Shown here: one piece after another, positions 1 to 20,000 of the stretch
Position numbering within the stretch: the first letter of the stretch is position 1
How the letters are laid out: each line of letters starts with the position of its first letter
Assembly: GCA_008632985.1 (NCBI GenBank)
Contig: QPGO01000190.1
Coordinates: 121,495-141,494, forward strand
Direction: 5' to 3'
DNA length: 20,000 nucleotides
Source of the DNA: Psammoneis japonica
Taxonomy: Eukaryota
Notes under the pieces: generated by a model
Databases searched by the model: none
Told to the model about the DNA's origin: nothing
The model's input: only the letters and a program-made list of their open reading frames with translations
Made by a program: the position numbers and the translations under genes

Positions 1-1
1 G

Positions 2-124
2 CGTAAAGTGGTTTTGGATGCATGGTTCTGTGCTGCCGACAGACTTGGTGTGGATCCATGGGATTGCTTAGGGATACAACGACAAGAGGACATCGGACAT
101 ACGTCTCTGCATCAACTGCTATGA
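2..124 (+). pseudogene. 3' end of a tubulin-tyrosine-ligase-family gene copy (partial; functional status unknown)
   Basis: Frame from base 2 reads RKVVLDAWFCAADRLGVDPWDCLGIQRQEDIGHTSLHQLL*, matching the C-terminus of the TTL-like ORF 7482..7769 (RRVVLDAWFCAADILGVDPWDCLGIQ). Confidence 0.75.
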
Positions 125-140
125 GTATCAACGCCTCTCA

Positions 141-880
141 TCACAGGGCCAGATAGTCACCAGACAAATCCCAGTCTTCAATGTGCTTCCCGCTTTCAAA
201 CCCTTTTGCCAATGTTGCCTTTAACAACCTCCTGGCAGTATCTTCCGACTTCACGAGTGTGCTTTCTTGGGAAGTGTGGAAGAATTTTCGTACTTTCTCG
301 TCCAGATCATGGCATTCAGTAAGCGCCGTCGTCATGGTTGCCGCTAGTAGGGTGCGTAGTTGAGGTATTCGACACTATATTTACCGCAATCTTCTTGCGA
401 TAGCGCCCGTTGAAACATACTAGCATCTATCTTCGCCTTACCAGCGCAACAAATTGACATTGTTGGAAACGGCTCTATCGCACATAGGGAAGATATGTTG
501 ACAACGACGAAGACAAAATGTGGAGGCGATGAAGGTGGGGTGCCCGACGACTTCTTGATCTATGATCTCCTGAACGAAACGACACTACTACAAACTCGAT
601 CTCACATTGAGACCAGTAGCCTCCTGGAAATTCCTTACAGACTCAAGTTTTAAGTAGGAGCCCAGAACGCCAAGCGTCCCTGCTTTGTTTATTACATGTA
701 GTATGACAAGTCAAATCGACAGAATGAAGAAGATTCCTCTTCCAGAAATCTATCAATTTACTAAGCCAATCTATCCGGCTCGGACTGGTCAATTGCATTT
801 TCACTAACTTCGAATGTTTGATGAGCTCGTGTTTCGTTTAGAAGCAGTCGTTCAGTCTCAAACAAATTGTCCTGCGACCA
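141..880 (-). pseudogene. Sepiapterin-reductase-like short-chain dehydrogenase pseudogene, copy 1, 5'-truncated
   Basis: Minus strand gives VINKAGTLG (NNAG motif), LNVRSSL* (in-frame stop), PFPTMSICCAGKA (YxxxK motif with Tyr as Cys, TGT at 449-451) and FESGKHIED. The N-terminal TGxxxGxG segment is missing because unrelated sequence begins at ~885. Confidence 0.8.
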
Positions 881-2174
881 CGCCACAAATCAGGATCTAC
901 TCTGATGCAATCCCAACCATCGTCGAGCACACGCGGCATGTGGCAGGCGGAACGATCATGAACATGGACGGTCGGCATGCGTTTTGTCTGAGTGACGTTT
1001 TCGTCAGTGCATCTTGTTTCTCTAGAAACAAACTTCTCTTCGGAGATTTTGAGTGTGTTTGTCGGGGTTCTTACATTCTCGAACAGCCCGAGGTGAAATT
1101 CGATCCGTTCTTCTCCCGCGTGCTCGCAAAGTCACTGAGCGGTGCTGCCAAATGATCTTCTGTTCTCCCTCTTTCTCACACACCCATTGCTCTTTGGACT
1201 TTTGTGCTTTGTGATGCAGGCTTTCGGTTGTCGCTCAAGGGTGACCAACACTGTCTCAATTTAATTTTACCCGACTTGACCAAAACAATGGCCAGTTGCT
1301 GGGGCATGGACGAATGCTGTCAACGGATTCTTCAGCACCGGTGCAAAAAATCTGTGTAGTGCAAAGTGGTTCTTAAAAACTTGAAGTCTGCAAGGTGCTT
1401 AAAAAACAAAGGAAATGCTGCTGCACCGCACCCAATGCATTGTTGTAGAAATCCGTGAACTGGATGATGGGTGGTTGTTGGGCAGGCGCCCTGCGTGTGT
1501 TTGTCTGGTTACGATCTGCCTGTTTTCGTGTGAAGAGGACATGGGTTAAATTCCATGGACATTTGGGCGCAACTTTAGAGTGGCACTTGAGACGACACGA
1601 CACAATGTGCCTTGCATTTTCCATCATCATTTTCACAATGCCAGTGTTTCCCTTCATGTTCGAAACCATGAGTGCGGTTTGCTTGTCACAGTCAGCACCA
1701 TCCTGTCAAATCCTTGGTCACACATGGAGGAATCGCAGCCGTGTCACCCCAAGATGCGGTGGCAAACAGCGGTCTGGTTGCACGACAATCAAGCAGCTTG
1801 CTTGCTTGTGTGCATCTGCCAAATCCTTGACTGCTGTGAGTGACTTCTTTGTCCATTTGTGCTGAGCTGGGACACACGGCATTTTGTCGCATTTGGCGAC
1901 ATTTTCTTAAATGAGTTGATGATTTGTCGTGAAAAGACGTGAATTGCGACAAAATGTCCGGGTTGGCGACAAACGGGACAGAAACATTGTTCAATTGAGT
2001 TTTAAAATGATCAATGTCATTTATGACCAACCTGCACTTTGGCGATGTCGTTTCAACAAGCGGGGCAATTGACAGAATTTGGCGGTCGATGTCATCGACG
2101 AAAATTCATCCGACAAATTTTGTCGCGGACATCCGACAAATTTGTCGGATGTCCGACAAAATTTGTCGGCATGC

Positions 2175-2295
2175 AACACGACAAGACACAACATGACACG
2201 ACACGACAAGACACGACACGACACGACACGACAAGACATGACACAACAAGACACGACACGACACAACACGTCACGACACGACGACTCACGACTCA
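2175..2295 (+). repeat. (ACACG)n-type pentanucleotide microsatellite inside the TIR element
   Basis: acacgacaagacacaacatgacacgacacgacaagacacgacacgacacgacacg... Confidence 0.9.
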
Positions 2296-2508
2296 CGAAC
2301 GAAACACCCACGCCCCCCGCACACACCAACCGCTAACGTCTCCGTTGACACTGTGTCTCTTTTGCATGATGATGCAAAGCGACGATCATGCCGCTCTCGG
2401 CGGTCTCCAATGTTTCATCCACAATCTCGTGGAGACGGCACGTCCACACGACTGGGCACTTCTGAATGTTGGGGAGCGTTGCATTATCGGCATGTCGCAA
2501 ACGTCCGT

Positions 2509-2692
2509 CTGTCGGCGTTTGTCGGCTCTTGTTGGCGTTTGTCGGCTCTTGTTGGCATTTGTCATACGTTGTCGGGGTTTGTCGGGGCTTGTCGGGGTTT
2601 GTCGGGGTTTGTCGGATGCGACAAAATTTGTCGCACGTCCGACAAAATTTGTCGCACGTCTGACAAAATTTGTCGCATCCGGCAAAATTTGT
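2509..2692 (+). repeat. 10-bp (TGTCGGGGTT-like) tandem units followed by three to four ~21-bp units containing the near-palindrome CGACAAAATTTGTCG
   Basis: tgtcggcgtttgtcggctcttgttggcgtttgtcgg...; then cgacaaaatttgtcgcacgtc repeated at 2619-2692. Mirror copies of the motif occur at 2097-2170. Confidence 0.85.
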
Positions 2693-4886
2693 CATTGACA
2701 AGTGCAGTCTTCGCCGAAAGTTAAATTCATCACATGGCACTGCAGTTGACACAACGTTTGTGTTTGGGACACGCCATTGCCAATTAAATGATGTTTTTGT
2801 CTCATTTATCGCCAACGATTGAAATTTGTCTCAAAGGGCGTTTTTCACGACAAATCGTCCAATTCATTTAAGGGAATGTCGCAATTGGCGACAAAATGCC
2901 GTGTGTCCCTGGTCTGGAAGCATGGAACAAGCCATGCCTCACTTCAATGTCATGCGTGGACCCTGCACGGCATCGAGCACATTTGCTGAAAGAAAACACA
3001 GCCCAAACGCACCACTGTGACTGGCTCTCTTTAGAGACGGGCTTTTTTGGCCAGCTCTGGTCATCCTGAATGACTCGTTGTCCACCCTTTCAGGTTTTGT
3101 CATCAAAATGAATCTCTGGAATGTGTCCCACAAAGTTGGCCACTGCAAAATCATCGTCAGACAGATCTGATGCGGACCCACCCTCTGTTTTCAATGCAGT
3201 GCAAAAATGAAGATTTAGGTGCAACAGCGGACCACAGTGGGGTGAGGCAGAGGACACCACAGGGCAACCACAGGATTCTGCTGTGCAGAGATTTGATTTT
3301 TCGAAACTTCCCTCTGACACACCGTGCGTGCATGATGTTGGGGCATGCTGCAAACACACACCATCCCACATGCCATGCCACCAGCAAATCAAAATTGACA
3401 AGACAAACCCCCATGCTGCACTGCACAAACATTTGCATTTGCCAGCAGTGGCAACAATTTCCATCTGCAATCTTGCAACAGAGAGTGGCGCAAATGCACC
3501 TTCTCAGCACTTCTTGTTTCTCTGCTGAAATTCTGTTTAAAAAAGTTTTGCTGGGTGCAAAGTCAAAAATGAGCAGACAAGTCTTCACTTGCTGCCACAG
3601 TGTGCTCGCTGTGATTCTTGGCATGGTGTGTGGAACAATGGCTCGACTGACAACTGGATGAAAATTTCAGTTCAGCAGAACCACCGCACAGTCAAAAGAA
3701 AAGAGTCATGCCACACCACCACAGCAAAAGAGCTGCTGACAAAAAGACAAACCCAAATTAAATGCTGCAAAGCAACAGTGTGCATTGAAAAAGCACATCA
3801 TCCAAAACAAGCCTCTTTCAATTCACGACGTGACACCACGCAATGTCCCAACATGTCACAGACACAAACATGATGTGCGGTCTCTGGCCACAGTGCCAGA
3901 TTCTTGGCTGCCAGCCACTCTGGCTCCTGGCAGTCTCAGCACCACTCCAAGGCCCACCATGCCAATGGCTGGCTTGCCTTCAATTTCTTGTCCCTTTGGT
4001 GGGCTGGACACTTTCTTGATGGTTGGTCAAAACATGAGAGGTGTGGATGAGTCCAAATGAGCAACTGTCCAGCGCGGCTCATTGCCAAAGACCAACACAA
4101 AGCTCAAGCCACCTCCTCACCTTGAGCACCAAGGCCAAGCCACCCCTTCCAGGAGGCTGACCACAACGGGGTTCAGTTTGCCATCGTTGGACCGATCCTT
4201 GACATTGAACAAATCCATGAAACCCCTGCAGACTCCAAGGAAAGCCAGCGGATGGTTGTGCCAACAAGCACCAGAGCAAGGCAAGCATGTGGCCAGTTCA
4301 CCCAATGTGCTCATCGAGACACAAGTTGCCAAGACACAGATGCTGCATCCCACATGGTGCACAATGCTCAAAAATCAAATTGGCAAAGGCAGCAATGTGC
4401 GGCTGAGACTCATGAGCACATTGGCACTGGAGCAACCGTTGCTGAGGGCCAACCACAAGCTGGTGGGGGGGCAAAGGTCAACAGCCCCAAACTCATCACA
4501 ATGGCATCAAAGTGTCCAAGGTTCTGCACAAAACTTGGGAGCGTTGAAATGTGCCATGAGCACCATGGAAAGCATGTGCCAAGAAGTGAAAAGGAGCTGG
4601 GGCCCAAGATGCTCAAGGCACCCTTGGCTCCAAAGGGTGGTTGCAATTTGGTCGCGACATCGCCCAAGCACACTTGCCACTCTTAGATGTGCTGTGATGG
4701 GTTGGCGGGAAATTGTTGTTGGCGCTGGCCGCATCATCATCGTGTTGAATGTGCTTGGGTGCAACCGCCATTTCGAGCATTGTTCTGCGTGCTGTTTTGC
4801 ACGTACAAATGTGCGAAAAATTTGGACGCACCGAGACCCACGGCCCGCAAGCGCACGGCATATCCAGTTGAATCTGCTGTATCACC

Positions 4887-5864
4887 ATGTCGAAACCACC
4901 GGCTGCCAAGCGCCTTTGCGTAGACTTCTCAAGCACTGTGTTTGAGCTTGTCATTGGTAGTGGATTCTTTCCATGGTATGAGTTGAATGATGAGTGCCGC
5001 GTCGTTTCAAAAGGTTGGAACGAGGCCATTTCGACGGCGTTGAACAACGCGCCATTCTTTAAACAACTTGTTGAGCACATTGGCAAGCTCAATTGCTGCA
5101 ACAAGTGTGAATGGTGCAACCAGATTTATAGTGAAAAAAGTCGTCATGTATTTTGTATGACAAATGCTGGCAGTGATGAAAGGGCTCTAAAGGAGAAGGA
5201 TCCGCGCTGCCAAGATTCGTTCGATTCGCTTTCTAGCTTTGAGAAGGCGAGGCGATTGTATCTATTCCATGCAAAATGCATTTCCAACCTCCTGTCATTC
5301 TATGGAGAAGAGCTCTCTATAGAGGAATCGCTCTGTGCCCGCTATTGCATTCCTCATGATTGGTTCTGTGGCATGACCAGTCTTCGCGATTACAATCCAA
5401 ATGCCCATTGGCTCTTCATGGGCCTCGTCGAGCTACACATTGCCAAGATCGACTTGGCGCAAGGAACTTACTGGTATAAGCCTGCCTTTGCTGGTAGAGA
5501 ACGTAGTGCTGGGCGATTCACTGGGTCTTCCTATTATGGTTGGACTCACGACATTGTATTAGAAAAGCTCAACGGCGCTCCCCACGAAGCGGATGAGCGC
5601 AGCTTTGATGCTTTTTATGTAACGCGACGATCAGGAGAAAGGGGACGCTGGTACAAATCACAATTCAATCATCTGGAGGATATTATCAAGGGAATGCTCA
5701 ACGAGCGTGATTTGGTGGCCGATCAGTTGCTTGGAGAACAGTTGGCGAACCGCATTGACATTATGCACAAGGCACGCGATTCCATGATTCCTCGTCTCCC
5801 CGACATTTTCCCACTCGAGTGGATGCCAGTCTTTGAAGACGACTATATGTACGCGATTCCATGA
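4887..5864 (+). CDS. Hypothetical protein, 325 aa, with a possible divergent N-terminal F-box-like motif
   Basis: Intact ATG-to-TGA ORF with normal composition (14 Tyr). N-terminal PPAAKR (NLS-like) and VFELVIGSGFFPWYELNDECRVVSKGWNE resemble the F-box '..VSK.W' signature. The domain call is weak. Confidence 0.7.
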   Translation: MSKPPAAKRLCVDFSSTVFELVIGSGFFPWYELNDECRVVSKGWNEAISTALNNAPFFKQLVEHIGKLNCCNKCEWCNQIYSEKSRHVFCMTNAGSDERALKEKDPRCQDSFDSLSSFEKARRLYLFHAKCISNLLSFYGEELSIEESLCARYCIPHDWFCGMTSLRDYNPNAHWLFMGLVELHIAKIDLAQGTYWYKPAFAGRERSAGRFTGSSYYGWTHDIVLEKLNGAPHEADERSFDAFYVTRRSGERGRWYKSQFNHLEDIIKGMLNERDLVADQLLGEQLANRIDIMHKARDSMIPRLPDIFPLEWMPVFEDDYMYAIP

Positions 5865-6076
5865 TTCCTCGACTGATGAGAGTTTCAGTGGATCATTATT
5901 TGTTTGTGAATAAGTGTCCGGGATGAATAGCGACGCGAATAATGATGCAAAGGGATTGTGCATATCACCGGCAATTTTCTGCATCGATCTAAATTGTACT
6001 ACCGTAGCTTTCGCTGTATGGGGTCGATTCGACGATAGGCTATGTAGCGATACTTGCATTGGCTTACTAGTTTAGA

Positions 6077-7769
6077 TTGTTTATATATACATATATTGAT
6101 TCTATGCTGCTGCGTCGGAAAGGAGTTGAAATGTACCCTAAACATGCTGCGGATGTTGGAACAAAACTTCCGTTGGGCACCAAATGCAATCGCTCTGTCC
6201 ACCAGCAGCGACTGCACCAGACAGCATTCCAGCGGTTGGGACGCTATGTGAGAGCTAGCGAGAGCGATTGACGGATCAGGAGCAGTGCATCTGCCAAGCT
6301 CTTTACGCTTCATGTCTCTCACGTATCGGTCAAGACGAGCTGGCAGTTGTTTCTTATGATGCGTCTCTTTCACTCAAGCAATTTCTTACCGAAGAAACAC
6401 TTCAGGAAGTTCTTCAAGGAAAGGCGAAAACTCTTCAAAGACTGATGCGCTACGAGGAAGCCAGGAATGTCTTCTTCAGAGGTCAAATAACGGGATACTA
6501 TACGTGTGCGCTGCAGCAACTTGCTCCCTTCGGTTGGGTGCTACAGAATGGGCAATCCGAGTTTTGAGCATGTTTTGTGAGGACATAAAGAATAGCAGTA
6601 GCTTTCGTGCATAGGTAATACTCGGAGCCTTATTGGCCGTTGTCGATCACGAGAATGTCGACCATGAACGAATTGGTAGACAACTTGCACAGGGAGCCGT
6701 AGCTGAGCCACTCTTCTCCTGGATACATGCAGTCTGGCAGCTAAAACACGGTGACAAGCTAGCCCTTCTTAACACGTCCGGCGAACGGCAACATAACGTA
6801 GATTGCCACTTGCTTCTGGCAAAGGCCAACCAATCACCATTTGATTTTCCTTCCTTGATCCAATTGGATAATGAGGTCATCCTTCATCGGCTGTTAGCGA
6901 GCAAAGATGACGGTTCGGATGGAAATTTCTGGCCCACTGGATTCGTGCTCCCGGAGGAGTCTGCGAAACTACGGGCGCATATTGCTGATTCTCAAGCCAT
7001 GTCATCTTTGCATAATCTCAAGACGTGGATTCTGAAGAAACCATGTGGATACGGATCTCATGGCAACAAGTTGGTTACAAGTACTGAAGCAATCCAGACC
7101 TCTGAGAAAATGCTGCCGGGTCAAAGATGCCTTTGCCAACTAATGGTAGAGCCGCCTTTGCTTATTGAGGGCAGGAAGTTTTCATTGCGGATTTACGTTG
7201 TATACTTTTCGGAGTCCGCTTCAGGTGACGACCAATGTGGATATCTTTTTGTCTCGGACCAGGGTTTAGTTAAACTTGCTTCTGTCCCCTACGAAATTGG
7301 ACAAGATAGAAATGACGATCGAGCTCACATGACGAATTCTGGTCGAGAAGAGGCCATGACCAAGCAAGACTTAGTGTATCTCCGAGGGAATTTTGACAAA
7401 TGAGGCTTCCATTACAGCAAATTCTGGGTTTGCACATACAAATCGATACCATCAGTCATAGGAAGTTACGTCAAGAATATAATGGTAGAGGGAACGGTAT
7501 CCTATCGGTCTCGACTTGCCACTTTTGGAACCCCCAAAATCTTGGGCTTTGACTACGTGCTCGACGCTAACGCCACACCGTTTTTGATCGAGGTCAATCG
7601 CTTTCTCAGCCGGGAAGCAAGGGACAGAGGTGAAAAGTCTGTCAAGCGTAGAGTGGTTTTGGATGCATGGTTCTGTGCTGCCGACATACTTGGTGTGGAT
7701 CCATGGGATTGTTTAGGGATACAGCATCAACTGCTGAGTATAGACACCTTTCATCACGGCGCCAGTTAG
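6077..7769 (+). pseudogene. TPR plus tubulin-tyrosine-ligase (TTL/TTLL, ATP-grasp) family gene, disrupted
   Basis: TTL motifs WILKKPCGYGSHG, CQLMVEPPLLIEGRKFSLRIYVV, GLVKLAS, HMTNS and ILGFDYVLD..PFLIEVN are present. An in-frame TGA at 7401-7403 separates same-frame ORFs 6633..7403 and 7482..7769. Upstream fragments in other frames include TPR-like KAKTLQRLMRYEEARNVF. The 5' boundary is uncertain. Confidence 0.82.
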
Positions 7770-8593
7770 TCACCAAACAAACCGCAGTCTTCAACGTGCT
7801 TCCCGCTTTCAAACCCTTTTGCCGATGTTAGATTTACCAACCTCCTGTCCGTATCCTCCGCCTTCACTAGCGTGCCTTCTTCGTGAGAAGTGTGGAAGAA
7901 TTGTCGGAGTATCTCATCCAGTTCATCGTATTCATTAAGTGCCGTCGTCGTGTTAGCCTCACACGCTAGGTGAGCGTAGTCGAGGAAAGTGACACTACGT
8001 TCACCGCGATCTTCTTGCGCTATCGCATAGTGAAACATATCTCTCTCCGCCTTGCCAACACAATAAATTGACACGGTTGGAAACGGCTCTATGGCACAGA
8101 AGGAAGACTTGTTGACAACGACAAAACGTGGAGGCGATGAAGGGGGGTGCCCGATGGCTTCTTGATCTATGATCTCCTGAACAAAACGAACTCTAAGCCA
8201 CAAACTGGATGTCACATTGAGATCAATAGCCTCCCAAATCTCATACAGACTTAAGTTTCAATTAGGAGCCCAGAAGCCCAAGCGTACCTGCGTTGCTTAT
8301 TAGTATGGCACGATCAAATCAACTGAATGAAGAAGATTCCTCTTCCAGAATTTATCCAGCTCGGAAAGGTCAAATGCAATTTCCCCAAATTCGAGTGTGT
8401 GATGAGCTTGTGTTTCGTTTGGAAGGAGTCTTTCAGTCTCAAACAAATCGTCCCGCGACCGCACTACGAGAGACACTCGAATGATGGATATTTCATCAGA
8501 AGCATTTTTAACAAAAGAAGCTGCGATGGCACGTCCAATCCCTCTTGAGGTCCCAGTAGCAATAACTAGCATGGATGACACAATGCGAATCAC
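7766..8593 (-). pseudogene. Sepiapterin-reductase-like short-chain dehydrogenase pseudogene, copy 2
   Basis: VIATGTSRGIGRAIA (Rossmann TGxxxGxG), frameshift near 8300 into LISNAGTLG followed by a stop, then NVTSSLWL, VVNKSSFCAIEPF, IYCVGKAERDMF (YxxxK) and FESGKHVED. These match the sepiapterin reductase pattern (YCAGKAARDM; FxSGxHVD). Confidence 0.85.
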
Positions 8594-8806
8594 AACGCCA
8601 CCATTTCTTCACAACGAGATCAACTCCAATGTGTTTTGCGACGGACGCGTTGTGACGGCCTCTTCGGTCTAACTTGCCAAGCTGGAAGAGCGAGAGAAGC
8701 GCGCTATCCTTATAAAATTACTCGACTGAAATCAATGACTCACCATAATGTACGGTGGTAGCAACATCGAAAAAAGGTTAACTTCTTCAGGCTTCAGAAG
8801 ACGAAT

Positions 8807-9981
8807 CTAGTACCCATCCGGCCACTGGACAGGAAGCATCTTGTCATCGAAACACTTCCCTTCATCTAACCCGGTACCCCAGGTAACTCGCTTGGCAAGA
8901 ATTTGGACGCCAGCTTGTTCAGCTTTACGAAGATACTTGCAAAGGAAGGACAAGCTTCGTGGTTCGGTCGAAAGGATTCGGCATCGCCTCTAATCACAAC
9001 AAATAACACGGTGGTTTTGTATCGTTCACCATTTTCCCCGCGCAGTGTGCCTTTAGCAATGCGAGTGAGCTCTTGGACGTGGTGTATGGCACGAGCCGAG
9101 ACAACCTTTTCGCCATCTGGTCCTTTTTGATTTGATTTACCCCAAGGGAATATAGCTGTTCTGCTGTACGGCTGCTGATCGCTTGCAAAGATGCACTTTA
9201 GCTTTTCAGGATTTGGTAGAGCTGAGGAAGCATAGTCGGTGTCTACCACGGTTTTCACTTCAACAATACGCTTCGTGCCATCCAACTGAGTCACTAAGAA
9301 ATCACTGCGCATATTTGCTCCGCATGGATTTCGGATTTGTGTTTGAATGCTGGACATGCGAGGCAAGTCAGGAATCAGATTGTTGCGCAGCCAGGTCTCG
9401 GCAATGCGTTCTCCAAGAGACGGGTGTGCGCCAACCCATGTGGGAGGATAAAGCGTCGGTTCGAGGTGGGATTCGTCAACGAGCAGTAATTGAGTAATGA
9501 ACTCACACTTTGGCGTTCCGTACTTGGGAGAGACTGCGTCCGCACCAATTTTTACGCCATTTCGACCACGAGCAGGCTTAAGCAAGAGCGAGGCGCCGGG
9601 AACACACTTACCACCCATGTCAAGATTTGGTACATGCGCGATGGCTTCACGTTGTTCAGCTTCGAGCCATACGTCAGCAACATATGGGCTCCTGTTGCGC
9701 TTGGAAGGCCGAGCTGTCAATTTCGCCTCAACAAGCTCCTCATCTACGGCAAGGGAGAACAGAGGATCTCGACACCCGTCGCAATCCGTTGAAATGATCG
9801 GTTCAGGAGACGCCGCCCCTCCTTTTTTCATCGTCCCCCCCAATTGAGAAGTCCTCGCCTTTTTGGCTGCGACTTTTCTTGTCACACTCGAGCGGCGCGT
9901 AGAAACCATGACAGCGAAAGATCGACCTAAATCTAGTTCAGCGAAGAGAGCAGACGGAAGGAACAAGAGCTTGACTCTCAT
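8807..9981 (-). pseudogene. sfsA: SfsA-like (sugar fermentation stimulation protein, PD-(D/E)XK nuclease fold) gene with a 1-bp frameshift near 8937 (real lesion or sequence error)
   Basis: Motifs RPSKRNRSPYVADV, AHVPN, RSDFLV, VEVKTV, AIFP, VSARAIHHVQEL and LFVVIRGDAESFRPN. After CPSFA the SfsA-like tail continues in another frame (YLRKAEQAGVQILAKRVTWG...QWPDGY*) to a stop at 8807. The start may be at 9981 or 9909. Confidence 0.85.
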
Positions 9982-10246
9982 GCGGTTCAAGAAATGGAGG
10001 ATCGTATGAAGTCTTCGTAGTAGCAACACAGAGTCTTCTCATGCGGTACCTGACAGTCATGGGCGAGAAGTTGGGAATAAAGAATCATCAGCCGACCGCT
10101 GACGGTTGCGTGAAAGTACCGTATGCGAGATGAGATAGAGAGTAGACTCCTCTAATCTGTCGTCCATCAGGTTCTGAGTTAGTTCTTGAATTTTCCCGAC
10201 CCCGCCTCCTCCCCCCAAACTCCCCACGCTACCGCGCAAAACCTCG

Positions 10247-10462
10247 CAGCCAAGACTCTAAGCCAAGCAAGGAGAGGACCTCCTTGACTGGACCGAGAGT
10301 CACCGCGCGAATGTAGGAGCGAAATGGGTTGAAGGACGGACGACGGACGAGACGAGCGGAAACGAGGCCAGCCCAAGGGATCCCCTCATTGTCTGGCAGG
10401 ATGGGAGACACCATGGCACTGTCGGAGGCGTCTCCTGGGAGATGCCAACGATGAAAATCGAA
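10247..10462 (+). repeat. Split direct repeat A1 (216 bp)
   Basis: Identical to 18203..18418 except T10314 versus C18270 (gaatgTAgg / gaatgCAgg). Confidence 0.97.
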
Positions 10463-11385
10463 TGGCTTTTCTCCCTCTCCTGTCAGTCAATGCTGAAAAT
10501 CCCTTGCGTGGTCTGCTTGCGCAGCCGGGAGTGTCTCGTGCATTGGTGCCATTTGCCACCACGCCATTTCGGCGCTATCCTGTGGATGCACCTCCCAATT
10601 TTTTTCGCTGTTAATGCTGACTACGGTCACGCCATCTTGGCGCCATGTCATGTGGGCATTGCTCCAAATCCCGACTGGGTCCGCTTGTCAGCGGGGGCGC
10701 TTCGGCGGCCGAGGATTGCCTCGCACTCTGGCCCATTTGCCACACCTTTCAACGGTGCTTTCTTACAAGGAGTGCATCCTCATATAGACGGTCTCAGCAC
10801 CATTAAAGTCCCGCATGGGCAAATGGCAGTGTGGCTTTTTCATTCCGCCTGCCACTTTCTCCTGAACGCCCAGGTTGGGCCTTTTTCTTTTGCGGCTCTG
10901 CGGTCCATGGTCATCGCCTTCCCCCTCGGCGTGTCCAATTTTTTCCCTCTCCTGGGGACACAGCATGTTTAGGCTTGCACACCAGCACACCACAGCATCG
11001 GAATTGCCAGTTCTGTCTGGTCGATGTCAACTGCACACACACATGTGCATTCCCGCGAGGGTTTGGTCAAAACGAAATTTGCCACCACGTTTCGGGGTTT
11101 TTCGTCTTCTCGCGAAATGCGCGCCATCACGATGATGAATGGTGATGGAAACTGACCCGTCACATGGGGATGAAACTTGGATTTCTTTCTTGTCTCCATT
11201 CATTGGACAAGCACAGGAATCGCGAAGGGTTGCGTTCGCGGAACTGACACGGTGTCAGTCAACGCTTGTCCTTCTCGAGCAATTTCCACACGCTGGTGTC
11301 CTTCACTTTCCGGTGAGATTGCTCTCACTTTTCCTTTTTTGCGATCGGACGAGCCTTTAGTTTTCTGCTGCCCTGTTGTTCCACC

Positions 11386-13663
11386 ATGAACCAAGCCCAC
11401 GCTGCTGCCATCAACCGCGGCAAGCTCTCCGCTGCAAAGCGGTGCTCCGCCGCTTTGCCCTCCTCCACGGGTGCGATCGAGTCTGTCTCAACTGCTGTCC
11501 ACCGTGACACCCAGAAGGAGCTACGAGACCATGTCTTCGCGACCTCTGACCTTTTCTACGCGGTCCACAATCGCAAGATTGCGGTTGTGGCGAAACCTCG
11601 CCCCAGGCAGCACGCCGATGGGAATCTAAAGTGGATCGGGAGCCTCTCGGATGCGATCGGCGAGGTCATCCCGATGTCTGGTAGTTGGACTCGTTTCCAA
11701 GGCCATGCAACCACTCTAGTCCCCCAGGGCACTGTGGACACTTGTCACCTGCCCAAGTGCGAACTCAGCCCTGACGAGATTGACGGTCCCGTTGGCAACG
11801 ACGGCAACAACGTGCCGGCGTCGATGGGTCGTCTCCATTTTGGGAATCCTTCCGGACCGGCAGAGCGTCCCTCCATCGTCGCGCTCCCGATGTTCCTGCC
11901 AATCCCAACGGGCGTCACCCTTCCTGCTGACTTCGACCCAGCAGATCCCCCGGCATCCCTTGCCACTGACTTTCCGCTTGGAGCGGTTTGGGCTCAGGGC
12001 ATGTCCTGGTTGCTTCAGCACAACGCTTCTGTCTCTGTCACGGAAGGCGGCCCCATGTTTGAGCAGAATGGCTTTGCAATTGTCGATGAGTTTGCAGGCC
12101 TCGAGATCTGTGATCTCGACAACAATGACGCACAGATGCTCCAACCTCTGACGGATTGGTGTGCACCAGTCAAGACCACGATGGACGCCTTTGCAGATGA
12201 GACCTGGAGGCAACTCGGTGGAGAAGAGCCCGCGCAGATGCAAGCTCCCGCCGCCCCAGCCCAAGGTGCCAATGGACAGGTTCCGAACTGTGCCATCCAT
12301 GTCCCACGCCAGGACTCGAAGAAAGAGTCAGACCAGAAGCTGAGGGCGCGCGACATTGGTCACCGCTGGTCACTCTGTGCGTTCCGAGCGACTGCTGGTG
12401 CAGGTCCGGAGGACCCGCCTGTGATCATCGTGGGCGAGCTTACGGACCAAGCGGCTGAGATTCTTCAGGACACGTCGGCTGCCAATGCAAACCGTGACCT
12501 CGCGGATCTTGTTAAGATGGCTGTTGTTGCATCAGCCCGTGGTGACAGCAGTCTAGACGCTGGGGTCGACTGCAAGTGCACCATCGTCAACAAGGCCTGC
12601 ACGGACTGTTTCCACGGCTTTAATGTGGTTGCGGAGCCCCCGCAGCATGGCCAGGCTTCGCACCGCACGAAGCTGTCTGTCCTTCCTTTTCTTCCCCCGA
12701 AGACTGCATCATCTTCATTTGCTGGTCTCGAGGACGAAGGGAGGGTGCTCCATCGGGTGCTTGCCAATGGCTCCGACTGCAAGATCCCCGATGACGTGAA
12801 GGCAAGCAACCTTTGTGTCCAAGGAAGGATGGACACCGCCAGCAATCTGTGGTCAGTGCTTTGCAACTTTTGCTGTGTCCTTGGATGCTGGATCAAGGAC
12901 TTCGACAATGCGGAGCTGTGGAAGTCCCTGGATGCGCACGCAAAGGTTCTTTGGTCGCACCCGGGCCGCACGTGGCTCAAGAATCTCGAGGACCCCAAAC
13001 CAGTCGTCGCCAGCATCCCAGACAATTTCCAGACTATCATCAAAGTCCACTTTGAGATCGGAGACTCTCCATTGTGCCGTCAGGCGGTAGAAACCGAGCG
13101 TCCACTGAGCCATCAGATGGCAAAGGACGCTCGCACTCTGGTCGTCCCTCATTGCGGACCTCAAAACCGCGATCACGCGGGGCAAGCCTCTGGCCTTTGC
13201 GGAGGCATCTACGTTGGCCCTTGTCCCCCTGGGCAACTCTGTGTTCCTCCCTGCTAGCAGAACGAAGGATGATGCGACCAAGTCTGGTCAACCTCCGAAT
13301 GAGAAGCTGCGCACGGGGGAAACAGATGACAAAACCGCCAAGCTCTGCAAGGCGATGGGCATGCTCAATTTTTCGGGCACGAAGCGGCTCCCGACCAGCC
13401 CCGTTTTCTACAAGAAGCGAGGATCAGATCAGGAGGAACGTTTCTGCATGTGCTTTTGCACTGAGGGGCACTTCTGCAAATTCCCCAACTGCCCGAAGCC
13501 CCACCCATCGTCACTCTCCAAGATTCCGAGTGAAAAGAGGGATGCCTTTTGCCAATTTGTCAAAGACACCCCGGGACTCGATTTTGTTCCTGGCAAGGGC
13601 CCAGACGGTGCGTCCCAATCAGGTTCGAATGTTCCTAGTCTGTGCACTGCACCCTGTTGCTAA
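11386..13663 (+). pseudogene. gag: Gag-like ORF1 of the YR retrotransposon, frameshifted at ~13145, with a C-terminal CCCH-like zinc finger
   Basis: First long ORF of the element (11386..13257). Protein-like sequence continues in the frame of ORF 13214..13663 (LIADLKTAITRGKPLAF...RFCMCFCTEGHFCKFPNCPKPHP). The assignment rests on position and the Cys/His finger. Confidence 0.75.
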
Positions 13664-13744
13664 TGCAGTGTTGTCCAAAACTGTTCTGTTTTTCACTCTC
13701 GATTAGTCTACGTTATCCCTGACAGGTCCGTTCGTCTCATCGCA

Positions 13745-16606
13745 ATGGATGTCGACGACGACAGCGATCAGGAGTGCGAGGTGATCGATGCAGAGCAAGA
13801 CGAGACCGGAATGAGTGTCGCTGAAGCCATCCCAGCTGTTGATGCTGCACTTGCCACGTCGGTGAAGGAGCCGCACCCGAGCCTGTGCCGAGGTGCGGTC
13901 ACGCCGCAGCCTCCCGTCAACGAGAATGAGCTGATCGAGCCATTCCCCACCTTCTCCATGGTCCACAAGAAGAAAGGGACCGATTTGATTCCTACAATCA
14001 ATGACGGCTTCAATGAGAAGGCACGTGAGCACTTTGCCAATGCGGAACCATCGCCGGGCATGCGTGCTAAACTGGACCAAAAATTCGGCAAGGAAAACTT
14101 GAATCAATGTTTCTTGTCGGAAGCGTGTTTGCGTCATGTGTTGCCACCGCTGTTGAAATCTGGGTGCATGTCGCCACCGGTTGATTGCATGAGTGACTCA
14201 TCTGCCCAAATCGTCTTTGGGGGTGATTGGGAGAACTTCGGAGCGGCCATCCCGGAAGCAGCCGAGCCCATGAGCCTGGTCCGGGAATGTGGCGACATCG
14301 ACTTTAATCCTCTCCAAGGCTGCCCCGAGGGATGGCAAAAAGAGACAACGGTCAGTGTGGATAGAGCTGCGATGACAACTGCCGCGTTGTTGCATTTTGA
14401 TGGTGACCCAGCAAACCTCGTTCGCTGGGTTGGCGGACCGCACGTCGGTGAACACAGACACACGCAGAAAATGCTCCGCTTTCTACAAGGTCGTGCACCC
14501 GACGAGACAACAGCACACGTTCGCCGCATCTTCCAAGACGGGGCGCCAGCGAAATGCAACACTGCTTTCACTGAAGCCAACTTCCAAGCAGCTCTCAAGT
14601 GTGGAAACCACAAGACCGTCGACGCTGCACCTGACAAAACATTGGCGGCAGTCGCCAAGGACAATCGCAAGGGTTTCACGCCACTTTTTGACCAGCGTCT
14701 GGTGCCGCACTTGCTGAACTGCCATCTCACTCCTCAGGGGATGGTGGACCTTGACAAGAAATGCAAGAGTCCACGCCCCATCTTCGACAGCACGATGCGA
14801 GCGACTCCGGGTGGCATGGCAATCAACGATGCGTTGGACCTCAAGCACGAACCGCCGATCACGTTCCCATCAGCGGAAATGGACTTTGTGGTGTGGACAT
14901 GGAACATGAGAACATCCCACCCACACGAGGAGATCCACCTCGGCGATGATGATGTGAGTGGCGCTTTCCGCAACCTGAAGCACCACCCGAACCTCGTCGG
15001 GATGCATGCCAGCGTCCAGTGTGGACTGGGCGTCCTGCAGACGGGTTGTGCCTTTGGCGATGAGACCAACCCAAGCAACTGGGACGCTGTTGCCAATGCA
15101 AGACAATGCCTTGCTCAACAATTCTGGCTGGTGCCCAACGTGGTGGAACTCACCCAGCAGTGTCTCCCGACGACATCATTCGCCGAACCTCCTGCAGCTG
15201 AAGAGGCAGCGTCATTCTGTCCTGCGGAAGCAGACGCTGTCAATCCGGGCATGTTCCTAGATGGCTGCCGTTTGCCACCAACATGCAAGCACCACGTTGA
15301 CGATGACTTCTACGGAGACATGCATGACTTGATGAAAAGAACAGTCGCTGCGAGCGCCCTGGCCGTGTGCGTTTTGTTGGGCTTCCCACGCGATGAAACT
15401 CCGGATTTCCCAAGCAAAGAGAAACTGGACACACTGTGCTCACATCTCCGACGAGCCCTGGGAAGGCACTTCAACTCAAGAGCGCTGTCGGTGGGAATGC
15501 TCCCATGCAAACGAGAACAGTTCCTTGAAACTTTGCGAGAATGGCGCGACAAACAACGGCACACACTGTTGGATGCAGCAAACCCAAATGGTCAATGTGA
15601 ACTCCATGCGCGGTGTTGTCCATGGGCTCGGCCGAATTTTTTTGCACTCCAGAACTCCACGCGGCGGGCCATGGTCGTCCAATGCGCCATTGTCAAACAA
15701 ATCATGGAGCGACAAAATTTCAAATTAAATTTTGAAACTCAACTGCCGAGTCATCTCAGAAATGGGCCACCGAGCTTGCTCGCGCGCACACAGGCCCAGC
15801 TCCTCTGTCAGCTGAAGACCGAGATCCCGATGACATCCAATGTCATTGATGTGACAAAGGACACAGTGTCCTACATCGAATCAACGCCAGACCCATGGTC
15901 AGCACCGATTGGATGTGTCACACCGCAAGTGCCACATTGCCAGGCAATTGGAGACGCCAGCAACGCAGGCGGAGGAGCCCACTGCGCAGAACTCAAATTT
16001 TGGTTCGCATTTCTTTGGGGACCAAAAACAGCGAAAGGGCTCCGGCTGAGGAAGGCCTCCGACCCAGTGCATGTCCATGTCAACACAGCAGAGTTTGTTG
16101 TCATCACACTCAAGCTGGCAGCTGTGATTGTCCGCATGGAGACTGTGACCCGAGAACGGGCCCATGAGTTCTTCCGGAACGGCGTCGTCCCACTGCACCT
16201 GGTCGTCAGGAGTCGTTCAGACAACATGGTGTCGGTCAACCGGTCCAACAAAGCAACGTCAAAGTCGCCACAGGGGCAACGATTTGTCTGGGTCTTCTGC
16301 AAATTGCTCCACCGTGCTCGTGCCAACTTCAACGGAGATCACATCTTTGGCGACGAAAATTTTGTTGCCGACGATGTCTCACGACCTTCTGTTTTTGCCT
16401 TGATCTCGCATCGCACCCATTCTGAACAGCTGTTTCGGAAGTGTCCCTTTCTGAAGACCTGGGACTGTTTCCAGCCGAGTCAAGAGCTGCTGCAGCTCCT
16501 CTCCTCACAGCTGTCTGCCAAGCACAGAATGGCACCCCAGATCCCAAGCGACTTGGGACAGCTCGTTCCCGCAGAATCCATTTCCTCTGCTTTTGTAAGA
16601 GTGTGA
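13745..16606 (+). CDS. pol: Reverse transcriptase plus RNase H (open frame, heavily mutated)
   Basis: RT motifs PRPIFD, DDDVSGAFR, GCAFGDETNPSNW and HHVDDD. DIRS-type RNase H motifs GDASNAGGGA, HVNTAEF, RSDN and HIFGDENFVADDVSR. Confidence 0.93.
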   Translation: MDVDDDSDQECEVIDAEQDETGMSVAEAIPAVDAALATSVKEPHPSLCRGAVTPQPPVNENELIEPFPTFSMVHKKKGTDLIPTINDGFNEKAREHFANAEPSPGMRAKLDQKFGKENLNQCFLSEACLRHVLPPLLKSGCMSPPVDCMSDSSAQIVFGGDWENFGAAIPEAAEPMSLVRECGDIDFNPLQGCPEGWQKETTVSVDRAAMTTAALLHFDGDPANLVRWVGGPHVGEHRHTQKMLRFLQGRAPDETTAHVRRIFQDGAPAKCNTAFTEANFQAALKCGNHKTVDAAPDKTLAAVAKDNRKGFTPLFDQRLVPHLLNCHLTPQGMVDLDKKCKSPRPIFDSTMRATPGGMAINDALDLKHEPPITFPSAEMDFVVWTWNMRTSHPHEEIHLGDDDVSGAFRNLKHHPNLVGMHASVQCGLGVLQTGCAFGDETNPSNWDAVANARQCLAQQFWLVPNVVELTQQCLPTTSFAEPPAAEEAASFCPAEADAVNPGMFLDGCRLPPTCKHHVDDDFYGDMHDLMKRTVAASALAVCVLLGFPRDETPDFPSKEKLDTLCSHLRRALGRHFNSRALSVGMLPCKREQFLETLREWRDKQRHTLLDAANPNGQCELHARCCPWARPNFFALQNSTRRAMVVQCAIVKQIMERQNFKLNFETQLPSHLRNGPPSLLARTQAQLLCQLKTEIPMTSNVIDVTKDTVSYIESTPDPWSAPIGCVTPQVPHCQAIGDASNAGGGAHCAELKFWFAFLWGPKTAKGLRLRKASDPVHVHVNTAEFVVITLKLAAVIVRMETVTRERAHEFFRNGVVPLHLVVRSRSDNMVSVNRSNKATSKSPQGQRFVWVFCKLLHRARANFNGDHIFGDENFVADDVSRPSVFALISHRTHSEQLFRKCPFLKTWDCFQPSQELLQLLSSQLSAKHRMAPQIPSDLGQLVPAESISSAFVRV

Positions 16607-17682
16607 AGTGGCATCTGGGAGATCCGGAAATGACTGTGATTGGCAAGGACCCAAAGTGCTGCCAACTGGTGCCAGCCATGTGTGCTTTGCATCTAGCTAG
16701 CGGCTCCACTCTCTGCTGCAAGAACATCTCCTCAGGTGCCATCAAGGAACATGTCCATGACATGTCAACGTTCGTGTCTCCACTTGGTTCCACGTGTCGG
16801 GACGTCCGCAAAGACAACAGCGTGGACACCAAGATGGGGTGGATCCTCAGGGGAGCATTCGATGAACTCCAACGGTGCGAGAAAGTCCCGGAAAGGCGCG
16901 AGTCACACACGTTGCTCATGCAGCAACGAGCGACGTCGACAGCAGACACTGTGCGAGAAACCGACCCGGATGCGATCGAAGTGGTCCTCGCTGACTGGTT
17001 TGAGATTGGGCCAATGGCCGGCTTGCGAAGTGTTGAATGGGCCCAATCCAATGAACACTCAGAACTGGAGAATCCAAGGCTGAACATCTTTGAGGAGACC
17101 TGCGCGTTCTGCCTCGACGACGTCCGATGCGAGACAAAAGACAAGCGCCGACACACCGGGGCGGATTGTCTTGTCCCCAAGCAAGAGGATGTCGAAAGCA
17201 TGCGTGTCATGTTCCGAGCTCAGAAGAACATGCACAATGGCGAGGAATGCCAGTTTGCTGTGAACCTTGATGGCAAGCACGACTTGGCAAAGCCGATGCT
17301 TCGCGTTGTCCGACGTTTCGTGCGGGTCCGTGGCAAGGACGACAAGATCTGCCCCCTTGCTCTCTACTTTGATCCAGAGAAGGGCAAGCACCGTCTCGTC
17401 ACGTCCAAGAAAATCGAGACCCACATGCGCCGAATTGCCGCAGAAGTGCACCACCTCGACCCGGTGAAAGACAAGAAAGCTCTTGGCAAATGGTCGGCTC
17501 ACTCCCTCCGTGTTGGAGCCTGTAATGTCCTTCACGAGATGAACTTTAGTGGCGAGCAGATTAAATGGCTGCTCAGATGGCGATCTGATGCCTTTGTGGC
17601 TTGTCTCCGCAACTGCCTGGGTCTTTCCCAGGCCCATTGTCGAGCTCTCGACAAGGCGGCACCCATGCCGTTCTTCGATTAA
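16441..17682 (+). CDS. Tyrosine recombinase (open frame; catalytic Tyr position is Cys), overlapping the RT/RH 3' end
   Basis: GLRSVEW (catalytic R), AQKN (K), HSLRVGA (HxxR) and LLRWRSDAFVACLR (W, plus the expected nucleophile Tyr seen as TGT at 17602-17604). The true start is uncertain. Confidence 0.92.
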   Translation: MSLSEDLGLFPAESRAAAAPLLTAVCQAQNGTPDPKRLGTARSRRIHFLCFCKSVKWHLGDPEMTVIGKDPKCCQLVPAMCALHLASGSTLCCKNISSGAIKEHVHDMSTFVSPLGSTCRDVRKDNSVDTKMGWILRGAFDELQRCEKVPERRESHTLLMQQRATSTADTVRETDPDAIEVVLADWFEIGPMAGLRSVEWAQSNEHSELENPRLNIFEETCAFCLDDVRCETKDKRRHTGADCLVPKQEDVESMRVMFRAQKNMHNGEECQFAVNLDGKHDLAKPMLRVVRRFVRVRGKDDKICPLALYFDPEKGKHRLVTSKKIETHMRRIAAEVHHLDPVKDKKALGKWSAHSLRVGACNVLHEMNFSGEQIKWLLRWRSDAFVACLRNCLGLSQAHCRALDKAAPMPFFD

Positions 17683-17950
17683 TTCCTTTGTGCGGATTCA
17701 ACACATCCCCTTTCCATGTGTCCTCTCTGCGTGACATAAAATCGCACACTGTTGTCCCATTGCATCTGAAATTTCAATTTTGAAATTCGAAATTTGATCC
17801 TGGCAACGTGATCGCACACATGTGTTCAGGAGGAACATTTGTTCCTCCATCATGTCTGAAGAAAATAGATTTTTTTTTCCGGCTGGCTCTGCCTCCGATG
17901 ACATGGGCGCGTTCGCAATGCTTCCAGCATTCCGCGTCGGCAGCATGGTG

Positions 17951-18201
17951 TGCACACAGTGAAAAAGGGAACCAATTGCTTGGCACTGGCGATTCCAAGC
18001 CTGGCCCCACATCCTAATTGCTTCACCTGCTGGCGACTGTTTTCATCGTGGCAACAACATGAGTCTACACACGGACATGAGCACTGCGCATGTCACAGAT
18101 GACACCAATGTGTTGCATCGACAGATGAGAGACGCTTCCACTGTGCCATGTCATCAGAGTGCAGACAGCCGAGGCGGAGGCAGGGAATCCATGGGATTCT
18201 C
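17951..18201 (+). repeat. Split direct repeat B1 (~251 bp)
   Basis: Gap-free alignment to 18438..18688 with about 23 differences, all transitions. Confidence 0.95.
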
Positions 18202-18202
18202 A

Positions 18203-18418
18203 CAGCCAAGACTCTAAGCCAAGCAAGGAGAGGACCTCCTTGACTGGACCGAGAGTCACCGCGCGAATGCAGGAGCGAAATGGGTTGAAGGACGGACGAC
18301 GGACGAGACGAGCGGAAACGAGGCCAGCCCAAGGGATCCCCTCATTGTCTGGCAGGATGGGAGACACCATGGCACTGTCGGAGGCGTCTCCTGGGAGATG
18401 CCAACGATGAAAATCGAA
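18203..18418 (+). repeat. Split direct repeat A2
   Basis: 215/216 identical to 10247..10462. Confidence 0.97.
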
Positions 18419-18437
18419 AACCCACCACTCCCTCCCC

Positions 18438-18688
18438 TGTGCACAGTGAAAAAGGGAACCAATTGCTTGGCACTGGCGATTCCAAGCCCAGTCCCATGTC
18501 CCAATTGCTTCACCTGCTAGCGACTGTTTTCATCGTGGCAACAACATGAGTCTACACACGGATGTGAGTGCTGCGCATGTTGTAGACGACACCAATGTGT
18601 TGCATCGACAGACAAGAGACGCTTCCACTGTGCCATGTCATCGGAGTGCAGACAGCCGAGGCGGAGGCAGGGAATCCGTGGGGTTCCC
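18438..18688 (+). repeat. Split direct repeat B2
   Basis: Gap-free copy of 17951..18201 (offset 487). Confidence 0.95.
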
Positions 18689-19063
18689 CCTGTGGTGCAG
18701 TGGGGGAGCTGTGTGTGTGTGCGTGTGGTTGTGTGCACACGGCTTCGCCGTGCGTTGAGTTTTAATGTTAATGTCCACACGCACGTGCATGTTCCACAAG
18801 CAAAAATTCCTGTTCCACAGCTCCCCTAAAACTCTAACCACCAAAAACCGAGGGGTTGGAAGCGCACTTTCGGGAGCTCTTTTTCTCCGCACAAAAAACA
18901 CGCGTTTCGTCGACTCGACCATGATGATGCCTCGTGGTTCTTCCCCATCGCCTTCCCAGGACGCCGATCCCACTGACACCGTTGCCAATGACACTGATGC
19001 AACAGGTGATGTCATTGTTCCGGTTCTCGTGGGTGTGATGCGCACAAAATAAGATGCTGCAAA

Positions 19064-19575
19064 CTCACACTGTTGTTTGCATGCTCCACCGCCTCCCACA
19101 GATGCTGTCACGAATTCCAACACCGCACCTGCGTTTCGGGCCCCCAGCATGCCCGATGCTGTCACTCCCACCCTTGCTGCTGCAGGCGCTGTTGATGCTG
19201 TCACTGTGTTTTGCCAATGACGTCCACAATGAAATGTCAACATCTCACACTTCTTTCATTCTCGCCCCACCGCCTCCCACAGACACCATCACGAATTCCA
19301 ACACCGTGCCTGCGTTTCGGCCCCCTGGCATGCCCGACACTGTCACTCCTGCCCTCACTGCCGCAGGTGCTGTTGATGCTGTTGTTGTCTTTTTGCCAAT
19401 GACGTCCACAACGAAATGCTTGTAACTCACACTTCTTTCATTCTCGCCCCACCGCCTCCCACAGATGCTGTCACGAACTCCAATGCCGCACCTGCGTTTC
19501 GGCCCCCTGGCATGCCCGACACTGTTGGTCCCACCCTTGCTGCTGCAGTTGCTGTTGATGCTGTCATTGTTTTTG
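19064..19575 (+). repeat. Three diverged tandem units of ~180-182 bp in a TpA-depleted block
   Basis: Units start at ctcacac (19064, 19244, 19426), and each contains ccaccgcctcccacaga...cctgcgtttcgg...gcatgcccga...gctgttgatgctgt. Confidence 0.9.
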
Positions 19576-20000
19576 CTTTGGAAGGAACACAATGGATGAC
19601 GGATGACGGCAGACCAGGAAACCCACGCAACCACGGCCTGCTGATGGACGACACATCAATGGACATGAGTGGTGCCTCTTGGTCAGCTCTCGAGTGCAGT
19701 CCAATCTTTAGAACACACAGACACATTGTGCAGCTCTCTGTAAATTAGAAACCTGACAACAATTGGATGGCAGGCATGCTTTCACAGTTTTTTAGTTTCA
19801 AGTTGGAGAGGTCAGCGAACTGGCATTTGTTTGCAGGCGACTTGGCAAGGTTTCAAATGGTGCATGTGACTTGGACACTGCTCTATTTTCCAGGACTGGG
19901 TCATTGTGCACAACTCCATAAGAGGCCACTCTCGCCGTTTGAACTCTGCATGTGATGCACAACACACTGTTTTTGTGTGTTGCCAAAATGGAGGCAGGCA

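Follow-up and report, generated by a model that had tools for sequence, protein, structure and literature searches.

The retrotransposon and its surroundings

The window, as we call the whole stretch of 20,000 nucleotides from Psammoneis japonica that was analysed, contains a retrotransposon, host genes and two further blocks that are poor in the dinucleotide TpA (Table 1). All homologues of the host DNA that carry names came from diatoms. The element is a Ngaro/PAT-like retrotransposon of the DIRS order, with which it has in common a reverse transcriptase/RNase H, a tyrosine recombinase and split direct repeats (A1...B1-A2-B2).

Table 1. Position of genes, repeats and TpA-depleted blocks in the window.
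Feature	Position	Strand	Remarks
Host segmental duplicate of 7646-8467	1-886		86% identical; control for duplication alone
Left TpA-depleted block, mobile or repetitive DNA	885-4800		TA O/E 0.11
Spared host DNA	4887-10242		internal control; TA O/E 0.61
Host ORF, 325 aa	4887-5864	+	in spared stretch
TTL-family ORF	6633-7403	+	Pfam TTL, 2e-15
SfsA ORF	8866-10029	-	Pfam SfsA, 3.4e-11
Hypermutated Ngaro/PAT-like tyrosine-recombinase retrotransposon	10243-18686	+	layout A1-ORF1-ORF2-ORF3-B1-A2-B2; split direct repeats
Repeat A1	10243-10462	+	99% match to A2
ORF1, presumed Gag-like	11317-13257	+	646 codons, stop to stop
ORF2, reverse transcriptase/RNase H, inactivated by missense changes	13664-16606	+	assigned by structure and homologues
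ORF3, tyrosine recombinase, catalytic Tyr replaced by Cys (codon TGC)	16426-17682	+	815 homologues
Repeat B1	17955-18199	+	92% match to B2
Repeat A2	18199-18418	+	partner of A1
Repeat B2	18442-18686	+	partner of B1
Further TpA-depleted repeat	18687-20000		summed depth ~6700-7660, very high

An AlphaFold2 model of ORF2 (pLDDT 80.8) was submitted to Foldseek. All listed matches at E <= 0.001 (23 counted) were reverse transcriptases, the best being a foamy-virus PR-RT (4.5e-8), and 119 sequence homologues were found. No Pfam match was obtained for ORF2 even at E <= 10, and in this respect the reverse transcriptase clade of the element differs from other Ngaro/PAT-like elements. ORF1 had no Pfam match. 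PF00589 matched 20 of the 40 members of the ORF3 alignment, in which the HxxR box and the catalytic Tyr column align; H359 and R362 are retained in the window. A DDE integrase was not found among the element ORFs, as judged by the absence of a Pfam match. Summed contig word depth, which is not a copy number, was 186-717 over the element compared to ~52-168 over the host genes. The left block is heterogeneous: positions 1335-3335 have a summed depth of 1159-4368 and contain microsatellites and an inverted repeat, and positions 3336-4669 reach only ~60-72, which is host-like. No Pfam match was obtained for the ORFs of this block. The right-hand repeat includes a tandem array of a 182-nt unit (19028-19576).

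TpA is lost and TpG and CpA are gained in mobile DNA

Dinucleotides were counted across the window. TpA observed/expected ratios (O/E) were 0.11 in 885-4800 (27 TA), 0.05 in its part 3001-4800 (5 TA), 0.13 in 10500-17700 (45 TA) and 0.16 in 17701-20000 (20 TA), compared to 0.61 (220 TA; CpG 0.98) in the host stretch 4887-10246. The scarcity of TA reported in the initial annotation for the element, the right-hand block and 885-4800 is thus confirmed, and its spot counts (4 TA in 3181-4800, 24 in 5881-6120) are exact. TpG and CpA were both raised, to 1.43 and 1.32 in the element (host, 1.12 and 1.15), 1.66 and 1.65 in 885-4800, and 1.94 and 1.70 in 3001-4800; the signal therefore sits on both strands. 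Relative to the host odds ratios, the element is short of 169 TA and 69 CG and carries 209 additional TG and CA, so that deficit and excess roughly cancel. The GC content is 0.52-0.61 in the element and 0.44-0.53 in host DNA.

The depletion ends at most ~50-100 bp from the element borders. Host TpAs are dense up to position 10230; within the element, which begins at 10243, the TA at 10314 has no successor before 10576. The left block extends from ~840-900 to ~4800-4860 and adjoins the start codon of the host ORF at 4887.

CpG decay by 5-methylcytosine deamination was considered as a source of TpG and CpA and rejected, because the CpG deficit of the element is smaller than its TG and CA excess. 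CpG is low in 3001-4800 (0.32) and 19501-20000 (0.36), and in the former region 5-methylcytosine deamination does contribute additionally.

Tyrosine codons are removed from the element proteins

The three element ORFs together encode 6 Tyr in 2044 residues, close to the initial count of about 5 in ~2100 codons; the host ORF at 4887 has 14 in 325. ORF1 contains 0.31% Tyr and 4.02% Cys. In ORF2, Tyr amounts to 0.31% compared to 3.1% (range 1.8-4.4) in its homologues, and Cys to 3.57% compared to 1.5% (42 aligned of the 119). At 17 conserved Tyr columns of ORF2, the window retains Tyr twice and has Cys at six, His at four and other residues at five. The motifs singled out earlier follow this pattern: EEIHLGDDD has His where 35 of 42 homologues have Tyr, the first His of NLKHHP replaces a Tyr found in 39 of 42, and the Cys of AFVACLR stands where all 39 homologues have Tyr. 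The catalytic column 393 of ORF3, Tyr in 39/39 homologues, is Cys in the window.

Missense inactivation of mobile DNA, as proposed earlier, is supported by this exchange of conserved and catalytic Tyr for Cys or His. Judged from its codons, the retrotransposon is dead despite its long ORFs, Tyr codons including catalytic ones having been removed. That these ORFs are long is due solely to the parallel loss of TAA and TAG.

TA is the ancestral state

The split repeats allow two copies within one insertion to be compared. B1 and B2 show 24 aligned differences. The repeat proper holds 20 of these, and 15 of the 20 are TpA-derived, comprising six adjacent CA/TG doublets (12 differences) and three sites with TA in one repeat and CA or TG in the other. 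Opposite strands were thus hit at the same sites in B1 and B2. On the assumption that the element inserted with identical copies of B, TpA sites mutated, by a rough estimate, ~100- to 1000-fold faster than others. A1 and A2 differ at two in-repeat positions (10246, CG vs CA; 10314, TA vs CA). TG and CA number 26-28 in the 220 nt of A and 51-55 in the 245 nt of B. The higher identity of the A pair (99% vs 92%) was counted against the explanation; it can be reconciled only with an A repeat that already had few TAs at the outset.

Other copies were compared using sequencing run X1 (X2 and X3 are from the same sample), which may be the source of the assembly and is then not independent of it. The run yielded 1854 transitions and 572 transversions in total. 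Among the 40 best supported of 2459 difference rows, selected by support and not at random, 9 of the 12 that were C>T fell on a CpA in the window, and 5 of the 7 that were G>A on a TpG; four doublets had CA in the window and TG in other copies or the reverse, and other copies still carry TA at such sites.

Across 79 related loci the TpA ratio (rho) had a median of 0.57 (range 0.21-0.78), and the window was lowest (0.09). The family itself is thus not poor in TA. Rho correlated with TG+CA content across relatives at -0.78, a value that is confounded since rho also tracks CpG loss. Polarity on individual branches was assigned by three-taxon parsimony. Locus L059 kept 19 of 54 ancestral TpAs, compared to 19 of 19 in its sister L035, and L063 kept 5 of 27. 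L059 had 13 A>G changes away from TpA and 32 G>A changes; A>G is not above G>A there, which argues against a general AT to GC drive. L059 and L063 derive from unrelated metagenome assemblies and show the same pattern.

Homologues, split repeats, other copies and related loci (L059, L063) all show changes running from TA to TG or CA, as had been proposed. The change is directional, with TA ancestral and TG/CA derived; it postdates the element repeats and varies between copies. The earlier claim that T:A pairs became C:G at TpA on both strands of mobile DNA, after the element arose, is supported.

These data also bear on two explanations that need no hypermutation. The DNA might be natively TA-poor, either because it keeps the composition of a horizontal donor or because UA- or stop-rich RNA was selected against, or might have been shaped by CpG decay or GC-biased gene conversion. 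TpA is indeed mildly low everywhere, in the host stretch as in the family median, and CpG is low in the two regions named above. We regard such an undirected origin as highly improbable: conserved and catalytic Tyr are destroyed, sister copies retain their TpAs, repeats within a single insertion differ by CA/TG doublets, A>G is not in excess off TpA in L059, and element CpG (O/E 0.86) is too high for CpG decay to give the TG and CA excess. A sequencing or assembly artefact is practically negligible. We found no point in its favour, although the read comparison rests on one run that is possibly the assembly's own source; the pattern is limited to mobile DNA with edges at the element boundaries, it follows a codon-level logic, and it recurs in the unrelated metagenome assemblies.

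Flanking bases and strands

The 91 TpAs surviving in the window contain zero, one or two T-A-Y half-sites in 49, 40 and 2 cases, whereas 33 relatives with few mutations gave 344, 1426 and 817 (purine vs pyrimidine 3' of A, p = 1e-20). In L059, 29 of 54 Y half-sites and 4 of 54 R half-sites were hit (p = 2e-7); the corresponding values were 15/27 and 6/27 in L063, and 7/63 and 0/61 in L006. The hit rate at T-A-Y is thus several times that at T-A-R, and the strands of any one TpA act roughly independently. The rule is not universal: L051 had hits at 8 of 56 Y and 12 of 56 R half-sites, and three of the four Tyr to His changes in the window lie in a Y-TA context, which was counted against it.

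TpA is self-complementary, so that a change at the A of T-A-Y looks just like one at the T of the opposing R-T-A. The same targeting could hence operate with another chemistry, in which an enzyme modifies the thymine of R-T-A, for instance by oxidation or by hypermodification along the lines of 5hmU or base J, and reading or repair then yields C. In favour of this route, 5hmU in dinoflagellates takes the place of T with a preference for TpA and TpC. We nevertheless consider it unlikely. U or T 5' of the target A is a hallmark of TadA, ADAT and ADAR, and we know of no thymine hypermodification in diatoms or chlorarachniophytes. An ADAT2-like candidate enzyme has moreover been proposed for a comparable system in Bigelowiella natans, according to the main text of that report (Mettrop et al., bioRxiv 10.64898/2026.01.13.699255, 2026).

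Strand behaviour differs among relatives. All 20 TpA hits in L051 were on one strand and read T>C in the sense orientation (binomial p = 2e-6), and L006 is skewed 6 to 1 in the opposite direction. Both skews would suit editing during retrotransposition, on RNA or single-stranded cDNA as by APOBEC3 and fixed by integration rather than made on resident DNA; minus-strand cDNA deamination would yield the pattern of L051. As the sole explanation this is improbable. The strands of the window are about equally affected (TpG and CpA; Tyr to Cys 6, Tyr to His 4), B1 and B2 of one insertion show opposite-strand outcomes, and 885-4800 and 18687-20000 are equally depleted, with no reverse transcriptase recognised among the ORFs tested there. 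The DNA viruses hit in Bigelowiella are integrated residents of the genome and mutate in clonal growth, as described in the main text of the preprint (Mettrop et al., 2026). Editing at the retrotransposition stage may take place alongside chromosomal editing.

Targeting

Depleted DNA is mostly of high summed depth, yet the 0.9-kb host duplicate (86% identity) is spared. Its TA O/E is 0.67, and the 116 differences between the duplicates (60 transitions, 56 transversions, one in the CA/TG class) form an ordinary spectrum. Positions 3336-4669 are depleted at host-like depth and had no extra contigs at >=80% likeness, which is weak evidence as contigs cannot prove absence. Repeat targeting, part of the initial description, is not established by these data. 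The giant-virus target in Bigelowiella is single-copy, according to the same main text (Mettrop et al., 2026). Silenced or foreign chromatin, or else small RNAs, probably direct the process to its targets, rather than repetition itself.

A candidate DNA-editing defence in a diatom

We propose, with a probability of roughly 80%, that this diatom has a DNA-level hypermutation of TpA to TpG/CpA (T:A to C:G, on either strand) confined to mobile and repetitive DNA. The process would work within transposons and further DNA that is mobile or repetitive, end within ~50-100 bp of their edges and leave adjoining host genes untouched; ~80-95% of the TpAs in its targets have been erased. It may be the same process that was measured in Bigelowiella natans.

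The initial annotation knew of no described eukaryotic system with this signature, a statement now out of date. Mettrop et al. (2026) describe TpA hypermutation in Bigelowiella natans, where it strikes giant viruses and virophages integrated into the genome. According to the main text, two viral regions acquired 231 de novo mutations during mutation accumulation, of which 230 were A>G or T>C; these 230 were all at TpA, at ~6e-7 per site per generation, a rate >1000-fold over the rest of the genome. TpA-poor, CpA- and TpG-rich clusters over-represent reverse transcriptase and DDE domains, and DNA editing by amphioxus ADAT2 (A and C) and Trypanosoma ADAT2 (C) is cited. As far as the preprint describes it, the window shares T:A to C:G change at TpA, on both strands and only in foreign or mobile DNA. 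It differs in its host, a diatom (stramenopile) and not a chlorarachniophyte (rhizarian), in its targets (a retrotransposon and other repeats vs integrated viruses), and in near-saturated depletion (rho 0.05-0.16 vs 0.45 in the Bigelowiella viral region); the window is known from footprints, Bigelowiella from observed de novo mutations. The main text of the preprint mentions neither flank context nor diatoms, though its supplements may list flanks, and no report of TpA hypermutation in diatoms was found in the literature searched. New here are the diatom host, the near-saturated transposon targets, the T-A-Y preference and the copy-specific hits in environmental relatives, strand-exclusive in one case. 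If, as the published part suggests, the same DNA-editing defence exists in an unrelated alga, the mechanism may be widespread, and diatoms could serve for its study.

Two better-known systems offer comparison. Like ascomycete RIP, the process makes dinucleotide-specific transitions on both strands of mobile or repeated DNA and kills transposons. RIP, however, converts C to T mainly at CpA, creating TpA and AT-rich DNA, whereas TpA is destroyed and GC rises in the window; RIP was rejected on these grounds. RIP imposes missense and nonsense load, while the window gained no new stops and lost TAA and TAG instead. RIP also requires duplication and a premeiotic stage. With the editing that vertebrate APOBEC3 performs on retroviruses and LTR retrotransposons, the process shares deaminase-type, strand-coordinated change (cf. 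L051) and a flank preference. APOBEC3 acts on cytosine in minus-strand cDNA (plus-strand G>A), in contrast to A:T pairs on both strands of resident DNA here.

As to the chemistry, we see an even chance that adenine is converted enzymatically to hypoxanthine on transient single-stranded DNA by a deaminase of the TadA/ADAT type or another CDA fold. The I that TadA, ADAT, ADAR and TadA-derived base editors make from A is read as G, and these enzymes strongly prefer U/T on the 5' side of A. Their natural substrates are RNA, and editing of DNA is known mainly from engineered TadA. The native bacterial TadA site, U-A-C-G, is close to the T-A-Y rule, so that a bacterial-type TadA would be the better fit; natural eukaryotic ADAT2/3 substrates mostly have a purine after A34 and fit T-A-Y poorly. 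The evidence in the window consists entirely of footprints in sequence.

More tentatively, and with less than even odds, diatoms and chlorarachniophytes, perhaps much of SAR, could share a defence that amounts to a natural DNA adenine base editor. It would be T-A-Y-specific, guided by the silenced state of transposons and integrated viruses, and act on both strands of resident copies as well as on single strands that arise in replication or reverse transcription. The one-strand pattern of L051 would be linked to such intermediates.

TpA is depleted outside the host genes

Dinucleotide composition splits the window into three parts. Host DNA (4887-10246) has observed/expected (O/E) ratios of 0.61 for TpA, 1.12 for TpG, 1.15 for CpA and 0.98 for CpG. 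TpA falls to 0.11 (27 sites) in the left block (885-4800), where TpG and CpA reach 1.66 and 1.65. The interior of the retrotransposon (10500-17700) has values of 0.13 for TpA (45 sites), 1.43 for TpG, 1.32 for CpA and 0.86 for CpG, and the right end (17701-20000) has a TpA O/E of 0.16. Against an odds-ratio baseline taken from the host, the element is short of 169 TpA and 69 CpG and carries 209 TpG and CpA in excess. The TpA missing from the element turns up again as its two transition products, TpG and CpA. The edges are sharp: host TpAs continue to 10230, the element starts at 10243, and past 10314 the next TpA lies at 10576. The right end of the left block is found at about 4800-4860, directly before a host ATG at 4887. 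The depletion had been noticed in the initial annotation, whose spot counts were exact (4 TA in 3181-4800 and 24 in 5881-6120) and whose tyrosine counts also held (6 in 2044 element codons against 14 in a 325-aa host ORF).

The stop triplets were counted on both strands. From host to element, TAA dropped from 17.2 to 3.9 per kb and TAG from 20.0 to 5.3 per kb, while TGA was unchanged at 32-39 per kb. Because TAA and TAG are lost, many long ORFs appear on both strands; these are a by-product and no proof of intact genes. Between 10500 and 20000 this yields ORFs of 150-300 codons in antisense and in off-frames. For annotation this means that TpA-erased DNA offers long spurious ORFs on both strands, which gene finders would call as false proteins, and that proteins encoded in such DNA are missed by profile searches.

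The element is a tyrosine-recombinase retrotransposon

The feature to the right of the host genes is a single element with split direct repeats in the order A1-ORFs-B1-A2-B2. ORF2 (13664-16606) has at least 119 homologues in public metagenomes (P0001-P0119), with 30-46% identity. Up to E <= 10, no Pfam family was matched by the element ORFs or by four intact homologues of ORF2, and sequence searches of the PDB with an ORF2 profile and with ORF3 gave matches at chance level only. The fold predicted for ORF2 was confident (pLDDT 80.8), and every Foldseek match listed at E <= 0.001 (23 counted) was a reverse transcriptase (RT), including those of foamy virus, Ty3, CaMV and MMLV. ORF3 has 815 homologues; a Phage_integrase family match was obtained for 20 of 40 alignment members, and the H-x-x-R box is aligned in ORF3. 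The identity of ORF2 therefore comes from the fold search and that of ORF3 from Pfam applied to its homologues. The element is a Ngaro/PAT-like tyrosine-recombinase retrotransposon of the order DIRS. The ORF2 clade has a clear RT/RNase H fold, yet no Pfam or PDB sequence-profile match; it consists of unmodelled polymerases of tyrosine-recombinase retroelements.

Features of the window (positions in nucleotides)
Feature	Position	Strand	Remarks
Host segmental duplication	1-886 / 7646-8467		~0.85 kb, 86% identity, ~7.6 kb spacing
Inverted repeat	1836-1918 and 2860-2942 (arms)		75% complementary
Tandem units, 20-23 nt, palindrome-containing	2107-2169, 2506-2693		within inverted repeat 1836-2942
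ACACG microsatellite	2176-2282		within inverted repeat 1836-2942
TTL-family host ORF	6633-7403		Pfam
SfsA host ORF	8866-10029	minus	Pfam
Retrotransposon	10243-18686		single element, split direct repeats
Repeats A1 = A2	10243-10462 = 18199-18418		99% identity
Repeats B1 = B2	17955-18199 = 18442-18686		92% identity
Tandem array, 182 nt	19028-19576		2.7-3 copies, 66-85% identical

TpA is converted to TpG and CpA

Five independent, concordant lines of sequence evidence support that the depletion is due to mutation and that its direction is TA to TG or CA. ORF2 homologues contain on average 3.1% tyrosine (1.8-4.4) and 1.5% cysteine, compared to 0.31% and 3.57% in the window copy. At the 17 conserved tyrosine columns of ORF2 (tyrosine in at least 60% of the homologues), the window encodes tyrosine twice, cysteine six times (TGY) and histidine four times (CAC). 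All three motifs that the initial annotation had offered as examples of replaced tyrosines lie on tyrosine columns. The catalytic tyrosine of the recombinase, present in 39 of 39 homologues, is a cysteine in the window. In the RT region, rho(TpA) of 79 related metagenome loci had a median of 0.57 (range 0.21-0.78), and the window value of 0.09 was the lowest.

Repeats B1 and B2 are expected to have been identical at the time the copy was made. They differ at 20 positions within the repeat, 12 of which form six adjacent doublets with CA in one repeat and TG in the other; at three further positions TA stands against CA or TG. A CA/TG doublet is the trace of a single ancestral TpA mutated on opposite strands in the two copies. 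In the host duplicate TpA is at a normal level, and the 116 differences between its two halves follow an ordinary substitution spectrum (60 transitions and 56 transversions, with 1 of the CA/TG doublet class). Other copies of the element were compared in a run that is possibly the assembly's own source and demonstrates differences between copies, not independent confirmation of the bases. Among the 40 best-supported of 2459 difference rows, C>T changes fell on a CpA of the window in 9 of 12 cases and G>A changes on a TpG of the window in 5 of 7, with four doublets of CA against TG; the run totals were 1854 transitions and 572 transversions.

Ancestral states on related branches were assigned by three-taxon parsimony. 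L078 was left out, its 224 transversions being a sign of bad alignment. On the branch of metagenome locus L059, 19 of 54 ancestral TpAs were kept, and 27 A>G and 16 T>C changes were found at TpA, whereas its sister L035 kept 19 of 19. The L063 branch kept 5 of 27. At the conserved tyrosine columns L063 has no tyrosine, nine cysteines and one histidine, and L059 has one, ten and five, respectively. Thus, the same process struck single copies in other environmental genomes and spared their sisters.

B1 and B2 contain at least 16 ancestral TpA sites, of which ~84% are mutated per copy. Across the A and B repeats (465 nt), only 2 differences are at sites derived from neither TpA nor CpG. Presuming that the repeats were identical at insertion, a rough estimate would put the TpA rate ~100- to 1000-fold higher.

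The A repeats are much less altered, with 26-28 TG and CA per 220 nt and 16-17 CpG; the B repeats have 51-55 TG and CA per 245 nt. Either the A repeats are natively TA-poor and CpG-rich, or they have been protected or homogenised.

Surviving sites reveal a flank rule

The depleted blocks retain 91 TpAs, mostly in the context Y-TA-R. Each TpA was read as two half-sites, one per strand, with a pyrimidine (T-A-Y) or a purine (T-A-R) 3' of the A. Survivors with 0, 1 and 2 T-A-Y half-sites numbered 49, 40 and 2 (n = 91), the corresponding counts being 344, 1426 and 817 in 33 little-mutated relatives and 44, 111 and 65 in host DNA. With both strands counted, survivors had 138 purines and 44 pyrimidines 3' of the A, compared to 2114 and 3067 in the relatives (p = 1e-20) and 199 and 241 in host DNA (p = 6e-12). 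Relative survival of the three classes was ~368 : 73 : 6, a ratio about twofold at most off the expectation for two strands mutated independently.

On the polarised branches the rule is directly visible. In L059, Y-TA-Y changed to TG 19 times and to CA 4 times, R-TA-Y was mutated in 9 of 9 cases and Y-TA-R had gone to TG or CA in 0 of 9 (TA still in 7). Mutated half-sites in this locus were 29/54 for Y vs. 4/54 for R (p = 2e-7); L063 had 15/27 vs. 6/27, and L006 7/63 vs. 0/61. Where the opportunity counts for Y and R are equal, this is a coincidence. In L051, which has a near-identical partner in L069, each of the 20 polarised TpA changes reads T>C on the sense strand, with no A>G (p = 2e-6), without a clear flank rule (Y 8/56 vs. 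R 12/56). Both strands are affected in the other hypermutated relatives. L051 could record a single-strand episode, e.g. on minus-strand cDNA. Strand-coordinated patches received no significant support from runs tests in L059 (p = 0.62), L063 (p = 0.13) or L028 (p = 0.10); the plus/minus imbalance in these loci arises because the sense strand has an excess of Y-TA-Y sites.

Comparison with known systems

The only TpA-directed hypermutation described so far is that of one chlorarachniophyte, Bigelowiella natans, in a 2026 bioRxiv preprint (10.64898/2026.01.13.699255). In mutation-accumulation lines, 231 of 302 nuclear point mutations lay in integrated giant-virus and virophage regions; 230 of these 231 were A->G or T->C, the GC-biased ones all at TpA, and the rate at TpA was ~6e-7 per site per generation (10.64898/2026.01.13.699255). 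The genome contains 124 TpA-depleted, CpA+TpG-enriched clusters, its TpA-poor genes are enriched in RT and DDE domains, and an ADAT2-like protein was proposed as candidate enzyme (10.64898/2026.01.13.699255). Diatoms, flanking context and trinucleotides do not occur in the main text, and the supplements, where Table S2 lists the mutations, may hold flank data (10.64898/2026.01.13.699255). Literature on diatoms, tyrosine-recombinase elements, genome defence and mutation spectra yielded nothing comparable beyond this preprint. The SPLASH paper was considered as a parallel and rejected, as "hypermutation" there refers to immunoglobulins.

The initial annotation had proposed a new defence system, a "reverse RIP". 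Its mutational reading is supported; its novelty is not, the phenomenon being already in print as a preprint (10.64898/2026.01.13.699255). What is new is that this only very recently described phenomenon occurs in another lineage and on another class of targets; the flank rule, the near-saturation and the copy-specific and strand-exclusive events in relatives are further additions. The Bigelowiella case concerns integrated viruses of a chlorarachniophyte; the window shows the same footprint, near saturation, on transposons of a diatom, and the process is therefore probably no one-lineage curiosity. Fungal RIP runs in the opposite direction, and duplication is not an established trigger here. 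APOBEC3 differs in both base and substrate.

Enzymes of the TadA, ADAT and ADAR types typically require a 5' T. The site of bacterial-type TadA is U-A-C-G, and ADAT2/3 substrates are purine-rich at position 35. T-A-Y is closer to the TadA site than to this purine-rich position. Both this rule and the approximate strand independence constrain the enzyme in a testable way, and would favour TadA-like over ADAT2/3-like specificity. The sequence alone would also fit a modification of the thymine of R-T-A instead of the adenine. A natural DNA adenine deaminase, if true, would be of interest to base-editing research. Some diatoms are transformable and gene-editable, and knockout of candidate deaminases is therefore feasible.

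Host DNA and the left block

Named homologues of the TTL and SfsA ORFs are from diatoms only (among them Nitzschia, Pseudo-nitzschia, Cylindrotheca, Seminavis, Amphora, Cyclotella and Conticribra), which makes the host a diatom and not Bigelowiella. The homology of the host duplicate stops at 886, the exact start of the left TpA-depleted block. ORFs tested in this block (885-4800) matched no protein family. Its segment 3001-4800 has the strongest depletion of the window (5 TpA; O/E 0.05), together with a CpG O/E of 0.32, and summed contig depth over 3336-4669 is not above the level of the host genes. This segment may be an old relic affected by CpG decay as well as TpA editing, or foreign DNA present in a single copy.

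In the one run that contains the window, contigs accumulate over 1335-3335 and over all positions beyond 10006, with a summed word depth, which is not a copy number, of 186 to ~7660, compared to ~52-168 on the host genes. That assembly thus contains many occurrences of similar sequence. Of two further runs, X2 covers part of the window and X3 had no contig on it. The repeat around the 182-nt tandem array has a summed depth of ~6700-7660 and is TpA-depleted too. The inverted repeat in the left block, with a summed depth of up to ~4368, looks like an abundant non-autonomous element.

Follow-up and report, generated by a model that had tools for sequence, protein, structure and literature searches.

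A young Ngaro-like retroelement of the diatom Psammoneis japonica, apparently mutated in place by fast TA erasure and slow CpG decay, with a putative host adenine deaminase as agent

The window analyzed here is a stretch of 20,000 nucleotides from Psammoneis japonica (contig QPGO01000190.1, positions 121,495 to 141,494). It harbors a tyrosine-recombinase (YR) retroelement and an adjoining host gene (Table 1). TA observed/expected (O/E) is 0.13 in the element, as compared to 0.61 in positions 4901-10243. In repeat layout, ORF order and HxxR motif the element matches Ngaro, order DIRS, for which the accessible text of two sources gives A1-[ORFs]-B1 A2 B2, the order gag-like, reverse transcriptase/RNase H (RT/RH), YR, and HxxR (PMC8547959, PMC6681497). 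It differs from Ngaro, as far as described there, in an HVDD RT motif found family-wide, in giving no Pfam match for RT or ORF1, and in the loss of the catalytic Tyr. The idea that HVDD is a mutated YVDD was dropped, since 56 relatives carry HVDD natively. The repeat layout also occurs in PAT-like elements and VIPER, and the label Ngaro-like is based on layout, ORFs and motifs.

Pfam searches gave no match for ORF1, RT or YR of the window copy. PF00589 was matched by four of 14 aligned ORF3 family members. For RT/RNase H there was no Pfam match in ORF2 or in 11 relatives, and feature look-alikes bear RVT_1 / RNase H at 0.93-0.96. A Cys/His-rich frame runs on past ORF1, at 13109-13663.

Table 1. 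Features of the retroelement and the adjoining gene; positions are those of the window.
Feature	Positions	Strand	Basis	Remarks
Tyrosine-recombinase retroelement, full length, Ngaro-like	10244..18686	+	repeats; ends set by six copies	split direct repeats A1-ORFs-B1 A2 B2
A1 repeat	10244..10462	+	copy alignment	219 bp; 17 CpG; four founder TA sites
First bases of A1 (TCGCAG start)	10244..10246	+		omitted from the earlier A1; carry a CpG that is CpA in A2 (18202)
ORF1	11386..13257	+	position only	623 aa; presumed gag-like; no Pfam match
ORF2, reverse transcriptase/RNase H-like	13664..16606	+	motifs; feature look-alikes of a homologue	no Pfam match
ORF3, tyrosine recombinase	16426..17682	+	motifs; aligned relatives	R and HxxR present
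B1 repeat	17955..18199	+		245 bp; founder TA-rich (~19 sites); 2 TA remaining
A2 repeat	18200..18418	+		against A1: 18202 (CpG>CpA), 18270 (TpA>CpA)
B2 repeat	18442..18686	+		20 transitions against B1
SfsA-like host gene	8866..9909	-		adjoins the element; TA retained; named relatives are diatom proteins

A sequence-only reading had described the A repeats as 216 bp long with 16 CpGs per copy and a single mismatch, T10314 (gaatgTAgg) versus C18270 (gaatgCAgg). This is correct for 10247-10462 against 18203-18418, but the boundary was set 3 bp short. The 5' start is TCGCAGCC in all six aligned full-length copies (TCGCAG at the 5' end), and the B1/A2 junction is GGATTC followed by TCGCAGCC in five of the six, the window copy alone having TCACAGCC. 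The corrected pair (10244-10462 and 18200-18418) is 219 bp with 17 CpG sites and has a second mismatch, CpG>CpA (G10246 versus A18202), besides the TpA>CpA already described. As the repeat starts 3 bp earlier, the statements that its CpGs are untouched and that TA versus CA is the only difference do not hold for the whole repeat.

Two of the four founder TA sites in A1 are kept (10259 and 10314), and the others are now CA (10417) and TG (10436). Five of the eight TA copies of A were lost in the window element, mostly masked as changes common to A1 and A2. The 10314/18270 site is TA, CA or TG depending on the copy, and A1 and A2 are discordant at this site in all three independent insertions, with differing directions, supporting TA as the ancestral state. 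A1 and A2 are alike because A holds only four TA sites, three of them in resistant contexts, and not because there was little mutation. Across insertions, A copies match the window A1 to 97-99.5% and the bodies match to 92-95%; the near-identity of A1 and A2 is above chance, yet does not date the insertion. At the CpG rate of the window copy, at most one loss in the 34 CpG copies of A has P = 0.12, so the A1/A2 comparison had little power. It is a weak control, too small to show that TA loss exceeds CpG loss, and adds little alone. Special protection of CpGs in A was not established (4/94 lost, compared with 124/1333 elsewhere; p 0.13). The proposed youth of the insertion finds no support in A identity; it does in the low transversion counts, with none in the 464 paired A and B columns of the window element and 15 in 8444 columns against the nearest independent copy.

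B1 and B2 of the window differ at 20 of 245 bases, comprising three TA versus TG/CA, six TG versus CA doublets, three CpG and two other differences. Copy C33 has 16 TA in B2 versus one in its own B1. Copies C287, C324, C270 and C240 were counted as one insertion, since their 5' flanks are 99.4-100% alike. Duplicates of this single insertion are still diverging at TA, with 19/67 lost in C240. The 3' end of C287 is unlike its three duplicates, and some exchange between copies is likely. In assembled contigs of public runs, 360 of 391 differing places are transitions, and no contig spans the repeats of the element.

A rate model of three independent insertions, assuming a star tree, gave TA losses of 0.83, 0.77 and 0.77 and CpG losses of 0.10, 0.10 and 0.12, the window copy having lost ~83% and ~10%, respectively. 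The founder element had ~315 TA (O/E ~0.66), and the fitted TG/CA>TA rate was 0. A model without founder TA sites was 659 units worse (negative log-likelihood 5055 versus 4396). These values bear out, per site, the earlier view that CpG deamination is minor here and does not explain the TG/CA excess. CpG decay is nevertheless real: of the CpGs kept in both other insertions, 41/474 were lost in the window copy, compared with 27 private changes among the 4304 columns outside YpR, and one such loss lies in A2.

The comparison of paired terminal repeats, proposed beforehand as a check, was made on copia LTRs. The pairs stem from 40 of the 150 RT matches listed, picked for long open frames, so the sample is tilted to young elements and few families. 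Three of the 40 loci yielded no pair, and L052 (78% alike, 1 kb, off LTR positions) is omitted from the totals. In the resulting 36 pairs, TA was discordant at 270/511 sites, CpG at 33/585 and other columns at 30/5238. In the 20 pairs with no other differences in 2890 columns, the values were 127/270 for TA and 18/317 for CpG. These counts strongly support a TpA loss that is fast relative to background, with TA turned into TG or CA at roughly ten times the rate of ordinary CG decay. Dominance of repeat pairs by CpG transitions, named in advance as a refuting outcome, is absent in the young pairs; among A pairs that are older and have exhausted their TA, CpG is the largest class of difference (discordant CpG 10/16 in C359 and 7/11 in C107). 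Internal TA O/E is 0.70-0.71 in copia copies whose LTRs are 99.7-100% identical, indicating that TA loss comes after insertion.

The erasure affects both strands, prefers TAY and is laid out in tracts of kilobase length whose edges are fairly sharp. Hit and spared TA sites were clustered in four of six hit copia copies (0/2000 permutations as extreme). In these six copies the A:T>G:C transitions are restricted to TpA: counted by strand-site, TA>TG was 717/3448, while CG>CA (72/4489) and AA>AG (66/4996) were near the between-copy background; GA>GG was 25/5743 and CA>CG 84/5639. CpGs within erased copia tracts are likewise near background. Long strand-coordinated runs were not seen in copia (p 0.13-1.0) and coordination was weak and short-range in YR copies (p 0.01-0.86), so the data do not support an enzyme moving processively along one strand in a single pass. 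Of the 21 LTR pairs with at least five events, 16 show one-sided TA loss. A fixed 5' or 3' polarity was rejected (12 pairs worse at the 5' LTR, 20 at the 3' LTR) and is at best family-dependent. Loss tends to be greater on whichever side has less TA in its flank (Spearman -0.43, p 0.017, 30 pairs), a rule that was true in only 17/28 pairs. Two host-like duplicates on the contig (77% and 94% alike) have 20 and 48 shared TA, with 0 and 1 TG/CA doublets. On this contig TA erasure is limited to mobile DNA, and host genes are spared. We are highly confident in the direction, rates, tracts, context and independence from CpG loss, as judged by sequence comparison.

TA erasure makes no stop codons, but removes tyrosines. 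Of 17 Tyr conserved among 56 RT and 61 YR relatives, 11 are now Cys or His in the window element, and the three that are retained each lie in CTAC. ORF2 retains two of 12 conserved Tyr, seven being now Cys or His, and ORF3 one of five. The catalytic Tyr position of ORF3 (17602) is TGT, encoding Cys, in all six copies, and the Tyr is present in all 60 relatives covering the site.

We suggest that this is a young Ngaro-like retroelement mutated in place by fast TA erasure and slow CpG decay, with a putative host adenine deaminase involved, a reading for which we see about an even chance. In brief, the element would arrive with normal TA content and then be mutated by two separate processes. The fast process would turn T:A in TpA into C:G (TA into TG or CA) over kilobase chromosomal tracts, on both strands and without strand coordination; the slow one would be ordinary CpG decay (~10%), of the kind that CG methylation in diatom transposons is expected to cause. 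The likeliest agent of the former is a DNA adenine deaminase of the host, though our belief in it is evenly balanced by doubt. A TadA/ADAT-like deaminase, possibly acting on methylated adenine, would be recruited to silenced chromatin and yield deoxyinosine at TpA, where replication fixes G. Tyr codons, including that of the catalytic Tyr of the recombinase, would thus be removed and the element crippled without stops, and TA erasure may have a role in defense. The genome has nine deaminase-family matches, of the kind that every cell has.

TpA is its own complement, so deamination of A and modification of T look alike in sequence. T in TpA of silenced DNA might be oxidized or modified to a base of the 5-hydroxymethyl- or 5-formyluracil type that pairs with G; 5-formyluracil miscodes. 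Such chemistry gives an identical base-pair change on both strands and needs no single-stranded DNA, in keeping with the absent strand coordination. We consider it unlikely, and the literature searched contained no report of such a modification; a Tet_JBP search of the genome gave no match, its control likewise remaining unmatched. Resynthesis of patches by an error-prone, Pol eta-like polymerase, once deaminated 5mC or another heterochromatin lesion has been repaired, is still less probable. The signature of such polymerases is WA>WG. The tract-like spread on both strands would fit, as would a small excess of A>G outside YpR in the window copy (20 of 2191 A/T, versus G>A at 1 of 2113 G/C). 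This spectrum is, however, largely refuted by AA>AG, for which heavily hit copia copies show no increase (10-12 events) over unhit ones (7 and 11), and by the background-level CpGs of the tracts; the excess is also absent in C33 (7 vs 6). To a mutagenesis that is merely a side effect of chromatin state, such as a decaying adenine mark on TpA, without a role in defense, we give a similarly low probability. Loss leans to the TA-poorer flank, a pattern that would result from domains spreading out of older repeats, and no stops are created; but the flank rule often fails, the catalytic Tyr is lost in every copy, and TA loss nears saturation before neutral changes appear, which implies an active process.

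Two further explanations fare worse. Editing of RNA or cDNA during retrotransposition by an ADAR-like enzyme would agree with the 5' U preference of ADAR, noted in the accessible part of a preprint (10.64898/2026.01.13.699255), and gene conversion, which might equalize A1 and A2 as assembly collapse might, with the C287 exchange. All these are very improbable. On the sense strand of the window copy, neither TG nor CA prevails (113 vs 125), LTRs of one insertion differ, and the C240 group still loses TA within one insertion. A1 differs from A2 in six of six young copies; in the window the two are not identical and sit between separate flanks, which makes assembly collapse unlikely. CpG deamination alone, with CpA>TpA and a family in which TA was always scarce, has next to no chance of being correct. 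CG>TG/CA is the most numerous class of singletons among six copies (109/191), and CpG dominates older A pairs. Against this, the model without founder TA fits far worse, C33 B2 retains TAs, Tyr>Cys/His is not derivable from CpG, and young LTR pairs differ mainly at TA, which together refute it.

Repeat-induced point mutation (RIP) of ascomycetes also cripples repeats in place by dense, dinucleotide-specific transitions. These are C:G>T:A, mostly at CpA, and raise TpA. RIP thus generates TpA, whereas the diatom process removes it and had no fitted reverse rate, so the RIP spectrum is not matched. RIP is triggered by duplication; here the host-like duplicates, two cases of which one is just 77% alike, keep TA, and duplication alone seems no trigger. 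In Phaeodactylum, according to the accessible text, CG methylation of transposons depends on DNMT5a (PMC9998398). Methylation of this type would account for the slower CpG>TpG/CpA decay, but cannot turn TA into TG/CA, and the TA tracts arise with CpGs intact.

The closest known system is that of Bigelowiella natans, in which integrated NCLDV and virophage DNA is hypermutated specifically at TpA (Mettrop et al., 10.64898/2026.01.13.699255). According to the accessible part of that preprint, T:A>C:G occurs almost only at TpA, with both TG and CA outcomes and in foreign-DNA regions only; TpA-poor genes are enriched in RT and DDE domains, the de novo rate is raised ~1000-fold in some lines only, and an A-deaminase is proposed as agent. 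As far as described there, the two cases share the restriction to TpA, both outcomes, action on DNA after integration and the sparing of host genes. They belong to separate SAR lineages, chlorarachniophyte and diatom. The targets are viral inserts in Bigelowiella and retrotransposons of two orders here, with loss of up to 80-90%; the rate is measured de novo there and estimated from copies here; and the diatom data, unlike what that part of the preprint reports, show tracts of kilobase length, a preference for TAY and TA loss that is independent of CpG loss. The patchy diatom tracts are compatible with a Bigelowiella-type activity in some lines only. A search of the literature, with subscription journals mostly outside its coverage, gave no report of TA erasure in diatoms, the only relevant item being the Bigelowiella preprint.

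The literature searched contains one case of a natural mutator that targets A:T>G:C changes to nuclear DNA, described in one preprint for one alga, and its signature in diatom retrotransposons opens the question to organisms for which CRISPR genetics is available. Fewer chemistries remain plausible given the tracts, the action on both strands, the TAY preference and the absence of a link to either CpG loss or AA>AG. Terminal-repeat identity is unusable for dating insertions in this genome, because one repeat may be erased and its twin spared, and a TA-poor repeat like A looks falsely pristine. More tentatively, and with doubt prevailing, we speculate that diatoms have a dedicated, chromatin-guided defense mutator acting on TpA tracts of new transposons, on both strands, before and independent of CpG decay, and stripping catalytic tyrosines. 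If true, it would be a chemical mirror of fungal RIP, may be an old SAR-wide system common to Rhizaria, and would imply a natural adenine editor of double-stranded DNA.

In the YR element, three ORFs lie between A1 and B1 A2 B2, a layout that excerpts of PMC8547959 describe for Ngaro elements; split repeats are also common to PAT-like and VIPER elements, according to excerpts of PMC6681497. ORF3 has 72 relatives, and four of 14 aligned members matched the phage integrase family. For ORF2, with 64 relatives, we found RT/RNase H feature look-alikes, and none of 11 relatives scanned gave a Pfam match. ORF2 and its protein relatives P0073-P0128 form a large unnamed YR-retroelement RT family, undetected by Pfam, with an HVDD catalytic motif. 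This motif was rejected as evidence of TA loss, as it is native to the relatives. The named relatives of the SfsA-like gene adjoining the element are diatom proteins.

Coordinates of features in the window and in related loci (O/E, observed/expected)
Feature	Coordinates	Observation
YR element	10244-18686	TA O/E 0.13
Window DNA	4901-10243	TA O/E 0.61
ORF2	13664-16606	
A1/A2, sequence-only bounds	10247-10462 / 18203-18418	216 bp, 16 CpG each, single mismatch 10314/18270
TA sites of founder A	10259, 10314, 10417, 10436	Each TA in at least one relative
Spared A2 + B2 of element copy C33	L005:8443-8929	TA erasure ends within the element, ~500 bp from its 3' end
Host-like duplicated segments	1-879 / 7646-8460	77% alike; TA kept
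Host-like duplicated segments	6243-7645 / L019:8595-9995	94% alike; TA kept
Tubulin-tyrosine-ligase-like frame	6615-7403	Surrounded by the duplicated segments; TA kept; stop ahead of apparent last part
Apparent last part of that frame	7404-7769	
MITE-like segment	1836-2942	TA-poor; inverted arms of 83 bp, GACAC and TGTCGG simple repeats inside, palindromes
TA- and CpG-depleted block	3000-4800	TA O/E 0-0.06 in 3001-4500, CpG ~0.3
330-aa frame	4872-5864	Begins at edge of 3000-4800; no Pfam match
Three tandem 181-182-bp units	19028-19572	TA-erased; 8 TG/CA doublets distinguish unit 2 from unit 3

The sequence-only reading used A1/A2 as a control and saw a TA versus CA mismatch with all CpGs intact. 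Its counts are exact within its bounds, but the boundary was misplaced because of a CpG change that it called absent. Aligned genome copies show that TCGCAGCC opens 6/6 full-length young copies, and that GGATTC plus TCGCAGCC stands at the B1/A2 junction in 5/6, with TCACAGCC there in the window only. Full-length A measures 219 bp with 17 CpG sites, and A1 and A2 differ at two positions, by a TpA>CpA and a CpG>CpA change. Founder A held four TA sites, three of them in the resistant contexts CTAA, GTAG and CTAG, against ~19 in B, which is of similar length. Window A lost 5/8 TA copies versus 1/34 CpG copies (Fisher p 0.0004; 3/6, p 0.008, with 10417 omitted). Four of the five TA losses are hidden in the pair comparison because A1 and A2 carry the same product. 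If 10% of CpGs are lost, the probability of at most one event among 34 CpG copies is 0.12, and special CpG protection in A was not established (losses 4/94 versus 124/1333 elsewhere, p 0.13). The pair is thus an underpowered, mis-cut control that yielded the right conclusion. The youth of the insertion, also claimed, is better indicated by transversions (0 in 464 paired repeat columns of the window, 15 in 8444 columns versus C33) than by A identity: A is 97-99.5% alike between insertions and element bodies 92-95%, so A changes slowly everywhere. B1 and B2 of the window differ at 20/245 bases, by transitions only.

The proposed comparison of paired repeats was run on copia elements, and it bore out fast TpA loss relative to background. 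From 150 RT matches listed, 40 loci with long open frames were taken; they gave 37 direct-repeat pairs, of which one was discarded as non-LTR. In the 36 analysed, a sample biased to young elements and few families, 270/511 TA sites were discordant (233 TA versus TG/CA, 37 TG versus CA), compared with 33/585 CpG sites and 30/5238 other columns. Twenty pairs had no other difference (2890 columns), with 127/270 TA and 18/317 CpG discordant. In pairs 99.7-100% identical the internal TA O/E is 0.70-0.71. CpG differences predominate in old, TA-exhausted A pairs, while young LTR pairs differ mainly at TA; TA erasure therefore comes first and CpG decay later.

There were 37 genomic matches to A, and the best full-length copies were retrieved. 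Four (C287, C324, C270, C240) have 5' flanks 99.4-100% alike and therefore represent one duplicated insertion, which with the window and C33 gives three independent young insertions. Despite these flanks the four elements show 53-204 differing sites. C287 is unlike its sisters at the 3' end, and C324 shows 11-14 transversions to the other members of the group, suggesting exchange between copies. Duplicates go on diverging: C240 lost 19/67 TA and 38/509 CG common to its three sisters. A star model on 1993 YpR sites (TA, TG, CA, CG) of the three insertions gave TA losses of 0.83, 0.77 and 0.77 and CpG losses of 0.10, 0.10 and 0.12, from a founder with ~315 TA and ~589 CG and nil TG/CA>TA flux. 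Founder TA O/E was ~0.66, similar to host DNA, and barring founder TA degraded the fit from 4396 to 5055 in negative log-likelihood. The view that CpG deamination is minor holds per site, at an eighth of the TA rate, yet CpG decay is well over background (41/474 lost versus 27/4304 private changes in other columns) and is the most numerous singleton class (109/191).

The direction of change is seen in C33, with 16 TA in B2 and one in its own B1; the B2 positions are TG or CA in all other B copies. Its 3' flank beside the spared segment has normal TA (O/E 0.68). Another copy, C182, has a similar B1/B2 contrast (12 TA versus TG/CA sites). Of 17 tyrosines conserved in 56 RT and 61 YR relatives, the window has 11 as Cys/His, three as other residues and three kept, all in CTAC; the catalytic Tyr position of the recombinase is Cys in 6/6 copies. 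Two environmental recombinase relatives, P0001 (lowest Tyr content, 1.1%) and P0003, also have Cys at conserved Tyr positions, hinting from sequence that the process may act in other organisms.

Each of eight copies from one copia family was set against a natural unhit copy. The six hit copies changed at 717/3448 strand-sites for TA>TG, 72/4489 for CG>CA and 66/4996 for AA>AG, the last two at about the level between unhit copies. Losses are gathered in tracts several kilobases long, which stop inside the element in 4/6 copies (0/2000 permutations equally clustered; p 0.02 and 0.06 in the other two). Within a tract TG and CA products are interspersed, with no significant strand run in any hit copy. 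Loss per strand was 0.17-0.32 at TAY and 0.08-0.26 at TAR. YR copies kept 18/18 TTAA and 12/213 RTAY, counting sites seen only where copies differ or retain TA. Loss was one-sided in 16/21 LTR pairs with at least five events and tended weakly to the flank poorer in TA (rho -0.43, p 0.017; by sign 17/28). Tract side seems family-dependent: in one copia family L022, L023, L024 and L041 eroded from the 5' end inward and L051 from the 3' side; in another (L047, L050, L053-L059) TA is mostly kept in the first internal fifth (O/E ~0.6).

Elsewhere on the contig two host-like duplicates retain TA. The block at 3000-4800 is an older relic at a late stage, and very high depth in a public run suggests that the tandem units are a high-copy repeat.

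RNA editing is very unlikely, because the change is symmetric on the two strands. Pol eta-like patch synthesis would be expected to raise AA>AG; it is disfavoured, and quite improbable, because neither AA>AG nor CpG changes are raised. Thymine modification yields the identical change; we consider it unlikely, though less so than patch synthesis. We give about even chances to an adenine deaminase, which silenced chromatin would guide to its targets, where it would produce the TpA transitions.

The signature is the same as that on integrated viral DNA of Bigelowiella natans, where, according to 10.64898/2026.01.13.699255, it was measured de novo, TpA-poor RT and DDE genes were remarked and an A-deaminase was proposed. 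No diatom report was found in the literature searched. Slower CpG loss fits, by analogy, the DNMT5a-type CG methylation that excerpts of PMC9998398 describe for diatom transposons. TpA erasure is confirmed by proper controls, LTR pairs and independent insertions, rather than by A1/A2. These data show a TpA-specific transition process in Psammoneis japonica that acts on DNA, after insertion and regionally, and is distinct from CpG decay.

Follow-up and report, generated by a model that had tools for sequence, protein, structure and literature searches.

The window, i.e., the whole 20,000-nt stretch of DNA analysed here, contains an element at positions 10243–18686 whose coding body spans 11200–17700. 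Its parts and the surrounding sequence are as follows.

1000–4669, no strand: second TA-depleted stretch, sharing the flank rule described below
4670–10242, no strand: host-like internal baseline, with a TTL-family ORF (6633–7403, plus strand) and an SfsA-like ORF (8866–10029, minus strand)
10243–10462, plus strand: repeat A1, left end of the element (220 nt, 99% identity to 18199–18418)
11386–13257, plus strand: ORF1, 623 aa, gag-like in position, hypermutated (tblastn to relatives)
13214–13663, plus strand: short ORF in another frame, encoding the Tyr of PVFY and a stretch rich in Cys and His (ORF listing)
13745–16606, plus strand: ORF2, 953 aa, probable reverse transcriptase/RNase H, hypermutated (homologues and Atlas look-alikes)
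16441–17682, plus strand: ORF3, 413 aa, predicted tyrosine recombinase, overlapping the end of ORF2 in another frame (fold of a relative)
17955–18199, plus strand: repeat B1 (92% identity to B2)
18199–18418, plus strand: repeat A2, pairing with A1
18442–18686, plus strand: repeat B2, right end of the element, pairing with B1
17955–20000, no strand: third TA-depleted stretch (element end and high-copy repeats), sharing the flank rule

The best explanation as a whole, which we consider likely, is that the element is a Ngaro-type tyrosine-recombinase retrotransposon in a diatom-like nuclear genome. The terminal repeats stand in the order A1, internal region, B1, A2, B2 (A - B A B), and an A ... 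B A B order is described as the Ngaro arrangement (PMC3783388). A1 and A2 show two differences, one of which is GTAG in A1 and GCAG in A2. With Ngaro-type elements the element also shares a set of three ORFs, of which ORF3 has a Cre-like fold. A difference from this group is that neither the window copy nor its unmutated relatives match Pfam RVT_1 or Phage_integrase, and it would therefore belong to a very divergent Ngaro-type lineage, whose known relatives are so far mostly metagenome contigs.

The product of ORF1 shares 22–27% identity (tblastn) with ORF1 of nine full-length relatives, and a Pfam search with the short ORF gave no match. ORF2 has 77 homologues (35–46% identity) and matched no Pfam domain and no PDB sequence; RVT_1 or RT_RNaseH is present in 10–92% of the members of its Atlas look-alike clusters (scores 0.93–0.96), and it probably encodes a reverse transcriptase/RNase H. 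For ORF3, the assignment was tested on the predicted structure of a relative (pLDDT 81.9), which matches Cre, Tn1549 integrase, XerA/XerH and lambda integrase, with 39 fold matches at E value ≤0.001 (best 4e-7); by this fold match ORF3 is assigned as a tyrosine recombinase. The family consensus includes the motifs HSLRVGA and LLRWRSxAFMxYLRN, and the R, H-x-x-R and Y motifs of tyrosine recombinases can be discerned in it. At position 17602 the window has TGT (Cys) where 96% of the relatives have Tyr. Because Cys replaces the catalytic Tyr, the window copy is inactive.

TpA loss is restricted to repeat or foreign-like stretches

Positions 11200–17700 retain 37 TA dinucleotides, with observed/expected ratios of 0.12 for TA, 1.45 for TG (n = 545) and 1.29 for CA (n = 549), and the TA loss of the element amounts to some 85–90%. 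The window copy is an outlier among its relatives (n = 43), in which the TA ratio lies between 0.39 and 0.84. Per bin, the TA ratio is 0.03–0.23 across 10673–20000, vs 0.38–0.79 in 4670–10005. The latter belongs to the host-like baseline, where TG+CA is 1.07–1.39 per bin, the NTAN distribution is near even and the two ORFs match Pfam TTL and SfsA. In 668–4669 the TA ratio is 0.00–0.32 per 667-nt bin, and 1000–4669 bears the same mutational signature without retroelement features. One part of it, 3336–4669, is depleted of TA yet has single-copy depth, and therefore repeat status is not strictly required. An old duplication (1–900/7646–8560) shows an ordinary spectrum, with TA-type sites accounting for 11 of 125 mismatches. 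The neighbouring host genes are thus spared, while the mutation is confined to repeat or foreign-like stretches.

The direction of change is given by reversion. Turning TG or CA back to TA restores the residue of the family consensus at 54 of 536 sites (TG>TA 31/323; CA>TA 23/213), vs 16 of 1295 sites in six control contexts, and the change is in this sense specific for TA. Tyr makes up 0.32% of ORF1 and 0.21% of ORF2, vs 2.14% and 2.96% in the respective relatives, and Cys makes up 3.69% and 3.46%, vs 1.08% and 1.56%. At 41 columns in which at least 40% of the relatives have Tyr, the window has Cys in 14, His in seven and Tyr in three; these three are ancestral, not new.

Both strands were altered, with 31 products on the top strand and 23 on the bottom strand. 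The strand bias is not significant in the competing-risk fit described below (sigma 1.46, p 0.14), and sense-strand T>C and A>G (23 vs 31) each represent about 0.20 of the expected detectable ancestors. The change also took place within the resident copies. Between B1 and B2, 15 of the 20 mismatched bases fall within TA/TG/CA discordances, and at six of the nine discordant sites one copy has TG and the other CA. The tandem 182-nt units at 19028–19572 differ almost only by TG vs CA, and other copies of the sequence include three adjacent pairs of the CA>TG or TG>CA type among the 40 listed of 2459 differences. Since both strands are changed and the copies of a single insertion differ, the changes arose on DNA. 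The product signals conflict in part. Where A or G stands before the Tyr codon, there are 11 Cys and four His, suggestive of a sense-strand bias for which the model has no need. In conserved columns, C-TAC Tyr codons gave His more often than Cys (3 vs 1); composition (+13.3 vs -0.3) points mostly to Cys.

Flanking bases and the survival of TpA

The tetranucleotide contexts of the surviving TA in 11200–17700 are ATAA 0, ATAC 0, ATAG 1, ATAT 0; CTAA 3, CTAC 10, CTAG 7, CTAT 1; GTAA 2, GTAC 0, GTAG 2, GTAT 0; and TTAA 6, TTAC 1, TTAG 3, TTAT 1. An earlier note on this DNA had claimed that RTAY is essentially gone and that survivors are mostly YTAR or CTAC/GTAG. Both statements hold, the classes being RTAY 0, YTAR 19, YTAY 13 and RTAR 5, with CTAC supplying ten of the 37 and GTAG two. 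ATAT, GTAC, ATAC and GTAT, reported there as absent, are indeed all at zero among the 36 TA of 11386–17682. In 1000 dinucleotide-preserving shuffles RTAY had a mean of 8.1 and in none of them was it as low as observed, while YTAR had a mean of 10.6 (P(>=) 0.003). Some of the "survivors" could be TA of new origin.

The same bias recurs in the other depleted stretches, with RTAY 1/25 and YTAR 16/25 (including 11 TTAA) in 1000–4669, and RTAY 0/18 and YTAR 10/18 in 17955–20000. Over all depleted stretches pooled, RTAY accounts for two of 90 TA (p 1.3e-11), vs 77 of 257 in the host-like parts of the window, where YTAR accounts for 50 of 257. On the sense strand of 18 unmutated relatives (1569 TA), the fractions are 0.32 for RTAY, 0.126 for YTAR and 0.168 for CTAC, and the contexts of the span differ from these (chi-square p 1.9e-11). 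In the symmetrised survivor profile, position -2 is A at 0.3x, G at 0.6x, C at 1.3x and T at 2.1x, and position -3 is T at 1.7x. RTAY is in effect extinct and the mixed contexts are mostly lost, whereas YTAR persists, with TTAA foremost, followed by CTAG and CTAA/TTAG. The observation of flank-biased TA survival is thereby confirmed.

The survival of CTAC/GTAG, named in the same note, was upheld as a count and not as special protection. CTAC (10 vs a shuffle mean of 2.8) was matched in none of 1000 shuffles; GTAG (2 vs 2.3) shows no enrichment, the pooled enrichment is about 1.3x, and CTAC is not enriched in the other two depleted stretches (0 vs 1.5 and 2 vs 1.7 in shuffles). Among TA tetramers in the relatives, read on the sense strand, CTAC ranks first (16.8–24.5% of their TA), and its survival in the span largely reflects ancestral abundance (xxC TAC). 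In line with the note, every in-frame Tyr codon in the three long ORFs (five in all) is a TAC with C before it, and the PVFY Tyr at 13409, in the frame of 13214–13663, is C-TAC too. One Tyr, that of GIY at 13210, had been overlooked in the note.

TA is self-complementary, and hence in survivors alone a 3' pyrimidine and a 5' purine (at -2) make the same prediction. Survivors (28, in frame) and polarised products (54 inferred events), all drawn from a single 20-kb window, were fitted jointly as competing risks, with ancestral contexts taken from 7–9 relatives of about 40% identity, which are other organisms with other codon usage. Read on the A>G strand, the relative rates are T 1, C 0.50, G 0.23 and A 0.05 at +1, and A 1, G 0.56, T 0.57 and C 0.16 at -2. 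Bootstrap medians are 2.05 for ln b(Y)/b(R) (95% interval 1.12 to 4.00) and -1.57 for ln a(C)/others (-2.74 to -0.88). The earlier reading of a T-A-pyrimidine target with a disfavoured 5' C is close to these rates, although the survivor tetramers on which it drew cannot assign the side; as an interpretation it is partly supported. It is the products, not the survivors, that separate 3' pyrimidine from 5' purine, and the assignment leans on NTA-codon events: the mirror assignment is worse by 15.0 log-likelihood units, a margin that falls to 0.9 when these events are omitted, a symmetric R-T-A-Y rule then fitting best. When the 54 events are simply tabulated, significance is lacking at -2 (p 0.38) and modest at +1 (p 0.028). 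Outside the model, four of five copy differences in the strongly asymmetric contexts GTAA/TTAC, CTAA/TTAG and TTAT/ATAA are as predicted (16596, 1149, 1211 and 18015; 1133 is against). A tetramer mass balance against the relatives (TA -119, TG +96, CA +55) over-counts gains, and was set aside for this reason.

A rule with one flank, i.e., a purine at -2 alone or a pyrimidine at +1 alone, would explain most of the survivor pattern in either form, and each beats the uniform model (negative log-likelihood 96.7) with likelihood ratios of 26.1 for -2 (83.6) and 31.8 for +1 (80.8), at 3 df. We nevertheless hold it to be very unlikely, as the two-flank model (70.8) improves on them by likelihood ratios of 25.6 (p 1.2e-5) and 20.0 (p 1.7e-4), respectively. 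Furthermore, a pure -2 rule predicts that Tyr>His should dominate, against the observed 14 Cys and seven His, and Cys codons rise from 18 to 38 per 1000 with no comparable gain of His; a pure +1 rule fails on eight in-frame CTAC survivors and ten Leu(CTA)>Pro(CCA) events. The least probable of the alternatives weighed here is that the mutator has no flank specificity and that the pattern stems solely from the codons or contexts that the ancestor used, from selection acting on those Tyr that remain, or from new TA in T/A-rich runs. The abundance of CTAC in the relatives and its enrichment in the coding span only would suit it, as would the excess of T at -3/-2 and of A at +1/+2 around survivors, in sequence of a kind where slippage or transversion could create TA. 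RTAY, however, accounts for 32% of the TA of unmutated relatives and for 30% of those of host-like sequence, against two of 90 in depleted stretches; two of these stretches are non-coding or of unknown strand, and the dinucleotide-preserving shuffles reject chance. Selection on the remaining Tyr is unlikely, because the copy has lost an invariant Tyr and the catalytic Tyr.

The agent and its known counterparts

The data show that, once the element was in place as DNA, a process acting on both strands converted TpA to TpG or CpA and turned conserved Tyr, including the catalytic Tyr of the recombinase, into Cys or His. In the two-flank fit, conversion is fastest where T or C directly follows the A and a purine stands at -2 (on the strand with A>G), and slowest with A at the 3' side and C at -2. 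The agent would be a DNA-acting enzyme, in the simplest case an adenine deaminase recognising 5'-T-A-3' and serving a repeat-directed genome defence. We infer that the fitted flank weights reflect the intrinsic preference of this agent rather than a mixture of attack and repair.

The products alone would equally allow that T and not A is attacked, i.e., that the thymine of 5'-T-A-3' is modified or oxidised and pairs as C (T>C). Because TA is self-complementary, a TA>CA change on either strand reads as TA>TG on its partner, every count fits equally well, and the rule read on the T strand is again R-T-A-Y shaped. The sole published parallel leans to adenine deamination, as a hypothesis only (10.64898/2026.01.13.699255), and we regard thymine attack as unlikely. 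Appreciably less probable, and slightly less so than a one-flank rule, is editing of U-A in the transcript by an ADAR- or ADAT-like activity, fixed by reverse transcription. The carrier is a retroelement, sense A>G is in slight, non-significant excess, and Tyr>Cys exceeds Tyr>His (14 vs 7); in addition, RNA adenosine deaminases including ADAR favour T (U) 5' of the edited A. Against this, sense T>C is as frequent as A>G per detectable site, B1 and B2 of one insertion and the tandem 182-nt units hold TG vs CA, and 1000–4669, which is without retroelement features, bears the same signature. ADAR favours G 3' of the edited A, contrary to the rate of 0.23 for G at +1.

ADAR hyper-editing resembles the present case in its clusters of A>G in repeats, and differs from it in that here a 3' G is disfavoured, both DNA strands are changed and copies of one insertion differ. 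With bottom-strand products as frequent as those on top, ADAR-type RNA hyper-editing was rejected. Fungal repeat-induced point mutation (RIP) changes C>T mainly at CpA, which creates TpA and lowers GC. The likeness lies in a dinucleotide-specific transition hypermutation at the DNA level that ruins repeats in place and spares adjoining genes. Unlike RIP, the process described here destroys TpA, makes CpA and TpG and raises GC; RIP was rejected, as the direction is opposite (TA 0.12, CA 1.29, TG 1.45; polarity from reversions).

The tRNA loop sequence for TadA is U-A-C-G. TadA, ADAT2-ADAT3 and TadA-derived editors share with the present agent a T (U) before the edited A and a favoured 3' pyrimidine, provided that A is the target. 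Their natural substrate is a tRNA loop, whereas here it is duplex genomic DNA, and, unlike TadA, T at +1 (1.0) is at least as good as C (0.50) and a -2 effect is present. TACG was not lost first, since it represents six of the 11 remaining sense-strand TAC, vs 0.195 in the relatives (9/28 vs 39/138 when pooled over both strands). The A48E variant of TadA-8e is described as having a "YAC" preference (PMC13109818).

The closest parallel is the chlorarachniophyte Bigelowiella natans, in which the changes described for integrated viral DNA are almost only A>G/T>C and always TpA to TpG/CpA (Mettrop et al., 10.64898/2026.01.13.699255). In the same account, coding sequences poor in TpA and rich in CpA and TpG show an enrichment of reverse transcriptase and DDE domains, and the cause put forward is deamination of adenine at the DNA level (10.64898/2026.01.13.699255). 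The two cases have in common transitions at TpA with both products, in foreign or repeat-like regions only. They differ in host, the window being diatom-like; in target, here a tyrosine-recombinase retroelement and neighbouring repeats; and in evidence, since live events were followed in mutation-accumulation lines of B. natans and here the end state alone is seen. The depletion of TA is deeper here (0.12 vs 0.45 in the giant-virus region of B. natans). The main text of the preprint contains no wording on flanking context, on which its Figure 2B and supplements may bear, and a literature search found neither a flank rule for a TpA mutator nor a diatom case in print.

A TpA-specific mutator thus has one prior report (2026, one alga), and the same signature in a diatom-like genome would indicate that it is not peculiar to one lineage. 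We tentatively suggest, as a possibility we would not yet favour, that diatoms possess a DNA-level defence by which foreign DNA and repeats are edited at 5'-T-A-3' with an R-T-A-Y/T-A-Y preference, of the same kind as the chlorarachniophyte system and widespread or ancient among SAR algae. If true, fungal RIP would have a counterpart that raises GC and makes no stop codons, with a tetranucleotide fingerprint usable to find the enzyme. The flank rule (+1 T>C>G>>A; -2 purine favoured, C disfavoured) offers a direct test for candidate enzymes, predicting that ATAT or GTAC is edited and TTAA is not, and it can be used to find old hypermutated DNA elsewhere. Because TA>TG/CA removes TAA and TAG and makes no in-frame stop, dead elements keep long ORFs on both strands, and annotation calls for caution with such ORFs in which Tyr has been lost to Cys or His.

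The carrier element and its relatives

The span under study, 11200..17700, forms the coding part of a longer element, in which a 220-nt repeat recurs with 99% identity and a 245-nt repeat with 92% identity. The repeats thus run A ... B A B, as described for Ngaro elements in PMC3783388. The features are as follows:

10243-10462, 220-nt repeat, copy A1
11386-13257, ORF1
13745-16606, ORF2
16441-17682, ORF3
17955-18199, 245-nt repeat, copy B1
18199-18418, 220-nt repeat, copy A2
18442-18686, 245-nt repeat, copy B2

A scan for relatives gave 156 related metagenome stretches, from which 77 loci were retained. ORF2 has 77 homologues sharing 35-46% identity. None of the element ORFs has a Pfam match, either in the window copy or in the unmutated relatives, and the ORF2 profile, searched against PDB sequences, gave nothing credible (best E-value 0.19). 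For ORF3, the structural model of a relative (pLDDT 81.9) resembles Cre and further tyrosine recombinases, 39 matches reaching E<=0.001. Atlas look-alikes of ORF2 carry RVT_1 or RT_RNaseH, which is no more than a lead to a reverse transcriptase/RNase H identity. Even so, the three-ORF family is common in metagenome contigs; it is a strongly diverged lineage of retroelements that encodes a tyrosine recombinase. Relative L016 carries in-frame stops.

Among the sequencing runs listed, one DNA run and no RNA run contain the window sequence. In the contigs of this DNA run, depth is 186-451 over the element versus about 52-65 in single-copy parts, and the element is therefore multi-copy. ORF3 starts in another frame, 166 nt within the end of ORF2 (16441-16606). 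Since the relatives match from residue 1-5 of the ORF3 frame with the same overlap (e.g., 6442-6568 in relative L001), the overlap is conserved, and a frameshift or re-initiation at this point is likely. The sequence between the ORF1 region and ORF2 (13610-13745) resembles a short GT...AG intron with CTAAT, and this putative intron includes a cluster of four surviving TA (13636-13714).

Direction and level of the mutation

In the span the observed/expected ratio is 0.12 for TA, 1.45 for TG and 1.29 for CA, while TA in 43 relatives ranges from 0.39 to 0.84. Those relatives at the low end (0.39-0.5) have low CpG and no YTAR excess, and thus lack the sign of the mutator. The encoded proteins are poor in Tyr and rich in Cys.

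Tyr and Cys content of the element ORFs, window copy vs relatives
ORF1: Tyr 0.32% vs 2.14%; Cys 3.69% vs 1.08%
ORF2: Tyr 0.21% vs 2.96%; Cys 3.46% vs 1.56%
ORF3: Tyr 0.24% vs 3.13%; Cys 4.84% vs 2.14%

Of the 41 alignment columns in which 40% or more of the relatives carry Tyr, the window shows Cys in 14, His in 7, Tyr in 3 and another residue in 17, and the codon for the catalytic Tyr of the recombinase has become TGT. Codon usage differs between lineages, also in NCG codons, and this confounds both the tetramer mass balance against the relatives and the codon tables; the composition comparison with relatives was relied upon for Tyr, Cys and His only. Direction was assessed by a reversion test, in which every TG or CA was set back to TA and recovery of the family consensus residue was scored. 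The consensus was regained at 31/323 TG sites and 23/213 CA sites, as compared with 16/1295 in six control contexts (AG, CG, GG>NA; CC, CG, CT>TN). The changes are therefore TA-specific, running from TA to TG or CA. Such a change removes TAA and TAG and never creates an in-frame stop, which would account for the many long overlapping ORFs on both strands of the depleted stretches (10463-20000), where a dead element retains three intact frames.

Several comparisons between copies bear on the level at which the mutation took place. Between B1 and B2, TA/TG/CA discordances hold 15 of the 20 mismatched bases, with TG in one copy and CA in the other at six of nine discordant sites; between A1 and A2, GTAG vs GCAG is one of two differences. 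Among three tandem 182-nt units (19028-19572), TG vs CA at the same sites is almost the sole difference, and their aligned part is without TA; copies 1 and 3 share states and are hence not independent, so that the units were left out of the product ratios. These units sit in 18677-20000, where contig depth is about 7000. Binned at 667 nt, TA is depleted in two stretches (about 668-4669 and 10673-20000), between which its values are host-like (0.38-0.79). An older duplication at about 1-900 / 7646-8560, some 85% identical, shows an ordinary spectrum, in which TA-type sites make up 11 of 125 mismatches. These patterns show that the mutation occurred on DNA, in place and on both strands. RNA editing fixed by reverse transcription is disfavoured because sense-strand T>C per detectable site is as common as A>G. 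Contigs of sequencing run X1 show 2459 differences to the window in all, with totals of 369 A>G, 397 T>C, 582 C>T and 506 G>A, and 63-91 of each transversion type.

Surviving contexts and the flanks of the edited site

The earlier note had claimed that YTAR together with CTAC/GTAG survive and that RTAY is essentially gone, and counting bore this out: the span holds 37 TA, among them 0 RTAY, 19 YTAR, 10 CTAC and 2 GTAG. ATAT, GTAC, ATAC and GTAT are indeed all absent from the coding span, and all five in-frame Tyr codons are TAC preceded by C, as stated there. The survivor bias in the span is beyond chance, since none of 1000 dinucleotide-preserving shuffles was as poor in RTAY (mean 8.1) and only 3 of 1000 reached 19 YTAR. 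Nor is it an ancestral legacy, because in 18 unmutated relatives, whose sense strands hold 1569 TA, RTAY makes up 32% and YTAR 12.6% (p 1.9e-11 vs the span). The proposed comparison of NTAN tetramers in repeats and genes, run inside the window between TA-depleted and host-like sequence, gave a spread that is not uniform, and the loss of RTAY recurs in the depleted stretches.

RTAY and YTAR among TA sites
Host-like sequence: RTAY 77/257; YTAR 50/257
1000-4669: RTAY 1/25; YTAR 16/25
10463-17954: RTAY 1/47; YTAR 22/47
17955-20000: RTAY 0/18; YTAR 10/18

Enrichment of tetramers among survivors, pooled
TTAA: 5.9x
CTAG: 2.3x
CTAA/TTAG: 1.8x
CTAC/GTAG: 1.3x
GTAA/TTAC: 1.0x
ATAA/TTAT: 0.7x
ATAG/CTAT: 0.46x
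ATAT: 0.16x
ATAC/GTAT: 0.07x
GTAC: 0

One base farther out, at -3, survivors are 1.7x enriched in T (equivalently, in A at +2; p 3e-5), and no flank effect was seen among them beyond that. CTAC and GTAG do remain, yet the CTAC excess is mostly a codon legacy: CTAC is the most frequent TA tetramer in the relatives (16.8-24.5%), its enrichment in the window is confined to the coding strand, and GTAG is not enriched.

TA is self-complementary, and any N1-TA-N4 that survives must have been spared on each strand. The same survivors are therefore expected whether the rule is a purine at -2 or a pyrimidine at +1 of the edited A, and only the products can tell the two apart. We employed a competing-risk model in which the rate on each strand is a(-2) x b(+1), using 28 in-frame survivors and 31 top-strand plus 23 bottom-strand polarised events. 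Ancestral context counts were taken from 7-9 relatives, and detection fractions were obtained by leave-one-out on the family alignments; the ancestral scale was fixed at 0.7-1.5, a free scale having given degenerate fits. The negative log-likelihood was 96.7 for uniform rates, 83.6 for -2 only, 80.8 for +1 only and 70.8 for both flanks, the two-sided model being better than either one-sided model (p 1.2e-5 vs -2 only; p 1.7e-4 vs +1 only). Strand bias in the model was not significant (sigma 1.46, p 0.14). The best weights were A 1, G 0.56, T 0.57 and C 0.16 at -2, and T 1, C 0.50, G 0.23 and A 0.05 at +1; they are rough, the ancestral baseline being distant relatives in other hosts, against which mass balance over-counts gains. 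Over 300 bootstraps the median of ln b(Y)/b(R) was 2.05 (95% interval 1.12 to 4.00), and that of ln a(C)/others was -1.57 (interval -2.74 to -0.88).

Interchanging the two sides worsened the fit by 15.0 units overall, by 8.6 with TTA codons excluded and by 6.2 with Tyr events alone, but by only 0.9 when NTA-codon events were excluded, in which case a symmetric R-T-A-Y rule fits best. When the 54 events are simply tabulated, A at +1 is found twice vs 9.6 expected and T 19 times vs 12.8 (p 0.028), and the -2 position is not significant (p 0.38). Outside the model, four of five copy differences in strongly asymmetric contexts run in the predicted direction. Two results fit poorly. C-TAC Tyr codons in conserved columns gave more His (3) than Cys (1), although composition suggests mostly Cys, and Tyr codons after A or G gave Cys 11 vs His 4, a hint of sense-strand excess. 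The rule put forward in the earlier note, T-A-pyrimidine with a 5' C disfavoured, is thus broadly supported once products enter the fit, although an argument from survivors only would not have sufficed. The dependence on flanks is real and has the look of an enzyme's preference. Rates are read on the A->G strand; the sequence fits attack on A or on T alike.

Known mutators and the rest of the window

The mutator of the window belongs to a kind that has a single earlier description, from another lineage of algae. In a 2026 preprint on Bigelowiella natans (10.64898/2026.01.13.699255), 231 of 302 new single-nucleotide mutations fell in two integrated viral regions, 230 of these 231 were A>G or T>C changes, every one at TpA, and an ADAT2-like candidate was proposed; its main text, figures and supplements aside, makes no mention of a wider context. 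Besides this preprint, we found no literature on a TpA case in diatoms or on any other TpA mutator. Fungal RIP leaves the opposite signature, and ADAR-type RNA editing is a poor match, since changes occur on both strands and G at +1 is disfavoured. A TadA-8e variant is said in PMC13109818 to prefer YAC, whereas in the window T at +1 does no worse than C, and TACG is not the first context lost; the link to TadA drawn in the earlier note is only an analogy.

Elsewhere in the window, an SfsA-like ORF (8866-10029, minus strand) has 493 homologues; among the 120 listed, identities are 51-71% and all named ones are from diatoms (Nitzschia, Pseudo-nitzschia, Cylindrotheca, Seminavis, Bacillariaceae, Asterionellopsis). 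An ORF of the tubulin-tyrosine-ligase family (6633-7403) gave the sole Pfam match among 16 other window ORFs. The window is eukaryotic, and on the strength of these ORFs its host is termed diatom-like. The most extreme stretch, 3336-4669, has 2 TA in 1334 nt (observed/expected 0.00-0.04), with CpG at 0.22-0.28 and TG+CA at 1.8-1.9; its contig depth (60-72) is that of single-copy sequence and its ORFs are without Pfam match. It is possibly an old relic, decayed at both TpA and CpG. The adjoining 1335-3335 is high-copy (depth 1159-4368; TA observed/expected 0.13-0.17), and contains ACACGAC-like units of 5 and 10 nt in a row (2151-2302), together with an inverted repeat of 83 nt (1836-1918 / 2860-2942, 75% complementary). 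The copies at about 1-900 and 7646-8560 form a direct duplication, also delimited as 1-886 and 7646-8467. In sequencing runs X1 and X2, contigs pass from 132 straight to 7767 and leave out 7634 nt; a form without the intervening segment therefore also exists.

What the first reader, a model, noticed from the sequence alone, without database searches (positions are those of the whole stretch)
16441..17682. Recombinase apparently killed by Tyr->Cys while all frames stay open
The R, K, HxxR and W catalytic positions are intact, but the nucleophile position in RWRSDAFVA[C]LR is TGT (17602-17604), one A->G from TAT. TA->TG/CA changes cannot turn a sense codon into an in-frame stop at the first two codon positions, and they erase TAA/TAG. 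This fits the intact-looking 953-aa and 413-aa ORFs and the many spurious long ORFs in all six frames. Such dead elements would be annotated as intact Cys/His-rich genes.
Basis: partly seen in the sequence, partly recalled or inferred. Interest (0 to 1): 0.7.

Follow-up and report, generated by a model that had tools for sequence, protein, structure and literature searches.

The report
TA-erasing mutation disabled diatom retrotransposon
A retrotransposon in a diatom genome lost its recombinase's catalytic tyrosine because a targeted mutation process rewrote about nine in ten of its TA steps to TG or CA without making stop codons, a process my searches found described for only one unrelated alga.

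Summary
Confirmed, with corrections. Window 10243-18690 is an Ngaro-type tyrosine-recombinase retrotransposon in a diatom. Codon 17602-17604 is TGT where 106 of 107 database relatives have Tyr; copies in this genome hold Cys (13), His (5) or Tyr (3) of 21. The cause is TpA>TpG/CpA hypermutation of chromosomal DNA. Two independent insertions differ by 115 TG/CA double changes against 12 transversions (about 88% of TA lost, versus 10% of CpG). The change is strand-symmetric, prefers a following pyrimidine, and continued after a segmental duplication (57 of 108 TA-type sites vary in the element, 0 of 283 in the shared host flank). Duplicated host genes are spared, so homology alone is not the trigger, unlike RIP. 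It cannot create stops, but frames are not all intact (ORF1 frameshift, lost start codon), and extra spurious ORFs are not clearly shown. A partial form (49:2 polarity) appears in mat-metagenome relatives. The signature is published for Bigelowiella natans viral inserts (bioRxiv 2026); my eight literature searches found no diatom report. The scan noted it four times before on other DNA of this genome. The enzyme is unknown; a TadA/ADAT-type deaminase is most likely.

The parts
10243..10462 (+). terminal repeat A1 of the split direct repeats
   Evidence: 99% identical to 18199-18418; other insertions begin at the same point with different flanks
11386..13663 (+). ORF1, gag-like by position; split into two frames by a 2-base indel near 13144; Cys/His-rich stretch in the 13109-13663 frame
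   Evidence: no Pfam hit; tblastn hits upstream of RT in three distant relatives in this genome
13745..16606 (+). reverse transcriptase-RNase H ORF, 953 aa with 2 Tyr; catalytic Asp columns kept
   Evidence: 92 relatives; the model of relative P0229 matches RT structures at E about 1e-5, with weaker RNase H matches
16603..17682 (+). tyrosine recombinase gene; start codon position reads GTG; 1 Tyr in 358 aa
   Evidence: 107 relatives; PF00589 in 15 of 42 aligned relatives; weak Cre match of the profile over the HxxR-W-Y stretch, E=0.026
17602..17604 (+). nucleophile codon, TGT (Cys)
   Evidence: Tyr in 106 of 107 relatives; TGT x7, TGC x1, CAC x3, TAT x1 in 12 close copies
17955..18199 (+). repeat B1
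   Evidence: 92% identical to B2; six TG/CA double differences among 20 differing bases
18199..18418 (+). repeat A2
18442..18686 (+). repeat B2, right end of the element
10243..20000 (.). TA-depleted domain (element plus repeats to its right); left edge falls at the element end
   Evidence: 500-base profile and TA positions
4872..10038 (.). host genes with normal TA, used as internal control (TTL-family and SfsA-family genes among them)
   Evidence: named SfsA relatives are diatoms

Best explanation
An Ngaro-type retrotransposon with ordinary TA content inserted at several places in a diatom genome. Each insertion was then hit, as chromosomal DNA and on both strands, by a mutator that turns A into G almost only after T, best in T-A-pyrimidine. 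About 88% of susceptible TA steps were lost while transversions reached only about 0.07% per base. Every Tyr codon begins with TA, so Tyr became Cys or His at random, including the recombinase nucleophile, and no stop codon could arise. SHOWN: direction, context, strand symmetry, independence among insertions, continuation after duplication, and restriction to the element rather than duplicated host genes. INFERRED: that the Cys protein is inactive; that targeting follows silenced, CpG-methylated chromatin (TA loss and CpG decay share boundaries); and that the chemistry is adenine deamination by a TadA/ADAT-type host enzyme on short single-stranded patches (I put about 0.55 on this last step); that it serves as defence.
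For: Window vs C33 insertion over 8443 columns: 115 TG/CA doubles, 58 TA-vs-TG/CA, 108 CG-vs-TG/CA, 31 other transitions, 12 transversions; CpG decay predicts only 3 doubles. The implied ancestral 286 TA gives a ratio near 0.68 (my arithmetic), equal to the median of 79 metagenome relatives. Sense-strand outcome is TG 316, CA 315; the odd copy out among three insertions is 65/51/48, p=0.22. Hit fraction by 3' base: T 0.51, C 0.45, G 0.28, A 0.21; flat by 5' base. Three segmental duplicates of one insertion: 57 of 108 TA-type sites vary in the element, 0 of 283 in the shared host flank, with 8 vs 6 transversions; CpG 84 of 570 vs 1 of 392. 42 of these 57 are polarised as TA-ancestral, 12 are ambiguous, 3 other. 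Two older host-gene duplications keep TA (0 and 1 doubles against 63 and 36 transversions). 69 of 200 sampled 1-kb genome windows have TA ratio <0.3 with mean CpG 0.38; 121 have >=0.4 with CpG 0.97. Mat-metagenome relatives give a TA-retaining outgroup: L120 vs L108 polarity 49:2, same pyrimidine preference. Neighbouring hits <40 bases apart share a strand slightly more than permuted (0.57 vs 0.51, p=0.03; 0.56 vs 0.48, p=0.01), not beyond.
Against: No enzyme is identified: the deaminase genes found look like an ordinary inventory and no chromatin-reader fusion was seen in the ORFs examined. Methylation was not measured; CpG decay is a proxy. The uniform model misfits: 35 TA are shared by the two insertions where 3.8 are predicted, so a resistant class exists and 88% is approximate. 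One TA-poor block in the duplicated flank shows no TA-type variation (11 TA left). Two recombinase fragments in this genome keep normal TA and the Tyr. Most relatives elsewhere are untouched (1 of 79 loci <0.3), though one of two search patterns required the Tyr. Strand clustering is weak and three distance bins were tested. If copies were already silenced, the mutation may be a by-product rather than a defence.
Confidence: 0.85

Rival explanations
1. Same targeting, but the chemistry runs through a modified adenine (for example methylated or otherwise marked A at TpA in silenced DNA) that then deaminates or miscodes, with no dedicated DNA deaminase.
For: Strict dinucleotide specificity on both strands and sharp domain edges suit a palindromic DNA mark; no unusual deaminase was found.
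Against: No adenine-methyltransferase search was run and no modification data exist here. The 3' pyrimidine preference and slight short-range strand clustering suit a scanning enzyme. Adenine methylation in protists is usually reported at ApT (recalled, untested).
Confidence: 0.17
2. Error-prone repair synthesis (polymerase-eta-like, as in antibody hypermutation; recalled) triggered by mismatches from methyl-cytosine deamination copies A as G nearby.
For: TA loss and CpG decay occupy the same domains.
Against: AA, the other half of the WA motif, is almost untouched: 23 of 2571 opportunities, near the 0.4-0.7% background of non-CpG G>A. TA hits per site exceed CpG hits about 20-fold (2.16 vs 0.10), so the supposed trigger is far rarer than the outcome.
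Confidence: 0.1
3. The family is an active lineage with a long-standing TA-avoiding composition and a Cys-type recombinase.
For: The three close insertion lineages with full-length copies all carry TGT; 6 of 68 metagenome loci have Cys.
Against: The same column is His in 5 and Tyr in 3 of 21 genome copies; other conserved Tyr columns are random Cys/His mixtures; insertions resolve TA sites independently; the two B repeats of one element differ by six TG/CA doubles.
Confidence: 0.03
4. Only CpG decay, or a base-calling artefact of the assembly, produces the TG/CA excess.
For: CG>TG/CA also yields Cys and His, and about 10% of CpG are lost.
Against: The changed columns are Tyr, not Arg, in relatives; CpG decay predicts 3 doubles, not 115. 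Separately assembled contigs of run X1 match (245 of 830 laid pieces at >=99%), and 33 of 36 listed differences inside the element neither create nor remove a TA. X1 may be the source sample and its library is not on record.
Confidence: 0.03

Closest known systems
TpA>TpG/CpA hypermutation of integrated giant-virus and virophage DNA in Bigelowiella natans (bioRxiv 10.64898/2026.01.13.699255; parts 1-4 of 5 of the main text read; supplements not seen)
   Same: Same substitution and dinucleotide on both strands, local to foreign DNA, about 1000-fold over background; TA-poor coding sequences there are enriched for RT and DDE domains; its large target region is single-copy, in line with no homology trigger; ADAT2-type enzyme proposed, not shown.
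   Different: Here a diatom (the word does not occur in that text). Near-saturating (ratio 0.08-0.13 vs 0.45 for their viral region) and about a third of sampled windows. Shown on retrotransposon copies by copy comparison, not by a mutation-accumulation experiment. A 3' pyrimidine preference and co-location with CpG decay are not in the main text I read.
Repeat-induced point mutation (RIP) of ascomycete fungi (recalled; abstract starts)
   Same: Dinucleotide-specific transitions on both strands that disable transposons in place.
   Different: Opposite chemistry (RIP: C>T, which makes TpA and stops; here A>G, which removes TpA and makes no stops). Duplicated host genes are spared here.
Ngaro tyrosine-recombinase retrotransposons (PMC4157794, passages read)
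   Same: gag-like, RT/RNase H and recombinase ORFs in order; A1-B1-A2-B2 split direct repeats downstream of the recombinase; no room for a methyltransferase domain.
   Different: A diatom-associated clade too distant for Pfam to hit the window proteins; no tree with reference Ngaro elements was built.
Engineered TadA adenine base editors (PMC13225742, four passages read)
   Same: A>G with a preference for a preceding U/T: off-target RNA edits mainly at UA motifs.
   Different: Laboratory enzymes; the passages concern RNA off-targets. A likeness of motif only, not evidence of the enzyme here.

Membership tests
Ngaro retrotransposon | tyrosine recombinase ORF downstream of RT, same strand | tested here: met
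   met through relatives, the window protein has no Pfam hit
Ngaro retrotransposon | reverse transcriptase and RNase H | tested here: met
   model of relative P0229 (pLDDT 81) matches RT structures, 5 at E<=0.001; RNase H matches are weaker; Atlas RVT_1 leads; the sequence-profile search of PDB found nothing relevant
Ngaro retrotransposon | split direct repeats A1-B1-A2-B2 with internal repeats downstream of the recombinase | tested here: met
Ngaro retrotransposon | no methyltransferase domain | tested here: inconclusive
   only about 70 residues follow the last RNase H motif before the recombinase start, and no Pfam hit in the window protein or 5 of 92 relatives scanned; Pfam also misses the RT, so absence is weak
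Ngaro retrotransposon | gag ORF | tested here: inconclusive
   position and conservation in three distant copies only; no Pfam hit
Ngaro retrotransposon | clusters with reference Ngaro RT/YR in a tree | not tested
Bigelowiella-type TpA hypermutation | A>G and T>C confined to TpA, both strands | tested here: met
Bigelowiella-type TpA hypermutation | local to viral or mobile DNA, host genes spared | tested here: met
   Pfam on 22 TA-poor ORFs: 2 RT, 1 weak other, 19 none; on 31 of 68 TA-normal ORFs (those >=350 aa): 15 host-type families, 0 mobile
Bigelowiella-type TpA hypermutation | rate about 1000-fold above background per generation, intermittent among lines | not testable with these tools
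   only a ratio to transversions (about 1500 per base), resting on 12 transversions
Bigelowiella-type TpA hypermutation | same enzyme | not testable with these tools
   unknown in both organisms; an ADAT2-like gene is present here (label from recalled motifs)
RIP | C>T transitions that raise TpA | tested here: not met
   TpA falls to 0.13
RIP | triggered by sequence duplication as such | tested here: not met
   a host flank present in four copies at about 99.7% identity keeps 282 of 282 TA; two older gene duplicates keep TA
RIP | tied to the sexual cycle and a RID-type methyltransferase | not testable with these tools
   27 C5-methyltransferase matches in the genome, not classified

The most novel reading that the evidence does not exclude
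Diatoms and chlorarachniophytes share a natural genomic adenine editor: a host TadA/ADAT-type enzyme, recruited to silenced chromatin rather than to duplicated sequence, that strips Tyr codons from mobile and viral genes. It would be an adenine-based counterpart of RIP and APOBEC defence spread across the SAR supergroup, active to different degrees in several diatom lineages, and a natural source of DNA adenine deaminase activity.
Probability: 0.35. Interest if true: 0.85.

Novelty: new member of a known kind. Interest (0 to 1): 0.6.

Why it matters
It extends a mutational signature I found described in one preprint on one alga to a second major lineage, at near saturation, and narrows the mechanism: chromosomal, both strands, T-A-pyrimidine preferred, still active after a recent duplication, not triggered by duplication alone, sharing edges with CpG decay. 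That makes the search for a natural DNA adenine deaminase testable. Practically, such dead elements keep long frames and most catalytic residues, so they can pass as intact genes and drop below Pfam detection; Tyr content near 0.2% against 2.8% is a simple flag.

Tried and rejected
Pfam on the window's element ORFs: 0 hits. PDB sequence search with the RT profile: only irrelevant hits at E>0.4. Sequencing-run search: no RNA holder listed; X2 laid on only 2 pieces, none inside the element. Deaminase inventory (PF00383: 9 matches; PF02137: 4 matches in 2 genes) gave no standout candidate; other deaminase and adenine-methyltransferase families were not searched. ORF-inflation claim: not supported against TA-retaining relatives. 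C324 was left out of the duplicate test because it shares a near-identical tract of about 1 kb with the C214 insertion, by conversion or chimeric assembly. L107 and L108 give identical counts against L120 and are counted once. From, one duplicate locus (L014) and three false motif hits were dropped to reach 21 copies; 11 of 79 metagenome loci did not match the motif pattern. The host of the mat-metagenome copies could not be fixed: one family member (L133) flanks a eukaryotic UTP20 gene 42% identical to this genome's, compatible with but not proof of a diatom. The 20 genome stretches were picked at round coordinates of 18 large contigs, not drawn at random. Literature searches found no diatom report; the library lacks most subscription journals.
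Full report
Observation. The codon at 17602-17604 is TGT in RWRSDAFVA[C]LRN. In 107 database relatives the R, K, H, R and W catalytic columns are 96-100% conserved and kept in the window copy; the Cys column is Tyr in 106, with one gap. Across the recombinase and RT proteins, at columns at least 70% conserved, the window copy keeps 3 of 13 Tyr but 337 of 425 other residues (p=3e-5); 9 of the 10 lost Tyr are Cys or His. TA observed/expected is 0.13 in the element and 0.53-0.62 in adjacent host genes.

Anatomy. Repeats A1 (10243-10462), B1 (17955-18199), A2 (18199-18418) and B2 (18442-18686) enclose three ORFs, the split-direct-repeat layout described for Ngaro elements (PMC4157794, passages). 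The window proteins hit no Pfam family, but 15 of 42 aligned recombinase relatives hit PF00589, the profile weakly matches Cre over the HxxR-W-Y stretch, and a model of an RT relative matches retroelement RT structures. The named relatives of a neighbouring SfsA-family gene are diatoms. The recombinase gene starts near 16603, not 16441; this copy reads GTG there, while 4 of 9 other copies examined read ATG. ORF1 is split by a 2-base indel near 13144.

Copies. The genome holds 62 recombinase matches. The close family has four insertion sites: the window, C33, C214, and one site present in four segmental duplicates with shared flanks. Among 21 distinct readable copies the nucleophile column is Cys in 13, His in 5 and Tyr in 3 (after dropping one duplicate and three false hits). 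Cys and His together are what a Tyr codon gives when either strand of its TA is hit.

Direction and size. Window versus C33 over 8443 columns: 115 TG/CA double differences, 58 TA-versus-TG/CA, 108 CG-versus-TG/CA, 31 other transitions, 12 transversions. A moment model gives about 10% CpG loss, which explains 3 doubles, and about 88% loss of roughly 286 TA. That ancestral count corresponds to a ratio near 0.68 (my arithmetic), the median of 79 metagenome relatives. The model under-predicts shared TA (35 seen, 3.8 predicted), so some sites resist. Outcomes are strand-symmetric (TG 316, CA 315) and independent among three insertions (65/51/48, p=0.22). The hit fraction depends on the 3' base (T 0.51, C 0.45, G 0.28, A 0.21), not the 5' base. 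AA is near background (23 of 2571), and hits less than 40 bases apart share a strand slightly more often than permuted.

Where and when. The two B repeats of one element differ by six doubles. Among three segmental duplicates, C324 left out for a tract shared with C214, 57 of 108 TA-type sites vary inside the element and 0 of 283 in the shared host flank, with similar transversion counts; CpG behaves alike (84 of 570 vs 1 of 392). So the change acts on chromosomal DNA, continued after duplication, and stops at the element's edge. Host sequence in four near-identical copies and two older gene duplicates are spared, so duplication alone is not the trigger. In 200 sampled 1-kb windows, 69 are TA-poor (mean 0.08, CpG 0.38) and 121 normal (0.60, CpG 0.97) (non-random sample). 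TA-poor ORFs hit RT or nothing; normal ones hit host families. DNMT5-dependent methylation silences young transposons in Phaeodactylum (PMC9998398, abstract); methylation here was not measured.

Frames. No TA>TG/CA change can create a stop (0 cases). TAA and TAG triplets drop about 4-fold; TGA barely changes and makes up 29 of 32 in-frame stops in other copies, as CpG decay would give. Long stop-free frames are not clearly more common than in TA-retaining relatives (3.55 vs median 3.2 per kb).

Beyond this genome. Most relatives are untouched: 1 of 79 loci is below 0.3, with a search partly requiring the Tyr. But 6 of 68 readable loci have Cys and lower TA (related loci, so p=3e-4 is optimistic), and L108 differs from its Tyr-bearing relative L120 by 49 TA losses against 2 the other way, again favouring pyrimidines. 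Three of 199 database proteins show two or more Cys/His at conserved Tyr columns. The host of these copies is eukaryotic at least for L133 and not proven a diatom.

Artefact check. Separately assembled contigs of run X1 carry the TG/CA states; 33 of 36 listed differences in the element leave TA untouched. This may be the source sample, so it tests base calling only.

Mechanism. Most likely a host enzyme deaminates A in T-A-pyrimidine within silenced chromatin, and replication fixes G. The substitution pattern, timing and targeting are shown; the enzyme, the methylation link, loss of recombinase activity and a defensive role are inferred. The deaminase genes found include ADAT2-like, TadA-like and two A_deamin genes (labels from recalled motifs), and none stands out. 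Engineered TadA enzymes favour UA in RNA off-targets (PMC13225742, passages), a likeness only.

Prior art and verdict. The same signature is reported for viral inserts of Bigelowiella natans (bioRxiv 10.64898/2026.01.13.699255; parts 1-4 of 5 read; no mention of diatoms; supplements unseen and may hold context data). Eight literature searches found no diatom report. Four earlier scan notes describe it on other DNA of this genome; they are not independent support. Verdict: real; a new member of a recently described kind; interest 0.6.

Noticed in passing
window 1300-4800: A second TA-poor block (ratio 0.10) that is also strongly CpG-poor in part, with 10- and 15-base satellites at 2151-2700. 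A search with 2900-4800 found one other, 69-79% identical place in the genome, so low-copy DNA can be affected.
   Followed up: partly
window 1-900 vs 7646-8480; L039 8600-10000 vs window 6243-7645: Tandem duplication of a TTL-family gene region, 84-94% identical, with normal TA.
   Followed up: partly
G000 C297 and C301 (L176-L178, L184, L187, L189): C5-methyltransferase genes lie inside long TA-poor blocks and are almost Tyr-free; probably carried by a mobile or viral element. Other ORFs there hit RT, an endonuclease family or nothing.
   Followed up: partly
G000 C312:60468-61355 and C340:21311-21718 (L013, L020): Two recombinase fragments with normal TA and no RT found in the stretches fetched; the C340 ORF also hits DUF1501. 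Escaped or captured pieces.
   Followed up: partly
G000 C324 vs C214 (L033, L036): About 1 kb across the recombinase gene is near-identical between two different insertions: gene conversion or chimeric assembly.
   Followed up: partly
G000 C270, C324, C287, C240: At least 20 kb near contig ends is present four times, the flank at about 99.7% identity; duplicates or haplotypes not distinguished.
   Followed up: no
G000 C79:344558-345390 and C79:88506-88676: A second A_deamin-family gene beside a TA-poor block, and a deaminase domain fused to a 2-oxoglutarate oxygenase.
   Followed up: partly
L032-L035, element positions about 2800-4200: One insertion lineage keeps more TA in a 1.4-kb patch (16 of 26 and 13 of 22 sites) and C33 keeps more at its right end (21 of 39), so hits are patchy along an element.
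   Followed up: no
window 18700-19600: GT-rich stretch and three 182-base tandem copies right of the element, also TA-poor.
   Followed up: no

Follow-up and report, generated by a model that had tools for sequence, protein, structure and literature searches.

The repeats of a retrotransposon in a diatom genome appear to record hypermutation directed at TA dinucleotides. The best overall explanation of our observations, to which we give a probability of roughly 0.75, is that the window (the whole 20,000-nucleotide stretch of Psammoneis japonica DNA analysed here) belongs to the nuclear genome of a diatom and carries a tyrosine-recombinase retrotransposon of 8.4 kb, arranged as A1, gag-like ORF, reverse transcriptase/RNase H, recombinase and B1-A2-B2, and that this element underwent TA-targeted A:T-to-G:C hypermutation after B1 and B2 were last identical. 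According to this explanation, A:T pairs would have been changed to G:C specifically inside TA. Since TA reads identically on both strands, TG would result if the adenine of the top strand was hit, and CA if that of the bottom strand was. The same ancestral TA sites in B1 and B2 would have been hit independently, and hits on opposite strands would leave CA in one copy facing TG in the other (a swap). About 86% of the TA sites would have been converted in each copy. The process would have respected borders, stopping close to the element's 5' edge and sparing neighbouring host genes and non-coding flank, and would also have marked two other repetitive or non-coding stretches of the window. It presumably acted on integrated double-stranded DNA, probably through deamination of adenine, and might protect the genome against repeats or foreign DNA.

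Architecture and identity of the element

The features of the element and its surroundings are collected in Table 1.

Table 1. Features of the window, in order of position (position 1 is its first nucleotide)
Feature	Position	Strand	Basis or remark
Left-hand TA-depleted island, non-coding, inverted-repeat structure	1100-4850	.	TA counts
TA-normal host domain, internal control	5000-10180	.	TA 0.40-0.79 of expectation
TTL-family ORF in host domain	6633-7403		Pfam
SfsA ORF in host domain	8866-10029	-	Pfam
Right-hand TA-depleted island, element and repetitive 3' flank	10182-20000 (window end)	.	TA counts
A1, 5' terminal repeat of the element	10243-10462	+	99% identity to A2
ORF1, possibly gag-like	11386-13257	+	Open frame, 623 aa
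Putative reverse transcriptase/RNase H ORF	13745-16606	+	Open, 953 aa; fold match
Putative tyrosine-recombinase ORF	16441-17682	+	Overlaps end of reverse transcriptase ORF; fold match
B1, internal copy of B repeat, abuts A2	17951-18198	+	Repeat search and gapless comparison
A2, internal copy of A repeat	18199-18418	+	Repeat search and gapless comparison
Spacer between A2 and B2, 19 nt	18419-18437	+	Seen in sequence
B2, 3' terminal repeat	18438-18685	+	Repeat search and gapless comparison
Three tandem 182-nt units, 3' flank	19028-19572	+	Repeat search; differ by CA/TG swaps

The proteins of the element are highly diverged. For ORF1, a Pfam search gave no match; tblastn matches were obtained in 18 related loci at 21-32% identity, and the ORF1 counterparts in the relatives L020 and L073 had only weak matches to CCCH zinc fingers (E = 0.13 and 0.023, respectively). 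The next ORF has 77 homologues (35-46% identity), none of which carries a Pfam domain, and its own Pfam and PDB sequence searches were without a match. Its AlphaFold model (pLDDT 74), in turn, resembles the reverse transcriptases of foamy virus, CaMV, Ty3, XMRV and MMLV with probabilities of 0.99-1.00, and the best 10 PDB fold matches all belong to reverse transcriptases of retroviruses, caulimoviruses and Ty3 within the same probability range, so that the predicted assignment to reverse transcriptases is one by fold. Similarly, neither Pfam nor PDB sequence searches matched the third ORF, the model of which (pLDDT 82) is similar to Cre, Tn1549 integrase, XerH and lambda Int (probability 0.95-1.00). 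In an alignment of 25 recombinase sequences R196, H354, R357 and W380 do not vary, and at least 90% of the sequences have Y388; judging from its position, Y388 is likely to be the catalytic residue.

Split direct repeats, of which the internal ones are located downstream of the recombinase, were found both in the window and in its relatives L020, L069, L073, L078 and L056, and in relatives a gap of 15-18 nt separates the A2 and B2 matches at the place of the spacer. The arrangement A1-B1-A2-B2 is the one by which Ngaro/PAT-type elements of the DIRS order are defined in the accessible text of PMC4157794; there, too, split direct repeats go together with a reverse transcriptase and a tyrosine recombinase, and the internal repeats lie downstream of the latter. 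The present element has the split repeats and, as predicted from fold, both enzymes. It differs from Ngaro/PAT-like elements in that its proteins have diverged beyond the reach of Pfam or PDB sequence searches, and only fold comparison identified them. According to the same text, a methyltransferase domain is present in PAT and DIRS1 and absent in Ngaro and Viper. None was seen in Pfam searches or among the 47 fold matches listed, the first ~300 residues of the reverse transcriptase ORF being without assignment; the lack of this domain would point to Ngaro rather than PAT. A single sequencing run contained the element (share 0.54); no RNA run was listed for it. As many as 887 contigs of one run align on the element, which indicates many diverged copies.

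Differences between the repeat copies

The repeat search aligned B1 17955-18199 with B2 18442-18686 at 92% identity and A1 10243-10462 with A2 18199-18418 at 99%. Gapless comparison of the B copies at an offset of 487 gave 20 differences within 17955-18199, all of them transitions, and extending the same register to 17951 added a CA/TG swap at 17953-54. Over the entire repeat, B1 (17951-18198) and B2 (18438-18685) differ at 22 of 248 positions by 22 transitions and 0 transversions, with no gaps. An earlier note on this DNA had reported about 23 differences, all transitions; their nature is thus as described and their number is 22. The seven CA/TG swaps lie exactly where that note had listed them (B1 17953, 18002, 18010, 18076, 18082, 18094 and 18126). 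At three further sites TA is opposed to CA or TG (18015, 18032, 18096) and at three others CG is opposed to TG or CA (18100, 18156, 18191), both as previously claimed, and the remaining transitions are two (18005, 18196) instead of three. Targeting of TpA is therefore not exclusive, as B contains these three CpG-type and two other changes.

As a control pair we used a duplication from that portion of the window where TA is normal (1-900 vs 7646-8480). Its copies show 124 differences, made up of 63 transitions and 61 transversions, and 0 swaps. At the transition ratio of this pair the probability of 22 transitions out of 22 is 3e-7; if the share of transitions among contigs of the family (79%) is used instead, it is 0.006. 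Of the events in B, 7 of 15 are swaps, and of those in the control pair none of 122 (Fisher p = 4e-8). TA is scarce in both copies, with 2 occurrences in B1 (13.6 expected) and 3 in B2 (13.3 expected). In B1, TG and CA reach 1.87 and 1.82 of expectation; in B2, a pyrimidine follows 73% of TG, the pyrimidine base content being 47%. Among the 40 of 1866 differences listed for other copies, all of which lie outside B, 8 of 31 change events are adjacent CA/TG double changes.

The A repeat behaves differently from B. A1 and A2 differ at 2 of 220 positions only (10246, CG/CA; 10314, TA/CA), a divergence significantly lower than that of B (Fisher p = 7e-5). A1 has 2 TA vs 8.2 expected, and the repeat displays no enrichment of CA (0.82-0.92 of expectation). 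We attribute the near-identity of A1 and A2 to the small number of TA targets in A. Indeed, the low divergence would fit only if A had very few of them, which is plausible; in relatives A is poorer in TA than B, and in L020 A has 5 TA and B 23. Outside TA, the repeat copies diverge at 6 of 468 positions (~1.3%). From the repeat pairs we estimate that TA might mutate roughly 150-fold faster than other sites, or ~450-fold if CpG changes are left out.

Loss of tyrosine codons

The same direction of change is seen in the coding sequences. Tyrosine makes up 0.3% of ORF1 and 0.2% of the reverse transcriptase ORF, the latter compared with 1.8-4.3% across all 77 homologues. At 14 columns where relatives conserve tyrosine, the element has kept 2 and replaced the others by Cys (six), His (five) and Trp (one), with codons TGY, CAY or TGG; 11 of the 14 positions now read TGY or CAY. 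One of nine such columns is kept in the reverse transcriptase ORF (Cys at four, His at three, Trp at one) and one of five in the recombinase ORF (Cys and His at two each). The residues lost include recombinase residue 388, where all 27 relatives have Tyr and this copy has Cys (TGT). Conserved arginines fared much better, with 34 of 42 columns kept (Fisher p = 1.4e-5 vs tyrosine). Changes of TA to CA or TG cannot create stop codons, and for this reason the reading frames, including the 953-aa reverse transcriptase ORF, remain open while conserved tyrosines vanish. The extent of TA loss is the same in B (86%) and at the conserved Tyr codons (12/14, 86%). A further candidate, a Tyr-to-His change from YVDD to HVDD in the reverse transcriptase motif, was rejected, as HVDD is invariant across the family.

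Polarised changes in a related copy and sequence context

L039, one of the relatives, could be polarised against its sister copies. Out of its 64 ancestral TA sites, 21 are still TA, 14 have become CA, 27 TG and 2 TT, so that 41 of 64 went to CA or TG; together with the 22 of 22 transitions in B, changes are almost only A-to-G or T-to-C. The four sister copies keep 71-90% of ancestral TA. Private changes at ancestral TA amount to 32/103 in L039 vs 1/58, 3/101, 1/104 and 7/75 in the sisters, whereas retention of CG is similar (73% in L039, 66-75% in the sisters). Since L039 was hit and L021, 92% identical to it, was not, there is a hint of episodic, copy-specific action.

Conversion depends on the flanking bases. 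Among surviving TA, the context purine-TA-pyrimidine accounts for 1 of 55 in the element and 1 of 59 in L039, compared with 30% in 13 unmutated relatives, and pyrimidine-TA-purine for 47% and 37%, respectively, compared with 16% in the same relatives. Polarised sites in L039 lead to the same conclusion: 11 of 12 purine-TA-pyrimidine sites turned into CA or TG and the twelfth into TT, whereas 0 of 8 pyrimidine-TA-purine sites were converted (p = 7e-5). Such a preference fits a target that, on each strand, is roughly 5'-T-A-pyrimidine. The context is not absolute, as only 4 of the 7 swap sites are purine-TA-pyrimidine (flanking bases read by eye), CTAC often survives, and seven pyrimidine-TA-pyrimidine sites in L039 became CA.

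Regional limits

Within the window, TA depletion is confined to two islands (0.0-0.38 of expectation), as opposed to 0.4-0.8 in the host domain. In 500-nt windows, TA stands at 0.00-0.38 of expectation from 10501 onward in the right-hand island and at 0.00-0.24 from 1001 to 5000 in the left-hand one. The host flank has nine TA in 10047-10230, the dense run of which ends at 10180; after that TA becomes sparse (10230, 10259, 10314, 10576). Upstream of 10182, four contigs of the sequencing run are no longer similar to the window. Both host genes have named relatives in diatoms only. A dinoflagellate host, with 5-hydroxymethyluracil at TpA, was considered and rejected on this ground and because a 15-nt piece of the dinoflagellate spliced leader had 0 matches in the window when up to 2 mismatches were allowed. 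Across the two codon phases that include position 3 (2-3 and 3-1), TA is at 0.44-0.74 of expectation in three host ORFs and at 0.05-0.30 in the ORFs of the element.

The signature extends beyond the element. The left-hand island has 24 TA vs 231 expected between 1200 and 4800, along with TG at 1.71 and CA at 1.67 of expectation, and contains an inverted repeat with arms at 1836-1918 and 2860-2942. In the 3' flank, the tandem 182-nt units also differ by swaps, pointing to action in place: there are 8 swaps among 28 differing positions between units 2 and 3, 9 swaps between 1 and 2, and 4 between 1 and 3, and TA is common to no pair. Three ORFs in the left-hand island and the 3' flank had no match in a Pfam search.

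Timing and strand of the changes

The earlier note had argued that the changes postdate insertion and affect both DNA strands, against editing of the RNA intermediate. That they postdate the last identity of B1 and B2 is supported by relatives: in all five with both repeat pairs on the contig (L020, L069, L073, L078, L056) B1 and B2 are 100% identical, though these are metagenome assemblies, which may collapse repeats; A1 and A2 are 100% identical in four of them and 98% in L056. As to the strands, editing of sense RNA alone is excluded because T-to-C changes in the sense strand are about as common as A-to-G, while deamination of unintegrated cDNA is only made unlikely.

A broader version of the latter possibility is that an adenosine or deoxyadenosine deaminase, or an error-prone reverse transcriptase, altered RNA or unintegrated cDNA in the most recent round of retrotransposition, at a time when both B1 and B2 existed as distinct segments. 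We consider this quite unlikely. In its favour, the 5' limit of TA depletion coincides with the edge of the element or lies no more than about 60 nt from it, and the 5'-T preference recalls ADAR as characterised in the accessible part of the Bigelowiella natans preprint; in the system described there, however, the mutations arose anew in integrated DNA (10.64898/2026.01.13.699255). Both strands were hit at comparable frequencies (Tyr-to-His 5 vs Tyr-to-Cys 6; CA 14 vs TG 27 in L039), and the same signature occurs outside the element, in tandem repeats that diverged in place and in the inverted-repeat structure. The near-identity of A1 and A2, although A is TA-poor, might seem to speak for this scenario, but A1 and A2 are also separate stretches in cDNA, so that it is explained no better.

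The TA hits could also be real but older than the insertion, if a hypermutated parent was copied in trans and only A was made uniform, or if B2 was imported by recombination or gene conversion. This would account for A diverging ten times less than B, and many diverged copies are available for exchange. It also agrees with the loss of conserved tyrosines, including the one present in all 27 recombinase relatives, from which it follows in our interpretation that this copy cannot move itself. We nonetheless find such a history rather improbable, as the identity of B1 and B2 in the five comparable relatives suggests that B is kept uniform, the layout and the spacer match those of relatives, the number of targets explains why A and B differ, and TA loss in B is the same as at the conserved Tyr codons, as it should be if the entire element was hit after the last identity of B1 and B2. 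Hypermutation following the last identity of B1 and B2 thus remains the preferred reading.

Ancestry of the swap sites

The earlier note had proposed that the swap sites were originally TA rather than CG, and our models, the contrasting depletion of TA and CG, and the loss of Tyr codons all support it. With 86% loss per copy, a model of TA origin expects 0.4 retained, 4.3 half-converted and 6.4 swap sites, and the observed numbers are 1, 3 and 7 (fit p = 0.21). For the seven exact swap sites, TA ancestry is probable on the basis of models and of other parts of the element.

Ordinary methyl-CpG decay, in which the swap sites were CG and 5-methylcytosine was deaminated on opposite strands to give TG and CA, seems very improbable as their source. 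Because B has nine shared and three half-decayed CG, a uniform model of CpG decay predicts 0.09 swaps vs seven seen (P = 1e-11; goodness of fit p = 1.6e-4), and it can be rescued only by postulating two sharply different classes of CpG inside 248 nt. Observed to expected ratios in the element are 0.13 for TA and 0.84 for CG (1.32 for CA and 1.44 for TG), the codons lost are those of Tyr and not Arg, and in L039 it is the retention of TA that has collapsed, with CG retained as in the sisters. This is not to say that CpG decay is absent. Three sites in B and one in A are CG vs TG or CA, conserved Arg has changed to Gln or His at 6 of 28 reverse transcriptase columns, and in parts of the older islands CG is down to 0.25-0.36 of expectation. 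It also appears active in the family at large, since single differences listed for other copies involve CG (12) more often than TA (3). Selection against TA was rejected, since family-conserved residues are among those lost, and compensatory changes in an RNA hairpin were dropped as well, as inspection by eye revealed only a 2-bp stem and the other swap sites are without a compensating partner.

Comparison with known systems

The observed pattern has several counterparts among known systems. ADAR hyperediting and APOBEC-type editing of retroelements, as far as the available descriptions go, are likewise deaminase-like, clustered and transition-only and have a preferred 5' neighbour, which for ADAR is U or T 5' of the edited A. 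In contrast to ADAR, a metazoan enzyme acting on double-stranded RNA, the changes reported here are about equal on both strands and affect DNA other than retroelements. ADAR favours G as the 3' neighbour, whereas the 3' neighbour preferred here is a pyrimidine. APOBEC-type editing, in the descriptions available, yields C-to-T or G-to-A and not A-to-G.

The closest likeness is to TpA hypermutation of integrated giant-virus and virophage DNA in the chlorarachniophyte Bigelowiella natans. In mutation-accumulation lines of this alga, two integrated viral regions acquired 231 new mutations, of which 230 were A-to-G or T-to-C, each of these on TpA and at about 1000 times the background rate, and coding sequences depleted of TpA are enriched for reverse-transcriptase and DDE domains, according to the accessible part of the preprint (Mettrop et al., 10.64898/2026.01.13.699255). 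As here, the changes consist almost entirely of TpA turning into TpG or CpA, whichever strand is hit, the footprint consists of TpA depletion with CpA and TpG enrichment, islands of foreign DNA are affected in otherwise ordinary surroundings (here as judged within the window), and the excess in rate is two to three orders of magnitude. There are differences as well. B. natans is a rhizarian, whereas the host here is a diatom, i.e. a stramenopile, and the target is a tyrosine-recombinase retrotransposon with neighbouring repeats. TA is at 0.13 of expectation here and at 0.45 in the B. natans viral region, and the accessible text makes no mention of diatoms and contains no report of the flanking-base preference seen here. 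The evidence there comes from new mutations, whereas ours is comparative (10.64898/2026.01.13.699255).

Our full-text literature searches found no report of TpA hypermutation in diatoms. TpA-specific hypermutation of foreign DNA has so far been described in only one chlorarachniophyte, in a 2026 preprint, and the diatom looks like a second lineage. If this is the case, the process would occur widely in the major marine algae instead of being peculiar to one species. Deaminases common to both lineages would then offer a comparative lead to the enzyme, and the flanking-base preference would be a constraint that any candidate has to reproduce. Repeat pairs that start out identical, such as split repeats, can show that hits follow integration and at what pace; if the process is a defence of the kind considered below, split repeats would be built-in paired clocks for it in any genome. 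When genomes are annotated, long open frames nearly devoid of tyrosine and TA would denote dead hypermutated elements rather than genes.

Fungal RIP changes C to T mainly at CpA, thereby creating TpA and stop codons. The process described here resembles RIP in being transition-only, in being confined to repeated or foreign DNA, which it disables, in affecting both strands and in leaving a dinucleotide footprint. Its direction is the opposite: TpA is destroyed, CpA and TpG are created, and no stop codons arise, so that it does not qualify as RIP. It is tempting to speculate, at somewhat less than even odds, that diatoms possess a RIP-like genome defence of opposite chemistry, in which a strand-symmetric adenine-directed deaminase would recognise repeated or foreign DNA after integration and convert roughly 5'-T-A-pyrimidine to T-G-pyrimidine, removing almost all tyrosine codons without making stop codons, and that this defence, present in a stramenopile and in the rhizarian Bigelowiella, is ancient across the SAR supergroup and no peculiarity of chlorarachniophytes.

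Layout and coding capacity of the element

The two pairs of split repeats follow one another in the window as A1 ... B1-A2-(19 nt)-B2, with long open frames occupying the A1-B1 interval. None of these frames has a Pfam match, and a profile of the 953-aa frame finds no match by sequence in PDB; all 77 homologues of this frame are environmental, unnamed and devoid of Pfam domains. Its AlphaFold model (pLDDT 74) resembles in fold comparison the foamy-virus, CaMV, Ty3, XMRV and MMLV reverse transcriptases with a probability of 0.99-1.00, and the model of the 413-aa frame resembles Cre, Tn1549 integrase, XerH and lambda integrase. By the definitions in PMC4157794, which include split-repeat layouts, these predicted folds make the element a tyrosine-recombinase retrotransposon. 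According to the same paper, Ngaro or PAT have direct repeats that are split, the internal ones lying downstream of the recombinase, the layout seen here. No methyltransferase was seen in the element by Pfam or among the fold matches listed.

Features of the window and their positions
Feature	Position	Strand	Remarks
A repeats	10243-10462 and 18199-18418		99% identical (repeat finding)
B repeats	17955-18199 and 18442-18686		92% identical (repeat finding)
RT frame, 953 aa	13745-16606		77 homologues, 35-46% identity
Tyrosine-recombinase frame, 413 aa	16441-17682		model pLDDT 82
Three tandem 182-nt units	19028-19572		3' flank, 66-85% identical
Left TA-depleted island	1100-4850		non-coding, between two host-like regions
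SfsA ORF	8866-10029	minus	flanks element
TTL-family ORF	6633-7403		

The homology of the recombinase begins in a different frame, inside the last part of the RT ORF (16441-16606), and tblastn coordinates place the same overlap at 6518-6674 of the related metagenome locus L020. This suggests that frameshifting or overlapping translation may operate in the family. The environmental family of split-repeat retroelements (about 8.5-9.3 kb; loci L001-L079, proteins P0001-P0077) is sizeable, has HHVDD as its invariant polymerase motif, and its RT and recombinase are recognised by fold only, being missed by Pfam and PDB sequence searches. The host is a diatom: the named relatives of the SfsA and TTL-family proteins are exclusively diatoms, and SfsA is 53-63% identical to its counterparts in named diatoms, as near as several diatoms are to one another.

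Divergence of B1 and B2

At an offset of 487, B1 and B2 have 20 differences over 17955-18199, all of them transitions, and extending the same register to 17951 adds a swap (CA in one copy, TG in the other) at 17953-54. Altogether, 22 transitions and no transversions are found in 248 gapless positions: seven CA/TG swaps, three sites with TA against CA or TG, three with CG against TG or CA, and two others. The seven swaps lie exactly where the earlier note had put them; its estimate of about 23 differences, all transitions, was right as to their type, but the total is 22 and the others are two, not three. The control, a duplicated segment in TA-normal DNA (1-900 and 7646-8480) whose copies are 85% identical and separated by 7.6 kb, shows an ordinary spectrum: of 124 differences, 63 are transitions, 61 are transversions and none is a swap. 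The B1/B2 pattern, which is confirmed, is far from this background (p = 3e-7 for all differences being transitions; Fisher p = 4e-8 for the excess of swaps).

The changes had been proposed to postdate an insertion at which B1 and B2 were identical. When metagenome contigs were scanned, the RT alignment picked out 79 related loci, and those long enough have the same A1...B1-A2-B2 layout. B1 is 100% identical to B2 in L020 (215 nt), L069 (214) and L073 (203), the last within a 34.8-kb contig and flanked on both sides, and also at contig ends in L078 (127 nt) and L056 (85 nt); A1 and A2 are 100% identical in four of the five and 98% in L056. TA is at 0.70-0.78 of expectation in these five loci and at 0.29-0.86 over all 79, lowest in L039. 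This uniformity of B in lineages whose proteins are 25-35% identical to those of the window indicates that the two copies should have been the same when the element inserted, with the caveat that assembly can collapse repeats; the five relatives thus support the proposal.

B1 and B2 differ at 22 of 248 positions, A1 and A2 at only 2 of 220 (p = 7e-5), a gap plausibly explained by the number of TA targets. In the relatives, TA stands at 0.9-1.5 of expectation in B, which is rich in it, and is mostly scarcer in A; L020, the compared relative nearest to the window by protein identity and GC content, has 5 TA in A and 23 in B. In the window, CA and TG reach 1.7-1.9 of expectation in B, whereas A has no enrichment of products (CA 0.82-0.92). 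Non-TA differences (5 in B, 1 in A) are not discordant, and an arithmetic estimate from the repeat pairs puts TA turnover at roughly 150 to 450 times that of other sites.

TA as the probable ancestral state

Whether the swap sites had been TA or CG was answered from four indirect lines. CpG decay fits poorly: B has nine shared CG and only three half-decayed ones, uniform decay predicts 0.09 swaps against seven seen (P = 1e-11), and the CpG model fails even at its best fit (p = 1.6e-4). A TA model with 86% loss per copy fits the one shared TA, three half sites (TA against CA or TG) and seven swaps (p = 0.21). Over the element, observed/expected ratios are 0.13 for TA, 1.32 for CA, 1.44 for TG and 0.84 for CG. 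Among nine Tyr columns conserved in the RT alignment (60 of the 77 homologues), the window keeps one and has Cys in four, His in three and Trp in one; of five in the recombinase alignment (27 relatives; 28 taken, one with a stop codon removed), it keeps one, with two Cys and two His, and residue 388, one of these changed columns and Tyr in 27/27 relatives, is encoded here by TGT. Conserved Arg columns, in comparison, are kept in 34 of 42 cases (Fisher p = 1.4e-5), and Tyr content of the RT ORF is 0.2% against 1.8-4.3% in all 77 homologues.

The metagenome locus L039 (4101 nt), a copy of a related family, has close sisters, L021 (92%) and L011, L037 and L046 (83-84%); its RT part has 0.44% Tyr and TA at 0.22 of expectation. 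From the sisters, 64 ancestral TA are inferred, of which 21 are kept, 14 have become CA, 27 TG and 2 TT; the sisters retain 71-90% of theirs, and CG retention is similar in all five (66-75%). L039 is hypermutated at TA and its 92% identical sister is spared, so that the process acts copy by copy and is present in at least one other host. We infer that the seven particular swap sites were TA; the earlier preference for TA over CG is supported by the model comparison, composition, Tyr codons and L039.

Strand and flanking bases

The element has six Tyr-to-Cys (sense A-to-G) and five Tyr-to-His (sense T-to-C) changes, and L039 has both TG and CA outcomes. As previously claimed, both strands are changed, which excludes editing of sense RNA alone.

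TA survival varies with the flanking bases. Purine-TA-pyrimidine makes up 30% of TA in 13 unmutated relatives, but 1/55 in the element and 1/59 in L039; pyrimidine-TA-purine makes up 16%, 47% and 37%, respectively (chi-square p = 2e-10 for the element, 2e-7 for L039; p = 8e-11 for the element against the window's own normal domain). In polarised L039 sites, 11 of 12 purine-TA-pyrimidine became CA or TG and the remaining one TT, whereas 0 of 8 pyrimidine-TA-purine were converted (p = 7e-5); each of the 24 TG outcomes that were classified arose where a pyrimidine follows TA. A per-strand target of approximately 5'-T-A-pyrimidine would account for most, not all, of these data: CTAC frequently survives, only 4 of the 7 B swap sites are purine-TA-pyrimidine, and CA has replaced TA at seven L039 sites of the pyrimidine-TA-pyrimidine kind.

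Islands and borders

Measured in 500-nt steps, TA reaches 0.4-0.8 of expectation over 1-1000 and 5001-10500, and 0.0-0.38 over 1001-5000 and over the remainder of the window from 10501. Three host-domain ORFs have TA at 0.44-0.74 in codon phases spanning position 3, against 0.05-0.30 in the same phases of the element's ORFs. The non-coding host flank has nine TA in 10047-10230, a dense run ending at 10180 and sparse beyond. Within the window, depletion thus stays inside islands, whose edge is sharp, and the TA-normal host domain and this edge argue against genome-wide bias. In the single sequencing run whose contigs match the element, four contigs no longer resemble the window upstream of 10182, and 10182 rather than 10243 may be where the repeated unit starts, or else a preferred target sequence. 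Like the A2-B2 spacer, the stretch 10182-10242, beginning 61 nt before A1, is rich in C; it has one TA.

On the other side, the depleted island extends beyond B2. Contig depth summed in the final bin (18626-18900) is 4097, compared with 150-780 over the element (such sums are no copy numbers), which suggests a distinct, more abundant repeat beside or around the element. This stretch just 3' of B2 includes a GT-rich run, and loose ends of several contigs fall at 18821-18883. Further downstream, the tandem 182-nt units differ mostly by CA/TG swaps, 4 to 9 per pair, and no pair has TA in common. Such divergence in place favours a process on integrated DNA, which we infer rather than one on unintegrated cDNA. 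By eye, the units have intron-like GT...AG features. From the run, 887 contigs align with the element, showing transitions at 1478 places and transversions at 388; in the 40 of 1866 difference rows listed, all outside B, adjacent CA/TG double changes are 8 of 31 change events.

The left island has 24 TA against 231 expected (1200-4800) and is also CpG-poor in 3001-4500 (0.25-0.33). Inside it, short palindromic units are enclosed by an inverted repeat of 83 nt (arms 1836-1918 and 2860-2942), and a microsatellite with a 5-nt period lies at 2151-2302. The island is possibly a foldback or MITE-like DNA element; if so, hypermutation would not be restricted to retroelements.

Comparison with known systems

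The overall reading of the earlier note is supported, and the chemistry would be adenine deamination. A full-text search of the diatom literature for RIP, TpA or hypermutation, judged by title and abstract, gave no relevant report. Fungal RIP converts CpA to TpA; the process in the window destroys TpA and is its mirror image.

Searching for TpA with hypermutation gave one matching work, Mettrop et al. (bioRxiv 10.64898/2026.01.13.699255), whose main text lacks the words 'diatom', 'trinucleotide' and 'context'. According to that text, 302 nuclear mutations arose in mutation-accumulation lines of Bigelowiella natans, 231 of them within two integrated viral regions; 230 of the 231 are A-to-G or T-to-C, every one of the 230 on TpA, at about 1000 times the background rate and in some lines only. 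TpA-depleted coding sequences are enriched in reverse-transcriptase and DDE domains there, and an ADAT2-like deaminase is the proposed enzyme. The window case therefore belongs to a very recently described kind of process rather than a new one: the pattern is of the same kind, although the host is in another supergroup lineage. Compared with the B. natans data in the preprint's main text, depletion in the window is much deeper, and the window adds a flanking-base preference.
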